From contig OZ253489.1 in NCBI GenBank assembly GCA_965261965.1, forward strand, positions 3,026,281 to 3,090,280: a DNA stretch of 64,000 bases. The letters run 5' to 3'. The position numbers and the translations under genes are program-made. Below the pieces are notes generated by a model that worked only from the letters and a program-made list of their open reading frames with translations, searched no databases and had not been told where the DNA came from. Below are positions 1-64,000 of the stretch, piece after piece. This DNA is from Dehalococcoidia bacterium. GTDB lineage: Bacteria > Chloroflexota > Dehalococcoidia > Lucifugimonadales > JAGWBF01. Each line of letters starts with the position of its first letter. Within the stretch, counting starts at the first letter, position 1.

Positions 1-1537
1 GAACTATTACCAGGTCTTTGCTCCGCAACTCATCCAAGAGCTTTGGGGATAGGGGGTTCAGAAACATCGTGTAGTACCAAGCAAGCTTGTGCCCTTCGGA
101 CAGAAGGTTGGCGTATGCTTCCGAAGTGGGGCCTTTGGACCCGCCCCAGGTCATCACCGCGATCGATTCGGCGCCGTTCGTTTGCTCGTAGGGCTCATCT
201 TCCAGAAGCTTGAGCTTGCCGAATCGCCTTTCGGTCATCTGCACATGGCGCTCGGGCAGGTGAGTTGTATCACCCATCGCATCGTGCTCGCTGCCATTGG
301 CGACATAAGCTCCAGGACCGCCTGGGACCGGCATCGGAGATAGCTCCCGGCCATCATAACGAAGGTAGCCGTTGGTGCCGGTGTAAACCTTGCGGTTTTC
401 AGCCACCACCTGGCTAAGGTCGGGCTTGGGTATGTTCTGCGCCTTTTCAGCCAAGGACATCTCGCTTAGCAGGATCACGGGGCCTTGGTACCGTTCGCAC
501 CAGTTGAGGGCCATCACCCCGCCGTAGAAGCACTCTTCCACCGTCCCGGGGGCGATGATAGGTATGCTGACATCACCGTGGGCTGGATGGAGGGCTGTTT
601 GGAGGTCCGATTGTTCGGTTTTGGTGGGAAGTCCTGTGGCTGGGCCGCCTCGTTGAACATCTACCACCACGAGGGGGATCTCAGCAATCCAAGATAGTCC
701 GATTCCTTCGCTCATCAGAGACAACCCAGGACCTGAAGTTGCGGTCATAGCTTTTTTACCGGCAAACCCGGCGCCCAACAAACCGGCTATGGATTCGATC
801 TCGGAACTCACCTGGTAAGCGAACCTGTCGGGTCCTACAAGGTTCCGTTCCATGAACAGCAGGACTGGGGTGGCTGGGGAGATGGGGTAACCCACGTAAA
901 ATTCAAGACCCGCCGCAACCGCGCCCATGGATACTGCTTCGTTGCCCTTGATCAGAATCTGGTCTCCCTCGGGCTTGATGGGGGGTTCAAGCTGGCCGAT
1001 CTGCACCTCGCTATCGGAAGCATGTTCATATCCGAGCTTGAGGGCGCTGATGTTGGATTTGACGATTGCATCGCGGCCCGAAAACCGCTTCTGAACGAAC
1101 TCTTCAAAGAAGGTGAGAGGCATCGCTACCAGATGAGCTAGGGCGCCGATGATCACCATGTTGGCTGATCGGGCTTCTCCTGCTTTCTTGGCCAGTTCAT
1201 CAAAAGGAACCCCGATGGCTCGGTCGTCATCGGGGATATCAAAAGCTGAATCATGTAGGATTACACCCCCGCTTCGCACCTCACCGTTGTGACCTTCGTA
1301 AGCCTCCAGGTTCAAAGCAACCAGCACATCCAGATCATCGCCGGGGCTGAGGACCTTGGCGGTCGAAATCCTGGTTTGGGTCCAAGTGGGGCCTCCCATG
1401 ATCTGAGAAGGGAATGTGGCAAATGTCTGGACATGATATCCCACCGACGATGCTGCGCGGGCCAGCATCTCGGCAGCAGTCACCACCCCTTGGCCGCCTT
1501 CCCCCGCAAACCTCACCACAAAGTCTCGAGTCTGCAT
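1..1537 (-). CDS. 2-oxoacid:ferredoxin (acceptor) oxidoreductase alpha subunit, KorA/OorA-like; 3' end runs off the window
   Basis: Absent from the ORF track because no stop lies inside the window. Manual minus-strand translation from ATG at 1537 gives MQTRDFVVRFAGEGGQGVVTAAEMLARAASSVGYHVQTFATFPSQIMGGPTWTQ..., the typical N-terminus of 2-oxoacid:ferredoxin oxidoreductase alpha subunits. The frame stays open to base 1 (...WGGSKGPTSEAYANLLSEGHKLAWYYTMFLNP...). Confidence 0.75.
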   Translation of the reverse strand, partial: MQTRDFVVRFAGEGGQGVVTAAEMLARAASSVGYHVQTFATFPSQIMGGPTWTQTRISTAKVLSPGDDLDVLVALNLEAYEGHNGEVRSGGVILHDSAFDIPDDDRAIGVPFDELAKKAGEARSANMVIIGALAHLVAMPLTFFEEFVQKRFSGRDAIVKSNISALKLGYEHASDSEVQIGQLEPPIKPEGDQILIKGNEAVSMGAVAAGLEFYVGYPISPATPVLLFMERNLVGPDRFAYQVSSEIESIAGLLGAGFAGKKAMTATSGPGLSLMSEGIGLSWIAEIPLVVVDVQRGGPATGLPTKTEQSDLQTALHPAHGDVSIPIIAPGTVEECFYGGVMALNWCERYQGPVILLSEMSLAEKAQNIPKPDLSQVVAENRKVYTGTNGYLRYDGRELSPMPVPGGPGAYVANGSEHDAMGDTTHLPERHVQMTERRFGKLKLLEDEPYEQTNGAESIAVMTWGGSKGPTSEAYANLLSEGHKLAWYYTMFLNPLSPKLLDELRSKDLVIV

Positions 1538-1848
1538 CCACTGCCTCCCCGGGGTTATTACCCCCGACGCAACCCTACCGAAGTCGAATTTATCTGGTTA
1601 ATTTTGAGGAAGAGGGAGATCCGTGCCATGCCTGACCTTTTACTTGCTTGTAAGGGATGCTCCCTTCGTCTCCAGACCTTCTTTAGGGGCCTCTTGCTGC
1701 CGTTGGCGCCAAGCTGCGTAGGCCCTTAAGACGCTGTAAATATAGCATCAGCTAGATATCCTTGTCAACGGAATTGTGGTGCATGGTATGCATCCATTGA
1801 CACAAAAAACTTGTCATAACTGGCCGTTCAACCCATCGTGCCCTCAGG

Positions 1849-1877
1849 TTGACACCCTACCGGCCTGCAACTAGTAT
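1849..1877 (+). promoter_or_regulatory. Candidate sigma70-type promoter for the TPP-enzyme gene at 1963
   Basis: TTGACA (1849-1854), 17-nt spacer, TAGTAT (1872-1877), about 85 nt upstream of the ATG. Sequence match only. Confidence 0.4.
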
Positions 1878-1962
1878 GGGGTGATTCCAGCAGTTCACAT
1901 TTTGTATCCGAAACACTCCTTTTAGGTCTGTCTTCGGGACCGGGATTGGTGAAAGGGGAAAC

Positions 1963-3678
1963 ATGGCACGTGCTCATGAACACATCGTTCAAGCTCTACA
2001 AGAAGGTGGAATTGATCATGTCTTTGGCATCCCCGGAGGCGGTACCGGCCAGATTTATTCTTCCTTGTTCGGGCAGGAAGGCAGTATAAATACGGTATTG
2101 GCCCGCCATGAACAAGCGGCGGCCATTATGGCTGATGCGTATGGCCGGGCCACCGGCAAGCCGGCAGCCATCATGGGACAAGGACTGTTCATGGGGTCCA
2201 ACGCTGCTTTCGGCATCATGGAAGCATACCTGAGCAGTACTCCGATGGTGGTGCTGACCGACACCTCCGATGGTGGAGTCGCTCAACATCCGGCCAACCA
2301 GTCGGGAGCTGGCGAATATGGCAGCATTGATCTACTCAGCATATTCCGGTCGATGACCAAGTACACCACCTTGGCAACCACCCCCAAAGAAGCTGTTCTC
2401 GGAACTCAGCTTGCCATCAAGCATGCCAGCCAAGGACGCCCAGGGCCCACCTGCGTTCTGATGAGAAGCGCATCCATCGGCGGAGAGGTGGACTTGGAAT
2501 CGCCCCCATTCATCCATCATACAGCCGGCTATCTCAACACCACCGTCCCCCAATCATCAGACCAAGATATCCAACGAACGATTGACATAATTGCATCTTC
2601 AAAGCGTCCGGTGATGATGGCAGGCAACGGCGTCCACATGGCTCGCGCCCATGGGCTGTTGCGACAGCTCGCTGAGATGTGGGGGATGCCTGTAGCGACC
2701 AGCTATAAGGGCAAGAGCGCCATCAGCGAAACCCATCCCTTGGCGGTGGGTATGGCCGGCGTATACGGACAGCAGGCAGCCAATGCAGCCATTGGGGAAG
2801 CAGATACGGTATTGGTGGTTGGAGCCAAACTCACCCCTCAAGATACCGTCAGAGAGCGACCGAACGTCTTTGATCCACTGAAGCAGCGGATCATTCAGAT
2901 CGACATCGAAGCTGCCAACACCGGCTGGACCTTTCCTGTGGAGATAGGTCTGGTGGGCGATGCTAGGGCTATTCTGGGGCAGCTCGTGGAAGCATCCAAG
3001 TCCGCGATTCCAGGAAGGGAAGCTGAACACCGGCGACGAGCCCTTGATCTTCAGGGTCTCAAGCAAAGAAGGGGATATTATCAAGACCCGGACCTGATGA
3101 CGGATTCTTCTCCTGTCCTACCCCAGCGGGTGGTGAAGATTCTCCAAGACACCATGGACCCATCCACGCTGTACGCCTTGGATGCCGGGAATAATCGTAC
3201 TTGGATGTGTCACCTCTTCCAGTCCCAGCAGGAAGGAACCTTCTTTTGCCCCGGCGGCACCGCCGGCATGGGATGGAGCTTGCCCGCGGCAGTGGGACTC
3301 AAGCTGGCTCATCGGGACCGGCCCGTGGTATCGGTGACTGGCGACGGTGGGTTTATGATGTCCATCCATGGGATTTCTACGGCACTGCAATATGATTTGC
3401 CCATAGTGTGCATAGTGTTCAACGATTCCGCGCTGGGGATGGTCCGGCACCATCAAGGTGACCGTCTGATCGCATCGGAATTTATACAAGCCGACCACGG
3501 AGCTATTGCCCGCGGGTTCGGAGCTTTTGGAGTTCAGGTCAACGACTCCCGGGACCTGCCCGGCGCCCTCAAAGAAGCTCAAGCTTCGGGATTTCCAGCG
3601 GTCATAGATGTGATCATCGACCGGGGACCCACCCCGGATGGTTTCCGGGCTGACCTCCGGACAGCTGCCGAAACCTAA
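1963..3678 (+). CDS. Thiamine-diphosphate-dependent enzyme, acetolactate-synthase-like family (substrate unknown)
   Basis: 571 aa. N-terminus HIVQALQEGGIDHVFGIPGG is typical of the TPP pyrimidine-binding domain. C-terminal TPP motif VTGDGGFMMSIHGISTALQYDLPIVCIVFNDSALG (GDG...N). RBS-like GAAAGGGGA precedes the ATG. Confidence 0.85.
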   Translation: MARAHEHIVQALQEGGIDHVFGIPGGGTGQIYSSLFGQEGSINTVLARHEQAAAIMADAYGRATGKPAAIMGQGLFMGSNAAFGIMEAYLSSTPMVVLTDTSDGGVAQHPANQSGAGEYGSIDLLSIFRSMTKYTTLATTPKEAVLGTQLAIKHASQGRPGPTCVLMRSASIGGEVDLESPPFIHHTAGYLNTTVPQSSDQDIQRTIDIIASSKRPVMMAGNGVHMARAHGLLRQLAEMWGMPVATSYKGKSAISETHPLAVGMAGVYGQQAANAAIGEADTVLVVGAKLTPQDTVRERPNVFDPLKQRIIQIDIEAANTGWTFPVEIGLVGDARAILGQLVEASKSAIPGREAEHRRRALDLQGLKQRRGYYQDPDLMTDSSPVLPQRVVKILQDTMDPSTLYALDAGNNRTWMCHLFQSQQEGTFFCPGGTAGMGWSLPAAVGLKLAHRDRPVVSVTGDGGFMMSIHGISTALQYDLPIVCIVFNDSALGMVRHHQGDRLIASEFIQADHGAIARGFGAFGVQVNDSRDLPGALKEAQASGFPAVIDVIIDRGPTPDGFRADLRTAAET

Positions 3679-3752
3679 TCTGAAAATTCCGGCAGCTCTG
3701 CCGGGGGGTCTATCCTTGAGATTGTGTTGGACCGGAAGATGGCAGGGTCGGT

Positions 3753-4700
3753 TTGCTAGCACCTGATGATTTTCAGCTTGAAGATGTCGAAAGGGCAGCT
3801 GTAATACTTGCCAACGAAGCTGGCGCTCTGCTTCGAGACCGCTTCAGGAAAGCCCTGGATGTAGAGTACAAAGACAAAAAACAGGAAACGGACCCCGTCA
3901 CATCTGCGGACAAAGATAGTGAGCAGCTTCTCAGAGAAGGCATCAGTAAAGAATTCCCGGATCATGGAATCTTGGGTGAAGAAGGTTCGGAAGAAGGAGA
4001 CACCACCTCTCCCGATTACCTTTGGGTGCTTGACCCCCTGGATGGTACAACCAATTTCCTAAACGGATTGCCGATATATGCGGTGTCCATCGCTGTATTG
4101 CACAAAGGCGCCCCGGTGGTCGGAGTTGTGTTCGTTCCTTGGCCCAATGATAAGGGCGGACTGGTCCTCCATGCCCGAAGGGGCGGCGGCAGCAAACTGG
4201 ATGGAGAACCCCTGACAATAAATTCGCGAGAAGGCCCCAAAGCCAACCGGCTCAGCGGTCTTCCGGGATCTTTCCGGGAGAGCTTCCGGTTCAGCAAGGG
4301 AATGCATCGAAGCGTGGGAGAACCGCGGGTAACCGGCAGCATCGCATATGAACTGGCGATGGTCGCTATGGGGTCGGTACAATATGCCCTCTTTGGTGCG
4401 CCGAAGCTGTGGGATGTGGCAGCCGGAATCCTGATCGTTCCTGAAGCTGGCGGCAAGGTGATGGTCCGAGGCAGAAAGGGCCATTCATGGGAAGCACCGA
4501 CGATCTTGGGACCAAGCTGGGCGGGAAGCCCTCCCACCTTCAAGGACCTGCGAAGCTGGGCTGTTCCTGTGATCGCCGGAGATGCACTGGTTGTTCCGAC
4601 GGTGGCAGCCGGCCTCAGTAGGCGCCGACCTTCAGTTCGCCGGAGGCTGGCGAGATTGCTTAGAAGACTGAGGCGGACTAAAGGTTCCAAGAGTAGCTAG
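3753..4700 (+). CDS. Inositol monophosphatase family protein (SuhB/CysQ-like) with Arg-rich C-terminal tail
   Basis: Motifs GILGEEGS, WVLDPLDGTTNF and WDVAAG. TTG start at 3753 is the first start after the in-frame TGA at 3717. Tail is RRRPSVRRRLARLLRRLRRTKGSKSS. Confidence 0.8.
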   Translation: MLAPDDFQLEDVERAAVILANEAGALLRDRFRKALDVEYKDKKQETDPVTSADKDSEQLLREGISKEFPDHGILGEEGSEEGDTTSPDYLWVLDPLDGTTNFLNGLPIYAVSIAVLHKGAPVVGVVFVPWPNDKGGLVLHARRGGGSKLDGEPLTINSREGPKANRLSGLPGSFRESFRFSKGMHRSVGEPRVTGSIAYELAMVAMGSVQYALFGAPKLWDVAAGILIVPEAGGKVMVRGRKGHSWEAPTILGPSWAGSPPTFKDLRSWAVPVIAGDALVVPTVAAGLSRRRPSVRRRLARLLRRLRRTKGSKSS

Positions 4701-4729
4701 CTGCTTCACCTGAGGGCTTGTTCATCTGT

Positions 4730-5758
4730 CTAGCTGCGAAGCTGGGGGATCACCTTGCCAGCAAACAGCTTGAGGCTGTTGACGTTGGCATCCCACGGTA
4801 GGGGACCGAGACGGAAATGGATGATCACCCCGCCTGCGCCGGTGTTCCCGACCTTCGCCAGCTTCTCTGCCACCGTGTCGGGGGAACCGCATATAAGTCC
4901 CTGCTCCACCGAATCTCTGGCTGCGCCTGATGAAGGTGCACGTTCCGATGTCAGGTTGAATCTTTCCCGGGCTGCTGACAGATTGGTCCGCATCGTCAGG
5001 AAAGCAGGTATGCCTATCTCTTCAGCTTCAGCATCCGTATCAGCGACCACGACATTGCGCCACACCCAGCAATTGTCCACCGCGTCGGCGATGGCTCCTT
5101 CGTCGTAGCCCGCCTCTGCCATTCTGTCTTTGTAGGCTCCTATGCGTTGGGCTGTGGTTTCCACGCTTTGGACGTTCATCAGAAAAGGTCTGCCCCTTGC
5201 AGCCATCTCCAAGGTCGACTCCAAGGTTGAAGCGCCTCGGATAATGGTTGGGTACGGTTGCTGGACTGGCTTGGGTCTCAGCTCAGGCAGCTTGAACTGG
5301 TAGTATTTGCCATGATGCTCATAGTTGGTGGCGGTCCATATCTGGAAGAGAATTTCTTCTGCTTCGTCCAATCGCTCATAGGATTCTTCGGGGTCGATGC
5401 CATAACCCCGGTACTCATACCAGTTGAAAGCCGTACCGCTCCCTAGTCCAACGATCATGCGTCCTTGACTGAGAACATCCAGGAGAGCTACCTGTTCGGC
5501 CAGCCTTACAGGGTGGTGCAACGCCGTCTGAGCTACGGCAAAGCCTATCTTTATCTGCTGGGTACGCACAGCTATCGCAGAAGCAAAGGTGGTGGGGTCC
5601 ACATATGCGCAGCCGCCGTCGAAATGGTGTTCGGCCAACCAAACTGCATCCAGCCCCAATTCATCAGAAAGCTCAGCTTCCTTCAGGGCTTCGGCGATAA
5701 CCATATGGTCGGTGTCCTTGGTGGCGCTTTCGGGGAACAGAAAATTACCGAACTTCAC
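4730..5758 (-). CDS. LLM-class (luciferase-like) flavin-dependent oxidoreductase/monooxygenase
   Basis: 342 aa. MKFGNFLFPE...GLDAVWLAEHHF is the characteristic N-terminus of the luciferase-like monooxygenase family. The GTG start directly abuts the stop of the upstream gene. Confidence 0.85.
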   Translation of the reverse strand: MKFGNFLFPESATKDTDHMVIAEALKEAELSDELGLDAVWLAEHHFDGGCAYVDPTTFASAIAVRTQQIKIGFAVAQTALHHPVRLAEQVALLDVLSQGRMIVGLGSGTAFNWYEYRGYGIDPEESYERLDEAEEILFQIWTATNYEHHGKYYQFKLPELRPKPVQQPYPTIIRGASTLESTLEMAARGRPFLMNVQSVETTAQRIGAYKDRMAEAGYDEGAIADAVDNCWVWRNVVVADTDAEAEEIGIPAFLTMRTNLSAARERFNLTSERAPSSGAARDSVEQGLICGSPDTVAEKLAKVGNTGAGGVIIHFRLGPLPWDANVNSLKLFAGKVIPQLRS

Positions 5759-6961
5759 CTAGTCCTCCTTATGATGCTGTGCAGTATCGGGTTCCCACCC
5801 CCAGGGTCTGGGTCCCCAATCGGGTTCAAACATGTTGCCGCGCTTGAGCGTTAAAGATGGTATAACCGCTTTATCCACCTTGAGGCTGTCTCCGAGCACA
5901 TCATAAACCAGCCAGTCGCCGTCGATAATCTGCAGGACGGATATATCCGCTTGCCTTCCGACCTCCAAGGCGCCCAAGCGATGTTCTTCCCCGATGGCTT
6001 TCGCTGGGTTGGTGGTGCACATGGTTATTACCTGCTCCAAGGTGAACCCCAGCCCCAAGAACCGGGTCATCATCTCGGTCATACTGTGGACTGTTCCCAG
6101 TCTCCCTGGGATCGTTAGGTCGGTGCTTATACAATGGGGAAGCAGCCCTTGGTCCAAGCACCTGCGGCCCACATCGAAGCTGAAGTTCATCCTGCCGTGG
6201 GCTGTGTCCAGCCAAACGCCCCGGTCCACTGCATCCCGGGCTTCCGGCACCAGCTTTTTGTTAGCATCCAGCACCCCGCCGGGATTGGCGGTGAAATAGT
6301 GGGTAACTATATCGCCTTCTTCGAGAATGGGAAGCAGCTCCTTTATGACGCCGCCATCGAAGCGCTTTTCGGTATCTCCTATGTGGACCATCAGCTTTAT
6401 TCCGCTTTCTTTGGCAGCCCGCTTGGCCAGCTTGGGCATCTCCATGCCGAATATTTCCAGGGCGGGAGAAACCATGCGGGCTTTTATCCCCTTGATCAGC
6501 CCTTTGTGCTTGTCCACCACCCTCAGGGTGCCTTCATAATCGATACTGCCTTCGGTGATGATGTCGGGGGTGGTTGCCAGGCCGGTCTGAGCAATGTGCA
6601 AGAAAGGAATAATCTCGGTGTGAGAGTTGGGAATTATATGACGGGGAAATCCGCCGAATGTGGCGCTGCCTGAACTGCCGGCATCTACCAGCGTCGTGAC
6701 GCCGGACCGCACACCACCAAGATCAGGATTCACCCCGTTGCTGGCTATGCCATCGAAAACATGGGTATGAATATCAATGAGGCCGGGGCAAAGTATCTTG
6801 CCGGATATATCGACCACCTTGGTTGTATCTGTAGCAGGTATGCTGGGAGCGATGCAGGCGATGCAGCCGTCTTGGACAGCAACATCATAGTTGCTGTTGT
6901 TACCCAAAAAGCCTTGAAGCGGGTCCAGCGCTTTGCCGCCTTTAAGGATCAGATCGTACAT
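5759..6961 (-). CDS. Amidohydrolase-superfamily metallohydrolase (dihydroorotase/deacetylase-like)
   Basis: GLIDIHTHVFDG HxH metal motif and ~400 aa length. Start moved to ATG at 6961 (MYDLIL...), 8 nt after AGGAGG; the ORF-track GTG at 6970 overlaps that SD. Confidence 0.8.
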   Translation of the reverse strand: MYDLILKGGKALDPLQGFLGNNSNYDVAVQDGCIACIAPSIPATDTTKVVDISGKILCPGLIDIHTHVFDGIASNGVNPDLGGVRSGVTTLVDAGSSGSATFGGFPRHIIPNSHTEIIPFLHIAQTGLATTPDIITEGSIDYEGTLRVVDKHKGLIKGIKARMVSPALEIFGMEMPKLAKRAAKESGIKLMVHIGDTEKRFDGGVIKELLPILEEGDIVTHYFTANPGGVLDANKKLVPEARDAVDRGVWLDTAHGRMNFSFDVGRRCLDQGLLPHCISTDLTIPGRLGTVHSMTEMMTRFLGLGFTLEQVITMCTTNPAKAIGEEHRLGALEVGRQADISVLQIIDGDWLVYDVLGDSLKVDKAVIPSLTLKRGNMFEPDWGPRPWGWEPDTAQHHKED

Positions 6962-7004
6962 CCAAGCCACCTCCTGAGGGGGGACCTCTTCTTACCTGAG
7001 CATG

Positions 7005-7595
7005 TTAAAAAAGAGTGGGCTCTGCACGGACGTTGTTGATTAGTCCGCGGTCATCCACCACCAGTGTATTCATGATCTTATCATGAAGGGTCTGCCGGTC
7101 CTTATCCCAAAGCGTCCACGCCAAATCTAAAGGCCATGCAACAACCAAGAAAGAGGTTAGCACGCCGACGAGTAGCCATTTGATGAGAAATTCCCGGATG
7201 AAGGTCGACCCCCAGCCGGACGGGGTCCCGTCGGCCCGAATAACCCGGATGCCAAGCAGCTGTTTGCCGGGCGTTTGGCCGTTCCGAATGGTGAAAAGCC
7301 ACCAGATGGCATAGACGACAAACAAGCATATAAACAAAAGCACGACATCCAGGGCATAGGCCCCAAGACGACGTCCGTGGCCCGATATCTTAACCCCGTT
7401 GAGGGCGGCCAGCACCTGCTCACATGCATCACAGAACCTACGAGATAAATCCACCTCAGCATGGCAGCTGGGGCAGCCGCGTCCGGCGTAACTGGCAGGT
7501 CGTTGCGGGACATCGGCTTCAGCGCCGCAATTACCGCAGAAGGAACTGCTGGATTCCAGTGGATGGCCGCAGTTGGGACAGTAGTAGTTACTCAT
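7005..7595 (-). CDS. Double zinc-ribbon + RDD-family membrane protein
   Basis: N-terminus has CPNCG...CGNCG and CPSCH...CDAC Cys pairs. The C-terminal half is hydrophobic with RDD-like topology (GKQLLGIRVIRADG...). Confidence 0.65.
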   Translation of the reverse strand: MSNYYCPNCGHPLESSSSFCGNCGAEADVPQRPASYAGRGCPSCHAEVDLSRRFCDACEQVLAALNGVKISGHGRRLGAYALDVVLLFICLFVVYAIWWLFTIRNGQTPGKQLLGIRVIRADGTPSGWGSTFIREFLIKWLLVGVLTSFLVVAWPLDLAWTLWDKDRQTLHDKIMNTLVVDDRGLINNVRAEPTLF

Positions 7596-7662
7596 AATAC
7601 GGTCTAGCTAAACTCGTCGTAAGTCCCGTTAATCTTGGGTCGGAATTTTTCAGCGCCGTAAG

Positions 7663-8850
7663 CTAAGCTACGACCTTTTGGTCCCGGAGTTCTTTAATCT
7701 CATCTTCAGATAGGTTGAGTAGTCCAGATAGCAGCTCATCAGTCTGTTCGCCTGGCATCGGAGTAGCGGCCACAACCACGGGGGTCCTGCTGAAGTGCCA
7801 GAAATCCCCGGAAACATTGATCTTGCCGGCAATCGGATCATCCACCTCAACCAGCGCGCCGCGTTCCCAAGGGTGGGGGTCGGCAGCGGCTTGCGGGATA
7901 TCGTTCACCGGTGCGGCAGTAATATCATGCCTCGTAAAATGGTCGATTCCTTCGGTCATGGTCATCGGCGCCAAGAGTTCCTTAACAGCCGCATTGATAA
8001 CATCCGAATGTTTGGACCGGTTGTGCCTTTCGGTAAAACGCTCATCTTCTTCCCACTCAGGACGTCCCAATGAGCTGCATACCCGCGGCCACTGGTGTTG
8101 GTCTCCTGCTGCGATGAGGATCCAGCCGTCTTTGCAAGGATAGGCGCCGGTTGGAGCTGCACCCACGCTATCTCCTCGTTTTGGCAGCCCGCCGCCGCCG
8201 GTATAAGCGGTTATCGGAATCTCGGTATAGCTGTAGCCGGTGTCGGCCAAGCACAGGTCAAGAGATTGTCCTTCTCCTGAAAACTCCCGTTCTCGCAGTG
8301 CAGCCAAGGTGCCGATGGCGGCGTGCAGCGCGGTGGTGCGGTCGATGATGGGAACGCCGGCCCGCATGGGATCCATTCCATCTTCGCCCGTCACCATCAT
8401 GATCCCCGACATTGCCTGCCCGATGGGATCATAGCCGATCTTGTCCCGGTAGGGACCGAACTGTCCGTAAGCGGAAATGTTCACCATGATGATCTTGCGA
8501 TTAAGCTCACGAAGCGCATCATACCCGAAGCCCATTTTTTCGATGGTGCCGGGACGAAAATTCTGGATGAGCACATCGGAAATCTTGACAAGCTCCTTCA
8601 CGATATCCTTTGCTTTGTCCTTTCGCATATCCATGCACAAGCTCTTCTTGCCACTGTTATATTGAACGAAATAGGCGCTCTGACCATTGGACCAAGGGCC
8701 GTGGGTGCGGGTTTCTTCCCCTTCCAGCCGTTCGACCTTGATAACCTCCGCCCCCAATCTGGCCAACACTTGACCGCAACGGGGACCAGCCTGATGACGA
8801 CCTAGATCAAGGACCCGAATACCTTCTAGGGGCGAGCTTAGTGAAGTCAT
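7663..8850 (-). CDS. Family III CoA-transferase (CaiB/BaiF/Frc-like)
   Basis: LEGIRVLDLGRHQAGPRCGQVLARLGAEVIKVE is the canonical N-terminus of class III CoA-transferases. Start set at ATG 8850 (MTSLSS), 7 nt after GGAGG. Confidence 0.85.
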   Translation of the reverse strand: MTSLSSPLEGIRVLDLGRHQAGPRCGQVLARLGAEVIKVERLEGEETRTHGPWSNGQSAYFVQYNSGKKSLCMDMRKDKAKDIVKELVKISDVLIQNFRPGTIEKMGFGYDALRELNRKIIMVNISAYGQFGPYRDKIGYDPIGQAMSGIMMVTGEDGMDPMRAGVPIIDRTTALHAAIGTLAALREREFSGEGQSLDLCLADTGYSYTEIPITAYTGGGGLPKRGDSVGAAPTGAYPCKDGWILIAAGDQHQWPRVCSSLGRPEWEEDERFTERHNRSKHSDVINAAVKELLAPMTMTEGIDHFTRHDITAAPVNDIPQAAADPHPWERGALVEVDDPIAGKINVSGDFWHFSRTPVVVAATPMPGEQTDELLSGLLNLSEDEIKELRDQKVVA

Positions 8851-9017
8851 GAATTTACCTCCGGCGCTCATATCGTAGTGCTTGAGTTGGGGTTAATTCT
8901 ACCCGCAAGGTTGTTCTCAAGCAAGCTAACCTACCGCACACACCTACCAAGAATCCTCGGTGCACACCCCAGTTTCTTATGCTACACTACCTAATCAGCA
9001 GCATCAGGAGGTGCTCG

Positions 9018-10448
9018 ATGTTGGACCTTATCATTAGAGGCGGGCAGGTGGTGACACCTTGGGGGGTCGGAAACTGGGATGTGGCAGTCCAAGGTGAAAA
9101 GATCGTTGCTGTAGCTCTGGAAGGAACGCTGCCCGGCGAGGTCGGCCGGGTCTTGGATGCGACCGGGAAGGTCGTGGCGCCTGGTGGGATTGAGCCCCAT
9201 GCCCACATCGCTGCACCCATCGCGGGGCAACCCGATAAGTACACAGCCCCACCTGAACAGGTGAGCAGGGCAGCTCTCTTTGGCGGCACAACCACCTTGA
9301 CCGACTTTGCCATCCAAAATAGGGATGTCGATATCTTCCAAGCCATCGATGAACGGACCAGCCGGTGGGCTGGCAACTCCTACTGTGATTACTCCCACCA
9401 TTGCATGTTGCTGGGGGAGGTTCCCACCCGGGTAATCGAACAGATCCCGGAAGTTGTCCAAGCCGGTTTCCCCACGTTCAAGATATTTACCACCAACATA
9501 CGCCCCAGAGAGAACATTGCAGAAGGGGACGGCCGCTTGGTGGGTATGGGTCATTTGTCCGGCATAATGGACAAAGCTGCAGCCAGCGGCGGGCTGATGT
9601 TCGTCCATTCGGAAGATGACGATATCGTCCAGTACATGTATAAGAAACTTGCGGAAGAGGAACGCACCGAATGGTTCAACATCCATGAAGTGCATAACAA
9701 CATGTCTGAAGATGTGTCCTTCCGCCGGGTGCTGCGGGTTGCTGAATGGACGGAAGCTGCGGTCTACTTCGTTCATGTCAGCGCCAAGGAAGGAGTGAAT
9801 GCCATACGGGAAGCACGGGGGAAGGGGATGCCCGTATATGGCGAGACCCTTCATAACTACGCCAGTTTCAACGCTGAAGATTATAAGCAGCCCGACGGTA
9901 TGAAGTACCACACCTACCCATCTCTGAAATCCGAAGAAGACCGGCAAGCCCTATGGGCAGGTCTGATCAAGGGCGGCATCAACAGCATGGCGACTGATGA
10001 ATACTGCACCGACTTTGCCACCAAAATCGCTGGTAGAACAACCCACGATATCACCGGCGGGCATAATGGCGCGGAAACCAGGGTGGGAATCACCTACAGC
10101 GAAGGGGTTTCCAAGCAAGGCATGTCCTTGGAACGGTTCGTCGATGTAACATCAGCCAATGCGGCCAAGATCATGGGATACTACCCTCGTAAGGGAGCCA
10201 TCGCTCCCGGAAGCGATGCCGACATCGTTTTGATCGATCCCAATTTCTCCAAAGCCCTTTCGATGAGCGACCTTCACATTGGCGACTACAGCATCTGGGA
10301 AGGTTGGGATGTGCAAGGATGGCCGGTAACCACCATACTGCGCGGGAAAGTGGTGGTTGAAAATGGTGAGTTCCTTGGCTCCTTGGGCGATGGCTTATTG
10401 ATTCCTCGGAAAATAGGTGGAGATATTCTAAGCAGACCAGCTTGTTAG
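9018..10448 (+). CDS. Dihydropyrimidinase/D-hydantoinase-like cyclic amidohydrolase
   Basis: MLDLIIRGGQVVTP..., GGIEPHAHI (HxH), TFKIFT (carbamylated-Lys region), FVHSED, ATDEYC. ATG at 9018 lies 7 nt after AGGAGG. Confidence 0.85.
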   Translation: MLDLIIRGGQVVTPWGVGNWDVAVQGEKIVAVALEGTLPGEVGRVLDATGKVVAPGGIEPHAHIAAPIAGQPDKYTAPPEQVSRAALFGGTTTLTDFAIQNRDVDIFQAIDERTSRWAGNSYCDYSHHCMLLGEVPTRVIEQIPEVVQAGFPTFKIFTTNIRPRENIAEGDGRLVGMGHLSGIMDKAAASGGLMFVHSEDDDIVQYMYKKLAEEERTEWFNIHEVHNNMSEDVSFRRVLRVAEWTEAAVYFVHVSAKEGVNAIREARGKGMPVYGETLHNYASFNAEDYKQPDGMKYHTYPSLKSEEDRQALWAGLIKGGINSMATDEYCTDFATKIAGRTTHDITGGHNGAETRVGITYSEGVSKQGMSLERFVDVTSANAAKIMGYYPRKGAIAPGSDADIVLIDPNFSKALSMSDLHIGDYSIWEGWDVQGWPVTTILRGKVVVENGEFLGSLGDGLLIPRKIGGDILSRPAC

Positions 10449-10465
10449 CAGACAGGAGAGCACTG

Positions 10466-10801
10466 ATGTTCAAAAGGTTGTATTCGGGCGATGATCAACA
10501 GTCCCACCTTGAGGATTTGGACCCTGCTTTCGGTCAGATAGATGGACCGGTCCTTCAACCAGCTACGGGCGTTACCTTCCGGAAGTCCGAGCCCGGCTAC
10601 TTTATCGATTTCCATCCGGCGCCACGCCGTCAGTACGTCATCACCTTGGAAGGTGAGGTGGAAATCGGCTTGGGGGATGGCACAACGCACCGGTTCGGCC
10701 CTGGCGATGTCATGCTGGCAGATGACCTGACGGGCAAAGGCCATACAACCAAGGTGGTCGGCGATGTTGCCCGGGTTTCTGTAGCAATCCCCTTGGACTG
10801 A
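10466..10801 (+). CDS. Small cupin-like beta-barrel protein, unknown function (paralog 1)
   Basis: 111 aa from ATG 10466 after CAGGAGAG. Shares HPAPRRQ...FGPGDV...DLTGKGHTT with the next gene. Confidence 0.55.
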   Translation: MFKRLYSGDDQQSHLEDLDPAFGQIDGPVLQPATGVTFRKSEPGYFIDFHPAPRRQYVITLEGEVEIGLGDGTTHRFGPGDVMLADDLTGKGHTTKVVGDVARVSVAIPLD

Positions 10802-10927
10802 CCTGCGGGCATTGGCTGTTTTAGCGAAAGTTCCTTTGGCGGTGAGGTCGGCCGGCATCTTGGAGGCGGGACCCACTCGTCATTAGAACCGCATCTGGAC
10901 CCCATTTCGTATCAAGGAGATATAGGC

Positions 10928-11254
10928 ATGTTCTACAGAACTTACACCGGCGACGATGGTGAAACCCACTTCGAAGCTATAGATTCTCCCAAAGGCCCGG
11001 TCAACGTGGACCCCAACGGCACGATATCGATAACCCACTGGGAGCCGGGGCATTTCGTCGACCTCCATCCGGCGCCTCGCAGGCAGTTTCACATCACCTT
11101 ATCGGGAACGGGTGAATTGGTATCTACCAACGGGACCCGTCAGGCATTTGGTCCTGGGGATGTGAACTTGGTGGAAGATCTGACCGGCAAGGGTCATACC
11201 ACCGCCGCGATAGGTGATGAAACCAGGGTGTTTATTTCCATCCCTCTGGCGTAG
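10928..11254 (+). CDS. Small cupin-like beta-barrel protein, unknown function (paralog 2)
   Basis: 108 aa, AAGGAG RBS. Colinear with 10466-10801 (MFYRTYTGDDGETHFE vs MFKRLYSGDDQQSHLE). Confidence 0.55.
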   Translation: MFYRTYTGDDGETHFEAIDSPKGPVNVDPNGTISITHWEPGHFVDLHPAPRRQFHITLSGTGELVSTNGTRQAFGPGDVNLVEDLTGKGHTTAAIGDETRVFISIPLA

Positions 11255-11312
11255 TTCTTGATCTAACAGGTACAAGCAACCGGCAGCAACCGGCAAGCAA
11301 AGGACGAAATAC

Positions 11313-14054
11313 ATGGTCTTGTCAGCTATGGACGAGATGCCCAAGGCTTATGATGCGAATGAAGTCGAAGGCCGAATCTACAGCTTCTGGATGGAACGTT
11401 CCTACTTTACGCCCCAGTTAGACCCTGACAAGCAGCCCTTTGTGGTTATCATGCCTCCGCCGAACGTCACCGGTGAGCTGCACTTGGGTCATGCACTGAC
11501 AGCATCTATCGAAGATGTGCTCTGCCGCTGGCACCGGATGATGGGAGATGCTACGTTGTGGCTCCCCGGCAAAGATCATGCCGGAATCGCCACCCAATGG
11601 GTGGTGGAGCAGCAGCTTGCAAGGCAGGGAACCAGCCGCCAAGAGCTTGGCAGGGAGCGGTTTGTTGAGCAGGTATGGGAGTGGGTGCACCAGTACGGCA
11701 ACCGGATAGATGAACAACACAAGCGGTTGGGAGCATCTTGCGATTGGTCTCGCTTGAGCTTCACCTTGGACCCAGGACCAAGCCATGCGGTCCGCACCAC
11801 CTTCGTCAACCTCTACAACAAAGGATTGATCTATCGCGGCGAGCGGATAATCAACTGGTGCCCCAGGTGCTCCACAGCACTATCGGACTTGGAAGTCGAA
11901 CATGAAGAGCAGGAAGGAGCCTTCTACTTCATTCGCTATCCGATGCTTTCAGGAAACGGCCATGTGACAGTTGCAACCACCCGCCCCGAAACGATGCTCG
12001 GCGATACCGGGGTGGCGGTCCACCCGGAAGATGACCGTTACCGGGCTGCCGTGGGGCATAAGGTGAGATTGCCGATCATGGATAGGGAAATCCCCGTGGT
12101 TGCCGACGAAGCTATCGATCCCCGGTTCGGGACCGGTGCCCTCAAGGTCACGCCCGGGCATGATGTCACCGACTTCGAGATCGGCAGGCGGCATGACCTT
12201 CCGGTGATTACCATCATCGGCCAAGACGGGCGTATGGCTGAGGAAGCTGGAGAATATGCGGGGACGGAGCGGTTCCAATGCCGTACCAAGATTGTTCAGC
12301 AGCTACAGGATGAAGGCTACCTGGAGAAGGTCGAAGCTTACCGGCATTCGGTGGGCCATTGCCAACGATGCAAAACGGTGGTTGAACCCCTGATCAGCAC
12401 ACAATGGTTTTTGAATGTCGGGAGCTACGACGCTCCTGATTCCATTGCAGGCCGCGCATACCGGGCGGTTACCGAGGGCCGCATTCGCATCGTTCCTGAA
12501 CGGTTTTCCAGCGTATACCGGAACTGGCTCGAAAACATTCGCGACTGGTGCATTAGCCGCCAGCTTTGGTGGGGCCACCGCATTCCGGTATGGTACTGTC
12601 GTTCTTGCGGTGACTGCGTGGTCTCGGTCGATGATCCAACTACGTGCGTTCATTGCGGTTCAGCAGACCTGTGGCAGGATGCCGATGTTCTGGATACATG
12701 GTTTAGCTCAGGATTATGGCCCCATTCCACCTTGGGGTGGCCTGAGGACGCCGCTGATTTTTCCTACTTCTATCCATCGGAGAACTTTGACCCAACTGCA
12801 TCAGGGCACAACTCCTTCGTCATGGAAACCGGCTACGATATCCTGTTCTTCTGGGTAGCCCGGATGATCATGATGGGGTTGGAAAACACAGGGCGGGAAC
12901 CTTTTCATACCGTCTTCCTCCACGGTCTGATCCGTGATACCGAGGGAGTCAAGATGAGCAAGACCAAGGGCAATGTTCTTGATCCTCTGCAGCTCATTGA
13001 TGAGTTTGGCACCGATGCCCTGCGCTTTGCCCTGACCACAGGAACAGCTCCAGGCAACGATTTGCGTTTGGGAGAATCCAAGCTGGAGTCCAGCCGCAAT
13101 TTTGCCAACAAGTTGTGGAATGCTTCCCGGTATGTGCTATCCAACATCAATCAGGCAGATACTGCTTCATTGGCGGGATGGCTCACATTGCATCCGACGT
13201 CGGATATGGACCGGCAGGACCGGTGGATACTCGACCGTCTCGGCATCCTCACCGGTTCGGTGAATAAGTCCTTGGAAGAATATGAGCTGGGTGAAGCTCA
13301 GCGGGCGATTTACGAGTTCCTCTGGGGGGACTATTGCGATTGGTACATTGAGATGGCCAAGGTCCGCATCCGGGCAGGGGATGCATCTCCCCTGAAGGCG
13401 CTGGCCCATGTTCTTGAGAAGACCCTCAGGCTGCTTCATCCATTCATGCCCTTCATTACCGAGGATATCTGGCAGAACTTGGTCCGCCGGCTCCCCGAGA
13501 GGGACGGTCTTCCCGAGGCGATCATGATCGCCTCATACCCGACCTTCCATGGCGCCGAGGTAGATGCCGTTGCCACCGATGAGATGCAGAATATCCTTCA
13601 AGCTGTACGAGCCATACGAAATGCCCGCGCACAGCTTCATATAGCTCCTGGACAAAAACTCCCTGTGGTCTTGGTTGCCGGATCCATGGCTGGAGCTGTG
13701 GAAGATGAAGCTGAGGTAATCAAAGCCTTGGCCAAGGTGGAGCCGTTGACGATTTCTTCCGACTCTGATGGTCGCTCAGCGTCAGCCGATCAGGTGATGA
13801 CCATGGTGGTCGGCCCGATGGTGATAAAGGTGCCGTTGGCTGGGCTTATAGATATTTCATCAGAGCGGGGCCGATTGGAAGGCGAGCTCAAAGAAACCCG
13901 TGAAGCTTTGGACCGCGTACGGAAGCTGTTGTCCGACCAGAGCTTCAGTAGCAGGGCACCCGAAGATGTGGTGGAGCGGGAACAGGGACGGGCTCAGTCC
14001 ATGCAGGAGCGCCAAGAGCGGCTGCAACAGGTCTTGGCTCAACTGCCTGTGTAG
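11313..14054 (+). CDS. valS: Valine--tRNA ligase
   Basis: HIGH motif PPPNVTGELHLGHAL, KMSKS motif KMSKTKGN, C-terminal coiled coil, ~900 aa. The exact start is ambiguous (ATG at 11313, 11328 or 11337). Confidence 0.95.
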   Translation: MVLSAMDEMPKAYDANEVEGRIYSFWMERSYFTPQLDPDKQPFVVIMPPPNVTGELHLGHALTASIEDVLCRWHRMMGDATLWLPGKDHAGIATQWVVEQQLARQGTSRQELGRERFVEQVWEWVHQYGNRIDEQHKRLGASCDWSRLSFTLDPGPSHAVRTTFVNLYNKGLIYRGERIINWCPRCSTALSDLEVEHEEQEGAFYFIRYPMLSGNGHVTVATTRPETMLGDTGVAVHPEDDRYRAAVGHKVRLPIMDREIPVVADEAIDPRFGTGALKVTPGHDVTDFEIGRRHDLPVITIIGQDGRMAEEAGEYAGTERFQCRTKIVQQLQDEGYLEKVEAYRHSVGHCQRCKTVVEPLISTQWFLNVGSYDAPDSIAGRAYRAVTEGRIRIVPERFSSVYRNWLENIRDWCISRQLWWGHRIPVWYCRSCGDCVVSVDDPTTCVHCGSADLWQDADVLDTWFSSGLWPHSTLGWPEDAADFSYFYPSENFDPTASGHNSFVMETGYDILFFWVARMIMMGLENTGREPFHTVFLHGLIRDTEGVKMSKTKGNVLDPLQLIDEFGTDALRFALTTGTAPGNDLRLGESKLESSRNFANKLWNASRYVLSNINQADTASLAGWLTLHPTSDMDRQDRWILDRLGILTGSVNKSLEEYELGEAQRAIYEFLWGDYCDWYIEMAKVRIRAGDASPLKALAHVLEKTLRLLHPFMPFITEDIWQNLVRRLPERDGLPEAIMIASYPTFHGAEVDAVATDEMQNILQAVRAIRNARAQLHIAPGQKLPVVLVAGSMAGAVEDEAEVIKALAKVEPLTISSDSDGRSASADQVMTMVVGPMVIKVPLAGLIDISSERGRLEGELKETREALDRVRKLLSDQSFSSRAPEDVVEREQGRAQSMQERQERLQQVLAQLPV

Positions 14055-14077
14055 TCTGGCTTCCGGTAGCTTTGGTA

Positions 14078-14809
14078 TCAGGCGCCCAGGAAGGTGTCTG
14101 AGGGTCGGAGCTTGTGAATCCTTTCCAAGCCCTTCTTGGTGTCGCTGGCCACCCTCGCCGGGTCCCAGATTCGCACCCGGCGCTTGAATAGCCAGTAGGT
14201 AAATTCTTTGAGATCGCTCAGTGAGTGGGCGCCCTTCTGGCTCCTGTTGGTTTCCTTCACGAACTCTATGAATAAGCTGGTCCGAGTTCTTTCATATAAT
14301 CGAACGAACACCTCTTCGACCAGTTCTTCGTTGTCGGAGTATCCGCGGGCACAATGCTGTTTGCGTACCTCTTCTTCCACCTTGAGCTGCAGGGCTTCTT
14401 CCACCACAACGCCGTACCAGTAGTTCAAGAACGCCTGATGTTTAGCATCGCCGATGAGGGATTTGAACTTTTCTGCGGTGAGGGTTTTGGGTAGTTTTCC
14501 TTGGAAGAGGAGCTTTTCTTTTTCGGCCGCGGGTATTGCTCCATCCAGCTCGTTGCATAGCCTTTCAGCTAGCACCAGCCAATCGAATGCTTCTCCTTGT
14601 AACAGATAGCTGTAGCTGCGTCCTTTATGGTCTTCTTCAGCTAGGGTCCACATACCGATTGCTTCCAGAAGCGCTTCGCACCAATCGCGCCCCGTTTCCA
14701 ACTGGCGCTTCAGATGGGCGACAGTAGGAATTTCCATCTTCGAAAGGTTCGAAGGTGGCGACTGCACCTCATGCGGGTCCTTCGATTTGGTTGGTCGTTT
14801 TGTTTTCAT
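14078..14809 (-). CDS. Hypothetical protein (243 aa), no recognisable motif
   Basis: Long ORF 15 nt downstream of the polX stop on the same strand. Non-repetitive composition. No family recognised. Confidence 0.55.
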   Translation of the reverse strand: MKTKRPTKSKDPHEVQSPPSNLSKMEIPTVAHLKRQLETGRDWCEALLEAIGMWTLAEEDHKGRSYSYLLQGEAFDWLVLAERLCNELDGAIPAAEKEKLLFQGKLPKTLTAEKFKSLIGDAKHQAFLNYWYGVVVEEALQLKVEEEVRKQHCARGYSDNEELVEEVFVRLYERTRTSLFIEFVKETNRSQKGAHSLSDLKEFTYWLFKRRVRIWDPARVASDTKKGLERIHKLRPSDTFLGA

Positions 14810-14824
14810 AAGTAAATCCAGGAG

Positions 14825-16058
14825 CTACAGGCGGGCGTAATGAATCGATATGCGGTGTGGCTTTGGGGTTCGTATGTAGCCCAGGAACTCCTCTGCCGGA
14901 AGGGTGTTCAGGATGTGTTTGGGTTCACACCAACCGCGTCGAGCCGAAGCTACCCCGAAACGCATCTTGTCCAGGTGAGTGTGGGAATGGGAATCGGTGC
15001 TTATAACCAAGGGGACTCCCAACTGTTGTGCCCTCATGATATGTGTGTCTTTAAGGTCCAGCCGTTCGGGCGCTGAGTTGATCTCCATTGCTGTGCCCGT
15101 TTCCAGAGCTGCTTTGAATAATGCTTCCATATCGACCTCCGCGGCTTCGCGGCTGCCCAGCAACCGCCCGGTGGGATGACCGATGATGGTCACATGAGGG
15201 TTATTCATAGCTGCTATGATCCGTGCCGTCATGTGCTCCGAATCTTGCCCCAAGGATGAATGGACCGATGCAACGACGATGTCCAGCTCGGCCAACAGAT
15301 GGTCGGGATAGTCAAGGGAGCCGTCGGACCGGATGTCTACCTCAGACCCATGCAGGACTTTGATGTCCGTCCGTTCCTTCATGGAACGGAGTATGGTCAT
15401 CTGCTCCAGAAGCCTTTCATTGGAAAGGCCGTTGGCGATGCCCCGGCCCGATGAATGGTTGGTGATAGCAACGTACTGATGACCAAGGTCAGCCGCCGCA
15501 GCTATCATTTCATGAATAGGATCGCGGCCATCGCTCCATTCGGTATGTACGTGCAGGTCGCCTTTGATGTCCGATGTTTCCACAAGGGCAGGAAGCGTGC
15601 CTTCCTTGGCAAGGTCGATCTCCCGCAGCCCCTCTCGTATTTCAGGAGGGATGAAGTCCAGCCCCAGCCGCTCGTAGAAGCTGGCTTCATCAGCATACTT
15701 CTCCAAAGTGTTCTGCTGCAGGTCGGTGATACCGTATTCATTCAGAGATAGTCCCTGTTGATTCGCATAGTCCCGCAGGCGGATGTTGTGCTGTTGGCTG
15801 CCTGTAAAGTATTGAAGCATAGCTCCGAAGGATTCAGGTTCTACAACGCGCATATCGATCTGGATGCCTGGGTCCACAAACACGCTGGATTTCTTAAGGC
15901 CGTGCACCAGAACTTCCCGCACCACGGGCAAGCCTACCAAGGTATCCATAACATGGGCAGGATCGTCGGCGGTGCACATGATGTCTACGTCGCCGATGGT
16001 CTCTTTCCAGCGTCGGAGGCTGCCAACTGCCTGCATGGAGCCTATGCCAGGACATAGG
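14825..16058 (-). pseudogene. polX: DNA polymerase X, C-terminal fragment (palm/thumb + PHP domain), separated from its N-terminus by an IS
   Basis: ...GSLRRWKETIGDVDIM (PolX catalytic GSxRR/GDxD region) and the PHP motif GDLHVHTEWSDG. The frame is open upstream of the annotated Met back to the IS end at 16058/16059. Confidence 0.85.
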
Positions 16059-17652
16059 AGTTTGTCTCATAGACCGGTGGGCGGGTTGAGTAACACAGGT
16101 GTGGGAGCGATGCGCCTCAACAGAGGTTGGCCCGTCCAGTTGCACCGGCCACTTGTCGGCCCCCAGAAAGGTCGTCTACTCTCTTAGTTCCATGGCGCCT
16201 TGACCCAGTCCCAAGGCGCTTGGCCGCTGCGCCATAGCTTGAGCAAGTTATGGGTCGTCCCTGCCAGCGACCACTCACTCTGTGCAGCGCCCAACCCCCG
16301 TCTCATAAACCGTCGGAACCCCTGGCCTTCCTTGACCTGTCCGAACACCGGCTCCACCAGTACACCCCGCTTCTTGTACAGAGCTCGGCCTCGCTTTGTC
16401 AGCAGCTTGCGCTCCATCCTGTCCCTCGGGCTCAGTCCTTTTGGTATACGCCCTCGGGGACACCCCTTCTCCCATAGCAGCTTCCGCTGTTTCCAATCCT
16501 TGGTGGTGGCAATAAGAAGCTCAGGCATCTCTGGCCAGGGGCAAGCCCTGATGTTGGCCTCACTCCAGTACCCGGCATCGGCCAAGCCCGCTTTGGGCCG
16601 GTCCTCTATGCCGGCTGCTTCCAGAGTATGCGCCATGGTTTGGAGCATCGGCTCCAGTTGCTGCACATCGTTGGCCTCTTGGGTCACTCCAACGGCTACT
16701 ATGATCTGCTCCTCGCTCACCACCGCCTGGGCATTGTAGCCCTGCACGTACCCTTGCCTGGTCTTCATGATACGACTGTCCGGGTCGGTGGTATTAGCCT
16801 TCGCCCCTTCGGTAGGAAGTGGTTCTACCACCTTGGGCTTTCGCCCTCGCTTCTTTTTGCCTGTGACATCTTCTTCTGCCCGCCGTCGCTCCACGTGCTC
16901 TTGGACAGCCTTGGCTCCTGCTTCAGCCTCCCGCTGCAGACGTTCCTTGGCTTCCTTCAGGCGCTTGAGCCGCTCCGTCCGTCCCCCTAGCCCTTCCGGT
17001 AGCTCATCCCCTCGCCGGTCGGGACCATAATGGGCATCCTCTTCAGCATCCGTTGCCTTGGCCTCTGCCAACATGCGCCGCACTTCTTCTTCAATGGCCT
17101 GGTGGCTCCGGTTGGTGGCCAGGGCCGCGTTGGCTGCCACCTTCGTCCCATCAAGAGCCACTACCCCCAACTTCACCAGACCCGCTTCATGGCATAACCT
17201 CAGTACCTCTACAAAGAGCTCCTCGAACGCCTCCTCGCGCTCCGCCCTAAAGCGACAGATGGTACGGAAGTCTGGCTGCCGGTTGGCCGCCACCACCCGG
17301 AATCCTACATCTTCCTCCAGAGCACGGGCTATGCGCCTGGAACTGCGTACACCCAGGCAGTAGCCGTACAACAGGATGGCCACCATCATCCCCGGATCGT
17401 AGGCCGCTGCACCCCATCCATCACTTCGATAGACTGCATAGAACTCCCTCAGATCCATCTGGCCTACTGCATCTACAATGAACCAAGCCAAGTGACCCTC
17501 ACTCAGCCAATCCCTCATGGACGGCGGCATCAAGTAGCTCTGGTCTCGCTCGCAACTCAGAAGGTTATAAGCCATAGTGTCCTACCTGCCTGATGTTTCT
17601 ATGAGCTTACTGCTTCGCCAACCCCGCAGGAAGGGGGTTTATGGGACACGCT
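16059..17652 (-). mobile_element. IS element, IS1182/IS5-like (1594 bp), inserted in polX
   Basis: Imperfect terminal inverted repeats: AGTTTGTCTCATAGACC at 16059, and AGCGTGTCCCATAAACC as the reverse complement of 17636-17652 (13 of 18 positions match). Flanked by the 6-bp direct repeat CATAGG (16053-16058 and 17653-17658). Confidence 0.85.
16184..17575 (-). CDS. DDE transposase, IS1182/IS5-like (N-terminal DUF772-type domain)
   Basis: 463 aa. Contains LMPPSMRDWLSEGHLAWFIVDAV...AYDPGMMVAILLYGYCLGVRSSRRIA...ALDGTKVAANA...DPDSRIM...GYNAQAVV...ADAGYWSE, a pattern I recognise from IS1182-type transposases. The family name is from memory. Confidence 0.8.
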   Translation of the reverse strand: MAYNLLSCERDQSYLMPPSMRDWLSEGHLAWFIVDAVGQMDLREFYAVYRSDGWGAAAYDPGMMVAILLYGYCLGVRSSRRIARALEEDVGFRVVAANRQPDFRTICRFRAEREEAFEELFVEVLRLCHEAGLVKLGVVALDGTKVAANAALATNRSHQAIEEEVRRMLAEAKATDAEEDAHYGPDRRGDELPEGLGGRTERLKRLKEAKERLQREAEAGAKAVQEHVERRRAEEDVTGKKKRGRKPKVVEPLPTEGAKANTTDPDSRIMKTRQGYVQGYNAQAVVSEEQIIVAVGVTQEANDVQQLEPMLQTMAHTLEAAGIEDRPKAGLADAGYWSEANIRACPWPEMPELLIATTKDWKQRKLLWEKGCPRGRIPKGLSPRDRMERKLLTKRGRALYKKRGVLVEPVFGQVKEGQGFRRFMRRGLGAAQSEWSLAGTTHNLLKLWRSGQAPWDWVKAPWN

Positions 17653-18188
17653 CATAGGGACCTGAGATTCGCAATGATCTCTTCGGCCACCGGCATAGCT
17701 TGGCCCAAGGGTGTGCGCTGGTCTTTGGTCCTGTAAGATCGGATGTGGCGGAGTATGGTGTCCGCGCTTTTTTCACCCATCCGGGGCAGTGCGGCCAGCG
17801 ATCCATCCAAGGCGGCTTCTTCCACCCTTTGCAGCGTGGCGACACCCAGTTCTTTGGCGATCATCGAAGCGGTTTTGGGTCCGATGCCCGGTACGTTCAT
17901 CAGCGTGAGCACGCCGTCGGGAAGCTCGGCCTTCAGCTTTTCGAAAGCTTGCACCTCATTGGTGTCGATCAGCTCCTTGATCTTCTTGCTGATAGCATCG
18001 CCGATGCCTGGGATGGCCTTCAGGTCCATCCCGTCATCCAATGCTTGGGTCAAGGGGAAAGCAAGCTGGTCTATGGTGCGGGCTGCCCTTTGGTACGCCC
18101 GGATCTTGAATATCGCATCCCCCTTGACCTCCAGAAGGGCGGCCATATCCTCAAACATTCGGGCTATCTCTTCGTTGCTGGTGGGCAT
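17653..18188 (-). pseudogene. polX: DNA polymerase X, N-terminal fragment (8-kDa/HhH + fingers)
   Basis: MPTSNEEIARMFEDMAALLEVKGDAIFKIRAYQRAARTI... is a typical bacterial PolX N-terminus. It ends ...ANLRSL at a TGA that spans the target/IS junction (17652-17654). Confidence 0.85.
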
Positions 18189-18223
18189 ATCAGTCAGCTC
18201 TTAAGGGGCAGTTGGGACTCCCT

Positions 18224-20845
18224 TCATCCGTTGGCTCCATGGCACCGCTTGAACTTTTTGTTGCTCCCGCAGGGACAAGGATCGTTGCGCCCCACCTTGC
18301 GCGCGCCGACAGCAGCAGTTTCTTTCTGACGATCTGATACAGCTTTCATAGGACTTGCTTTGATGGAACCATTGGTATGCTTCTGAGCTGGACCGGAGGA
18401 GATGGATGCGTAGTTGATGCTGTGCACCACATCGTGTTCAATCTTCTTGAGCAGTTCTTGAAACATCCTGCTGCCTTCTGTCTTGTACGCCACCAAGGGT
18501 TCTCTTTGTCCGAAAGCGTGGAGCCCGATCCCCTGCCGGAGGTTGTCCATAGCTGTCAGGTGGCCGACCCAGTGGGTATCTATGGAGCGAAGCATGAGCA
18601 GTCGCTCCATGGTCCGCATCGTATCGGGCCCCATGGCTTCTTTGCGATCTTCGTAGGTGCGCTGGGCATGGTCCAGAAGCTTTTCTTCAATTTCCGGTTG
18701 CCGGAATCGGGATATTTTCTCTTCGGTGTCCAAGTCGGCGGGCAGCGGGAATATCAACCGTAATTCTTCGAGTAAGACCGGAATGTCCCAATCATCCTGC
18801 TCTTTGCCAGGCAGATGGTAGCTTACTAAGTCTCGAATCTCCTGCCGTACCATGGATAAGATGGTCTGATCAAGGTCGTCGTTTGTGAGGGCATCACGAC
18901 GCTTGGCGTAGATGATCTGACGTTGGTTGTTCAAGACATCATCATAGTCCAGAAGGTGTTTCCGGGTTTCAAAGTGATGACCTTCGACCTTTACCTGCGC
19001 TCCTTCCAGAGATTTGGTAACCATGCGGTTTTCCAAGGGCGTGTCGTCTCCCAGCCCGACCAGACCCATCAGTCCTTTGATTCGCTCCCCGCCAAACCTG
19101 CGCATAAGATCATCTTCCAAGGAGCCGTAGAAGCGGGTGCTTCCCGGGTCTCCTTGGCGTCCCGAACGACCCCTAAGCTGGTTATCGATTCGCCGGGATT
19201 CATGGTGTTCGGTTCCGATAACCTGAAGCCCCCCCATCGCAACAACTTGATCGTGGTCATGCGGCCACTGTTCATCGCTTATATCCAAGCTGCCCGGGTT
19301 GCCGCCCAAAACGACATCGGTCCCCCGCCCTGCCATGTTGGTTGCGACGGTCACGGATCCGGGACGGCCGGCTTGAGCAATGATTTGGGCTTCCTGTTCA
19401 TGTTGTTTGGCGTTCAGCACGTTGTGGGGCACGCTTGAGCGTCGAAGCATGTCGCTGAGCTTCTCGGACTTTTCGATAGAGGTGGTGCCCACCAACACCG
19501 GCCGGCCCGTTTCATGGTGTTCTTTGATCTCTTGGGTTACCGCACTCCACTTGCCTTCTTCGGTTTTGAAGATTAGGTCGGGATGGTCGGCCCGTACCAT
19601 GGGACTGTTTGTTGGGATGATCACCACGTCGATGTGGTAAATCTTGTAGAACTCTTCACCTTCGGTCAGGGCGGTACCGGTCATCCCTGCCAGCTTTTCG
19701 TAGATTCGGAAGTAGTTCTGGAGGGTGATGGTCGCATAGGTGATGCTTTCCCGTTGAATCTTCACCCCTTCTTTAGCTTCCACAGCTTGGTGAAGGCCGT
19801 CGGACCAGCGGCGCCCGAACTGGAGCCTGCCGGTAAACTCATCGACTATCACCACCTCGCCATCCCTCACCACATAATCTTTGTCCTTCTTCCGCATGAT
19901 CTGGGCGGTGAGGGCATTTTCCACGTAGTGGACCAGGTGGTAATTCTGCGCATCGTAGAGGTTGCCCACGTTGGCCCAACGTTCCATGTTGGCAATGCCG
20001 GAAGTGGTCAGGGTGATGGACTGGGTCCTGTCGTCGATGGTGTAATCTTCTTCTGTGAGCCGGGGCGCCAGCTTGGCAAAGGTGTAATACAGCTGGACTG
20101 GTTCCTCTGCAGGTCCGCTGATTATCAGCGGAGTCCTAGCTTCGTCGATGAGGATGTTATCCACCTCGTCGACGATAGCATATTGATGGTTCCTCTGAAC
20201 GATCCGGCCCGGGTCTACAACCATGTTGTCACGAAGGTAGTCGAAGCCAAATTCGTTGTTGGTCCCGTATGTCACATCGGCTCGGTAGGCTTCTGGACGG
20301 GATGTGTGAGTCAGGTACTTCAGGGAAGGGTCCGACCCTTCATAGGTGGGATCAAACAGGTAGGCTGATTCATGTTGAAGGCAAGCTACTTTCAGACCCA
20401 TCAGATGATAGATCGGACCCATCCACGAACAATCTCTCTTGGCTAGGTAGTCGTTTACGGTCACCAAGTGGACGCCGAGACCCGTGAGAGCATTTAGATA
20501 TACGGGCAGTGTGGCAACCAAGGTTTTGCCTTCTCCCGTTTTTATCTCGGCGATCTTGCCTTGGTGTAGAACGATGCCCCCCATAAGCTGGACATCATAG
20601 TGCCTCTGGCCCAAGGTGCGCTTGGATGCTTCTCGCACCGCAGCAAAAGCTTCGGGGAGAAGGTCTTCCAGGTCTTCGCCGTCTTCGAGGCGCTTTCTGA
20701 ATTCTACGGTTTTCTGCCCAAGCTGCTCGTTGCTCAACCCCTCTAGCTCAGGTTCGTACCCGTTGATCTCTGCAACTATGGGGGTGAGCTTCTTGGTGGT
20801 GCGATCTGTAGAATCACCCAGTATCTTGGATATTAGACTAACCAT
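18224..20845 (-). CDS. secA: Preprotein translocase ATPase SecA
   Basis: 873 aa. RHYDVQLMGGIVLHQGKIAEIKTGEGKTL, DEAD-like DEVDNILIDEARTPLIISG, C-terminal zinc motif CPCGSNKKFKRCHG. Confidence 0.95.
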   Translation of the reverse strand: MVSLISKILGDSTDRTTKKLTPIVAEINGYEPELEGLSNEQLGQKTVEFRKRLEDGEDLEDLLPEAFAAVREASKRTLGQRHYDVQLMGGIVLHQGKIAEIKTGEGKTLVATLPVYLNALTGLGVHLVTVNDYLAKRDCSWMGPIYHLMGLKVACLQHESAYLFDPTYEGSDPSLKYLTHTSRPEAYRADVTYGTNNEFGFDYLRDNMVVDPGRIVQRNHQYAIVDEVDNILIDEARTPLIISGPAEEPVQLYYTFAKLAPRLTEEDYTIDDRTQSITLTTSGIANMERWANVGNLYDAQNYHLVHYVENALTAQIMRKKDKDYVVRDGEVVIVDEFTGRLQFGRRWSDGLHQAVEAKEGVKIQRESITYATITLQNYFRIYEKLAGMTGTALTEGEEFYKIYHIDVVIIPTNSPMVRADHPDLIFKTEEGKWSAVTQEIKEHHETGRPVLVGTTSIEKSEKLSDMLRRSSVPHNVLNAKQHEQEAQIIAQAGRPGSVTVATNMAGRGTDVVLGGNPGSLDISDEQWPHDHDQVVAMGGLQVIGTEHHESRRIDNQLRGRSGRQGDPGSTRFYGSLEDDLMRRFGGERIKGLMGLVGLGDDTPLENRMVTKSLEGAQVKVEGHHFETRKHLLDYDDVLNNQRQIIYAKRRDALTNDDLDQTILSMVRQEIRDLVSYHLPGKEQDDWDIPVLLEELRLIFPLPADLDTEEKISRFRQPEIEEKLLDHAQRTYEDRKEAMGPDTMRTMERLLMLRSIDTHWVGHLTAMDNLRQGIGLHAFGQREPLVAYKTEGSRMFQELLKKIEHDVVHSINYASISSGPAQKHTNGSIKASPMKAVSDRQKETAAVGARKVGRNDPCPCGSNKKFKRCHGANG

Positions 20846-20860
20846 ATTGGAGGTTTACCT

Positions 20861-21808
20861 TTACTCGAACATCTCACCGATGGAGAGTCCTTCATGAATT
20901 CGCCGGATAGCTTCGCCCAGCAAGGGCGCCACTGAAAGTACGGTTATCTTCCCCATCTCCATATCTTCGGATACAGGAATGGTGTCGGTGACGACCAGCT
21001 CTTCCATGGGGCTGGACAAGATGCGATTGCAAGCTTCACCAGACAAGACCGGGTGGGTTACGCATGAATAGACCTTGGTTACTCCGAGGTCTTTGAGGGC
21101 ATTCACCGCGGTGATCAAAGAACCCGCCGTATCGACCTCATCATCGAAGGTGAGGGCGATCTTACCTTTGACGTCGCCGATCACGTTCAGCATTTCGGCA
21201 TGATCATCGTTCCCGGTCCGGCGTTTTTCGATGATTGCCAAGGGTGCATGAAGCCGCTCAGCCATATCGCGGGCCCGTTTGCTGATTCCGATGTCAGTAG
21301 CTACGATCACTAGGTTTTCCAATGCCTTATCTTGGAAGTAACGCGCCAATATGGTTAAAGCTGTCAGCTCATCCACCGGGATGTTGAAGAATGCTTGAAT
21401 CTGCCCGGCATGAAGGTCGACTGTAAGCAGGCGGTCTGCACCAGCGGCAGTCAGCAGGTCGGCAACCAAGCGAGCGGTGATGGGCACCCTTGGCTGGTCC
21501 TTCTTGTCGGTGCGCCCGTATCCGTAATATGGAACAACGGCAGTGACCCGACCCGCCGACGCTCGTTTGGCAGCATCGATCATAATCAGGAGTTCCATCA
21601 GGTGATCATTCACCGGATAGCAGGTAGGTTGGACGATGAATACATCCCGCTGCCGAATGTTTTCCAAGATGCGAACGAAGGTATTGTCGTTGCTAAACTT
21701 AAAAACCTCGGCTTCCCCCAAGGGAATTTGAAGGTAGTCGCACACCGATTGTGCGAGGTGACGGTGAGCATTACCGCTAAAAACCTTCAACTCATCAAAG
21801 GGGCCCAT
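20861..21808 (-). CDS. prs: Ribose-phosphate pyrophosphokinase
   Basis: LKVFSGNAH...DLHAGQIQAFFNIPVDEL...DDEVDTAGSL. Start set at ATG 21808 (MGPFDE) after GGAGGGAG. Confidence 0.9.
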   Translation of the reverse strand: MGPFDELKVFSGNAHRHLAQSVCDYLQIPLGEAEVFKFSNDNTFVRILENIRQRDVFIVQPTCYPVNDHLMELLIMIDAAKRASAGRVTAVVPYYGYGRTDKKDQPRVPITARLVADLLTAAGADRLLTVDLHAGQIQAFFNIPVDELTALTILARYFQDKALENLVIVATDIGISKRARDMAERLHAPLAIIEKRRTGNDDHAEMLNVIGDVKGKIALTFDDEVDTAGSLITAVNALKDLGVTKVYSCVTHPVLSGEACNRILSSPMEELVVTDTIPVSEDMEMGKITVLSVAPLLGEAIRRIHEGLSIGEMFE

Positions 21809-22196
21809 TTTCTCCCTCCGCAGGTGCACTTCCTTGGTCAGACCTGCCGAACAAAGCAGTCATCAGACCGCCAACAAAACCGGGCGCTTGTCCATTCTAG
21901 GAGCTTTCGGATTATATCACAGCTACAATCTGCATCGAAAGCCCATGCTTTTCCGGTAACCGCCCAGACTTGGTGGGAAATGCAGGTAATCGCCCTCCCC
22001 TTGCCGTCATACTGCGGGGCGTACCTTCAGAACAGAGCGTTGATGTGTTGCCGTAGACACAGCACGATTCCTATCCATAATTACGTCAACAGTAGGCGCA
22101 CATTGCCGTTGTCCGCTGTCATGCACTAAAATCATGGTCGTTGGGCATAGCAGCGCTCCTGCAGGATGAAACCTGCTTGGGTCTCATCAATCAATG

Positions 22197-22233
22197 TGCC
22201 AACGTGGCAACGTGGCAATGTGCCAACGTGGCA
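22197..22233 (+). promoter_or_regulatory. Two copies of the 13-bp palindrome TGCCAACGTGGCA, 24 bp apart; candidate operator upstream of the Lon-like gene
   Basis: TGCCAACGTGGCA at 22197-22209 and 22221-22233. CGTGGCAA occurs three times (22203, 22211, 22227). The site lies 47-83 bp upstream of ATG 22280. Confidence 0.35.
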
Positions 22234-22279
22234 ATGCGGGCAATCAGCTGTGGGCGGGTGCTGGCAAAGGAGATTCATC

Positions 22280-24712
22280 ATGGGAACCGAGGAGCTTGAG
22301 CTTCCTGCCGGTCTGTTGAACAATAGGTGCGTCCCGGACAGTCTTGGCTTCGAGACCACCGATGAGGTGGCCCCATTGGAGGGGATGATCGGGCAAGAGC
22401 GGGCAGTAAGCGCACTTGAGCTTGCGCTGAATATACAAGATTCCGGCTTCAATCTTTTCATATCCGGGCTACCTGGGACCGGCAGAAACACGGCCCTGAA
22501 GTCGCATGTGGGAAAGGTGGCAGCCCAGAAACCATCGCCTCCTGACTGGGGCTATGTCCACAACTTCCAGGACCCTTCACAGCCTGTGGCGATCAGTTTG
22601 CCCTGCGGCTGGATGCATTTACTGGCTGCCGACATGGACGAGCTGGTCGATACTGTCCGTCGGGATGTTGCCCGAGCTTTCGAAAGCGATGAATACGCGC
22701 GACGTTTGGAAACGGCGGTCCAAGGCTTGGAGGCCAGACGCCAAGAACTGACATCCGCCATGGAGATGACAGCCGCCGAGGCCGGTTTTATTCTGAGGTC
22801 CACTCCCAGCGGCATCACGCCGGTTCCCGCGCAGGATGGGGAACCCCTATCCCAAGAAGAGTTCGACGCCCTGCCTGAGAGAGAACGCGAAGGGGTACGA
22901 CAAAGGGCCGACCAGCTACAACACTCCATCAACCGCACCATGACCGACATCAGGAGATTGGGCAAGTCAGCTGCAGAAGAAGGACAGGAAGTGGACAAAG
23001 AGATAGTTCGGTTCAACCTGACGCCTGTGATTGCCGAACTGCAAGAGAAGTACGGAGCATTCCCCGAGGTCATCGCTTACTTGGACCTAGTTGAAGCGGA
23101 TGTGGTGGAACACCACGACCACCTCAAGCCAAAGGCCCCCGATTCGACGCAATTGGCGCAGCAGACCGTGGGCGAAGATGCCTTCGTGCGCTACAGGGTC
23201 AACGACCTGGTGGATAACACAACCTGCGGATGTGCTCCCATAGTGGTCGAGCATAACCCCACCTACTACAACCTGTTTGGCCGGATAGACTACCGGGCGC
23301 GCATGGGGATGTTGAGCACAGACCACACGATGATCAAGTGTGGAGCGATTCATGAAGCCAATGGCGGCTACCTTATCTTGCAAGCCCGCGACCTGCTGGA
23401 GAATGCATTATCTTGGCAGACTCTCAAGAGGACGCTTCAGTGCAGGGAGATACGCATTGAGAACATAGGGGAGCAGCAGAACCCCCAGCCTTCATCGACC
23501 CTTCGTCCAAAACCGGTCCCCTTGGACGCAAAGATCATCCTCGTGGGGACTCCGGACATACTGCGGTTTCTGCAATCGGGCGACGAAGACTTTCGCCGAT
23601 ATTTTAGGGTGAACGCCGAATTCGACACTGTTATGGACCGCACATCCGACAACGTGGCCATGTACGCTGCTTTTGTGGCGGCCCGCCGCCGTGATGGAGA
23701 TATGAAGCAGTTCCACAAAACGGCAGTTGCCCGGATAATCGAACATTCCAGCCGATTGGCCGAACACCAAGAGAAACTCACCACACGGTTCATAGATGTG
23801 TCCGACATCATTACGGAGGCCAACTACTGGGCGAACTCTGAGGAAGCCAGCATCGTAAAAGCTGAACATGTCAAGAAGGCTGTCGACCAGCGCTGGTACC
23901 GTTCGAGCTTGAGGGAGAACCGGCTCCAACAGCTGATCAAGGACGACGCCATTCGTATCTCCACTGAAGGAGAAATGATAGGGCAGGTCAACGGTCTCGT
24001 AGTTTTGGGCCACGGAAACACCGCTTTCGGGAAGGCCAATCGCATCACCGCCAAGGTTTCCTTGGGCCGGGGCCATCTGCTGGATGTCGAACGTGAGACC
24101 AGGCTGGGCGGGAAAATCCACCACAAGGGTTTCATGATCCTCACAGGCTACCTGCGGGGCAAGTATGGATATGACAAACATCTGCCCCTGAATGCCAGTA
24201 TCAGCTTCGAGCAAAACTATAGCGAGATCGATGGCGACAGCGCATCATCCACGGAGCTGTACGCCCTGTTATCTGCCATCTCCGACCTACCCATTTCCCA
24301 AGGCATTGGCGTAACCGGGTCGGTGAACCAGAATGGAGATATCCAAGCCATTGGAGGAATAACCCAGAAGATCGAGGGGTTCTTTGACATCTGCAAAGCG
24401 AAGGGGTTGAGCGGTCGACAAGGTGTGCTCATGCCGCAAGACAACCTCAAGAATCTGGCGCTCAACGATGAGGTGATAGCGGCGGTTGAAGGTGGGCTTT
24501 TTCATATCTACGCAGTATCGACGGTCAATGAAGGAATTGGAATCCTCACCGGTGTTCGGGCGGGTGACCGACAGGAAAAGGGCGGCTACCCAGAAGGAAC
24601 GGTACATTACGAGGTGGAACGGCGACTAAAGGAAATGGCGCAGACGTCCAGAAAGTCTTCTGGGACCAACAGTGCGGAAGGAAACCAAGAGGACATCTCC
24701 GCCGCGCAATAG
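22280..24712 (+). CDS. Lon-like protease of the LonC/COG1067 type (AAA-like domain with helical insertion + Lon Ser-Lys protease domain)
   Basis: GQERAVSALELALNIQDSGFNLFISGLPGTGRNT (degenerate Walker A), a long helical insertion, and the C-terminal Lon protease domain DGDSASSTELYALLSA...GGITQKIEGF. ATG 22280 lies 7 nt after AAGGAG. Confidence 0.8.
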   Translation: MGTEELELPAGLLNNRCVPDSLGFETTDEVAPLEGMIGQERAVSALELALNIQDSGFNLFISGLPGTGRNTALKSHVGKVAAQKPSPPDWGYVHNFQDPSQPVAISLPCGWMHLLAADMDELVDTVRRDVARAFESDEYARRLETAVQGLEARRQELTSAMEMTAAEAGFILRSTPSGITPVPAQDGEPLSQEEFDALPEREREGVRQRADQLQHSINRTMTDIRRLGKSAAEEGQEVDKEIVRFNLTPVIAELQEKYGAFPEVIAYLDLVEADVVEHHDHLKPKAPDSTQLAQQTVGEDAFVRYRVNDLVDNTTCGCAPIVVEHNPTYYNLFGRIDYRARMGMLSTDHTMIKCGAIHEANGGYLILQARDLLENALSWQTLKRTLQCREIRIENIGEQQNPQPSSTLRPKPVPLDAKIILVGTPDILRFLQSGDEDFRRYFRVNAEFDTVMDRTSDNVAMYAAFVAARRRDGDMKQFHKTAVARIIEHSSRLAEHQEKLTTRFIDVSDIITEANYWANSEEASIVKAEHVKKAVDQRWYRSSLRENRLQQLIKDDAIRISTEGEMIGQVNGLVVLGHGNTAFGKANRITAKVSLGRGHLLDVERETRLGGKIHHKGFMILTGYLRGKYGYDKHLPLNASISFEQNYSEIDGDSASSTELYALLSAISDLPISQGIGVTGSVNQNGDIQAIGGITQKIEGFFDICKAKGLSGRQGVLMPQDNLKNLALNDEVIAAVEGGLFHIYAVSTVNEGIGILTGVRAGDRQEKGGYPEGTVHYEVERRLKEMAQTSRKSSGTNSAEGNQEDISAAQ

Positions 24713-24899
24713 CCCGCAATCTACGGACATAGCACGCCGGACTCGGTGCTCACCGGTAAGCTTGGGGGCAGGACTGGGCTGATGCGGCGCCAAGAATAGA
24801 CGCACCCTGATGCCTGATGTTTGGAGAAAGTTACGCAGCATCAGCTCATGAGTCTTTCTTGATTGTGAGCGGAGAGCGAAGGTCCTGGACCAAGATGAG

Positions 24900-27131
24900 C
24901 TACTCTGTGGAAAATACCGGAGCCGTACCTGTGTCGTCATAGTCCGGTTCGTCGTCGTCCAACTCTTCCAGAATCTCCGGGGACGGCTCAGTGGGCATCT
25001 CCAGTGGCAGTGCGATGATCATCTCCGTGAACTCGCCGGGCTCGGTTTCCACCCGGATGGCTCCGCCATGTTGACGCACAATGTCGCTGGACATGGCAAG
25101 GCCCAAGCCCGTGCCTTCGCCGGTGGGTTTTGTGGTGAAGAACGGGTTGAACATCTTCTCCACCACTTCCGGGGGCATCCCATTCCCGTTATCTCTGATG
25201 CGAATCTCCATCGCGTCCTCTGACCGCTTGGTAGCAAGCAACACCGTCGGGTAGTAGGGTTGTGCGCCTTTGCCTGCTTCGGCGATGCTGCGCCGCTTCT
25301 CGTCTGTTGCGTAGCAGGCGTTGCCCACCATGTTCAAGAATACCCGACCCATGTCTTGCGGAATGACGCTTAGTTCACCCATTTCAGGGTCGAAGTCATG
25401 ACTCAGATCGAGCTGGAAGTCCGGGTCGGTTGCCCGCGCACTGTGATAGGCGAGCCGGGCGTACTCGTCAACCAAGGAATTGATGTCGATGACCTGCCTT
25501 TCAGCAGATCCCCTGCCCATCATGAGCATGTCGTGGACGATGCGGTTGGCGCGTTCGGTGTGAGTTCCGATGCGTTCCAGATTGCCGGATATGTCAGCCG
25601 AGATCTCCTGGATGAGGTCTCGTTGGTCCTCGGGTACTTTGTCTCCGCTTTCGTTTATGACATCCTGTAGCTCGGAGAGCAGTTCATTTGAAACCTCGGA
25701 GAAGTTCTTCACGAAGTTCAGAGGGTTCCTGATCTCGTGGGCTACTCCGGCAGTAAGCTCACCCAGCGCTGCCAGCTTCTCGCGCATCACAATCTGGTCT
25801 TGGGCCCGTTCCAGGTCGCCCAAGGTGCTCTCCAGTTGTTCGTTCTTTCCTTGCAGCTGCTGTGCCAACTCCTCAACCAAGTTCAGCCGCTGCACCTCAA
25901 GGGCATGGCGACGGAACACTTCCAGAGCTGCGGCCATATCCGCCACCTCGTCTCGCCCGACGATCTGGACCTGGGCTTCCAGGTCGCCGCTGGCCATCCG
26001 GCGCATCCAATCCGACAGCATTTGCAGACGGCGCAGCAGAACACGCCCTACGAAGAGCCACGCGATCAGCAGGGCGCCGCCGATGGTCAGTGCGCTGATC
26101 GACAGCAGGAGAGTGCGACCGGTCAGGGTCGCCTGCGTCGCAGCTCGTGTTGCCTCTTGGGCATTGGCGTTGGCTGCACTCACCAAGCTGTCCACAGCTC
26201 CAACGAGCTGGACGGATATATCACGATTGTTGGTCAGCAGGTCGCGTTGGCTCGCAGCCAACCTGAGCTCTTTATTGAGTATATAAAATATGCCCTCTTC
26301 CCCGGTGCTCAATTGGATCAGCCTGAGCAAGAGGGGGGCGACTTGACGGCGCAGGGGTGATTCTTCCAAGGCAGCCAAGCTCCGCTCGATGCGGCCGGAC
26401 GAGGACTCGAAACGCTCCAGCAACGGTTCAAGCAGGGGAGCCTCCGAAACGCTGAAAGCACTTTCCACGAGGTGTCCGGCGATGCTGGCATCCGCCTGCA
26501 GGTCCGCCAAATGGCGGTATCGACTGAGTTCGTTCTCTGAGAAGTGCTCAGACCGACTGGCCGGGGGTTCGCCCGCTGAACTGTAGCCCGTCGTAATAAA
26601 AAAGAGCTGGTCGTCGACAGCTGGAACCAGGACGTCATCCAGGACAGCTCGCAACTGGCGAAGCTCCGTTCGCAGAGCCCCGGAACGCTCGGCCAGCGTG
26701 AATATCTCAGACCTTTCTTTTTCTATGGCGCGCACGTTCAGGATAAGGGTGTTGACATTGCCTTGAACGATGTCGAAGGTCCGGTCGTTTTCACCCTGTT
26801 GGCCCAAGACAGCCAATGCTTCTTCAATGGCCTCGTGAGCTTCGGTAATGCTGGAGGATACTTGGGCAAGCTCTTCGGGAGTTGCAGCAGTTGTAAGGCG
26901 GGGGGCCGCAACAACCAGTGAGCCGCCTTCTTGGGCAACTCCGAAAGCTGCCACCAACGCTGGGACGCTGTTCTCGTTGACCCGGGCCTGAGCTTCGCCC
27001 ACGCGGTTGAAAGAGAACCAGCCCACCAAGCTGGCGGCCACGGTCAGGGCAACAGCCCCTCCAATGGCCACATAGAGCTGGGTAGAGATGCGGTAGCGGC
27101 GTTCCAGCAGGGCCTTTAGGCGGGCTTTCAT
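24900..27131 (-). CDS. Membrane sensor histidine kinase (2 TM, ~300-aa extracytoplasmic domain, HAMP, HisKA, HATPase)
   Basis: TM segments near aa 20-42 and 345-370. H-box [13 protein letters not shown]-box [11 protein letters not shown]-boxes IRDNGNGM and GEGTGLGLA. The start overlaps the upstream gene's stop by 4 nt (ATGA). Confidence 0.85.
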
Positions 27132-28399
27132 GGCGTTTCATCTCGGAGGCTGTTAACCGGATGGTACTCGCCGTTGGAACCGATCATGGTCAGGAAGACC
27201 GCGTCCGAGCCTTGGTTGTCGTCGTCCCCGTATTGGAGCTCGAACCCATCTATATCGACGACTTCGGCGCTTCGAAGGCTGTTCAAGAAACATGTTCGGT
27301 CAACGTGTTGGCCGCAGCCTTGAAGCCCGGCAATAGCCAGGCGGCCTGCCAAATAGCCTTCAAAGGAGACGAAGCCGGGAACGGCATCGGGGGAGTATTC
27401 TGCAAGGGCCTCGAGGTAGGTGGCTGCGACTGGAAGCGAGTTGTCGGTCGGGAAGGGCACAACCTGGGTGACGTAGACGCCCGTACCGTTGGGGCCGAGC
27501 TCCTCTGCCAGGGCGTTGCTGCCTACGAAGGAAACCGTCATGAATACCGGGTCCAGCCCGGTGTGCCGTCCCCAAGCAATCAGTTCCGCGACCGGTTTGT
27601 AGGCCCCGATCATTATCACAGCCTCCGGCTCGCCCAGTTGTATGTCCAGCAGTGCGGTTTTCACAGCTGTTGTGTTGCGCGGGTACAACCCGATGGATAC
27701 CGGTTGCAAGCTTCGTCGATCAAGGGCGCGCCTGACCCCTTGGTAGCCGGCGCGCCCGAAAGAATCGTCCTGGTACATTACAGCTATGCGGTCTATGCCC
27801 AGATCTTGGGTGAGTCGGGCGACCATCTCCTCGGTCTCCTGATAGTAGGAGGACCGCAGGTTGAGTATATTGGCCCACTCTGGGTCGCGCAAGAATTCTG
27901 CCCCGGTGAAAGGGGCGATGTAGGGGACGGCAGCTTCGGCAGCCACAGGAGCGGCTGAACGCGATGTTGGTGTGCCCACAGCTCCGATCAACGCGAACAC
28001 TTCCTGTTCATTGATCAGGTACAAGGTGTTGGCTATGGCAGCTTCGGGTTCATAAGCGTCGTCGGTGGTATGGAGTTCCAGGGTCCGCCCGTAAACGCCT
28101 CCGCTCTGGTTGACCTGATGGAATGCTGCTTCGATACCCAGCTGCATGTTCCTGCCCAACTCGAAAGCGGGACCTGTCAAAGCGGCGGACTGACCAAACA
28201 GGATGCTCTGGTCTGTGACGCCGGGCACCGAGGCGGTAACGCCGTTTTGCGTACCGAGGGGATCGGTGGTGGCCTGAGCAGTGGGCTGCTGGGTGGTCTC
28301 CGGGTCATTGCAAGCGAGTCCAGCGGAAAGGCTGAGGACAGCCAAAAAAACCAGGGCTGTGATGAGCAGCAGGAACGAAGGCGCCGAGGTACGGATCAA
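27128..28399 (-). CDS. Periplasmic solute-binding protein, branched-chain amino-acid (LivK/Peripla_BP_6)-like, probable lipoprotein
   Basis: Signal peptide ending LSLSAGLAC. FGQSAALTGPAFELGRNMQLGIEAAF...GGVYGRTLEL... is typical of type I SBPs of the Liv family. Confidence 0.8.
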   Translation of the reverse strand: MIRTSAPSFLLLITALVFLAVLSLSAGLACNDPETTQQPTAQATTDPLGTQNGVTASVPGVTDQSILFGQSAALTGPAFELGRNMQLGIEAAFHQVNQSGGVYGRTLELHTTDDAYEPEAAIANTLYLINEQEVFALIGAVGTPTSRSAAPVAAEAAVPYIAPFTGAEFLRDPEWANILNLRSSYYQETEEMVARLTQDLGIDRIAVMYQDDSFGRAGYQGVRRALDRRSLQPVSIGLYPRNTTAVKTALLDIQLGEPEAVIMIGAYKPVAELIAWGRHTGLDPVFMTVSFVGSNALAEELGPNGTGVYVTQVVPFPTDNSLPVAATYLEALAEYSPDAVPGFVSFEGYLAGRLAIAGLQGCGQHVDRTCFLNSLRSAEVVDIDGFELQYGDDDNQGSDAVFLTMIGSNGEYHPVNSLRDETP

Positions 28400-28429
28400 G
28401 GAAAGAAAACCCCCTTTCGCAAAGGGTTT

Positions 28430-28846
28430 CTAATTTCTGAGGGCCACCAAAGTGAGGTGGTTCTTATCGTCTTCCCGCTGGTAATCGGTCTGGTCCATCA
28501 TTGTACGGGCAAGGTGGATGCCGAGGCCGCCGACGGGGCGGCTTTCGATGGGCGCAGACACATCGGGCTCAGGGGCATCGTTGAAGGGGTTGAAGGGTTT
28601 ACCGCCGTCAATGATCTCGATGGTCAGGGATGCGGACTCGGAGGTAAGGGTCACGTCAATTTGATGTGAGCCGCCATCGAAGCCGTAATCTATGATGTTG
28701 AGGACCAGTTCTTCGATGACCAGGTTTGCCCGGAAGGTGAGGTCGGCTGCCCAGCCCTCTTGTTCAGCCATATCCTCCACGGCGGCGGCAATGCGCTGCA
28801 GTTCACCGGGGTTGTTTTCCACTTTCAGAGATAGCTTGGCGCTCAA
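28430..28846 (-). CDS. Anti-sigma-factor-type serine kinase (RsbW/SpoIIAB-like HATPase)
   Basis: 138 aa. N-box-like EELVLNIIDYG and G-box IEIIDGGKPFNPF. Size and position after a PP2C phosphatase and a STAS protein fit a partner-switching kinase. Confidence 0.7.
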   Translation of the reverse strand: MSAKLSLKVENNPGELQRIAAAVEDMAEQEGWAADLTFRANLVIEELVLNIIDYGFDGGSHQIDVTLTSESASLTIEIIDGGKPFNPFNDAPEPDVSAPIESRPVGGLGIHLARTMMDQTDYQREDDKNHLTLVALRN

Positions 28847-30042
28847 GATTCGAACTCGCCGCGGCAGAGGCAGAGGCAGGTGATGTCGTCGGATTGGGGG
28901 GCATCGCCCACGAAGTCAGTTACAGCTTGGAAGATGGCGGCGTTGGCATCCTGGCCGTTTTTGGGGGCCCCGGCTGCGAATATTTTTAGGAGGCGGTCAT
29001 TTCCAAACTCTTCGTCCCCGTGGTTCATGGCTTCGGTGACTCCGTCTGTGTAGAGGACGATGGCATCGCCGGAAGAGAGGGTGACCTTGCCCTCTTGGTA
29101 TTCAAGACAGGGCACCAGACCGAGGGCGATGCCGTCGGTGGTGGGCAGGAGTTCCGAGCTTCCGTCGGGGCTCACCATGAGGGGGGAGTTGTGGCCGCCG
29201 CTGGCGTAGGTAAGGGACCCTGTGGCGGGATTATATTCTGCGTAGAGAATGGTGACAAACATAGCGGCATCATTATCTTGGGTGAGGAGATCATTGACCT
29301 CGCGGAGCACCTCGCCCGGAGAGTTGCTGCCGATAGCCGCACCCTTGAGGAGGGTGCGGGTGGACATCATGAAGAGGGCGGCGGGGACACCCTTGCCTGA
29401 AACATCTGCGACAGCCAGACCGATCTGGCCGTTATTAAGGCGCATGATGTCGTAGAAGTCGCCCCCGACACTGAGTGCCGGTTCCATGTTGCCGAAGATA
29501 TGGTAGTCGGGACTTTTGGGGAACTGGGTGGGCAGGATGGACTGTTGCATACTGCTGGCGACTTCCAGTTCGTTCTGGAGAGCAACCAGCTTATCCCTGG
29601 AGGAAAGAGCTTCGCGCCACTCGGCTATGTTGCTGAGTGTGCGTTCGATGGTGACCTCCAAGTCTTCGAAGTCGATGGGTTTGGTGACGAAGTCGAAAGC
29701 TCCGCGGTTCATGGCGGTGCGGATGTTCTTCATATCCCCGTATGCGGAGATAATCACTGCACGCAGTTCTGGATCGACGTTGGGGATCTGTTCGAGGAGG
29801 GTAAGGCCATCCATACGGGGCATGTTGATATCGGAGAGGACCATGTCGATTCCCGGATCTTCGTGAAGCTTGTCCAGTGCTTCAAAGCCGTTTTGGGCGA
29901 AGACGAAGGTGTACCGGCCGGACCGGATATGGCGGCGCATGCGCTGGAGCATGAGCGGTTCTACATCCGGCTCATCATCCACCACCAGAATTTTGCGGGG
30001 TCTCGGTGTTGCCATGCCCTGATTAGAGGCTCCGGTCACCAT
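28843..30042 (-). CDS. Response-regulator receiver fused to PP2C (SpoIIE/RsbU-type) serine phosphatase
   Basis: REC: KILVVDDEPD...MVLSDINMPRMDG...KP. PP2C: GGDFYD, DVSGKGVPAALFM, LYTDGVTEA. The ATG at 30042 directly follows the TAA of the STAS gene; ATG at 30015 is an alternative start. Confidence 0.85.
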   Translation of the reverse strand: MVTGASNQGMATPRPRKILVVDDEPDVEPLMLQRMRRHIRSGRYTFVFAQNGFEALDKLHEDPGIDMVLSDINMPRMDGLTLLEQIPNVDPELRAVIISAYGDMKNIRTAMNRGAFDFVTKPIDFEDLEVTIERTLSNIAEWREALSSRDKLVALQNELEVASSMQQSILPTQFPKSPDYHIFGNMEPALSVGGDFYDIMRLNNGQIGLAVADVSGKGVPAALFMMSTRTLLKGAAIGSNSPGEVLREVNDLLTQDNDAAMFVTILYAEYNPATGSLTYASGGHNSPLMVSPDGSSELLPTTDGIALGLVPCLEYQEGKVTLSSGDAIVLYTDGVTEAMNHGDEEFGNDRLLKIFAAGAPKNGQDANAAIFQAVTDFVGDAPQSDDITCLCLCRGEFES

Positions 30043-30435
30043 TTAGCTGACTGAAGAAAGCGCATCGGATTGGGCGCTATGAAGGGAGATGATCTTGTCA
30101 AAGCCGCTGATCTGAAACACTTCGTTGATAGAATCTGAGAGGGAGCAGACAGCGAACTTACCGGACTTGCCCTGCATCTGTCTGGCGATGAGCAGGATGA
30201 CCCTGAGGCCGGCGCTGCTGATGTAGGAGAGGTCTTCTAGGTCCAAGACCAAGGCGGTGACATCATCGGTCAAGAGGGATTCCAAGGCAGTTTGGAACTC
30301 ACGAGCATTGCTGCCGTCGACGCGGCCGCCGGTCTTTGCGACCAAGGCTCCGGCTTTCTGCTCGCCCTGCACCTTCAGGTTTTTGATGTTGACAATGGTC
30401 CGGGCTGCTTCACCTTGTTGACCTGTAGTTTCCAT
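30043..30435 (-). CDS. STAS-domain anti-sigma-factor antagonist (RsbV/SpoIIAA-like)
   Basis: 130 aa from ATG 30435 (METTGQQ), 9 nt after AAGGAG. LDLEDLSYISSAGLRVILL contains the conserved phosphorylatable Ser region. The longer ORF-track start at 30576 adds a non-STAS extension. Confidence 0.8.
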   Translation of the reverse strand: METTGQQGEAARTIVNIKNLKVQGEQKAGALVAKTGGRVDGSNAREFQTALESLLTDDVTALVLDLEDLSYISSAGLRVILLIARQMQGKSGKFAVCSLSDSINEVFQISGFDKIISLHSAQSDALSSVS

Positions 30436-30616
30436 AGAGGCCTGCTCCTTTATGATGGCAATGCTGAATTCAGTTTGACAGGCGACGCCAGCATCTGCGG
30501 GGGTCATCCAGCCCCGCATCCCTTGCAGGTGCGCCGGACCCCGATTCTCGGTGCTCTCGCCTATAGTAGCGCCCAATCTGAATGACCGGGACCAAGCTAG
30601 CGCACATTATAACATA

Positions 30617-30702
30617 TAGTGATGATGATAGCCCATCTCCCGCCTAGTGATGATGATAGCGTATCTCCCGACCCGTGATGATGATAGCGTATCGCTCGAC
30701 CC
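30617..30702 (+). repeat. Three tandem 28-30-bp units (TA)GTGATGATGATAGC-N-TCTCCCG-N
   Basis: Units at 30617-30644, 30645-30674 and 30675-30702. Located in the divergent region upstream of the STAS operon, next to repeat array 1. Confidence 0.8.
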
Positions 30703-30730
30703 TTATGTAGCGGACCCGATTTGGCGAACA

Positions 30731-31985
30731 ATGCAGGCGATCCTCCCCCCTGTTGTAGCCCTGAGCAGCAGTCCCCTCCCCTCCCTGCTTGTCATTCTTT
30801 ACTCTGAGGAACAGCCTTCCTCCGTTGTCATTCTGAGGAGCGCACGACGAAGAATCTAAGATGCCTGCTCACCCGAAGGACCGGCGTAGTAATGGACAGG
30901 CCATCAGGGGCAGATATTAGATTCCTCACTCCGTTCGGAATGACAGTGAGGAGCGTTCGGAATGACATGTTAATGACATGGTATTGATGTCATTCTGACG
31001 AGTGCCTTCCCTCCCTGTCATTCTGAGAAGCGCACGACGAAGAATCTAAGATGCTCCCCAGAGGGAGTCCGTCGCTCCGAAGAGTCCCCCATGTCGCCAG
31101 GATTTGAGATTCCTCACTACGTTCGGAATGACAACAAGGGGGCGCTCGGAATGACACGGAGACGTTCGGAATGGCAACGAGAATAAGAAAGGCGCGCCCC
31201 ATGACTCGGGGGGAGGCGGTCCAGGATGACAATAGGGAACGGTCATTCCGAGGAGTGCCTTCCCTTCCTGTCATTCTGAGGAGCGCACGACGAAGAATCT
31301 AAGGTGCCTGCTCACACAAAGGCTCGTCGTAGTAATGGACAGGCCATCAGGGGCAGATAGTAGATTCCTCACTCCGTTCGGAATGACAGTGGGGAGCGTT
31401 CGGAATGACAGTGGGGAGCGTTCGGAATGACAGTGGGGAGCGTTCGGAATGACATGTTAATGACATGGTATTGATGTCATTCTGACGAGCAGCCCCCCTG
31501 TCATTCTGAGGAGTGCCTCCCCTCCTGTCATTCTGAGGAATACCTCCCCTCCCTGTCATTCTGAGGAGCGCACGACGAAGAATCTAAGGTGCCGGCTCAC
31601 ACAAAGGCTGGTCGTAGTAGTGGGCAGGTCATCAGGGGCAGATATTAGATTCCTCACTCCGTTTCGGAATGACAGTGGGGGGCTGCTCGGCATGACAGTG
31701 GAGAGCTTTCGGAATGACATGTTAATGACATGGTATTGATGTCATTCTGACGAGCAGCCCCCCTGTCATTCTGAGGAGCGCACGACGAAGAATCTAAGAT
31801 GCCTGCTCACACAAAGGCTCGTCGTAGTAGTGGGCAGGCCATCAGGGGCGGACCTTAGATTCCTCACTCCGTTCGGAATGACAATGGGGGGCTCGGAATG
31901 ACAACAAGGGGGCGTTCGGAACGACAACGGGGGGTTGCTCGGCATGACGCCATATGGATTGGCTGCACCGTTTCGGCATGACAAT
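30731..31985 (+). repeat. Composite palindromic repeat array 1 (forward orientation, 5 cores)
   Basis: Boundary box ATGCAGG at 30731. Cores at 30827-30945, 31017-31133 (variant interior), 31270-31388, 31555-31674 and 31765-31883. 27-29-bp A-units (GTCATTCTGAGGAG + C-rich tail) lie 5' of each core. 22-bp B-units (CGGAATGACAGTGGGGAGCGTT) lie 3'. The junction palindrome GAATGACATGTTAATGACATGGTATTGATGTCATTC sits between modules. Confidence 0.9.
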
Positions 31986-32140
31986 TGAAAGGCCCCGGCT
32001 CGGCCACGCCGGTTCTTTGCAGTAGGGTCGATTTTTGTTATACTTCCCAAAGCTATTTTCGGGTCATAGCCCGTTCGGTAGACGGGCAAAGTACCGTGCG
32101 TTGCGAAGCTAGTAAAGATCCGTTCAGGAGCGGAGGAAGA

Positions 32141-33424
32141 ATGCCGGCGTATGCTGTGATTGGTGCCCAATGGGGTGATGAAGGTAAAGGCAAGATCATT
32201 GATTACCTCGCCGAAAAAGCGGATTGTGTGGTGCGATACGGTGGCGGCAACAATGCGGGCCACACCGTAGTTAATGCACAGGGCCAGTTCAGCCTGCACC
32301 TGGTCCCATCGGGAATCTTTCGGCCTCAATCGACCTGCATCATAGGCAATGGCGTGGTTGTCGACCCGGATGTGCTCTTGGGGGAGCTTGATTATCTACG
32401 TTCCGCCGGTCTGGACACCAGCCGTTTGCAGGTCAGCGAACGGGCCCATCTGATTATGCCTTATCATTCTATCTTGGATAACTTGGAAGAGCGGTCCCGG
32501 GGAGAAGCAGCGATCGGCACCACGGGCATGGGAGTCGGACCTGCTTACGTGGACAAGACCGGACGCTCCGGGATCAGGGCCGGAGACCTTAAGGACCTCG
32601 CATCTCTGCTTCCCCAGTTGGAAAAGGTCGTCGAATCCAAAAATACCATAATCACCAAGGTTTATGAAGAAAGCCCTCTGTCCGTGTCGGAGGTCTACGA
32701 AAAATGCAAAGATTGGGCAGAGCGGCTCGGCAAGTACATTCAACCCGCGGAATTGACCGTCAGAGAAATCTTGGACCGTGGAGGCAATGTCCTCTTGGAG
32801 GGTGCTCAAGGAACGTTGCTTGACCTTGATCATGGCACCTATCCCTACGTAACCTCATCTTCCGCATCGGTTGGAGGCGCTTGTACCGGCTTGGGAATTA
32901 GCCCCCGGGAGATCCAGGGCATAACCGGGGTGTTCAAAGCTTACTGCACCCGCGTAGGCAGCGGGCCGATGCCCACGGAAATGTATGATGCAACCGCCGA
33001 AGCTCTGCGGGAAAAGGCGTGGGAGTATGGGTCCACTACGGGACGAGCCAGACGGATAGGGTGGTTCGATGGGGTAGCTGGCCGGTACAGCGCTCAGGTG
33101 AACGGCTTCACTTCCTTGGTGTTGACACGTCTGGACGTTCTGGATGGTCTTGATAGCATAAAGATATGTGTTGGATACAAGGTGGATGGTGAGCTTGTTC
33201 GGGACTTCCCAGCAAGAATATCAGTCCTGGAAAACTGCCAACCTGTCTTTGAAGAGCTGCCGGGCTGGGATGATCCTACGGCCAGCACTACCAAAAAATC
33301 CGATCTGCCAGAAAAAGCAGCCAACTACATTAGCTGTATAGAAGATCTGATCGGTTGTCCTGTTCACCTGATATCTACGGGGCCGGGTCGCGATGAGACG
33401 ATCCTTGTAGAAACCATCTTCTGA
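32141..33424 (+). CDS. purA: Adenylosuccinate synthetase
   Basis: MPAYAVIGAQWGDEGKGKIIDYL...GGGNNAGHTV. ATG 32141 follows GGAGGAAG. The ORF-track extension back to 31985 lies in repeat DNA. Confidence 0.95.
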   Translation: MPAYAVIGAQWGDEGKGKIIDYLAEKADCVVRYGGGNNAGHTVVNAQGQFSLHLVPSGIFRPQSTCIIGNGVVVDPDVLLGELDYLRSAGLDTSRLQVSERAHLIMPYHSILDNLEERSRGEAAIGTTGMGVGPAYVDKTGRSGIRAGDLKDLASLLPQLEKVVESKNTIITKVYEESPLSVSEVYEKCKDWAERLGKYIQPAELTVREILDRGGNVLLEGAQGTLLDLDHGTYPYVTSSSASVGGACTGLGISPREIQGITGVFKAYCTRVGSGPMPTEMYDATAEALREKAWEYGSTTGRARRIGWFDGVAGRYSAQVNGFTSLVLTRLDVLDGLDSIKICVGYKVDGELVRDFPARISVLENCQPVFEELPGWDDPTASTTKKSDLPEKAANYISCIEDLIGCPVHLISTGPGRDETILVETIF

Positions 33425-33607
33425 TCATACGCAATCGTGTAGAGAATTTTCAGGGGCAACCAGCGGGGGTCATCGGACTGTAGGGAATCCAGGCAGCGCC
33501 AGTTCGCCTAACCCACGTCCCGGCCAGCTTGGCTGGTAAAAGGCTACGGGAACCACAACCCAAAACGGGGTCCAGGGCGATCTTGGCGCACTCTGGGCTG
33601 GAATCTG

Positions 33608-34504
33608 CTAGCGGTTGACAGGTAGGTCTATTTCGTAATCCTTCAGTGCCTGGACTATTTGCTGCGAGTATTTTTCATCGGGCGGAACCAGCGGAAGCCT
33701 CGGCGCACCTACGTCGAATCCCACGTGGTTCAGAGCATATTTCACAGGAATCGGATTGGATACCACGAACAGTGCCTTGAACAGAGCCAGCAAGCGCCGG
33801 TGCTCTGCGGCTGCTTTTTCAATTTCCCCTTCCAACAACATTCCCATCATGGCTTGGATCTGGTTGCCGACCAGGTGGGCTGCCACGCTGACCACGCCGT
33901 AGCCGCCCATGGCCATTATGTGGAAGGTCTCGTTGTCGTTTCCACTCCACACCCGGAACCCGTCCACGGAGCCGTCAATGATCCGAGCAACCTGGTCCAT
34001 GTCACCGCCAGCCTCCTTGATGCCGACAATGTTATCTATGTGGCTTAGCTGGACGGTGGTTTTGTCGGTCATATTCAAGCTCGTCCGGCTGGGCACATTG
34101 TAGACAATGCAGGGTATGTGGATGCTTTGGGCTATGGCTTTGAAGTGCTGATACAAACCTTCTTGGGTCGGTTTGTTGTAGTAAGGAACCACCAAGAGGA
34201 CACCATCGGCGCCGACACGTTCGGCTTCTTGGCTTAGCTTGATGCTTTCAGCGGTGTTGTAAGTGCCGGTGCCGGCAATAATGCTGGCACGGCTGCCCAC
34301 AGCCTCCTTAAGCTCAGCGTACAACCTGAGCTTTTCTTCGGTGGTTACGGTAGGTCCTTCGCCCGTAGTGCCGGTGACGATCAGGCCGTCGCTGCCCGAA
34401 TCCACCAAGGCATTGGCCAGGTCTTTAGCCCTCTTGTAGTTGACCTCGCCATCTTGGTCGAAAGGGGTCACCATTGCTGTTAGCAGTCTTCCTAACTCTG
34501 CCAC
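33608..34504 (-). CDS. dapA: 4-hydroxy-tetrahydrodipicolinate synthase
   Basis: LLTAMVTPFDQDGEVNY...IVTGTTGEGPTVTTEEK...IVGIKEAGGD (Schiff-base Lys). Confidence 0.9.
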   Translation of the reverse strand: MAELGRLLTAMVTPFDQDGEVNYKRAKDLANALVDSGSDGLIVTGTTGEGPTVTTEEKLRLYAELKEAVGSRASIIAGTGTYNTAESIKLSQEAERVGADGVLLVVPYYNKPTQEGLYQHFKAIAQSIHIPCIVYNVPSRTSLNMTDKTTVQLSHIDNIVGIKEAGGDMDQVARIIDGSVDGFRVWSGNDNETFHIMAMGGYGVVSVAAHLVGNQIQAMMGMLLEGEIEKAAAEHRRLLALFKALFVVSNPIPVKYALNHVGFDVGAPRLPLVPPDEKYSQQIVQALKDYEIDLPVNR

Positions 34505-34544
34505 TGTGGACCTCCTGGTTTGAGGGATCGGGGCTCAGAATCGA

Positions 34545-36062
34545 TCAGTCTTTGATTACCTGACGATATGCGGGCTTTGTGGATAGTCCAGTTCCGTCTG
34601 TGTATATTTGCTTGATCTCGACGAAATCATCCAGTCCGTAGGGGCCGAGCTCTCTACCGACGCCGCTTTGTTTGTATCCTCCCCAGATCCCCTCCACCGG
34701 CTGTGCATAATTATCCCATATCCATACTGTCCCTGCACGGATGTTGCGGGCCACCCGCATAGCCCTGGTATAATCTCCGCTCCAGACCCCGGCCACCAGT
34801 CCATACGGCACATCATTGGCGAGGTCAACTGCTTCTTCCTCATCGCTGAAAGAGGTAACCACAACAACCGGCCCGAATACCTCCTCCTGACCCAGTGCGG
34901 AAGAATTGTCCACATTATCGAAGATGGTCGGATCTATGTAATAGCCATGTTCGAATGAGCTTCCCTCCAGCTTGTTGCCACCCGTAACCAGCGGAAACCC
35001 CGAATCCAGACCCATCTTGATATATTGCTGAACGATAGCTTCCTGAGATTTAGAGATAAGAGGCCCCATATCAGTCGACTGTTGGTCGGGGCGGCCGACC
35101 TCTATCGCTTTGGCCAAGGACACAACATGCTCAAGGAAGCTGTCGTGGATGCTGTCTTGCACCAGCAGTCTTGTGGTTGCGCCGCATGCTTGACCTGCAT
35201 TTCGGAACATGCCGAATATAGCAGCCCGCGCAGCGGCATCAAAATCAGAATCTTCGAAGACCACAAAGGAAGCTTTACCACCCAGTTCCAAGCTGATGCG
35301 CTTGACGTTCATCGCAGCTGCGGCAGCTATCCTCTCACCGGTTTCCGTTTCTCCTGTGAAGGATATCTTGTCGACCTTTGTGCTTTCGACCATCTCATTT
35401 CCAATGATGTTTCCGGGACCTGTTACGAAGTTCACCACCCCCGGAGGAGCTCCTGCCGCCTGCATCAGCTTGATCAGTTCGTATGTGGATTGAGGGGTGT
35501 AGCTTGCTGGTTTGAGCACCAAGGTGCACCCCACCGCCAAAGCGGGGGCAACCTTGCGGGCTGATTGTGTCAAAGGGAAGTTCCAGGGGGTGATCAGTCC
35601 CACCACGCCCATGGGCTCCTTGATCAGATTGATCATAGATCCACTTGGCTGGAAGAAGGTTTCGCCGTAAAGCTTACCTGCGTATCCGGCATAAAATTCG
35701 AATATGTCGGCTGCAGCATTGATATGGCCCACAGCTTGTCGGATGGGCATCCCGACTTCCAAGCGGACGATATCCGCCAGCTGTTCGGCGTTGGCGCGGA
35801 TCAGGCCGCTCGTCCGGTAGAGGACTTGTTCCCGGATCTTATAGTTGTTGACCCAGCCGCCGGCGTTGTTATCAAAAGCATTTCGAGCAGCATCAATGGC
35901 AGCACGTATATCCGATGCTGTGCCCTCTTCTGCGACGGTGACCGTAAACCGGTTGTCGGCGGGATTTTCGCGGTCGAACTGTTTGCCAGAAGAAGAAGCC
36001 CCTTCTTCGCCATTGATAAAGAGGGGACATCTGAAGGGTAACTGTGTCTCTGTAGGACTCAT
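34545..36062 (-). CDS. NAD(P)-dependent aldehyde dehydrogenase
   Basis: 505 aa. PWNFPL, VLKPAS, ELGGKA, and the catalytic region FRNAGQACGATTRLLV (Cys), EEVFGPV. Confidence 0.9.
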   Translation of the reverse strand: MSPTETQLPFRCPLFINGEEGASSSGKQFDRENPADNRFTVTVAEEGTASDIRAAIDAARNAFDNNAGGWVNNYKIREQVLYRTSGLIRANAEQLADIVRLEVGMPIRQAVGHINAAADIFEFYAGYAGKLYGETFFQPSGSMINLIKEPMGVVGLITPWNFPLTQSARKVAPALAVGCTLVLKPASYTPQSTYELIKLMQAAGAPPGVVNFVTGPGNIIGNEMVESTKVDKISFTGETETGERIAAAAAMNVKRISLELGGKASFVVFEDSDFDAAARAAIFGMFRNAGQACGATTRLLVQDSIHDSFLEHVVSLAKAIEVGRPDQQSTDMGPLISKSQEAIVQQYIKMGLDSGFPLVTGGNKLEGSSFEHGYYIDPTIFDNVDNSSALGQEEVFGPVVVVTSFSDEEEAVDLANDVPYGLVAGVWSGDYTRAMRVARNIRAGTVWIWDNYAQPVEGIWGGYKQSGVGRELGPYGLDDFVEIKQIYTDGTGLSTKPAYRQVIKD

Positions 36063-36145
36063 TTCTCACACCGATCTACGGAGGTTGGGGCAGGCCGAAC
36101 GGTAGCTGTAACACCATGCTTGCCCTTACCAAGGTTTGGAAGATT

Positions 36146-37204
36146 TTACACTGGATTACCGAATAAAAGGTAGCGGCTGCCTCCCTGGGGTGTCAGGCAG
36201 CCCCGGCGAAGCACCTCTTCTGCGATCTGAATGGCATTGAGAGCTGCGCCCTTTCGCAGGTTATCAGCTACGATCCACATAGCCAAGCTTCGGTCGGAAG
36301 AAACGTCTTGGCGGATTCGGCCAACGTATACATCGTCGGTGCCGGCGACACTCCAAGGTGTGGGATAGCTGTCGTCAGGCCCAGGACCCAATACGGTGAC
36401 TCCGGGCATCTGATGTAGCAGTTCCGTTGCCCGCTCAGGGGGCATGGGATCATGAAATTCCATATGTACTGCGGCACTATGGGAGATGAATACCGGTACC
36501 CTCACACACGTGGCTGACACAGGGATGTCTGGCAGGTGCATGATCTTCCGGGTTTCTTGCAGCATCTTTTGTTCTTCAAAGGTATAGCCGGTAGATGTAA
36601 ATTCATCGATGTGGGGAAGAACGTTGAAGGCGATCTGGCGAGGAAAGGATTTGACCTGGGCAGCTTCTCCGTCGAGGACCGCCCTGCTCTGCTGGCGGAG
36701 CTCCGTTATAGCTTCGCCGCCCGCCCCGGAAACCGACTGATAAGTGTCTGCGATGATGCGGGTTATGGGGTTTTCTTGTTGGAGAGGGTGGGCTGCCATC
36801 ACCAAGGGCGTCGTGGAGCAATTTGGGATGGAAATGATTCCTCGGTGCCACTCCACATCATCGCCGTTCACTTCTGGGACCACCAACGGAACATCCGGGT
36901 TCATACGGAAGCAGGAACTATCGTCAATGACCAAGGCTCCCGCTTCCACTGCAACAGGCCCCAGCTTGCCGCTCAGCTCGCTGTTGACCGATATGAAAGC
37001 GATATCCGCCCCACGGAACTGATCGGGAGTAGTCTCCCTGACTTCCAGCTCCTCACCTCGGACGGTCAGACGGGCGCCAGCGGAGCGCTTGGATGCTGTG
37101 AGCACTATGTTGCCTGCGGGGAACTTCCGCTGCTCCAATATTTTCAGAAATTCGCGGCCCACAGCCCCGGTGGCGCCAACGACCACTATGTTTGGTTCCT
37201 TCAT
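36146..37204 (-). CDS. asd: Aspartate-semialdehyde dehydrogenase
   Basis: VVVGATGAVGREFLKILEQRKFP, active site IPNCSTTPL, ~350 aa. Confidence 0.9.
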   Translation of the reverse strand: MKEPNIVVVGATGAVGREFLKILEQRKFPAGNIVLTASKRSAGARLTVRGEELEVRETTPDQFRGADIAFISVNSELSGKLGPVAVEAGALVIDDSSCFRMNPDVPLVVPEVNGDDVEWHRGIISIPNCSTTPLVMAAHPLQQENPITRIIADTYQSVSGAGGEAITELRQQSRAVLDGEAAQVKSFPRQIAFNVLPHIDEFTSTGYTFEEQKMLQETRKIMHLPDIPVSATCVRVPVFISHSAAVHMEFHDPMPPERATELLHQMPGVTVLGPGPDDSYPTPWSVAGTDDVYVGRIRQDVSSDRSLAMWIVADNLRKGAALNAIQIAEEVLRRGCLTPQGGSRYLLFGNPV

Positions 37205-37220
37205 CAGACGACCTTTGGTT

Positions 37221-38012
37221 TCAAAGCCCCAAGATGTTTTCCAAGCCTACCACGAGGCGTTTCATGCTTCCGACTTCACGGACTGCTCTAAGCATTCCCG
37301 GCATACAACAATCCCGGCTGATCATATCGTGGCGAAGTGTCAGGACCTGCCCTGCAGTCCCCAAGACTATCTCGTGGTGGGCAACCCGTCCAGCCATTCT
37401 GATGCTATGAATGCCCACACCCTTGACTTCACCGCCCCTCACGCCGGAAATGACCTCTCGCTCGGGAATATTTCGCTGGTATTCTTTATCTTGGGTGATG
37501 GCATTGGCAATCACCTGAGCAGTACCCGAAGGAGCATCTATCTTGGCTTCATGGTGGGTTTCTATTATATCCGCATAATCGAAGAAGGGTGCGGCCTGCT
37601 TTACCAAGTGGACAAGGAGCACCCCTCCGATGGAAAAATTGGGTGCAACGACTATTCCGATGCCATTATCTTTGGAGATGCGGTCCAGTTCCTGCAGGTC
37701 CTTTTCGCCGAGGCCGGTGGTGCCGGTGACCAAGTGGATTCCCCGTTCGCCCGCAACCGGCGCCGCAGCCATGACCGAATCGGCTGTGGTGAAATCCACC
37801 AGCACATCAGGTGTGGTGGAGTCCAATACCGTCGTGAGGTTGGAGCTGAGAGGGACCGACTCTGTGGAATCAGGGACCGCCAGGTAACTGCCTCGGTCGC
37901 TCCGGCAGGTCGCACCCACCAACTCCATATCAGAGGCTTTTGAGAGGGCGATGACAGCTTCTCGCCCCATTTTGCCTGTTGCACCTGCAACCGCAACTTT
38001 CAGCGAAGCCAT
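37221..38012 (-). CDS. dapB: 4-hydroxy-tetrahydrodipicolinate reductase
   Basis: KVAVAGATGKMGRE and IETHHEAKIDAPSGTA (the E-x-HH-x-x-K-x-DAPSGTA signature). Confidence 0.9.
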   Translation of the reverse strand: MASLKVAVAGATGKMGREAVIALSKASDMELVGATCRSDRGSYLAVPDSTESVPLSSNLTTVLDSTTPDVLVDFTTADSVMAAAPVAGERGIHLVTGTTGLGEKDLQELDRISKDNGIGIVVAPNFSIGGVLLVHLVKQAAPFFDYADIIETHHEAKIDAPSGTAQVIANAITQDKEYQRNIPEREVISGVRGGEVKGVGIHSIRMAGRVAHHEIVLGTAGQVLTLRHDMISRDCCMPGMLRAVREVGSMKRLVVGLENILGL

Positions 38013-38128
38013 TTGATGTTTCTCCTGCCATCGCGTCCGGATGTTTGTGCTTGGTGCAGCTCACCCACCGGTCGGGCCCCTGCGGGTGCCCGCAAAATCG
38101 TCGCCTTATGGAGGTTAGATGGGTACTG

Positions 38129-40369
38129 CTACCTGTCTGAAGAACCACGGAATGGAGGCCGCCGCCCTTGGCTTGGTCCTCCGGGGCCGCCGCCGCCCGG
38201 CCTGGGGGGCCTTCGGTCATTGCGAAAGCCGGGGTTTGGGTTTGCGGACCTGAAGGGCGGAGATGGGGGCCGGGTCGGCCTGTTTTCACCGGCGCCGGGG
38301 TTATCCGGCCCTCCCATAAGAGCTTGCCGGGAAACGTTGACCCTGCCCATATGGTCAATCTCTTGAACTATGACTGTTATCTCTTGGCCAACCTCAATGC
38401 CTTGTGCCAATTCGCCCAGGTCTTCTGACCGGGCGAGACCATCTTTTCCGGGCAAAAGCTCGATGAATGCTCCAAAGCTGGTTACCCGCGTGACCTTGCC
38501 GGTGAAGATATCGCCGACGACCACATCTCTGGTCAACCCTTCGATCTTGGACTTGGCGGCGGTCATCATTCGATCATCATCAGCAGAGATTATCACGGTG
38601 CCATCATCTTGGACTTCGATGGTGGCTTTGGTTTCTTCTTGGATGCCGCGGATCATGCGGCCTCCGGGGCCGATTACAAGGCCGATCTTGGCGACGGGAA
38701 TGCTGATGCGCACCATCTTGGGCGCATAGGGACTGAGATCGGATCTGGGTTCGGTAATAGCTTCATTCATCTTTCCCAAGATGAACATCCGGCCATCGTT
38801 GGCCTGTTCCAGAGCCCGCTCCATTATCTCATTGGTGATGCCTTTAATCTTGATATCCATCTGCAAGGCGTTGATGCCTTGGGAGGTGCCGGCCACTTTG
38901 AAATCCATATCGCCCAGGTGGTCTTCCAAGCCTTCGATGTCTGTGAGAATGGCGTTGCGGCCATCAGCGCCCATTATAAGACCCATAGCGACTCCGGCTA
39001 CCGGCCGCTTCAGTGGGACCCCGGCATCCATGAGAGCAAGGGTGCTTCCACAAACGCTGGCCATTGATGTGCTGCCGTTGGAGCTCAGGACTTCGGATAC
39101 GATACGGATGGTGTATGGAAAATCCGTTTCCTTGGGCACGGCGGGCAGGATACTGCGCTCAGCCAGTGCACCATGGCCCACCTCGCGCCTGGCGGGAGAA
39201 CCGACCCTTTTCACTTCGCCGGTGGAATAGGGTGTGAAGTTGTAGTGGTGCATGAAGTGTTTTGTGCCTTCTGGCCCCAGATCATCCAAGGTCTGCCTCA
39301 TCGTCGTCGAAGCCAAGGTAACGATGCTCAGCACCTGGGTCTGACCGCGTGTAAACAAGCCTGTGCCGTGGGTGCGCGGGAGGATTCCCACCTCGCAGCT
39401 AATAGGCCGGATTTCGGTGGTGCCCCTGCCATCAGCCCGGATGCCATGGTCCAGTATCCTCTGGCGCATCAGGTCTTTGAGGATGCTTTCGAATGCTGCT
39501 CCGACCTTCTCCGCCGGGTGGTCGTCAAGCAGGTTTTCCTTAACTTCCGCTTCTAGGGCATCCAGTGAACCTTCTCGTTCGACCTTGCTTAGTCCAGCTT
39601 CCAGTACAGAGGATATTCTACCGTTCACAAATTGAGCGACAGAAAATTCGACCTCTTGCTGGTGGGTATCCACGTCTATGACCAGCTTTGGCTTCCCAGC
39701 CAATGCTGCCAGCTCTTCTATCATCTCGATGACCTGATTGTTAGCTGCTTGCCCTCGACGAATTGCTTCCAAGACCGTCGATTCTGAAACTTCATTAGAT
39801 TCGGATTCGACCATCATCACAGCATCCCTTGTACTTGCTATCACCATCGCCAGATCGCCTTCGTCAATCTCACTGTAGATTGGGTTGATGACGTAGGCGC
39901 CGTTGGAATGGTTTACCCGGCACGCTCCGATGGGGGTTGCAAGGGGAATCTGGGATAGTGCGACTGCAGCAGAAGCACCGATGATTCCCAGGGTTTCGGG
40001 GGGATTTTCTCTGTCCACCGACATGACGGTGATGATTATCTGAATATCGTTGTAGAACCCTTTGGGCAGCAGCGGGCGCAGGGGGCGGTCGATGAGGCGT
40101 CCGAAGAGTATAGCTTGCGTGGTGGGTCTCCCCTCCCTTCTGAAGAAGCTGCCGGGTATTCGCCCGGCAGCATATAGTCTTTCTTCGTAGTCGACGGTCA
40201 GGGGTAGAAAATCAATGTCAGGTCTTGCTTTAGGGGCAACGCATAGGGTTGCAAGGATTATGGTATCGCCGCATCGGACAGTGACTCCTGCATCTGCTTG
40301 CGCAGCATACTTGCCCGTTTCGATAATAATCTGTTTTCCATCTATTGTTCGTTCTACAGAATGATGCAT
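38129..40369 (-). CDS. pnp: Polyribonucleotide nucleotidyltransferase (PNPase) with Pro/Gly/Arg-rich C-terminal extension
   Basis: Two RNase PH domains (RPLRPLLPKGF, GSPARREVGHGALAERS), KH and S1 (GDIFTGKVTRVTSFGAFIEL), then a ~65-aa PGR-rich tail. Confidence 0.95.
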   Translation of the reverse strand: MHHSVERTIDGKQIIIETGKYAAQADAGVTVRCGDTIILATLCVAPKARPDIDFLPLTVDYEERLYAAGRIPGSFFRREGRPTTQAILFGRLIDRPLRPLLPKGFYNDIQIIITVMSVDRENPPETLGIIGASAAVALSQIPLATPIGACRVNHSNGAYVINPIYSEIDEGDLAMVIASTRDAVMMVESESNEVSESTVLEAIRRGQAANNQVIEMIEELAALAGKPKLVIDVDTHQQEVEFSVAQFVNGRISSVLEAGLSKVEREGSLDALEAEVKENLLDDHPAEKVGAAFESILKDLMRQRILDHGIRADGRGTTEIRPISCEVGILPRTHGTGLFTRGQTQVLSIVTLASTTMRQTLDDLGPEGTKHFMHHYNFTPYSTGEVKRVGSPARREVGHGALAERSILPAVPKETDFPYTIRIVSEVLSSNGSTSMASVCGSTLALMDAGVPLKRPVAGVAMGLIMGADGRNAILTDIEGLEDHLGDMDFKVAGTSQGINALQMDIKIKGITNEIMERALEQANDGRMFILGKMNEAITEPRSDLSPYAPKMVRISIPVAKIGLVIGPGGRMIRGIQEETKATIEVQDDGTVIISADDDRMMTAAKSKIEGLTRDVVVGDIFTGKVTRVTSFGAFIELLPGKDGLARSEDLGELAQGIEVGQEITVIVQEIDHMGRVNVSRQALMGGPDNPGAGENRPTRPPSPPFRSANPNPGFRNDRRPPRPGGGGPGGPSQGRRPPFRGSSDR

Positions 40370-40415
40370 GGCTGGAGATAAACGACCTCTCTTAAGGTAT
40401 GGTGAAGGCGCCAGG

Positions 40416-40449
40416 AAAAACAGATAGCCCCGACAGGCGGGGCTATCTC
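40416..40449 (-). terminator. rpsO-pnp intergenic hairpin + U-tract (attenuator/processing site)
   Basis: Minus strand reads AGATAGCCCCG-CCTGT-CGGGGCTATCT followed by GTTTTT: an 11-bp perfect stem with a 5-nt loop. It overlaps the rpsO stop codon. Confidence 0.65.
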
Positions 40450-40706
40450 CTCAGGCCGAGACGACCAATGAGGGTACGGTAGCGGGCGACGTCTTCGCGG
40501 GACAGGTAATTCAGCAGACTCCGGCGTTGACCTACAAGCTTCAGAAGACCTATCCGGGAGTGGACGTCCTTCTTGTGCTGGCGAAGATGATCTGTGAGTT
40601 GTTTGACTCGATCCGTCAGGACCGCCACCTGAACTTCAACAGACCCTGTGTCACTGTCGTGTTGCTGAAAGTCCTCGATAATCTGGGACTTTCTTTCCTT
40701 ATCCAG
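40443..40706 (-). CDS. rpsO: 30S ribosomal protein S15, apparently initiating at CTG
   Basis: The conserved S15 N-terminus [31 protein letters not shown] is encoded upstream of the ORF-track start (40628). The in-frame TAA at about 40735-40737 leaves no ATG/GTG/TTG. CTG at 40704-40706 lies 4 nt after AGGAGG. Confidence 0.8.
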
Positions 40707-40743
40707 AACCCCTCCTGGAGCTTTTCCTTCTTACTTCCCGGCG

Positions 40744-40772
40744 ATTATAACACAGCCACGAACACCCTGCAA
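40744..40772 (-). promoter_or_regulatory. Candidate sigma70-type promoter of rpsO-pnp
   Basis: Minus strand reads TTGCAG - 17 nt - TATAAT (perfect -10), preceded by a T-rich tract, about 38 nt upstream of the CTG start. Confidence 0.6.
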
Positions 40773-40810
40773 CGAAAACGAAAAAAGCAACTGTTCAGCT
40801 TGGGTGAGAG

Positions 40811-41922
40811 ATGCAGGGAGTCTTTCTCCCCTGTTGTAATCCTGCAGGGGTTCCTCCCCCCTGTTGTATCCCTGCGAGGGTTCCTCCCCCTGTTGTCGTA
40901 ATACGAGGGTTCCTCCCCCTTGTTGTCATCCTGCGGCCCCCCTGAATGTCATCCTGCGGGGGTTCCTCCCTTGTTGTAATCCTGCGGAGTCCCCCCTTGT
41001 TGTCGTCCTTTCGCGAAGTCCCCCTTATGGTCATTCTGAAGAGTCTCTCCTTGTTGTCATTCTGAGGAGCGCCTCCTCCCTGTCATTCTGAGGAGCGCAC
41101 GACGAAGAATCTAAGGTGCTTGGACACACGATGGGTTGCCGTAGAAATGAACCAGCCATCAGAGGGAGACCCTAGATTCCTCACTGCGTTCGGAATGACA
41201 AGTTGGCAGTCCGGAATGACAAGTTGGCAGTTTGGAATGACAGTGCGGCGGTTCAGACTGACAATGGAGGGTTCGGAACTGTAATCCTGAGGGGGGTTCC
41301 TCTCCCTGTTGTCATCCTGCGGCCCCCCTGATTGTCATCCTGGGGGGTTCTTCCCCCTTGTTGTAATCCTGCGGGGGTTCCCCCCCTGTTGTAATCCTGC
41401 GGGGGTTCCTCCCCCTGTTGTAATCCTGCGGGGGGTCCCCCCCTTGTTGTAATCCTGCGGGGTGCGTCTTATGGTCATTCTGAGGAGTCTCTCCTTGTTG
41501 TCATTGTGAGGAGCGCCTCCTCCCTGTCATTCTGAGGAGCGCACGACGAAGAATCTAAGGTGCTTGGACACACGATGGGTTGCCGTCGAAATGGACCAGC
41601 CATCGGAGGGAGACTCTAGATTCCTCACTGCGTTCGGAATGACAAGTTGGCAGTCCGGAATGACAGGTTGGCAGTCCGGAATGACAGTAGGGGGCGTTCG
41701 GGCTGACAATCGAAGTGCCAGAACTGCGTTCGGACTGGCGTGTTGGCCGTTCGGACTGACAATGGAGGGTCCGGAATGACAGGCTGGCCGTTCGGACTGG
41801 CGTGTTGGCCGTTCGGGATGACAATCCGGGTTCTGGCACTGCGTTCGGGATGACAATCCGGGTTCTGGCACTGCGTTCGGGATGATAATCCGGGTGCTGG
41901 CACCACGTTCGGGATGATAATC
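40811..41922 (+). repeat. Composite palindromic repeat array 2 (forward, 2 cores of a divergent subfamily)
   Basis: Boundary ATGCAGG at 40811. Cores at 41082-41200 and 41526-41644 have the interior GTGCTTGGACACACGATGGGTTGCCGTMGAAATGRACCAGCCATC. A-units are TGTTGTAATCCTGCGGGGGTTCCTCCCCC (~29 bp). B-units are GGAATGACAAGTTGGCAGTCC. Three ~33-bp units GTTCGGGATGACAATCCGGGTTCTGGCACTGC lie at 41810-41910. Confidence 0.9.
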
Positions 41923-42004
41923 TGTGGAGGCCCTCCAGATTCCACTAATGGAGACTGAGGGGTTACGAAAAAAACCCTCCGATAGCCTATTGCGATACGA
42001 GAAG

Positions 42005-42319
42005 CTATTTCAGCCAGTCGGCATCGGTGCGGAACACCGTAACACAGCTAGCCCTGACCGTTTCGGCTGCAAACCAGTCTTTAACCGTCTCCCGCCATTT
42101 CAGGAAGTGGGGCGCCCCCCGGTGGGCTTCGATAGCTGCGTCATCCCGGTATACTTCATACAGGAATATCCGGTTGGGGTCTGCTTGGTCCTCGATCACA
42201 TCGAACCGCAGGCATCCGGGTTCATCATTAACCGACCCCCTAGCATCCTCTAGCATGGACTCCATAAATGCTTCTTTATGTTCGGGCTTGATCCGGATGG
42301 TTACCATTAGTGCTTGCAT
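42005..42319 (-). CDS. Antibiotic-biosynthesis-monooxygenase (ABM/YgiN-like) domain protein
   Basis: 104 aa. IRIKPEHKEAFMESMLEDARGSVNDEPGCLRFDVIEDQADPNRIFLYEVYRDDAAIEAHRGAPHF fits the ferredoxin-like ABM fold pattern. Confidence 0.8.
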   Translation of the reverse strand: MQALMVTIRIKPEHKEAFMESMLEDARGSVNDEPGCLRFDVIEDQADPNRIFLYEVYRDDAAIEAHRGAPHFLKWRETVKDWFAAETVRASCVTVFRTDADWLK

Positions 42320-42573
42320 ATTGCCTCCTAACTCTGAATAAAGCCTCTGGACCCGGCGCTTGATCCAAGGGGACCGTCTCGTCCGTGGCCCCTGAACCGC
42401 CGCAAGGGACTTACGGCAGAAAAATTACACACCCGTTGGACGCTACCAAGGACAACTCCGCCCTCCCTCGGGGTGGTGGGCGAAAGCGATGTTAGTCTGA
42501 GGATGCCATGCTACAATCTGCTTGACCTACATCCTGCTGGGTACAGCACATCAAGGGTACTTCGAAAGGTAGC

Positions 42574-43695
42574 ATGTTGTCTAATAGAACCGTCGTGATT
42601 TGCATTGATGGATTCGACCCCGAATACATAGATGCTTGCGAAAGCCCGAACATCCGAGAACTGGGGAAACGAGGGTTTTTCAACATTGGCCGGTGTATGA
42701 TGCCGTCGGTCACCAATGTCAACAATGTTTCCTTGGTTACCGCCAGCTACCCTAGGGTCCACGGGATATGTTCCAACTATTGGTACAGAGGAGACGGGAC
42801 GGAAGGGGTATACACAGAATCGGCTGAATATGTTCTGACCGAAACATTCTTCCAGAAGGCCCATCAGCAAAAGGTGGATTCCATGCTGGTTACATCCAAG
42901 GATAAGCTGCGTTCACTCCTTGCCGAAGGTGCGGACACAACCATCTCTTCGGAAACGCCGCCCCGGTGGATAGTGGATGCCATAGGTCCTGCGCCTGAGA
43001 TATATTCCTTGGAGGTAAATGGCTGGGTCATTGATGCAGCCACCTACGCTATGTCCGAGAAGCCGGCCGATATTATTTACATAACCACCACGGACTATGC
43101 TATGCACACCTACCCGCCGGACCATCCCAAGTCGCAGGAGCACATTTCCATTTTGGACAGGGCTATTGGGAATCTGGTTGAAACCCATCCCGATGCAGCC
43201 ATCTTGATTACCGCCGATCATGGGATGTCCAGCAAAACCCGGATGGTCGATCTGGGGGAAGCTTTGGCTCGATACAAGATAGCTGCCACGATGGTCCCCA
43301 TCATCAAGGACCGGTATGTAGCCCATCATTCCAACTTGGGCGGGTGCGCATACGGGTATCTTGATGCCAATGCCGCAAAGGAAGCAGCCGGCATCCTGCG
43401 CGAACTCCCCGGGGTTCAGGATGTGCTGTCTAAAGAAGAAGCCGTTGCTGCTTTCAATCTGCACCCTGACCGGATAGGGGATATCGTTGTCACGGGCATG
43501 AAAGATACGGTGTTCGGCGACCCAGCAGAAACCGAGCTTCCCCCGACCCTCAGAAGCCACGGGTCTACCACCGAGCAGGATATTCCCATCATTGGGTACA
43601 ATGGCTCATTCGATGGATTTTCGTTCAAAGAAAACCGTGATCTGGGCCGGTATATTTTCGAACGGGTGTTGGGACAATCCAGCGCCGTGCTATAA
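42574..43695 (+). CDS. Alkaline-phosphatase-superfamily hydrolase, phosphonoacetate hydrolase (PhnA)/NPP-like
   Basis: VVICIDGFDPEYI...MMPSVTNVNNVSLVTASYPRVHGICSNYWY...ITADHGM. This resembles the metal- and nucleophile-binding motifs of phosphonoacetate hydrolase and nucleotide pyrophosphatases, as I recall them. Confidence 0.7.
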   Translation: MLSNRTVVICIDGFDPEYIDACESPNIRELGKRGFFNIGRCMMPSVTNVNNVSLVTASYPRVHGICSNYWYRGDGTEGVYTESAEYVLTETFFQKAHQQKVDSMLVTSKDKLRSLLAEGADTTISSETPPRWIVDAIGPAPEIYSLEVNGWVIDAATYAMSEKPADIIYITTTDYAMHTYPPDHPKSQEHISILDRAIGNLVETHPDAAILITADHGMSSKTRMVDLGEALARYKIAATMVPIIKDRYVAHHSNLGGCAYGYLDANAAKEAAGILRELPGVQDVLSKEEAVAAFNLHPDRIGDIVVTGMKDTVFGDPAETELPPTLRSHGSTTEQDIPIIGYNGSFDGFSFKENRDLGRYIFERVLGQSSAVL

Positions 43696-43756
43696 TCCAG
43701 TTAGCTTCAATGGAATAAACATGAGCAGATAATTTGATCTGCACCGGAGGTTGATC

Positions 43757-44455
43757 ATGTACGGATGGCGGGCAGAGATCGGGTTTATCACACCTTCCAA
43801 TAACACCGTGATTGAACCGGAGCTTTATCATGTGGTCCCAGAAGGCGTTTCCTTTCATTTTACCAAGCTCATCTTTAAGTCCAGTGCGCGGGATGGTCGA
43901 ATCAAAGATGTGGACAACGAAGGGCTGGACTGCCTCGCCAGGAGCCAGGTAAATGCTATTGGCTATGCGTGTATGGCGACCAGCTTGGTTGGTTCGGACC
44001 AGTGGGAGAAGGATGCTACCGAACGCACCGGGCTTCCTGCGGTAACCGCCACAGGCGCTGTGAAAACCGCCCTGAGAGCCGTCGGAGCCAAGAACATCGC
44101 CATGGTCTGTCATTACCCTGAAGACCGGCTTGACCTGGTCGAACGTTCTTTTAACGACGATGGATTTAACGTGGTTTCCATCGAAACCGCCAGCGTGGCA
44201 GACCAGAAAGAGGTCAACCGCATACCGACGGAGACCGTCTACCGGCTATCGCGAAAAACGGACTCCAAGGACGCGGATGCTCTGTGCTTGCTAGCTACCG
44301 ACCTGAGAACATTCCCGATCCTTCAACAGCTGGAAGATGACCTGGGCAAGCCGGTGGTCGGGACCAATCAAGCGCTACTGTGGAGGACGTTGCAGCTGGC
44401 TGACCTGGATGTAAAGATCGAAGGGTACGGGTCGCTGCTCTCGGGAGAGATGTAA
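43757..44455 (+). CDS. Asp/Glu/hydantoin-racemase-superfamily protein (maleate isomerase/arylmalonate decarboxylase-like)
   Basis: MYGWRAEIGFITPSNNTVIEPELY... is the typical N-terminus of the maleate cis-trans isomerase family. ATG 43757 lies 6 nt after GGAGG. Confidence 0.7.
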   Translation: MYGWRAEIGFITPSNNTVIEPELYHVVPEGVSFHFTKLIFKSSARDGRIKDVDNEGLDCLARSQVNAIGYACMATSLVGSDQWEKDATERTGLPAVTATGAVKTALRAVGAKNIAMVCHYPEDRLDLVERSFNDDGFNVVSIETASVADQKEVNRIPTETVYRLSRKTDSKDADALCLLATDLRTFPILQQLEDDLGKPVVGTNQALLWRTLQLADLDVKIEGYGSLLSGEM

Positions 44456-44676
44456 GACCTGATTAAGCGACGGACGGCGGAGGCTTCAAGAATCCAGATC
44501 GGTTGATGCTCGCGGGGAAACCGACGCCTTCTTCGTGCAGGCTTAGGTCAGGATTTAGGTTCACTAATCCGAAGTTTGCATCCTACACGTAGCCCTCGGC
44601 GACGTCCACTCCTTGTTGTCTATACGCCGCTGACCGTTGTCGGCAACCCTCCAGTGCAACCCCGTAGTCAACCAGG

Positions 44677-45501
44677 TCAAGCTTTGTTCTCCTCGCCCTC
44701 GGGATTGAATGGTTGGTCGGTCACCCGGATCAGGGCGCTGAAGGGTACACCGTCAAAATTGAGCCATTCTCCCCAACATGCCTGATCTACAACACCAAGG
44801 CCATGGCACTGCAAAACACCTTCCCACGACGCTTCAGATGGGAACACAGGCCCGTAAGCGGCCATATCCTGAGCGTTCAAGAATCCAAGATAGAGCAGAA
44901 CGACAGGTATGCCAAGAGAGACCAGCTTCCACGACCATGCAAACCGGTTGGATAACTGGTAGTGGTGGTCCCGGGATATATTCCAACGCTTTCCTGTCAC
45001 TCGCCGGAACTGGGTTGCGGCCTCGCCAATCGCCAATCCAATCCGTTCGTGGTTCTTGATGCTGTTAGCAGACGCATCCGACTTGAGTAGTTTCCCATCG
45101 TTCTTTAACTCGTTTGAATGCGCCTTTGCTTCAATGAGAAGAAGCCCCTGCTTGCCCATTATGGTGCAGGTGCTGGCGATGTCCCAGTTCGGAGTATTCG
45201 CCGCATTTCCTCTACCGGGGACTGCGAGCCACCACTCCTTAAGTTGCAACTGTAGCTGACGACTCACGAGGTCATTTGACTTGTCCAGTTCAACCTCCCG
45301 CGCGGGTCTCAAGTCCCATGAGTCATTTCTGCGCACGGGCTTTCCGTATGGCATCCAACGGTCGCGCTGAGAAACGACTAAATCTGGGAGATTCACCATG
45401 CGCGTCAGACGGCTGGCAACCTCTTCTCGATTACCTTCCATCGTCAGAACGCAACGTGGTTGGCTACCTCGCTGTTTTTTAAGCTGTTTGTACCAACTCA
45501 T
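44677..45501 (-). CDS. Hypothetical protein with a PD-(D/E)xK nuclease-like motif
   Basis: 274 aa. NWDIASTCTIMGKQGLLLIEAKAH matches the D...(hydrophobic strand)-E-x-K core of restriction-endonuclease-fold proteins. No partner gene and no family recognised. Confidence 0.5.
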   Translation of the reverse strand: MSWYKQLKKQRGSQPRCVLTMEGNREEVASRLTRMVNLPDLVVSQRDRWMPYGKPVRRNDSWDLRPAREVELDKSNDLVSRQLQLQLKEWWLAVPGRGNAANTPNWDIASTCTIMGKQGLLLIEAKAHSNELKNDGKLLKSDASANSIKNHERIGLAIGEAATQFRRVTGKRWNISRDHHYQLSNRFAWSWKLVSLGIPVVLLYLGFLNAQDMAAYGPVFPSEASWEGVLQCHGLGVVDQACWGEWLNFDGVPFSALIRVTDQPFNPEGEENKA

Positions 45502-45532
45502 CCGGCCCCTGCATTTGTTCGGTTCAGTTGTT

Positions 45533-46519
45533 CTAGAAGTCGAATTCCGTTCCCATTCCTCGTTCTTTGGCTAGCTGGTATACCTTGCCAGCGCAGGCTA
45601 TATCTTCGATAGCAATTCCGTTGAACTTGAACAGGGTGATCTCTTGGTCTGATTCCCTGCCGGGGACTTTTTCGGCAACCACATCAGCCATCTCGGCGTA
45701 GATATCCGCCTTATTATAAGTGCCTTGGGATATCGGTATCACCAGATCTCCGGCTTCCTTGAGGGCTTGGTCCATAAACTCCACAACCACCTTGCTCTTG
45801 TGCAGGGTTGCTTCATCCACCTCGCGCATATCGGGTATGCTGGAGCCGACCACGCTCAGGTGCATTCCCTCTTCGATGTGGTCTCCCGAAAAGACCGGAT
45901 TCCGGGCGTTGGTGACCGTAACCACGATATCGGCGCCGCCTAGCGCTCCTTCTGTTGTCTCGGCTGCTATTACCTCAGCATCCACCAAGGGTCTGAGGGT
46001 TGCGGCAAAGCTCTGGCGATGTTCTGGTGTGGGGCTGTAGATGCTGATCTCTTGTATGGGGCTCACCGCACAAACGCCTACAGCCTGCATCGCCGCGTAC
46101 TTGGATGAGCCAAAGAGAGCTAATCTTGTGCACTCCTTGCGGGCTAGGTGCTTGATCCCAACGGCGGTAACCGCTCCGGTGCGTATCCGGCTGAGGTCCT
46201 CCCCTTGCACCATAGCCAACATATCGCCGGTCGCGGAGTCAAAGAGCAGAATTATGAACCGTGCTCGCCTTGGGGGGGTGGTGCCGGGAGAAGCTGCCAC
46301 CAAGATCTTGGCCCCCATGATACCCAGTTGGTGAATGGTGCCCGGCATGAGCCATCGGAGATAGGAATGGCCTGGGCCTTGAGGTGGGTCTGTGGCGATC
46401 CGGGGGGGCATGCTGGCCCCTCCCAAAGCTAGCTGCCGGAAGGCTTCCTCCACCACATCGATGGCATCTTCCATGGCGAGCAGGTTAGAAACATCATTAT
46501 CGGTGATCAGTAGAGCCAT
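45533..46519 (-). CDS. Ornithine cyclodeaminase/mu-crystallin family protein
   Basis: 328 aa. MALLITDNDVSNLLAMEDAIDVVEEAFRQLALGGASMPPRI plus a Rossmann region. Confidence 0.85.
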   Translation of the reverse strand: MALLITDNDVSNLLAMEDAIDVVEEAFRQLALGGASMPPRIATDPPQGPGHSYLRWLMPGTIHQLGIMGAKILVAASPGTTPPRRARFIILLFDSATGDMLAMVQGEDLSRIRTGAVTAVGIKHLARKECTRLALFGSSKYAAMQAVGVCAVSPIQEISIYSPTPEHRQSFAATLRPLVDAEVIAAETTEGALGGADIVVTVTNARNPVFSGDHIEEGMHLSVVGSSIPDMREVDEATLHKSKVVVEFMDQALKEAGDLVIPISQGTYNKADIYAEMADVVAEKVPGRESDQEITLFKFNGIAIEDIACAGKVYQLAKERGMGTEFDF

Positions 46520-46548
46520 TCCGGTTAGTTCGACCTTCAGTAAGATTG

Positions 46549-47889
46549 CTATCGGCGGGGAATTACGAGGTTGCCCTTGGGAGGTGCATCAGAGACCTTC
46601 CCATCCTCCATGACCACATTGCCCCGGACCATGGTCAAGATGGGCATCCCCTTCAGCGGAGTGCCTCCGAATGCTGAATACTTGGGAGCTGTCGTAAGAG
46701 AACCGTCGTCGACGGTCGATTCGCGTTCCATATCAACCAACACCAGATCAGCATCCGAGCCGACCTGTATAGACCCCTTCTGAGGGTAGATACCGTACTC
46801 TCTGGACGGAGACTCAGACATCACCTCAACCAGTTTGGATAAGGAAAGTTTGCCTTTGTTAACCTGGGTTAACATCAACGGCAAAGATATCTCGACCTCC
46901 GGGACTCCGGTGGGGGCCTTCCAAATATCTATGAACCCTTCTTCCTTTTCGATGCGCGCATGAGGCGCGTGGTCTGTCGCAACCATATCTATCGTCCCGT
47001 CCAGAAGCCCTTCCCACACCGCAGCATTATCATCGGGAGTCTTGAACCTGGGCAGGACGGTGCCAAAAGGCCCCATTCGTACATGGTCCTCTTCGGTGAG
47101 AAGCAGGTACTTGGGGCTGGTTTCGACGGTAAAGCTTCCGGGTCGCTGTCCTTTAGCAGCCCTGATCAGCTCCAATGACCGTCGGGTTGTGATCATGTGG
47201 AAGTGGAATCTGTAAGGAGTTCGTTCCGTAAGAAGCAGCACCCGGGATACGCCCACCGCTTCGTTCTCTCGAGGCCAGGCAGTCAGCCAGTCCCGAATGT
47301 CGACCCGGCCGGATTCTTGGAGATGTTGGCGCATGAACTGAGAATGGCCTCCGTCGTAAGCATTCACGCTGGATATGCCACCGTTTTCATGGACCACCCG
47401 CATGATATCCATCATCAGTGGGCCAGTGGAGCCCTGCCCCAAAAACTCCATGGACACCGCACCTGCTTCCAGCAGACCCGGTATCTCGGCCATGTTGCTT
47501 GGTTCAGCCATAGCTTGGATCGTGAAGTCCACAAACGCTTTCTTCGGCCAATCTTCTGCCACTTGGTGGAACATATCCACGCTGTTGATGGTTGGGGTGG
47601 TTGTGGGCTGGCACATGATGGTGGTCACGCCGCCCGCGGCAGCCCCTTGGGTTAGGGTTGTGAACTCTTCTTTGTGAGTCTGACCTGGGTCCCTGGTGTG
47701 GACATGGCAGTCAACACATCCGGGGATGGAGTGGTAACCGGTCCCATCGATGATGCGGGGTGCAAGCATCTCCGAGCCTGGGGAGGCCAAGAGAGAAACC
47801 TTCCCATCCTTGATGCCTATGTCCAATTCCCGGATGCCTGCGGGGGTTACTACCCGGCTGCCTGCTATGACGGTATCCAGATCTGTCAT
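46549..47889 (-). CDS. Dihydroorotase/allantoinase-like cyclic amidohydrolase
   Basis: GCVDCHVHTRDPG (HxH), AAAGGVTTIM, MVATDHAPH, ~446 aa. Confidence 0.8.
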   Translation of the reverse strand: MTDLDTVIAGSRVVTPAGIRELDIGIKDGKVSLLASPGSEMLAPRIIDGTGYHSIPGCVDCHVHTRDPGQTHKEEFTTLTQGAAAGGVTTIMCQPTTTPTINSVDMFHQVAEDWPKKAFVDFTIQAMAEPSNMAEIPGLLEAGAVSMEFLGQGSTGPLMMDIMRVVHENGGISSVNAYDGGHSQFMRQHLQESGRVDIRDWLTAWPRENEAVGVSRVLLLTERTPYRFHFHMITTRRSLELIRAAKGQRPGSFTVETSPKYLLLTEEDHVRMGPFGTVLPRFKTPDDNAAVWEGLLDGTIDMVATDHAPHARIEKEEGFIDIWKAPTGVPEVEISLPLMLTQVNKGKLSLSKLVEVMSESPSREYGIYPQKGSIQVGSDADLVLVDMERESTVDDGSLTTAPKYSAFGGTPLKGMPILTMVRGNVVMEDGKVSDAPPKGNLVIPRR

Positions 47890-47932
47890 GAATCACATCC
47901 CAAGTCCGTAGTGTGTGCTGAGTATTCGAGGA

Positions 47933-49198
47933 TTAGACCACCTTGGCGCCGTCCCGGAAGACAGCCACCACATTGGCGATATCATTTACATCTTCGTAGG
48001 GTCTGCCTTGGAAAACCGCCACATCTGCCTGCTTTCCGGGTTCGAGGGTGCCTATGGAATCCAGCAAGCCAAGGGAAGCGGCGGCATCTCTGCAGGCAGA
48101 CAGGACTGTCTGGCGGGTGCTGAGTCCACCCTGCACCATCAAATCCATCTCGCTATAGATCCGATCAAAGGGCATGGGGCCCCATCCGCAGTCGGTGCCC
48201 GTCACGAACTTTACCCCTGCGTCAGCCATCTTCTCCACAGCTTGCAGCCGCTGCTCGTGCTGGCGTTTCAGGTTGTCGTACCTCGCTTGTTCTTCGGGCG
48301 ATAAACCAACTGACCGCTCCTTTTCAGCAAGCTCAGCACGGGGTCCTACCCCGGTAACCTGGTACAAGGTGGGGTTTACCCAAGCGCCGGCTTCGGCGAT
48401 ACGGGCAGCCACATCCTCCCGGTACCTCGACGAACCGTCGGCATCTCTGAACGTACAATGAATGATCATGTCGATGCCCGCTTCCAAGGTGTTGATGATG
48501 CCTTCGGTAGCATGGGCGTGGGAAGCTACCAGACGTTGAAACTTGTGGGCTTCCCAAGAAATGGCTTTCAGTTCATCCAGGTTATAGGCGGGAAGCTCAG
48601 GATAGGTGCCCAGAGTGCTTCCCCCGGTGGCGGCGACTTTGATGTAGTCCGCTCCCTTTTTGATCAACCTGCGAACGCCTTTGACCACCTCATCGACGCC
48701 GTCGGCTTCTGCGCCGTTTTGCCACATATGTCCCCCCGTGATGGTCAGTGCGTTCCCGCACAGCATGAGACGGGGGCCGTCGGTGAGGCCGCGGCGGATG
48801 CCTTCCTTCAACGAAAAGGTCGTGTCATGTTTGGACCCGTTGTCCCGGATGGTGGTTACCCCCAGCCTCAAGTATTGCCGGGCGTTGGCGATGGACTGCA
48901 TCAGGAGGATATCATCATCTTCACTCATCACGTCATTGGTGTGGGTGCCATCGCCAGGGTAGTTCAGATGAGTATGCACATCGACCAACCCCGGCATTAT
49001 GGTTGCTCCCGGGTACTCATGGACCATCACATCTGAGCCTTCGGGCGCCGAAACCTGATGAGCCGGCCCCACAGCTCTGATCTTGTTTCCTTCCAAGAGG
49101 ACGGCCCCCTGCTCGACGGGGTCATCTCCCTTCCCACTGAAAACGTGATCGGCTTTGATAAGCTGGAAACCTGGATTTGCCGGATTAGTTTGACCCAT
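47933..49198 (-). CDS. Amidohydrolase family protein (imidazolonepropionase/prolidase-like)
   Basis: PGLVDVHTHLNYPG, VASHAHA, GTDCGW, 421 aa. Confidence 0.8.
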   Translation of the reverse strand: MGQTNPANPGFQLIKADHVFSGKGDDPVEQGAVLLEGNKIRAVGPAHQVSAPEGSDVMVHEYPGATIMPGLVDVHTHLNYPGDGTHTNDVMSEDDDILLMQSIANARQYLRLGVTTIRDNGSKHDTTFSLKEGIRRGLTDGPRLMLCGNALTITGGHMWQNGAEADGVDEVVKGVRRLIKKGADYIKVAATGGSTLGTYPELPAYNLDELKAISWEAHKFQRLVASHAHATEGIINTLEAGIDMIIHCTFRDADGSSRYREDVAARIAEAGAWVNPTLYQVTGVGPRAELAEKERSVGLSPEEQARYDNLKRQHEQRLQAVEKMADAGVKFVTGTDCGWGPMPFDRIYSEMDLMVQGGLSTRQTVLSACRDAAASLGLLDSIGTLEPGKQADVAVFQGRPYEDVNDIANVVAVFRDGAKVV

Positions 49199-49426
49199 GG
49201 TGGAACTTCCGTGACTTAGGATTCTGTCTTATGGCAGGTAGAACATTAAATCATTGCTGAGATTCTAACATGGAGGCATATGCCTATCAACGATGGCACA
49301 GCTTCCTTACCTGGCTGCCCCTTCCTGCCAGATAGGGATCGTGCTCAGAGAGCACCGCCGTGAGTATGTTATACTGCATAGCGAAGTAGCTTCAGCTTTC
49401 CGACCTTCTCAAGGGTACTTCTGACG

Positions 49427-50608
49427 TTGCACCACCTCAAGACTCTTGGCCCTCTTCTGGCTTTGATTGCCCTTCTTGGGGCGATTGTAGGTGCATCTGT
49501 CTTCAGTGCGATGACCCTGCTCCGGGATAGCTCCCCAGCATCGTCTCAAGGAACAGGGGCTGAAGGCGCCCTCCCGGAAAACATCCCCGCCGAATTCGGG
49601 CGGATATATGAGGTGTGGGATGTACTGCAGAACGAGCACTACCTTGGCGACTCCCTCGACCCCGATGCCCTAAGCCAAGCTGCTGTCCGTGGGATGCTGG
49701 ATAGCATCGATGATCCTTATGCTGCCTTCCTTAGCCCCGATGAATATGCCATCGAATCCGAAGACATCCACGGGGCTTTCGAAGGCATTGGCGCCAACGT
49801 TGGCATGAGGGATGGAGTGGTTACCATAATAGCTCCGCTTCCCGACAGCCCAGCTGAAAAGGCCGGTATTCAGCCCGGTGATATTATTCAAGAGATTGAT
49901 GGCGAAGATGTCACAGGTTGGAGCTTGCTGGAGGTGGTCACCAAAATCAGGGGACCTAGCGGAGAACTTGTTCGCTTGGGGATCAAGCGCCAAGGCGATG
50001 TGCTGATGGTCTTGTCCATCGTCCGAGACCGGGTGGAAACAAAGAGCGTGAACCTGAGCTTTCTAGCCGGCAACATAGCCCACCTCAAAATAGGATCATT
50101 CACAGAATCCACAGACCCGGAGACAGGGGACGCATTGAAGATGGTCGTTGATGCCAAAGCACGAGGCTTGATCATCGATGTGCGGAATAACCCGGGCGGC
50201 CTGCTTCAGGCTGTGGTGGATGTGGCAAGCCGGTTCATTGATGGTGGGTTGATCTTGTATCAGGTAGATGGAGATGGACAACGCCAAGACTGGGAGGCAG
50301 ATGACGGGACCTCCACAGAAGGAATACCCTTGGTGATGCTGATCAACGAAGGCAGCGCCAGCGGGAGCGAGGTTCTGGCAGGAGCCTTAAGAGACAGAGA
50401 GCAGGTCCTCTTGATAGGAGCCAAAACCTTTGGCAAAGGCAGTGTGAATATCTTAAGGGGTCTCAGTGACGGTTCTGGGCTGTACTTCACCACTGCCCGT
50501 TGGTACACGCCGGAAGGCGCTTTGTTGGAGGGTGAAGGAATTCATCCTGATGTGGAAATCCTCCAAGATCATGGGAGTCGGATAATCTTCAATTGGGTGC
50601 AGCCATAG
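49427..50608 (+). CDS. S41-family C-terminal processing peptidase with PDZ domain
   Basis: N-terminal TM/signal, PDZ (PAEKAGIQPGDIIQEIDGEDV), LIIDVRNNPGGLL, catalytic NEGSASGSEVLAGAL and TFGKGS. Confidence 0.85.
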   Translation: MHHLKTLGPLLALIALLGAIVGASVFSAMTLLRDSSPASSQGTGAEGALPENIPAEFGRIYEVWDVLQNEHYLGDSLDPDALSQAAVRGMLDSIDDPYAAFLSPDEYAIESEDIHGAFEGIGANVGMRDGVVTIIAPLPDSPAEKAGIQPGDIIQEIDGEDVTGWSLLEVVTKIRGPSGELVRLGIKRQGDVLMVLSIVRDRVETKSVNLSFLAGNIAHLKIGSFTESTDPETGDALKMVVDAKARGLIIDVRNNPGGLLQAVVDVASRFIDGGLILYQVDGDGQRQDWEADDGTSTEGIPLVMLINEGSASGSEVLAGALRDREQVLLIGAKTFGKGSVNILRGLSDGSGLYFTTARWYTPEGALLEGEGIHPDVEILQDHGSRIIFNWVQP

Positions 50609-50649
50609 AAGCTCTGGAAACAGCAATCCAAGCAGCTGGGTAATATATC

Positions 50650-51105
50650 ATGGCCAACGATAAGATGATTAGCATAAATCGCAAAGCCACCTACGACTAC
50701 GCGATCTTGGAACGGGTGGAAGCGGGGCTGGTACTTACCGGCACCGAAATAAAGTCAATCAGAGCTGGTCAGATAAACATCAGGGAAGCGTACGTGCGTG
50801 CCCAAAACAAGGAGTTGTGGCTGATCAATGCACACATAGCTCCTTATCATGGAGGCGGGATATACAACCATGATCCGATGCGGACCCGAAAGCTGCTGCT
50901 TCACAAAGAGCAGGTGGCGCATCTGGCGGCGGAAGTAGGTCAGAAGGGGTTGACCATCGTCGCCCTCAGGGTCTACATCAGGCATCATGTTGCCAAGGTG
51001 GAGCTCGGATTAGCCAAGGGGAAACGGCAATATGACAAACGCCGCGCCATCATAGACCGCGACCGCGATATGGAAGCAAGAAGAGCCTTGCAGCGAAGAG
51101 TTTAG
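50650..51105 (+). CDS. smpB: SsrA-binding protein SmpB
   Basis: INRKATYDYAILERVEAGLVLTGTEIKSIRAGQINIREAYV...LLLHKEQV. Confidence 0.95.
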   Translation: MANDKMISINRKATYDYAILERVEAGLVLTGTEIKSIRAGQINIREAYVRAQNKELWLINAHIAPYHGGGIYNHDPMRTRKLLLHKEQVAHLAAEVGQKGLTIVALRVYIRHHVAKVELGLAKGKRQYDKRRAIIDRDRDMEARRALQRRV

Positions 51106-51130
51106 CTGCATCGTCGCACCGCCCTCAACA

Positions 51131-52410
51131 GCAGATCTTAGATTCCTCACTGCGCTCGGAATGACAGGTGGGCACTCGGAATGACAGGTGGGCGCTCGGA
51201 ACGACAGGTGGGCGTTCGGAATGACAGGTGGGCGCTCGGAATGACAGGTGGGCGCTCGGAACGACAGGTGGGCGTTCGGAATGACAGGTGGGCGCTCGGA
51301 ACGACAGGTGGGCGCTCGGAACGACAGGGGGGCGCTCGGAATGACAGGTGGGCGCTCGGAACGACAGATGGGCGCTCGGAATGACAGATGGGCGCTCGGA
51401 ATGACACTCACTCCCTGTCATTCTGAGGAGCCTTCCCCTTACTGTCATTCTGAGGAGCGCACGACGAAGAATCTAAGATGCCCGGCTCACACAAAGGCTC
51501 GTCGTAGTAATGGACAGGCCATCAGTGGCAGACCTTAGATTCCTCACTCCGTTCGGAATGACAGCGGGGACCGTTCGGAATGACAGCGGGGACCGTTCAG
51601 AATGACAGCGGCGGGCGTCTTGAATAACACTCCGTCATTGTCATTCTGAGGAGCGCCTTCCCTTACTGTCATTCTGGGGAGTGCTTCCCCTCTCTGTCAT
51701 TCTGAGGAGTGCTTCCCCTCCCTGTCATTCTGAGGAGCGCACGACGAAGAATCTAAGATGCCCGCTCACACAAAGGCTCGTCGTAGCAATGGACAGGCCA
51801 TCAGTGGCAGACCTTAGATTCCTCACTCCGTTCGGAATGACAGCGAGGACCGTTCGGAATGACAGCGGGGAGCGTCTTGAATAACACTCCGTCATTGTCA
51901 TTCTGAGGAGTGCCTTCCCTTACTGTCATTCTGAGGAGCGCCTCCCCTTCCTGTCATTCTGAGGAGCGCACGACGAAGAATCTAAGATGCCCGCTCACAC
52001 AAAGGCTCGTCGTAGCAATCAACCAGCCATCAGGGGCAGACCTTAGATTCCTCACTCCGTTCGGAATGACAGCGGGGACCGTTCGGGATGACAGCGGGGA
52101 CCGTCTTGAATAACACTCCGTCATTGTCATTCTGAGGAGCGCCTTCCCTTACTGTCATTCTGAGGAGTGCTTCCCCTCCCTGTCATTCTGAGGAGCGCAC
52201 GACGAAAAATCTAAGATGCCCGCTCATACAAAGGCTCGTCGTAGCAATGAACCAGCCATCAGGGGCAGACCTTAGATTCCTCACTCCGTTCGGAATGACA
52301 GCAGGGGAGTGCGGAATGACAGTAGGAGAGTTCGGAATGACATGTTGGGTGTTGTTCGGAATGACGCTAGGGGATAGGCTCGGGATTACAAGTTGGGGAA
52401 CTGTGCGCTG
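51131..52410 (+). repeat. Composite palindromic repeat array 3 (forward; half-core + 20-bp satellite + 4 cores)
   Basis: A half-core (3' arm only) at 51131-51166 starts 26 nt after the smpB stop. Thirteen GGAAYGACA boxes follow at an exact 20-bp period (51158-51406). Cores at 51444-51563, 51724-51842, 51952-52070 and 52182-52300. The junction type differs from array 1 (CGTCTTGAATAACACTCCGTCATTGTCATTC). Confidence 0.9.
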
Positions 52411-53848
52411 GTAACAGTTCAGAGTTGAGGGGAAAGTAGTAGGTCACGGCATTCCAAGAGGGGGTTGAGGCCCTTGGCGCGCCATGTCCCAAAGAGGGAT
52501 GCCAGGGTCATTTTGGTGTCGCTGCCCTGTTTGGAGCGAGTGCCGCCGCTAATCTTACGGCTGATCACCAGGTGCCGCAGGCTTCGTTCGGCGGCGTTGT
52601 TCTCCGACGGCGCGTTTGGGTGGGACACGAAGACGAACAGCTCCTTGATGAACCGTTCTATGCGCCGGCAGAGCTTGGACTGGGGCGCGGCTTGGTCCTT
52701 GAAGAAGGGGCTGCACAGCGCCAGCAGTTCCTTCTCCAAGGTCAACTGGCGTCGCGAGGCCAGCCGGGGGCCATCGGCAGGAACGCAAGTCCTGGCCTTG
52801 GCATATACCCGCCGCACCGCACCGGCCCACTGTGCCAAGCCGAGGTCATCAGGATACCAAGCCATGAGCTCATCCATATCCCGCAGCAGGTGTGCCCAAC
52901 ACCGCTGCTTCAGGCCGGGGTAGTGGTTATATGCGGCGTAGAAGTCACTCACCAGCACTCCGCTGAATGCCTCTCCCAACGCCTCGTCCACCACCCCCTT
53001 GCCACGACCGCGACGCAGGAAGTACCGCTCCGTGGGAGTGCTGAAGGTCCAAACGTAGCCGTTGACTCCATCCTCACGCCAGCCGGTCTCATCTGCATGC
53101 ACCACCGGAGAGCCACGAATGCGTTCCAGGGTCTCGGCCACTGCCATCCGGGCCTGTCGTGCCACACTATGAATCGTCTCCACGATGGCGCCCACGCTCA
53201 GCTTCAACCGATGCACCGTCTGAAGGTACTGCTGGATGCTCCTTATGGGCAGCCGTCCCTCCTCCCGCAGCGTCACTATCAGGCTCGCAAGGTTGATACC
53301 AAGGCGCCGAGGCCCCACTGCCAATCCCTGCAACGCACCACGGGGCACCCGCCGTTTCCGGCATAGCCCACACATTCGAGCCATGAAGACGTGCTCGACC
53401 ACCTCCGCCGGAACCAACGGAAGCTCGATGACCTCACGAGTCCGCTGTACCCATCCCCCTGCCAGGCCCGTCCCACACTCGGGGCACGACTCCAGAGCAT
53501 GCACCACCTGCCGCGTGGGTTCCATTCGCTGCCGGGCAAAGCCGTGGAGACGACGCTTCCTCGATCCCTTTCTCTCCGGCTGACTCCCCTTGGCGCGCGG
53601 CTTATTGCCCGGCATCCCTGCAGACGGGCCGCCAGTACCCGGACGGGCCTCCAACTCCTTCACCCGTCGCTCCAGCTCGGCGATGATCGTCTGCTGCTTG
53701 GCAATAACCTCCAGCAGGGTCTCCCGGCTCGTGGTGCGAAGGTCCACTTCATTGTCCACCCCTCTCGTTTAACACAATCAAACGCCCCTTGCTCCGTACT
53801 CTCCACCCAGGTTCCGAGCAATTCACCTCTCCAACTCTGAACAGTTAC
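52411..53848 (-). mobile_element. IS66-family insertion sequence, single-ORF type (1438 bp)
   Basis: Terminal inverted repeats: GTAACAGTTCAGAGTTGAGG at 52411, and GTAACTGTTCAGAGTTGGAG as the reverse complement of 53829-53848. They start with GTAA, as in IS66-family ends. No flanking direct repeat found. Confidence 0.8.
52419..53759 (-). CDS. IS66-family DDE transposase
   Basis: 446 aa. N-terminal leucine zipper (IIAELERRVKELE), zinc finger CPECG...CGLC, HADETGW, CWAHLLRD, NNAAERSLRHLVISRKISGG. Confidence 0.85.
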   Translation of the reverse strand: MDNEVDLRTTSRETLLEVIAKQQTIIAELERRVKELEARPGTGGPSAGMPGNKPRAKGSQPERKGSRKRRLHGFARQRMEPTRQVVHALESCPECGTGLAGGWVQRTREVIELPLVPAEVVEHVFMARMCGLCRKRRVPRGALQGLAVGPRRLGINLASLIVTLREEGRLPIRSIQQYLQTVHRLKLSVGAIVETIHSVARQARMAVAETLERIRGSPVVHADETGWREDGVNGYVWTFSTPTERYFLRRGRGKGVVDEALGEAFSGVLVSDFYAAYNHYPGLKQRCWAHLLRDMDELMAWYPDDLGLAQWAGAVRRVYAKARTCVPADGPRLASRRQLTLEKELLALCSPFFKDQAAPQSKLCRRIERFIKELFVFVSHPNAPSENNAAERSLRHLVISRKISGGTRSKQGSDTKMTLASLFGTWRAKGLNPLLECRDLLLSPQL

Positions 53849-53911
53849 ACAAATCTGCATTGCTGGACAAATGACCATCAGAAATGCGACAATACGGGGA
53901 AGATCACTCAT

Positions 53912-54264
53912 GGGGACGCGTGGTTTCGACAGTGGACCATCCTGGAGGATCGCAGGCCGAGGTGCCATCCACCTCGTTAAACAGGTGGCAAAACAACAAC
54001 TGGCGAACGTGAATTCGCTCTAGCTGCCTAAATCGGCAGCTCGTCTGCCCCAACCCAGCCCGGAGGTTTGGTAACAGGCGTTATAGATCCGGGATGCTGT
54101 TATCTGGACGCCGATGGAGATAACCTAAGAATATATCGGCTGGGTCCTGCCACGTTATGCCGGTGGAATATGGCAGGCCGACAACTTAGAACCGGATAAG
54201 CCTGTAGTATATCTAGCTGGGCTGCCTTCTGGACGGGGAGTTCGACCCTCCCCCGTCTCCACCA
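53912..54264 (+). ncRNA. ssrA: tmRNA (SsrA), one-piece
   Basis: 5' GGGGACGCGTGGTTTCGACAGTGG. 3' GGACGGGGAGTTCGACCCTCCCCCGTCTCCACCA (T-arm + acceptor + encoded CCA). Acceptor stem GGGGACG/CGTCTCC has a G3-U wobble (Ala identity). Tag frame is ...GGC GAA CGT GAA TTC GCT CTA GCT GCC TAA = ...GEREFALAA, with the stop inside the hairpin GCTGCC-TAAATC-GGCAGC. Confidence 0.92.
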
Positions 54265-54395
54265 ATCTACTCCAAGTGGCATCCTGACCCGGCGAGCCTG
54301 TATGTAACACCGTTATCCTACGTCTTCGTCTCAAGGCTGTATTCTCACCTCCGCCCCAATCTCTCAACGAATTAGCCAACATCCGCAATTCCTAA

Positions 54396-56175
54396 CACTC
54401 CCCACTGTCATTCCGAAACGGAGTGAGGAATCTAAGGTCTGCCCCGATGGCCTGTCCATTACTACGACGAGCCTTTGTATGAGCGGGCATCTTAGATTCT
54501 TCGTCGTGCGCTCCTCAGAATGACAATGGGGAGGAAGCGCTCCTCAGAATGACAATGGGGAGGAAGTGCTCCTCGGAATGACAATGGGGAGGAAGCGCTC
54601 CTCGGAATGACAATGACGGAGGGTCACTCCGAGCGCGCGCCACCGTCATTCCGAAACGCCCCAGCTGTCATTCCGAGTGCTCCCCACTGTCATTCCGAAA
54701 CGGAGTGAGGAATCTAAGGTCTGCCCCGATGGCCTGTCCATTACTACGACGAGCCTTTGTATGAGCGGGCATCTTAGATTCTTCGTCGTGCGCTCCTCAG
54801 AATGACAATGGGGAGGAAACGCTCCTCGGAATGACAATGACGGAGGGTCACTCCGAGCGCTCCCCACCGTCATTCCGAAACACCCCAGCTGTCATTCCGA
54901 ACGCTCCCCACTGTCATTCCGAACCCTCCCCACTGTCATTCGGAACCCTCCCCACTGTCATTCCGAAACGGAGTGAGGAACCTAAGGTCTGCCCCGATGG
55001 CCTGTCCATTACTACGACGAGCCTTTGTATGAGCGGGCATCTTAGATTCTTCGTCGTGCGCTCCTCAGAATGACAATGGGGAGGAAACGCTCCTCGGAAT
55101 GACAATGAGGGAGGGTCATTCCGAACGCCCCCCACTGTCATTCCGAACGCTCCCCACTGTCATTCCGAAACACCCCAGCTGTCATTCCGAAACACCCCAG
55201 CTGTCATTCCGAACGCTCCCCGCTGTCATTCCGAAACGGAGTGAGGAATCTAAGGTCTGCCCCGATGGCCTGTCCATTACTACGACGAGCCTTTGTATGA
55301 GCGGGCATCTTAGATTCTTCGTCGTGCGCTCCTCAGAATGACAATGGGGAGGAAGCGCTCCTCGGAATGACAATGACGGAGGGTCACTCCGAGTGCTCCC
55401 CACTGTCATTCCGAAACACCCCGGCTGTCATTCCGAGTGCTCCCCACTGTCATTCCGAACCCTCCCCACTGTCATTCGGAACCCTCCCAACTGTCATTCC
55501 GAACGCTCCCCACTGTCATTCCGAAACGGAGTGAGGAATCTAAGGTCTGCCCCGATGGCCTGTCCATTACTACGACGAGCCTTCGAATGAGCCGGTATCT
55601 TAGATTCTTCGGCGTGCGCGCCTCAGAATGACAGTAAGGAGGAAGTGCTCCTCAGAATGACAGTAAGGAGGAAGTGCTCCTCAGAATGACAATGACAATG
55701 ACGGAGGGTCATTCCAAACTCCCGCCGCTGTCATTCCGAACGCCCTCCAATGTCATTCCGAGCGCCCCCCACTGTCATTCCGAAACGGAGTGAGGAATCT
55801 AAAATCTCCCTCTGATGGCCTGTCCATTACTACGACGAGCCTTTGTGTGAGCAGGCATCTTAGATTCTTCGTCGTGCGCTCCTCAGAATGACAATGACGG
55901 AGTGTGATTCCAGACGCCCGCTGCTGTCATTCCGAACCCTCCCCACTGTCATTCCGGGTTCCCTCACTGTCGTTCCAGACGGAGTGAGGAATCTAAGGTC
56001 TGCCCCTGATGTCTGGTTCATTACTATGACGAGCCTTTGTGTGAGCAGGCATCTTAGATTCTTCGTCGTGCGCTCCTCAGAATGACGGGGAGGGGAGGAG
56101 GCGCTCCTCGGAATGGCGGTGAGGGAGTTCCCGGCGCTTTGGCCAAGCTCAGGGTAATTGCTTTTACCTGCAATC
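54396..56175 (-). repeat. Composite palindromic repeat array 4 (reverse orientation, 7 cores)
   Basis: Cores (reverse complement of the array 1/3 core) at 54407-54524, 54689-54806, 54957-55074, 55225-55342, 55515-55632, 55774-55892 and 55969-56086. 22-bp units CTGTCATTCCGAACGCTCCCCA lie on the left of each core and 29-bp units GCTCCTCAGAATGACAATGGGGAGGAAGC on the right. The boundary box is at 56167-56174 (CCTGCAAT, reverse complement ATTGCAGG). Confidence 0.9.
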
Positions 56176-56181
56176 AACTTT

Positions 56182-56265
56182 GTGGTAAGTTGGACACCTG
56201 TGAGCGAAGTAACTCTTCTTACGGTGGTAAGTTGGACACCTGTGAGCGAAGCAACTCTTCTTACG
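56182..56265 (+). repeat. Two tandem 42-bp units immediately upstream of the RBS of the BNR-repeat gene
   Basis: GTGGTAAGTTGGACACCTGTGAGCGAAGTAACTCTTCTTACG at 56182-56223, repeated at 56224-56265 with one T/C difference. AAAGGGGG RBS and ATG 56282 follow. Confidence 0.85.
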
Positions 56266-56281
56266 AAAGGGGGTAACGGCA

Positions 56282-57340
56282 ATGTCTACAGAAACCCAAT
56301 CCTATATCTTCGTTGGTGGAGAATTGGGAGGAGTGGTAAGGCAGCGCGTTGGCGATGATAAATGGAGATGGCAGAAGCTCATCAATGGCCTACCTCCCAA
56401 CGTGCTTGTAACACGAATAGCGGTTCATCCCACCCGCCCGGAAACAGTGTTCTTGGGTTCCAGAGATGGCGCGTACCGAAGCACGGACAATGGAAATAGC
56501 TGGGTGCAGCTCAACCTGGGAGAAGCTAACCAACAGGGTTGGTCCTTCACATTCCATCCCACAGACCCGGATACGGTCTACCTTGGCACATCCCAAGCTT
56601 CAGTCGAAGCCAGAAAGGGCGGCGACCCGAAGATATTCCGTAGCTTGGATGGCGGGTCTACTTGGTCAGAGCTACCTTTCTCGGCAGATTCCAAGAATAA
56701 CTGCCCCAATGTACATGAGGTGCGGGTGATCCAGATGGCGATTAACCCGGCCGCCCCGTCAGAAATCTATGTCGGGATCGAGGTTGGAGGCATGTACCGC
56801 AGCTTGGACAGCGGAGAAAGCTGGGAGCCGATCAACAACGGACTCATGGATGAAGATTGGGTCCCTGGGGTAGCTGGCACAGAAGCCAAGCTGGATGTTC
56901 ATTCGGTGCGCATAAGCGATGCTCGCGCCGGCACGATCATGATGATCGGACGATTGGGAACATGGGAAAGCTCGGACCGGGGAGAGCACTGGGAGCACCT
57001 TGATCTAAGCAGGTTTTCCGACATAGTGCACACAAGAGAGCTTGAGATCGACCCCCACGAACCCAGCAGATTATATATGGTCGCCGGGAAAGACCCATTT
57101 TCCGATGTAGGCTGCCTCATGCGCAGCAGAGATACGGGGCGGACATGGGAAAGAATAGACCGGGGGGTGGAGCCCAGCGGTACGGGCAGAGCGGTTTGTG
57201 TTGACTGGCGCGATCCTTCTCACATCTACTGGTGCACCCGGTATGGGCAGGTTTTTAGCAGCGAAAACAATGGATATTCGTGGCAAGAACACCCGTTGCG
57301 GGGTACTGTCACAGAAATACGAGGGTTTGCTGTAAGCTGA
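56282..57340 (+). CDS. BNR/Asp-box repeat beta-propeller protein (sialidase/Ycf48-like fold)
   Basis: Six S-x-D-x-G-x-x-W boxes: STDNGNSW, SLDGGSTW, SLDSGESW, SSDRGEHW, SRDTGRTW, SSENNGYSW. Confidence 0.8.
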   Translation: MSTETQSYIFVGGELGGVVRQRVGDDKWRWQKLINGLPPNVLVTRIAVHPTRPETVFLGSRDGAYRSTDNGNSWVQLNLGEANQQGWSFTFHPTDPDTVYLGTSQASVEARKGGDPKIFRSLDGGSTWSELPFSADSKNNCPNVHEVRVIQMAINPAAPSEIYVGIEVGGMYRSLDSGESWEPINNGLMDEDWVPGVAGTEAKLDVHSVRISDARAGTIMMIGRLGTWESSDRGEHWEHLDLSRFSDIVHTRELEIDPHEPSRLYMVAGKDPFSDVGCLMRSRDTGRTWERIDRGVEPSGTGRAVCVDWRDPSHIYWCTRYGQVFSSENNGYSWQEHPLRGTVTEIRGFAVS

Positions 57341-57341
57341 C

Positions 57342-58997
57342 ATGACTATTGATGTTGCTACCGGCATCGCCCGTATCCTAAAACAAGAAGGTGTGGACTG
57401 GGTGTCGACCTTCCCGGTCTGCAGGGTGAACAACGCTCTGGGACGGGAAGGCATCCCGATGATCATGATGCGGGATGATCGGTATGCCGTTGCGCTGGCT
57501 GATGCTTTCTCCCGCATAACCGCGGGCGGTCGCACCGGCGTTTGTACCTTCCAAGGCGGCGTCAATGCAGCTGGGCTGCAGGTCGCTTATGCCGGCTTGG
57601 CGCAGGCATTCGAAGATGGTTCGCCCGTCCTTTGTATAACCGATGGGGTCCCCATCGGGGCATCTGAAAACAGCCAGTTCGATGTTGCCTCAAGTTTGAA
57701 GTCGGTCTCCAAGTGGTACGGCTTCTTGGATGCCCCGCATCGTGTGCCCGAATTTATGCGCCGTGCCTTCACCATGCTAAGAACAGGAAGACCGGGCCCG
57801 GTGGTGCTTGCCATTCCGGATGCTGATGGCCTTTATGATGAAACGGCAGACCCCTACGTGCCCGTGAAAGGCTGGAGATCGACAGCTGATGCCGCCGATG
57901 TTTCAACAGCTGTCGATCTGCTTCTAAAGGCCAAAGACCCCCTGATATATGCTGGCGAAGGCGTTATATACGCTGGCGCTTCGGCAGATCTCAGGTCCTT
58001 TGCTGAGATGGTTGGCCTGCCCGTTGTTTCAACCCTCAAAGCCAAGGGAGCATTTCCTGAAAACCACCCTTTGTTCGTGGGGGTTCGCGGCGAACATGTG
58101 GAAGGTTACTTGGAAAAGAGCGACCTGATCTTTGCTGTCGGCTCCAGCTTATCGCCGGGCCGATTCAGCCACGGGATACCCAACGCAGCAGCCAAGACCA
58201 TCATCCACTGCAACATGGATGAGCTCCATGTGAACAAAGTTTATTCCACTGCCTCCGCGTTGATCGGCGATGCCAAGCTGGTTCTCCAAGCACTTTCTCA
58301 AGAGCTGTCCACCCGAGACTTGTCTGGCAGACGGACGAGCTCGGAGATGGCATCAGAGGTCAAGACCGCTCGGGATGCTGGGCTTGCCCAGTATAGGAGT
58401 GCGATGGCTTCCGACGATATGCCCATCAACCCATATAGAGTTTATGCAGCGCTGATGGAGGCGTTGGATCCCTACAACTCATTCTTGACTCACGAATCGG
58501 GAAACACCCGGGACCAGCTAAGCACCGTTTATGACACCTTGGTGCCGCGCGGGTTTCTGGGGTGGGGCAACGTGTCATCCTTGGGGTTCAGCTTGGCTGC
58601 CACCATTGCAGCCAAGCTAACATTCCCTGAGAAGCAGTGTGTTGCGGTTACAGGAGAAGCTGGGTTGGGATATATGTTCGGCAACCTGGAGGTGCCTCTC
58701 CGCCAGAAGATGGGGATTACCATCGCCCACGTCAGCAACGGAGGCTTTGCAGGATATGGCCCCGGTTTTTGGGGTGCTGGCCATGATCCCTTTACCCACA
58801 AAGTGTTGGGCTATGATGATATTGATATGTCCAAGGTTATCGGTGAGCTGGGTTATCACACCGAACGGGTTACCGAACCGGCGGAAGTAGCTCCAGCTCT
58901 TTTGCGGGCTTTTTCAGCCAATCGATCGGACCAGCCATCATACATAGAATTCGTGTGCAGCCAATATCCTGTATATGGTCGATGGGTATCCAGGTGA
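57342..58997 (+). CDS. TPP-dependent enzyme, acetolactate-synthase/sulfoacetaldehyde-acetyltransferase-like family, atypical TPP motif
   Basis: 551 aa. N-terminal ILKQEGVDWVSTFP. The TPP-binding region reads VTGEAGLGYMFGNLEV...HVSNGGF (GEAG in place of GDG). It starts 1 nt after the upstream stop. Confidence 0.8.
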   Translation: MTIDVATGIARILKQEGVDWVSTFPVCRVNNALGREGIPMIMMRDDRYAVALADAFSRITAGGRTGVCTFQGGVNAAGLQVAYAGLAQAFEDGSPVLCITDGVPIGASENSQFDVASSLKSVSKWYGFLDAPHRVPEFMRRAFTMLRTGRPGPVVLAIPDADGLYDETADPYVPVKGWRSTADAADVSTAVDLLLKAKDPLIYAGEGVIYAGASADLRSFAEMVGLPVVSTLKAKGAFPENHPLFVGVRGEHVEGYLEKSDLIFAVGSSLSPGRFSHGIPNAAAKTIIHCNMDELHVNKVYSTASALIGDAKLVLQALSQELSTRDLSGRRTSSEMASEVKTARDAGLAQYRSAMASDDMPINPYRVYAALMEALDPYNSFLTHESGNTRDQLSTVYDTLVPRGFLGWGNVSSLGFSLAATIAAKLTFPEKQCVAVTGEAGLGYMFGNLEVPLRQKMGITIAHVSNGGFAGYGPGFWGAGHDPFTHKVLGYDDIDMSKVIGELGYHTERVTEPAEVAPALLRAFSANRSDQPSYIEFVCSQYPVYGRWVSR

Positions 58998-59102
58998 TCC
59001 TCAGCCATAATCTTGTCGACCTTGTCTGCGATGATGTACTTTTCCCTCAGAAGCGAGACCAGACCAGCGAGCCAACCTGCTTATATCCAAGAAGGTGAAC
59101 CA

Positions 59103-59645
59103 ATGACAACAACAAACACCCCGGAAGAAAAGGCATCCCCTGTTGCCACACCTGTGGAAGCCGAACTGCTGGCTGAATCCGTCCTGGAGCTTGGAATCAC
59201 CCATATCATCACTGTTCCCGATACAGTGCAGAAGACATTCTTAGCTCTGATGGAGCAGCAAGACAAGATCAAGGTGCTGACGGTATGCACCGAAGACGAA
59301 GCTATGGGCATAAACGTCGGACTACATGCCACCGGGCATAAGCCGATGATGGTTATCCAAAACAATGGTTTCTATGCCTCGATCAACACGCTGAAAGCGT
59401 TGGCTTTCGATGCACAGGTCCCCACCTTCATGTTTGTGGGCCAGTTCGGTAGGGACATTACGAAAGATGCAAATGATAACCGCCGGCGAGGAGTCAGGAT
59501 GCTGGAACCCACCATGCAGACCTGGGGTGTTCCCTACTACAATCTGGAAGGTCCGCAAGATATAGCCGTTGTTGCAGAAGCTTACCGGAAGTGCCAAGAA
59601 GTGGAAGGCCCGGTGGCGGTTATCATTGGAGCAGCTACGAGCTAG
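59103..59645 (+). CDS. Sulfopyruvate/phosphonopyruvate decarboxylase-like, alpha (TPP pyrimidine-binding) subunit
   Basis: ~180 aa from ATG 59103. LGITHIITVPDTVQKTF...VCTEDEAMGINVGLHATGHKPMMVIQNNGF resembles ComD/Ppd N-terminal halves. The start is uncertain (the ORF opens at 59013). Confidence 0.7.
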   Translation: MTTTNTPEEKASPVATPVEAELLAESVLELGITHIITVPDTVQKTFLALMEQQDKIKVLTVCTEDEAMGINVGLHATGHKPMMVIQNNGFYASINTLKALAFDAQVPTFMFVGQFGRDITKDANDNRRRGVRMLEPTMQTWGVPYYNLEGPQDIAVVAEAYRKCQEVEGPVAVIIGAATS

Positions 59646-59668
59646 CATCTGGGAAGTAGGTAGAGATA

Positions 59669-60226
59669 ATGCAACGACAAGAAGCTATAGATGCGTTGGG
59701 CGAATACCGGGGAGACACCATCAGCGTAGCCACCATGCAGGCAGCAGCTCCGTGGAAGGATGCAGGACAAGCACAGAAAGATCATGTAGATGCTTCCGAC
59801 TGTATGGGCAGTGCAGCATCTTTGGGGTTAGGTTTGGCGGTCGGAGCTCCGGACCGGAAGATAATGGTCCTGGATGGCGATGGCAGCTTGCTGATGCAGC
59901 TGGGTTCCTTGGTCACCATCGCATCCTTGGCTCCATCAAACTACTACCATTTTATCTTCTATAACGGGCTTTACCAAAGTTCAGGCAATCAGACCATACC
60001 GGGCTACGGGAAGATGGATTTTTGCCAGTTGGCGCTGGCTGCCGGGTACCGGAAAGTGTGGAAGGTTTCCAGCAAAGGCGAGTTTCTGGAGGTTCTACCG
60101 GAGATCATGGAATCTCAAGGCCCGGCGCTGATTGAGATCGAGATCGAAAGGGAAGAAGGACCAACGAGGTTCCCCGGCGTGCCGGTAGCTCCCCAGATCA
60201 AAGCTTTTAGAGCAAACTTTACATAA
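59669..60226 (+). CDS. Sulfopyruvate/phosphonopyruvate decarboxylase-like, beta (TPP diphosphate-binding) subunit
   Basis: 185 aa. CMGSAASLGLGLA...VLDGDGSLLMQLGSLVTI...FYNGLYQSSG (GDGS...N TPP motif), like ComE. Confidence 0.75.
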   Translation: MQRQEAIDALGEYRGDTISVATMQAAAPWKDAGQAQKDHVDASDCMGSAASLGLGLAVGAPDRKIMVLDGDGSLLMQLGSLVTIASLAPSNYYHFIFYNGLYQSSGNQTIPGYGKMDFCQLALAAGYRKVWKVSSKGEFLEVLPEIMESQGPALIEIEIEREEGPTRFPGVPVAPQIKAFRANFT

Positions 60227-60295
60227 AACTGACGGGCTGGGTTATCTTCTTGCCGCTGCCCGGGGTTTCTTTAGTCCAAGCCAAGCTGGTCGAGC

Positions 60296-61981
60296 CTACA
60301 GCGACCCATCGATGACGATGTCCAGCAAGGCTGGTTTTCCGGAAGCAAGGGCCCTATTCACCGCTGGGCCGATCTCCTTGGGGTCCGTTATTCGCTGGCC
60401 GTCCACCCCCATGCTTCTGGCGGTTGCAGCGAGGTCGAAGGGCGTGGGGAAATCGGAGTACAGCAGGTTGCTGCCGGCGGTTTCAACTTCCTTCAGTATA
60501 TCCTTCTGGTAGACGTTGTAGTTGGTCTTCAAGATGCGGTACATGCCGTTGTTGCAAATCACGAAAACGCAGGGGATGTTTTCGTTAGCGGCAGTCCACA
60601 GACCCTGAACGGTCATCATGGCGCTCCCGTCGCCTATGATGCCGAAAACGGGCCTGTCGGGGTTGGCGCACTGAGCGCCCATGGTGACGCCGATACCACC
60701 GCCGATGGAACCACCCCTGACACCTACGATATCGCCCCGCTTGGTCCCGTGGAAATAGTGCCGCATAGTAGCCCTGTGGCTGATGGAATCATCTACAACC
60801 ATCGCATTCGAGGGCAGCGCACTGGCAACCTCGTACATCATCCTGGCGGGACTCATGGGCGCGCCATCCCATTTTTCAGCTACCGAATCCTCAAACGTTT
60901 TCCGGATTGCTGCTGCTTCTTTTCTGGCTTCTTCGGCTCTATTTTTGATGATCCCTTCGTCGTGGGAAGAAAGCCGGGACCTAACCGACCCGACCAGCTC
61001 GGATAAGGCTAGCTTGCAGTGGGCAACTACGCCTACGTCGGTAGGTTCAGACCTGCCGACGCACCCGGGTATGGGATCAATGTGAATTAGCTTCGTGGTG
61101 GGCTTCAGGATAACATCACCCCAGTAGAACAGCTCTTCGAAGGTATCCATCCCGACCGCCAGCACGAGGTCCACATCTTCGAGAAGCTCCCTGTGACTGG
61201 GAACTCTGAGAGAGTGGCTTCCGCAGTACTGGGGATGATTTGTTGGGAACGAAACCTCAGCGCCCCTGGACTGGCGCACAGGCAAGCCAAGAAGCTCGGC
61301 AAGCTCCACAGCTTGGTCATTCGCTCCATCATCAGAAACACGGTCTCCGACGATCATCAAGGGGTTTTTTGCCGTCAGCAGCAAGGATGCAGCTTCGTCG
61401 ATCCCATCCAGGTCCGGCCGGTAAGCATCATGGATTTTGGCTGAAGGGATGATGTTCATCTCAGCTGAGCCTTCCATAGCATTGGCGCTGAACCCGACGT
61501 ATACCGGGCCCTTTGGATGACTGTTGGCTTCATTGAAAGCCCGCCGCATAACGCTGGGGATCTGGTCGGGGAGGGTCAGCTCAACCGCCCATTTTGTCAC
61601 AGGTCGGACCATCTCGGCCAAATCGGTCTTGCCTTCGGTTATCTTGCGGGCATCATAGTTGGCTGATGTGATAACCATGGGCGTTCCGGTGCGGTAAGCA
61701 TCCAACATGAGAGTGATGCCGTTGGCCAGGCCATTATCCACATGCAAACTGACAAAGGATGCTTTGCCCGTTGCCCTAGCATAAGCTTCACCCATCCCAA
61801 CCGCGACGCTTTCTTGCAGAGTCAGGATGTATCTAAATTCCGGATAATCTCCCAGCATGTCGATCAGTGGGCCTTCGCTTGTCCCGGGGTTGCCAAAGAT
61901 ATGATCGACACCTTCGGCTTTTAGCATCTCCAATATAGCCCTTTTCCCGGTCATCATTTCAGACATTACATATCCATCCAT
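60296..61981 (-). CDS. TPP-dependent enzyme, benzoylformate-decarboxylase/acetolactate-synthase-like
   Basis: MTGKRAILEMLKAEGVDHIFGNPGTSEGPL...; TPP motif GIIGDGSAMMTVQGLWTAANENIPCVFVICNNGMY. The start is ambiguous within the first 10 codons. Confidence 0.85.
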   Translation of the reverse strand: MDGYVMSEMMTGKRAILEMLKAEGVDHIFGNPGTSEGPLIDMLGDYPEFRYILTLQESVAVGMGEAYARATGKASFVSLHVDNGLANGITLMLDAYRTGTPMVITSANYDARKITEGKTDLAEMVRPVTKWAVELTLPDQIPSVMRRAFNEANSHPKGPVYVGFSANAMEGSAEMNIIPSAKIHDAYRPDLDGIDEAASLLLTAKNPLMIVGDRVSDDGANDQAVELAELLGLPVRQSRGAEVSFPTNHPQYCGSHSLRVPSHRELLEDVDLVLAVGMDTFEELFYWGDVILKPTTKLIHIDPIPGCVGRSEPTDVGVVAHCKLALSELVGSVRSRLSSHDEGIIKNRAEEARKEAAAIRKTFEDSVAEKWDGAPMSPARMMYEVASALPSNAMVVDDSISHRATMRHYFHGTKRGDIVGVRGGSIGGGIGVTMGAQCANPDRPVFGIIGDGSAMMTVQGLWTAANENIPCVFVICNNGMYRILKTNYNVYQKDILKEVETAGSNLLYSDFPTPFDLAATARSMGVDGQRITDPKEIGPAVNRALASGKPALLDIVIDGSL

Positions 61982-62082
61982 CAGTCAAATTCGGGCGGCT
62001 TCCTGTTGCTCCCCGGAGGAGTATTGCAGGAACGCCTAATGTAAGCTGTGGGCAGTGTGGGATACCAGGGGACATATCCCCT

Positions 62083-62913
62083 TCATGGCTCTATTCGCCT
62101 CAGCTTGTACGCATCCGACGCCATTATCTCAGATATGCGGGATGAAAGGTTCCAAAAATCATCCCTCGCAGCAAGAAAACGCCCGCTGAGATTTCCTGAT
62201 TCATCGCTTGCAAGAAAAACCGCCAATTCACCCACCTTCTTGATGGGCGTCCCCTCACCTTGGTTTACGGCCTTCGATCGTTCGTGCCACCATGTGTTGC
62301 CCACAGCCAAGGTCTTATCTTCTATCTCTTCCATCATACTGGTATGGACCCCTCCCGGCGACATGACGTTGATCTGAACGTTGGTGTCTTCCAGCTCTAA
62401 CGCAAGAGTTTCGGTGAGGGTTACGATAGCCGACTTGGATGCTTGATAAGCAGACATATGAGCGGTGCCGAATGTGCCTACGCCACCGCCCGAAAGACTG
62501 ATTATCTTGCCGCTGTTCTGCTCAAGCATGGCTGGCAGCACAGCCCGACAGCACAGATAGGTCCCGATGAGGTTCACCTGAATGGGGCGGATCCAGTCGG
62601 CTATTTCACCGGTGTGAGCGGGGCCTATGGGACCCAAGATGCCTGCATTATTTACCAGAATGTCCACGGCAGCGTACCGGCTCAGTGTCTGTTGCACCAT
62701 CTCTTCCACTTGCGCCGGCTCCGAAATGTCGGTGGGAATCACGCAGGTTTCTGCACCCATCTCCGCAGCTAGGCTGGCTGTTTCTTCCAACTCCGCTTTG
62801 TTGCGGGCGGCAAGGGCCAGCTTAGCTCCTTCTTGAGCGTAGGCCAAGGAAATGGCTCTGCCAATGCCGCGGCCCGCACCGGTAATCAGAGCCACCCGGT
62901 TTTTCAGTCGCAC
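62083..62913 (-). CDS. Short-chain dehydrogenase/reductase (SDR)
   Basis: VALITGAGRGIGRAI (TGxxxGIG), NNAG, YxxxK (YQASKSA). GTG start at 62913 lies 5 nt after GGGAGG. Confidence 0.85.
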   Translation of the reverse strand: MRLKNRVALITGAGRGIGRAISLAYAQEGAKLALAARNKAELEETASLAAEMGAETCVIPTDISEPAQVEEMVQQTLSRYAAVDILVNNAGILGPIGPAHTGEIADWIRPIQVNLIGTYLCCRAVLPAMLEQNSGKIISLSGGGVGTFGTAHMSAYQASKSAIVTLTETLALELEDTNVQINVMSPGGVHTSMMEEIEDKTLAVGNTWWHERSKAVNQGEGTPIKKVGELAVFLASDESGNLSGRFLAARDDFWNLSSRISEIMASDAYKLRRIEP

Positions 62914-63070
62914 AGATACCTCCCAAGCAAATTTGGATGATGGAGCATGAGGCCCGAACATCGGGCCGGATAACTATACAGTTTTATCACCGTTCGGCCC
63001 CAGCATCAACACCGGAGATAGGTTGCCACGTGCAGACACGGCGGAAAATGCAGGTAACCGCCCCCCTAGG

Positions 63071-63216
63071 AGTCTGTCCGAGAAACAATGTTCTAAACGA
63101 TATGCGTCATTAGTGGAGTGTAAAGATGCTAATTACTCCACGACAAAGTCCAGATTGCTGTAAGCAGGTTATTGCGTGGCGTTTTTCGTCTCCAGAAACG
63201 AATCCTCGGACAGGCT
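63071..63216 (+). mobile_element. 146-bp MITE related to the IS at 16059-17652
   Basis: Termini are AGTCTGTCCGAGAAAC at 63071 and AGCCTGTCCGAGGATT as the reverse complement of 63201-63216. They match the IS termini consensus AG..TGTC..A. Flanked by CCTAGG (63065-63070) and CCTAGC (63217-63222). No ORF. Internal hairpin GTGGAGT-N15-ACTCCAC. Confidence 0.7.
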
Positions 63217-63221
63217 CCTAG

Positions 63222-64000
63222 CGTCATTCTGCGAGCGCCCTCCCCCTCCTGTCGTCATCGCGAGCACCCTCCCCCCTTATTGTCTTTGTGAGTATCCCTC
63301 CTTCTGTCGCCATCGTAAGGAGCCCTCCCATTGTCGTCATTGTGAGGAGCGCATCCCCTCCCTGTCATTCTGAGGAGCGCACGACGAAGAATCTAAGGTG
63401 CCGGCTCACACAAAGGCTCGTCGTAGTAATGGACAGGCGATCAGGGGGCAGACCTTAGATTCCTCACTCCGTTCGGAATGACAGTGGGGAGGGTTCGGAA
63501 TGACAGTGGCGGAGTTCGGAATGACAGCGACGGGCGTCTGGAATGACACTCCTTCATTGTCATACTGAGTAGCGCTTCCGCCTCCTGTCATTCTGAGGAG
63601 CGCACGACGAAGAATCTAAGGTGCCGGCTCACACAAAGGCTCGTCGTAGTAACGGGCAGGCCATCGGAGGGAGACCTTAGATTCCTCACTGCGGTTCGGA
63701 ATGACAGTGAGAGGGTTCGGAATGACAGCGGGGAGCGTTCGGAATGACAGTGGGGAGCATTCGGAATGACAGTGGGGAGGGTTCGGAATGACAGCGGGGA
63801 GCGTTCGGAATGACAGTGGGGAGCGTTCGGAATGACAGTCTCTCATTGTCGTTCTGAGGAGCGCTTCCCCTTCCTGTCATTCTGAGGAGCGCACGACGAA
63901 GAATCTAAGGTGCCGGCTCACACAAAGGCTCGTCGTAGCAATGAACCAGCCATCAGGGGCAGACCTTAGATTCCTCACTTCGGTTCGGAATGACAGCGGG
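63222..64000 (+). repeat. Composite palindromic repeat array 5 (forward, at least 3 cores; runs off the window)
   Basis: Boundary box ATGCAGG at 63048 is separated from the array by the MITE. A gradient of degenerate A-units spans 63222-63363. Cores at 63364-63483, 63587-63706 and 63875-63994. Confidence 0.9.

Follow-up and report, generated by a model that had tools for sequence, protein, structure and literature searches.

Intergenic arrays of an inverted-arm repeat with a REP- and NIME-like layout in a Chloroflexota lineage

The closest described counterparts of the repeat considered here are the CGTC/TGTC-tagged REPs, a superfamily defined by Di Nocera, De Gregorio & Rocco (2013, BMC Genomics 14:522; PMC3733652). 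In the parts of that paper drawn on here, a CGTC-REP has an unpaired terminal CGTC, or TGTC/CCTC, a stem of 8-9 bp, a loop of 4-5 and a tail approximating CCA; the stems start with AT, the elements form head-to-head dimers with spacers of 20-100 bp, and no transposase is known for them. The dRS3/NIME arrays of Neisseria belong to the same superfamily (PMC1797815): 20-bp dRS3 inverted repeats (ATTCCC-N8-GGGAAT) flank RS elements of ~50-150 bp, the arrays hold syntenic positions with varying numbers of repeats, and arrays of this type were reported as unobserved outside Neisseria (Bentley et al. 2007; PMC1797815). REPINs, finally, consist of two inverted REP-like hairpins and a less conserved spacer, together forming a long hairpin of ~100 nt (Bertels & Rainey 2011; PMC3116915).

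The window analyzed here, a stretch of 64,000 nt from a Chloroflexota genome, holds 21 cores in five intergenic arrays that total 6,238 bp, or 9.7% of its length (Table 1); the original prediction, which had counted 21 cores in five arrays over about 10% of the window, is borne out in this respect. The window has 21 matches to CGACGAAGAATCTAAG (at most 2 mismatches), where 0.01 would be expected: five at 30.8-31.9 kb, two at 41.1-41.6 kb and four at 51.4-52.3 kb, all on the + strand; seven at 54.4-56.1 kb on the - strand; and three at 63.4-64.0 kb on the + strand, where the window's end cuts the array. For GTCATTCTGAGGAG (at most 1 mismatch) the count is 49, with 0.04 expected, and all 113 GTCATYCYGA sites of the window lie within the five arrays.

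Dissected unit by unit, the arrays resolve into cores (117-120 nt) with a-units (24-31 nt) always on their 5' side and b-units (20-23 nt) always on their 3' side; this order holds in 16 arrays with 76 modules, counted over the window and loci from one sister assembly (ERZ25072821). The description of the family as modular, polar and palindromic is upheld. The core is a pair of inverted arms, tags outward, around a spacer of ~58 nt (82 of 82 full cores), and its two ends are identical when read from the outside in (TGTCATTCYGA...GARGAATC), in the manner of terminal inverted repeats. The a- and b-units are copies of the outer half of an arm (TGTCATTCYGA...) followed by a linker of 10-14 nt, C-rich in a-units and G-rich in b-units. 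Tandem Repeats Finder (TRF) reports higher-order periods of 194-289 bp.

Table 1. Repeat arrays, their cores and an adjoining insertion, in window coordinates
Feature	Position	Strand	Composition or basis
Array 1	30740..31983	+	5 modules (a^n-core-b^m)
Core 1.1	30827..30945	+	nhmmer, 129 bits
Core 1.2	31017..31133	+	nhmmer, 87 bits; alignment
Core 1.3	31270..31388	+	nhmmer; RNA fold -41.8 kcal/mol, z -3.25
Core 1.4	31555..31674	+	nhmmer
Core 1.5	31765..31883	+	nhmmer
Array 2	40828..41922	+	2 modules plus degenerate a-like and b-like units
Core 2.1	41082..41200	+	locus-specific center variant
Core 2.2	41526..41644	+	nhmmer
Array 3	51121..52405	+	truncated core 3' end, 12 b-units, then 4 modules
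Core 3.1	51444..51563	+	nhmmer
Core 3.2	51724..51842	+	nhmmer
Core 3.3	51953..52071	+	nhmmer
Core 3.4	52182..52300	+	nhmmer
IS66-family insertion	52405..53848	-	transposase ORF 52419-53759; not part of the repeat family
Array 4	54384..56147	-	7 modules
Core 4.7 (last in the array's own orientation)	54406..54524	-	nhmmer
Core 4.6	54688..54806	-	nhmmer
Core 4.5	54956..55074	-	nhmmer
Core 4.4	55224..55342	-	nhmmer
Core 4.3	55514..55632	-	nhmmer; compensated 5'-arm inner stem GGCG/CGCC
Core 4.2	55773..55892	-	nhmmer
Core 4.1	55968..56086	-	nhmmer
Array 5	63215..64000	+	degenerate a-like units, then 3 modules; extends past the window's end
Core 5.1	63364..63483	+	nhmmer
Core 5.2	63587..63706	+	nhmmer
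Core 5.3	63876..63995	+	nhmmer

The coordinates agree with the reported placement of arrays between genes beside purA, rpsO, smpB and ssrA. Array 1 has a STAS-domain gene (-) on one side and purA (+, 32141) on the other, the promoter-like site of purA (32016-32044) lying downstream of the array. Array 2 is situated between the promoter of rpsO (40443-40628) and the 3' end of an ABM-domain gene, antisense to both; its degenerate units are a-like, of 26-30 bp (TGTAATCCTGCGGGGGTTCCTCCCCC), and b-like, of 21 and 32 bp. Array 3 starts 16 nt 3' of the stop codon of smpB (50650-51105) with the truncated core end (51121-51167), continues with its 12 b-units of 20 bp each ahead of the modules, and is terminated by the IS66-family insertion. 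Array 4 is flanked by ssrA (+, 53912-54264) and a BNR-repeat gene (+), again antisense to both.

Only the two arms of the core are conserved; the center is not. Divergence between arrays is 1.6% in the 5' arm and 5.0% in the 3' arm, as against 28.9% in the 58-nt center, so that the long conserved core first described does not survive closer inspection. The arms take up ~30 nt each, the hairpin-forming site itself ~21-26 nt; their form is TGTC, then ATTCY-GA-(inner stem)-loop-(inner stem)-GA-RGAAT, then C. A T precedes GTC at 105 of the 113 window sites.

The arrays might be taken for sets of structured noncoding RNA genes, each core specifying an RNA of ~119 nt. The + strand of the core folds well in comparison with shuffled sequence (z -3.25, none of 200 shuffles being as good; - strand, z -2.44), and RNAs often contain tandem G.A pairs. 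RNAalifold, however, places pairs in the arms only and finds no compensatory pair among 73 distinct cores; a mutual-information scan of every column pair detects no Watson-Crick covariation in the core center, which is without consensus structure; and one core (31017-31133) retains its arms around a center swapped for unrelated sequence. The two-fold symmetry of the ends yields one G.A hairpin per strand, which fits DNA ends and not an RNA, and no conserved promoter was found. Searched against Rfam, the whole window gives tmRNA only at the gathering threshold, and array 1 at E <= 10 gives only chance microRNA and snoRNA matches, far below gathering scores. We consider RNA genes an improbable account of the cores. 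A hammerhead-like reading of CUGAGGAG...GAAG was also rejected: no Rfam ribozyme matches at E <= 10, and the helices do not fit.

The best reading is that the functional unit is the arm, not the long core. At least 120 IMG/VR contigs carry a shorter, generic form of the arm, in which the compensatory changes are perfect. Among 143 generic arms collected from IMG/VR by a pattern open to all Y/R combinations, positions Y6-R22 are T-A in 92, C-G in 50, T-G in one and C-A in none (Fisher p ~1e-38), and positions Y8-R20 are T-A in 115 and C-G in 28 (Fisher p ~1e-30); the base before GTC is T in 126 of the 143 and C in 13. In the window's own family, the 5' arm has an inner stem of GGAG/CGAC in 75 copies (a tandem G.A), GGGG/CCCC in eight, GGCG/CGCC in six and an intermediate form in two. 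The arm stem starts A-T then T-A and makes five Watson-Crick pairs before a conserved tandem G.A; with G.A counted, the generic arm has nine pairs and the window 5' arm 11. The latter is 26 nt long, with two G.A steps and a 4-nt CGCA loop; generic arms and the window 3' arm have a loop of 3 nt (GNA). The tail is C-TA or C-TC. By this covariation the arm is truly a hairpin or a palindrome, and a palindromic double-stranded binding site would covary equally well; nearest-neighbor energy models predict no stable hairpin for the isolated arm.

Several features ascribed to whole modules fare less well. That each module forms one long hairpin finds no sign of constraint: the numbers of a- and b-units are uncorrelated across modules (rho 0.04), and a competing hairpin, in which b-units pair across the junction with the a-units of the module that follows, folds no worse (z -7.9 versus -4.5 for the one-module hairpin). 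Since n and m do not correlate, nested insertion was also rejected as the source of the a^n-core-b^m layout. The junction palindrome (TGTTAATGACATGGTATTGAT) is specific to array 1, where it occurs three times; junctions in the other arrays are of 10 or 32 nt. The proposed boundary box, WTGCAGG, occurs at 29 sites against 23.7 expected, which is chance, or else it belongs to a neighboring promoter: near rpsO (array 2) it fits the -35 of a candidate promoter TTGCAG-N17-TATAAT, and near purA (array 1) that of a candidate TTTGCA-N17-TATACT. An origin of the b-units from a tmRNA or tRNA 3' end (an att site) was also discarded, as the ssrA 3' end is unrelated. The observation itself is confirmed; the interpretation first placed upon it is partly supported.

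Repeats are hard to assemble, and it might be supposed that the arrays are collapsed or chimeric products of assembly; one short-read scaffold (L007) does stop within b-units just 3' of smpB. But at least four assemblies of the same species, made independently from separate ENA samples, place arrays at the same syntenic positions with the same locus-specific spacer variants; the center variant of core 2.1, for example, is common to the orthologous arrays of L003 and L004. As these assemblies share array sites and differ in copy number, the arrays are not artefacts, and the worry raised at the outset can be laid to rest as scarcely credible. The comparison of array lengths between strains that had been suggested shows that copy numbers indeed differ: at the same loci, strain L003, whose unique flanks are 98.4% identical, has three cores where the window has four, six where it has seven, and eight b-units where it has 12. 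Arrays have also been amplified locally. Core-to-core distance is 0.078 within arrays and 0.157 between them (none of 1000 permutations fell below 0.139), and 55 of 78 cores have their nearest neighbor within their own array.

This strain-to-strain turnover goes with restriction to one lineage. Copies with the long core are limited to a single clade of species rank (at least 96% nucleotide identity). In three more distant relatives, with PNPase identities of 82%, 78% and 71%, the 22-kb loci that match the pnp-purA stretch of the window by synteny (in the closest relative, smpB as well) hold no copies. A search of a 5.8-billion-protein database with the core translated on both strands gave 18 matches at E <= 1, which trace without exception to ten ENA contigs and the 3.43-Mb contig of the window itself; four of the ten are tied to the two sister assemblies. 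The spread looks like a recent, lineage-restricted burst in one species. Farther afield, an exact 24-mer scan reached one genome contig (L001, an Acidobacteriota MAG) and one metagenome contig (L002), each with a single short hairpin, and half-arm sub-repeats with different linkers recur in the unrelated contigs L010, L139, L029 and L054.

A quite different perspective supposes that the arrays are kept by selection for the host's benefit, as BIME-like sites that bind a nucleoid or topology protein, or that act in transcripts as stabilizers, terminators or RNase targets. Some placements are suggestive, in that the arrays spare promoters and terminators: array 2 lies between the T-rich terminator-like sequence just past the ABM-domain gene and the -35/-10 of rpsO, array 1 is upstream of the purA promoter, and isolated 3' arms stand directly 3' of genes and of a tRNA in other contigs. 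The G-U wobble pairs of the arm-arm helix favor the + strand, and the a-unit arrays create promoter-like sites, ATGACA-N17/18-CAGAAT, on the opposite strand. Yet the orientation of arrays is independent of flanking gene direction (sense and antisense, upstream and downstream are all seen), copy number changes even between the 98.4% identical strains, and the syntenic loci of the three relatives are without copies; moreover, there is no U-tract, and the arms are therefore not intrinsic terminators. Maintenance for such a role seems rather unlikely, if less so than RNA genes.

The reading we favor, by a modest balance of probability, is that of a lineage-specific, greatly expanded repeat of the REP/REPIN/NIME kind, acting at the DNA level and not as RNA genes. 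For its spread we infer an enzyme and a seeding step: a candidate trans-acting DNA enzyme, encoded outside the window, would recognize the arm and seed a copy in a neutral intergenic site; this might be a HUH transposase of the RAYT/TIRYT type or, along the lines suggested for dRS3, a site-specific recombinase. The array would then grow and shrink by unequal recombination and replication slippage between direct repeats. Only copies with intact arms would stay substrates, and for this reason the arms would be near-invariant while the spacers drift.

No Y1/HUH transposase, RAYT included, was detected in the window or in the called genes of ~180 kb of related loci. The earlier statement that the window has no dedicated enzyme thus holds for RAYT, and needs qualification in that the window does encode transposases of the IS66 family and of an IS5/IS1182-like type, both unrelated to the repeat. 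The near-identical strain L003 lacks the IS66-family insertion, whose terminal repeats (GTAACAGTTCAGAGTTG...) show no relation to the arms; on this last ground it was dismissed as parent or mobilizer. IS630 was dismissed likewise, its terminal repeats having been read and found unrelated, and IS110 because its copy in L004 has no repeat motif beside it. For the IS5/IS1182-like transposase (16184-17575) the link was judged from sites and not from element ends: no GTCATYCYGA site relates it to the repeat, since none lies in the window outside the arrays. Among proteins encoded within 1.5 kb of arms at 120 viral loci, no enriched family was recognized as a transposase; the largest clusters, judged by eye, look like ordinary phage proteins or wrong-frame translations.

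The arrays could, on the other hand, be satellite-like DNA without any dedicated enzyme, spread by ectopic or illegitimate recombination, or uptake of foreign DNA, together with slippage, the arms being kept alike by gene conversion. Concerted evolution within arrays is strong, a- and b-unit counts are independent as slippage predicts, no enzyme was found in the window, and neither a clean pair of filled and empty sites nor a target-site duplication was seen at the loci compared. Gene conversion, though, should even out the spacers too, and these differ by 29% between arrays, as against 1.6-5% for the arms. The repeat occupies at least 20 separate loci in ~260 kb, a count that includes orthologous arrays of different strains; and the same arm type, with compensatory changes, appears across unrelated viral and bacterial contigs, which points to a sequence-specific function of the arm. 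Enzyme-free spread is a minority view, unlikely but the weightiest of the alternatives to the REP/REPIN/NIME-kind repeat.

A bolder extension of the favored reading would make the hairpin TGTC-ATYCY-GA...GA-RGRAT the recognition site of a widespread DNA enzyme that mobilizes CGTC-type REPs; a- and b-units would then be footprints of its mechanism, left by repeated one-ended or abortive cleavage and joining. This is offered tentatively, and is on the whole doubtful. Were it true, it would supply the long-missing mobilizing activity for CGTC-type REPs, with the Chloroflexota species as a natural system. The link to the widespread short hairpin, with its perfect covariation, conserved tandem G.A and lack of an Rfam match, has interest of its own, as does a NIME-like system in a phylum distant from Neisseria. 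The species-restricted burst, with no copies at the syntenic loci of three relatives, lends itself to a hunt for the enzyme by genome comparison. A density of ~10% could explain part of the difference in genome size between this species (3.43 Mb) and the closest of the three distant relatives (2.61 Mb). The arrays also break short-read assemblies, and they generate many spurious "MT..." ORFs: all 14 protein matches whose sequence was inspected start with MT.

How, then, does the repeat compare with what has been described? It is not a CRISPR array, as the arms are inverted and not direct, the "spacers" are ~71% identical, and the window has no cas genes. Terminal inverted repeats are present as in MITEs; of the other two marks of a MITE, a target-site duplication and a related autonomous IS, neither was seen, for no direct duplication flanks cores or arrays, the flanks being inverted C-rich and G-rich units, and the IS elements were dismissed above. 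FB foldback transposons are eukaryotic and much larger, some copies having coding sequence; the resemblance, in variable numbers of short sub-repeats inverted at unequal ends around a center, is one of analogy only. In BOX elements an internal boxB multiplies between a single boxA and a single boxC, and in BIMEs two types of REP (Y and Z, of the GTAG type) alternate with defined linker motifs. The likeness to BOX or BIMEs noted at first stands for the class of phenomena, that is, mosaic, modular intergenic repeats of palindromic units with variable numbers of sub-modules; as a specific analogue BOX is poor, since in the present repeat it is the terminal half-arm units that multiply, around one internal core. 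With REPINs the repeat shares a noncoding, intergenic, inverted hairpin doublet, sometimes in tandem clusters; it differs in that its arms start with TGTC and lack the GTAG tag that defines REPs of that system, the sole GTAG lying within the variable spacer (CGTCGTAG) and not being invariant, and in that the sequence examined (window and ~180 kb of related loci) has no RAYT gene.

That the repeat could not be matched to a named family remains true of Rfam; full-text literature searches for the arm sequences, and for the spurious peptide CHSERSEES, likewise gave nothing relevant, and the supplements of PMC3733652 contain no matching sequences. By layout, nevertheless, it can be placed with the CGTC/TGTC REP superfamily and NIME, its stem, loop and tail agreeing in part with the former. 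As far as the parts of that superfamily's description drawn on here extend, the common features are the TGTC tag, the stem that begins A-T then T-A, a short hairpin with compensatory stem variants, head-to-head dimers with tags outside and a variable spacer (~58 nt, within 20-100 bp), and clustered intergenic copies without a known dedicated transposase. Against the same parts of the description, the stem has a conserved tandem G.A/A.G in place of 8-9 uninterrupted pairs; the 5' arm of the window is longer (26 nt), with its two G.A steps and CGCA loop; the generic loop is of 3 nt and not 4-5, and the tail CT(A/C) and not CCA; and arrays of half-arm sub-repeats are not among the features set out.

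From NIME the repeat differs in belonging to Chloroflexota and not Neisseria, in having one spacer family and not >100 RS families, in its longer arms with G.A pairs, in the a- and b-sub-repeats that give its modules polarity, and in that no phage or recombinase of the kind targeting dRS3 has been identified for it. The exact sequence and length of dRS3 are unmatched by the window arms, and the architecture alone matches; the window lacks GTCATTCCCGCNNNNGCGGGAA, a 22-nt version with the dRS3 motif, which turned up solely in a second, nested repeat known only from the related loci L004-L006 and L014. The likeness lies in the layout: inverted repeats of the ATTCC...GGAAT type flank a variable segment, here of 58 nt, and are chained in long intergenic arrays; other mobile elements insert opportunistically, here the IS66-family element and the nested repeat (L004-L006, L014); and the arrays keep syntenic positions with a repeat number that varies by strain, between the window and L003 and L004-L006.

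The repeat arrays are a real and striking feature of the window. The 16-mer CGACGAAGAATCTAAG occurs 21 times with at most two mismatches, against 0.01 expected, and the head motif GTCATTCTGAGGAG 49 times with at most one, against 0.04; these counts, far above expectation, bear out the 21 cores in five arrays of the original prediction. The five blocks hold 113 of the 113 GTCATYCYGA sites and together make up 6,238 bp, or 9.7% of the window, much as first estimated (about 10%). Dissection of the arrays, by cutting at every head and tail motif and classifying the pieces, likewise upholds the modular, polar grammar: cores of 117-120 nt are preceded by 0-9 a-units (24-31 nt, the head motif plus a C-rich tail) and followed by 0-12 or more b-units (20-23 nt, a G-rich head plus CGTTCGGAATGACA). 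Tandem Repeats Finder reports the short periods together with a higher order of repetition at 194-289 bp. The arrays are indeed strictly intergenic, beside purA, rpsO, smpB and ssrA, and the ORFs that overlap them are translated repeat sequence. On the opposite strand of an a-unit series the periodicity gives promoter-like sites, ATGACA-N17/18-CAGAAT, and every b-unit contains GGAG-N8-ATG, a Shine-Dalgarno-like site with a start codon; hence the many spurious 'MT...' ORFs called in the arrays.

Coordinates of repeat features and neighbouring elements (window positions unless a fetched locus, L number, is given)
Feature	Location	Strand	Remarks
Array 1 cores	30.8-31.9 kb	+	5 cores
Array 2 cores	41.1-41.6 kb	+	2 cores
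Array 3 cores	51.4-52.3 kb	+	4 cores
Array 4 cores	54.4-56.1 kb	-	7 cores
Array 5 cores	63.4-64.0 kb	+	3 cores; array cut by window end
Promoter-like sites	30992-31021, 31503-31531, 31530-31559	-	a-unit periodicity
Second repeat	L004/L005/L006 4100-4900; L014 16900-17700		inserted in cores
Second repeat's REP motif	L012, L013, L014 11551		single copies
28-bp units	30619-30702		three in tandem
42-bp units	56182-56265		two in tandem
IS5/IS1182-like transposase	16184-17575	-	DUF772 + DDE_Tnp_1
Family-X polymerase halves	14825-16036, 17652-18188		separate ORFs
IS66-family element	52405-53848	-	transposase 446 aa
Amdase-OCD/mu-crystallin slot	window 44455-45533; L003 3805-4882; L004 4111-4882		hypervariable
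Gene cluster 3' of smpB	L004 12156-19127		recombinase and transposase genes

Immediately 5' of array 1 stand 28-bp units, GTGATGATGATAGCGTATCTCCCGACCC, unrelated in sequence to the a- and b-units; Rfam gives them only weak, chance-level C/D-box snoRNA-like matches at E <= 10. The 42-bp units, GTGGTAAGTTGGACACCTGTGAGCGAAGCAACTCTTCTTACG, at the 5' edge of array 4 and directly upstream of the start of a BNR-repeat gene (56282), could be a regulatory duplication in the leader of that gene.

The proposed joints between modules do not survive as general features. The boundary box WTGCAGG is found 29 times in the window, where 23.7 are expected; beside rpsO it fits the -35 hexamer of a candidate promoter, TTGCAG-N17-TATAAT, and beside purA that of another, TTTGCA-N17-TATACT. 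The candidate rpsO promoter is kept in relatives without the repeat. The junction palindrome is present in array 1, whereas the other arrays lack it on dissection. Nor is the module 'one hairpin' by design, since the count of a-units does not track that of b-units (Spearman 0.04 within modules, 0.19 across junctions) and the hairpin formed across a junction by b-units, junction and a-units (z -7.9) is at least as favourable as that within a module (z -4.5).

Conservation of the ~119-bp core likewise holds only in part: in alignment A1, of 73 distinct cores, the arms (positions 1-33 and 92-119) are nearly invariant, whereas the centre is variable. Between-array divergence is 1.6% in the 5' arm, 5.0% in the 3' arm and 28.9% in the centre, and the core at 31017-31133 keeps its arms around an unrelated centre. 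RNAalifold pairs the arms alone and reports zero compensatory pairs; a mutual-information scan of all column pairs found no Watson-Crick covariation in the centre.

Read from outside in, each on its own strand, the ends have the form TGTC-ATTCY-GA-...-GA-RGAAT-C. Reverse-complemented, the 3' arm is ATTCC-GA-AC-GGA-GT-GA-GGAAT, a hairpin of five pairs, tandem G.A/A.G, two pairs and a loop of 3 nt. In the 5' arm this form is extended to ATTCT-GA-G-GA-G-CGCA-C-GA-C-GA-AGAAT. The inner stem of the 5' arm reads GGAG/CGAC in 75 copies, GGGG/CCCC in eight and GGCG/CGCC in six, with two half-changed intermediates: by this count of variants, compensatory change. A shorter generic arm, GTCATYCYGAGCGNAGCGARGRATC, occurs in at least 120 IMG/VR contigs; the search pattern permitted all Y/R combinations, and among the matches listed the variable stem pairs are Watson-Crick in 142/143 and 143/143, with zero C-A. 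On the evidence of covariation, the arm is a hairpin or a palindromic protein site. The isolated arm is not scored stable by nearest-neighbour energy models, which give tandem G.A pairs no credit.

The window-type 3' arm appears in 12 viral contigs, partnered with generic 5' arms; in L139 it is followed by b-like tandem units of its own. Half-arm units resembling a or b, with other linkers, are found at L010, L029, L036, L038 and L054; the sub-repeat habit is therefore a wider family trait, not that of this genome alone. Environmental contigs, viral and bacterial, carry the generic 25-nt arm, TGTCATYCYGAGCGNAGCGARGRATC, very widely (L018-L137 from IMG/VR, L001 from an Acidobacteriota MAG, and L002), and their composition runs from visibly AT-rich (L041) to GC-rich (L065). 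The arm stands singly or in inverted pairs, often adjoining gene ends or a tRNA. No name for it was found in Rfam or the searchable literature; the G.A-containing hairpin is widespread beyond this genome and apparently unnamed.

Strains could be compared through independent ENA assemblies of this species. Unique flanks of the sister assembly ERZ25072821 (L003, L011-L014) are 98.4% identical to the window; ERZ25069191, ERZ25071132 and ERZ25068966 (L004-L006) are 96.2% identical. Searching ~260 kb of window and loci with an HMM of the 21 window cores yields 82 full-length cores, which fall into 20 arrays. Orthologous arrays lie at the same sites with different sizes: 3' of smpB the window has four cores and 12 leading b-units, L003 three and eight; 3' of ssrA there are seven cores in the window versus six in L003; beside rpsO the counts are two, three and one across the compared assemblies. 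An assembly artefact, one outcome that the original prediction named as able to overturn it, is for practical purposes ruled out by this agreement of site and difference in copy number among independent assemblies, which also demonstrates rapid turnover.

Two cores from one array resemble each other twice as closely as two from different arrays (distances 0.078 and 0.157; 0/1000 permutations fell below 0.139). Spacer variants are locus-specific, with the same variant in the orthologous array of other strains (A1), from which we infer that every locus goes back to a single seeding, followed by amplification in situ.

In more distant relatives (L015-L017), with PNPase 82%, 78% and 71% identical, 22 kb of syntenic sequence holds zero copies; gene order at L015 is nearly that of the window, and L016 and L017 share the pnp-purA part only. 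The best named PNPase relatives, ~60% identical, are Chloroflexota and SAR202 MAGs. Because gene callers routinely predict ORFs in these repeats, a protein database was searched for the core: translations of both strands, against 5.8 billion predicted proteins at E <= 1, gave 18 hits only, and all of them come from ten ENA contigs (four tied to the two sister assemblies) and the 3.43-Mb contig of the window itself. Judged by these matches and by absence from the relatives' syntenic loci, the long-core family is a recent expansion within one species-level clade.

A second repeat of ~125 nt, with ends TCTGAACAA...TTATTCAGA, holds a canonical CGTC REP, CGTCATTCCCGCGAATGCGGGAAC, and sits inside some cores directly after CTAAGGTGCC; judged by its REP motif, it is absent from the window. 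AAGGTGCC is repeated just past the insert in one copy, and in the form GGTGCC in a further two, a hint of target duplication over some 6-8 nt. The IS5/IS1182-like transposase gene lies between the halves of a family-X DNA polymerase gene (an HHH_8/HHH_5 N-terminal part; a thumb + PHP C-terminal part), and polX appears to have been split by this insertion; at L016 a 587-aa gene with family-X polymerase domains begins directly after secA (first 130 nt read), at the position of the split halves. The IS66-family element, with terminal repeats GTAACAGTTCAGAGTTG..., has inserted where array 3 ends on its 3' side, shortly before ssrA, and is absent from L003. The slot between Amdase-family and OCD/mu-crystallin genes contains a 274-aa ORF without Pfam match in the window, a 278-aa REase-ARP gene on the other strand in L003, and a repeat array in L004-L006. 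The L004 cluster combines the gene of a large serine recombinase (Resolvase + Recombinase) with transposase genes of the IS3, IS110 and rve types, and has the look of an island integrated at smpB/ssrA. Genes called in L004 do not include the BNR-repeat and TPP-enzyme genes found after ssrA in the window.

The observations favour a DNA-level element. Its ends are symmetric, with one G.A-type hairpin per strand, always at its own 5' side, as terminal inverted repeats recognised by one protein would show. The arrays keep no consistent orientation to the genes beside them, the cores showed no conserved promoter, and an Rfam search of window and array gave no match to the repeat, in agreement with the first reading. 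Symmetric ends, inconsistent orientation, and the lack of promoter, spacer structure and Rfam match together point to DNA; that the cores are ncRNA genes is improbable. Array placement leaves promoters and terminators intact. A site selected by the host, in the manner of BIMEs, is somewhat less improbable, though still doubtful.

The family has conserved hairpin arms around a neutral spacer, amplifies locally, changes copy number fast and has spread recently in a restricted lineage. We lean towards a trans-mobilised REP/NIME-like element, locally amplified: an arm-recognising enzyme acting in trans would seed new loci; unequal recombination and slippage would follow; copies with intact arms alone would stay substrates, and this would account for arms that diverge 6- to 18-fold more slowly. 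The main gap of this model is the enzyme, for which no candidate was found in the window or ~180 kb of related loci; as originally noted, the window has no dedicated enzyme, its only transposases being the IS66-family and IS5/IS1182-like ones, both unrelated to the repeat. Satellite DNA that needs no enzyme is the less likely, if tenable, account.

Among known families, the repeat stands closest to the REPs, of which two superfamilies are described, GTAG-tagged and CGTC-tagged (PMC3733652, Di Nocera et al.). CGTC REPs often carry TGTC as the tag, have stems that begin with A-T pairs, occur mostly as head-to-head dimers with tags outside and spacers of 20-100 bp, and have no known transposase; they include dRS3 of Neisseria, ATTCCC-N8-GGGAAT (PMC3733652). 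With RS segments, dRS3 builds NIME arrays, syntenic in position and variable in repeat number, reported as not observed outside Neisseria (PMC1797815). A REPIN is rejected, as the GTAG tag is lacking, and a MITE, as neither target-site duplication nor parental IS was found; the BOX-like layout first suggested fails the BOX grammar. Compared by published description, the family has in common with these REPs and arrays its tag, AT start, head-to-head layout, variable spacer, array habit and strain-to-strain dynamics; it differs in the conserved tandem G.A of the stem, in details of loop and tail, in the longer 5' arm and in half-arm sub-repeats with polarity. The most fitting label is that of REP/NIME-like arrays, CGTC/TGTC in type, from Chloroflexota, with unusual half-arm sub-repeats and a G.A hairpin.
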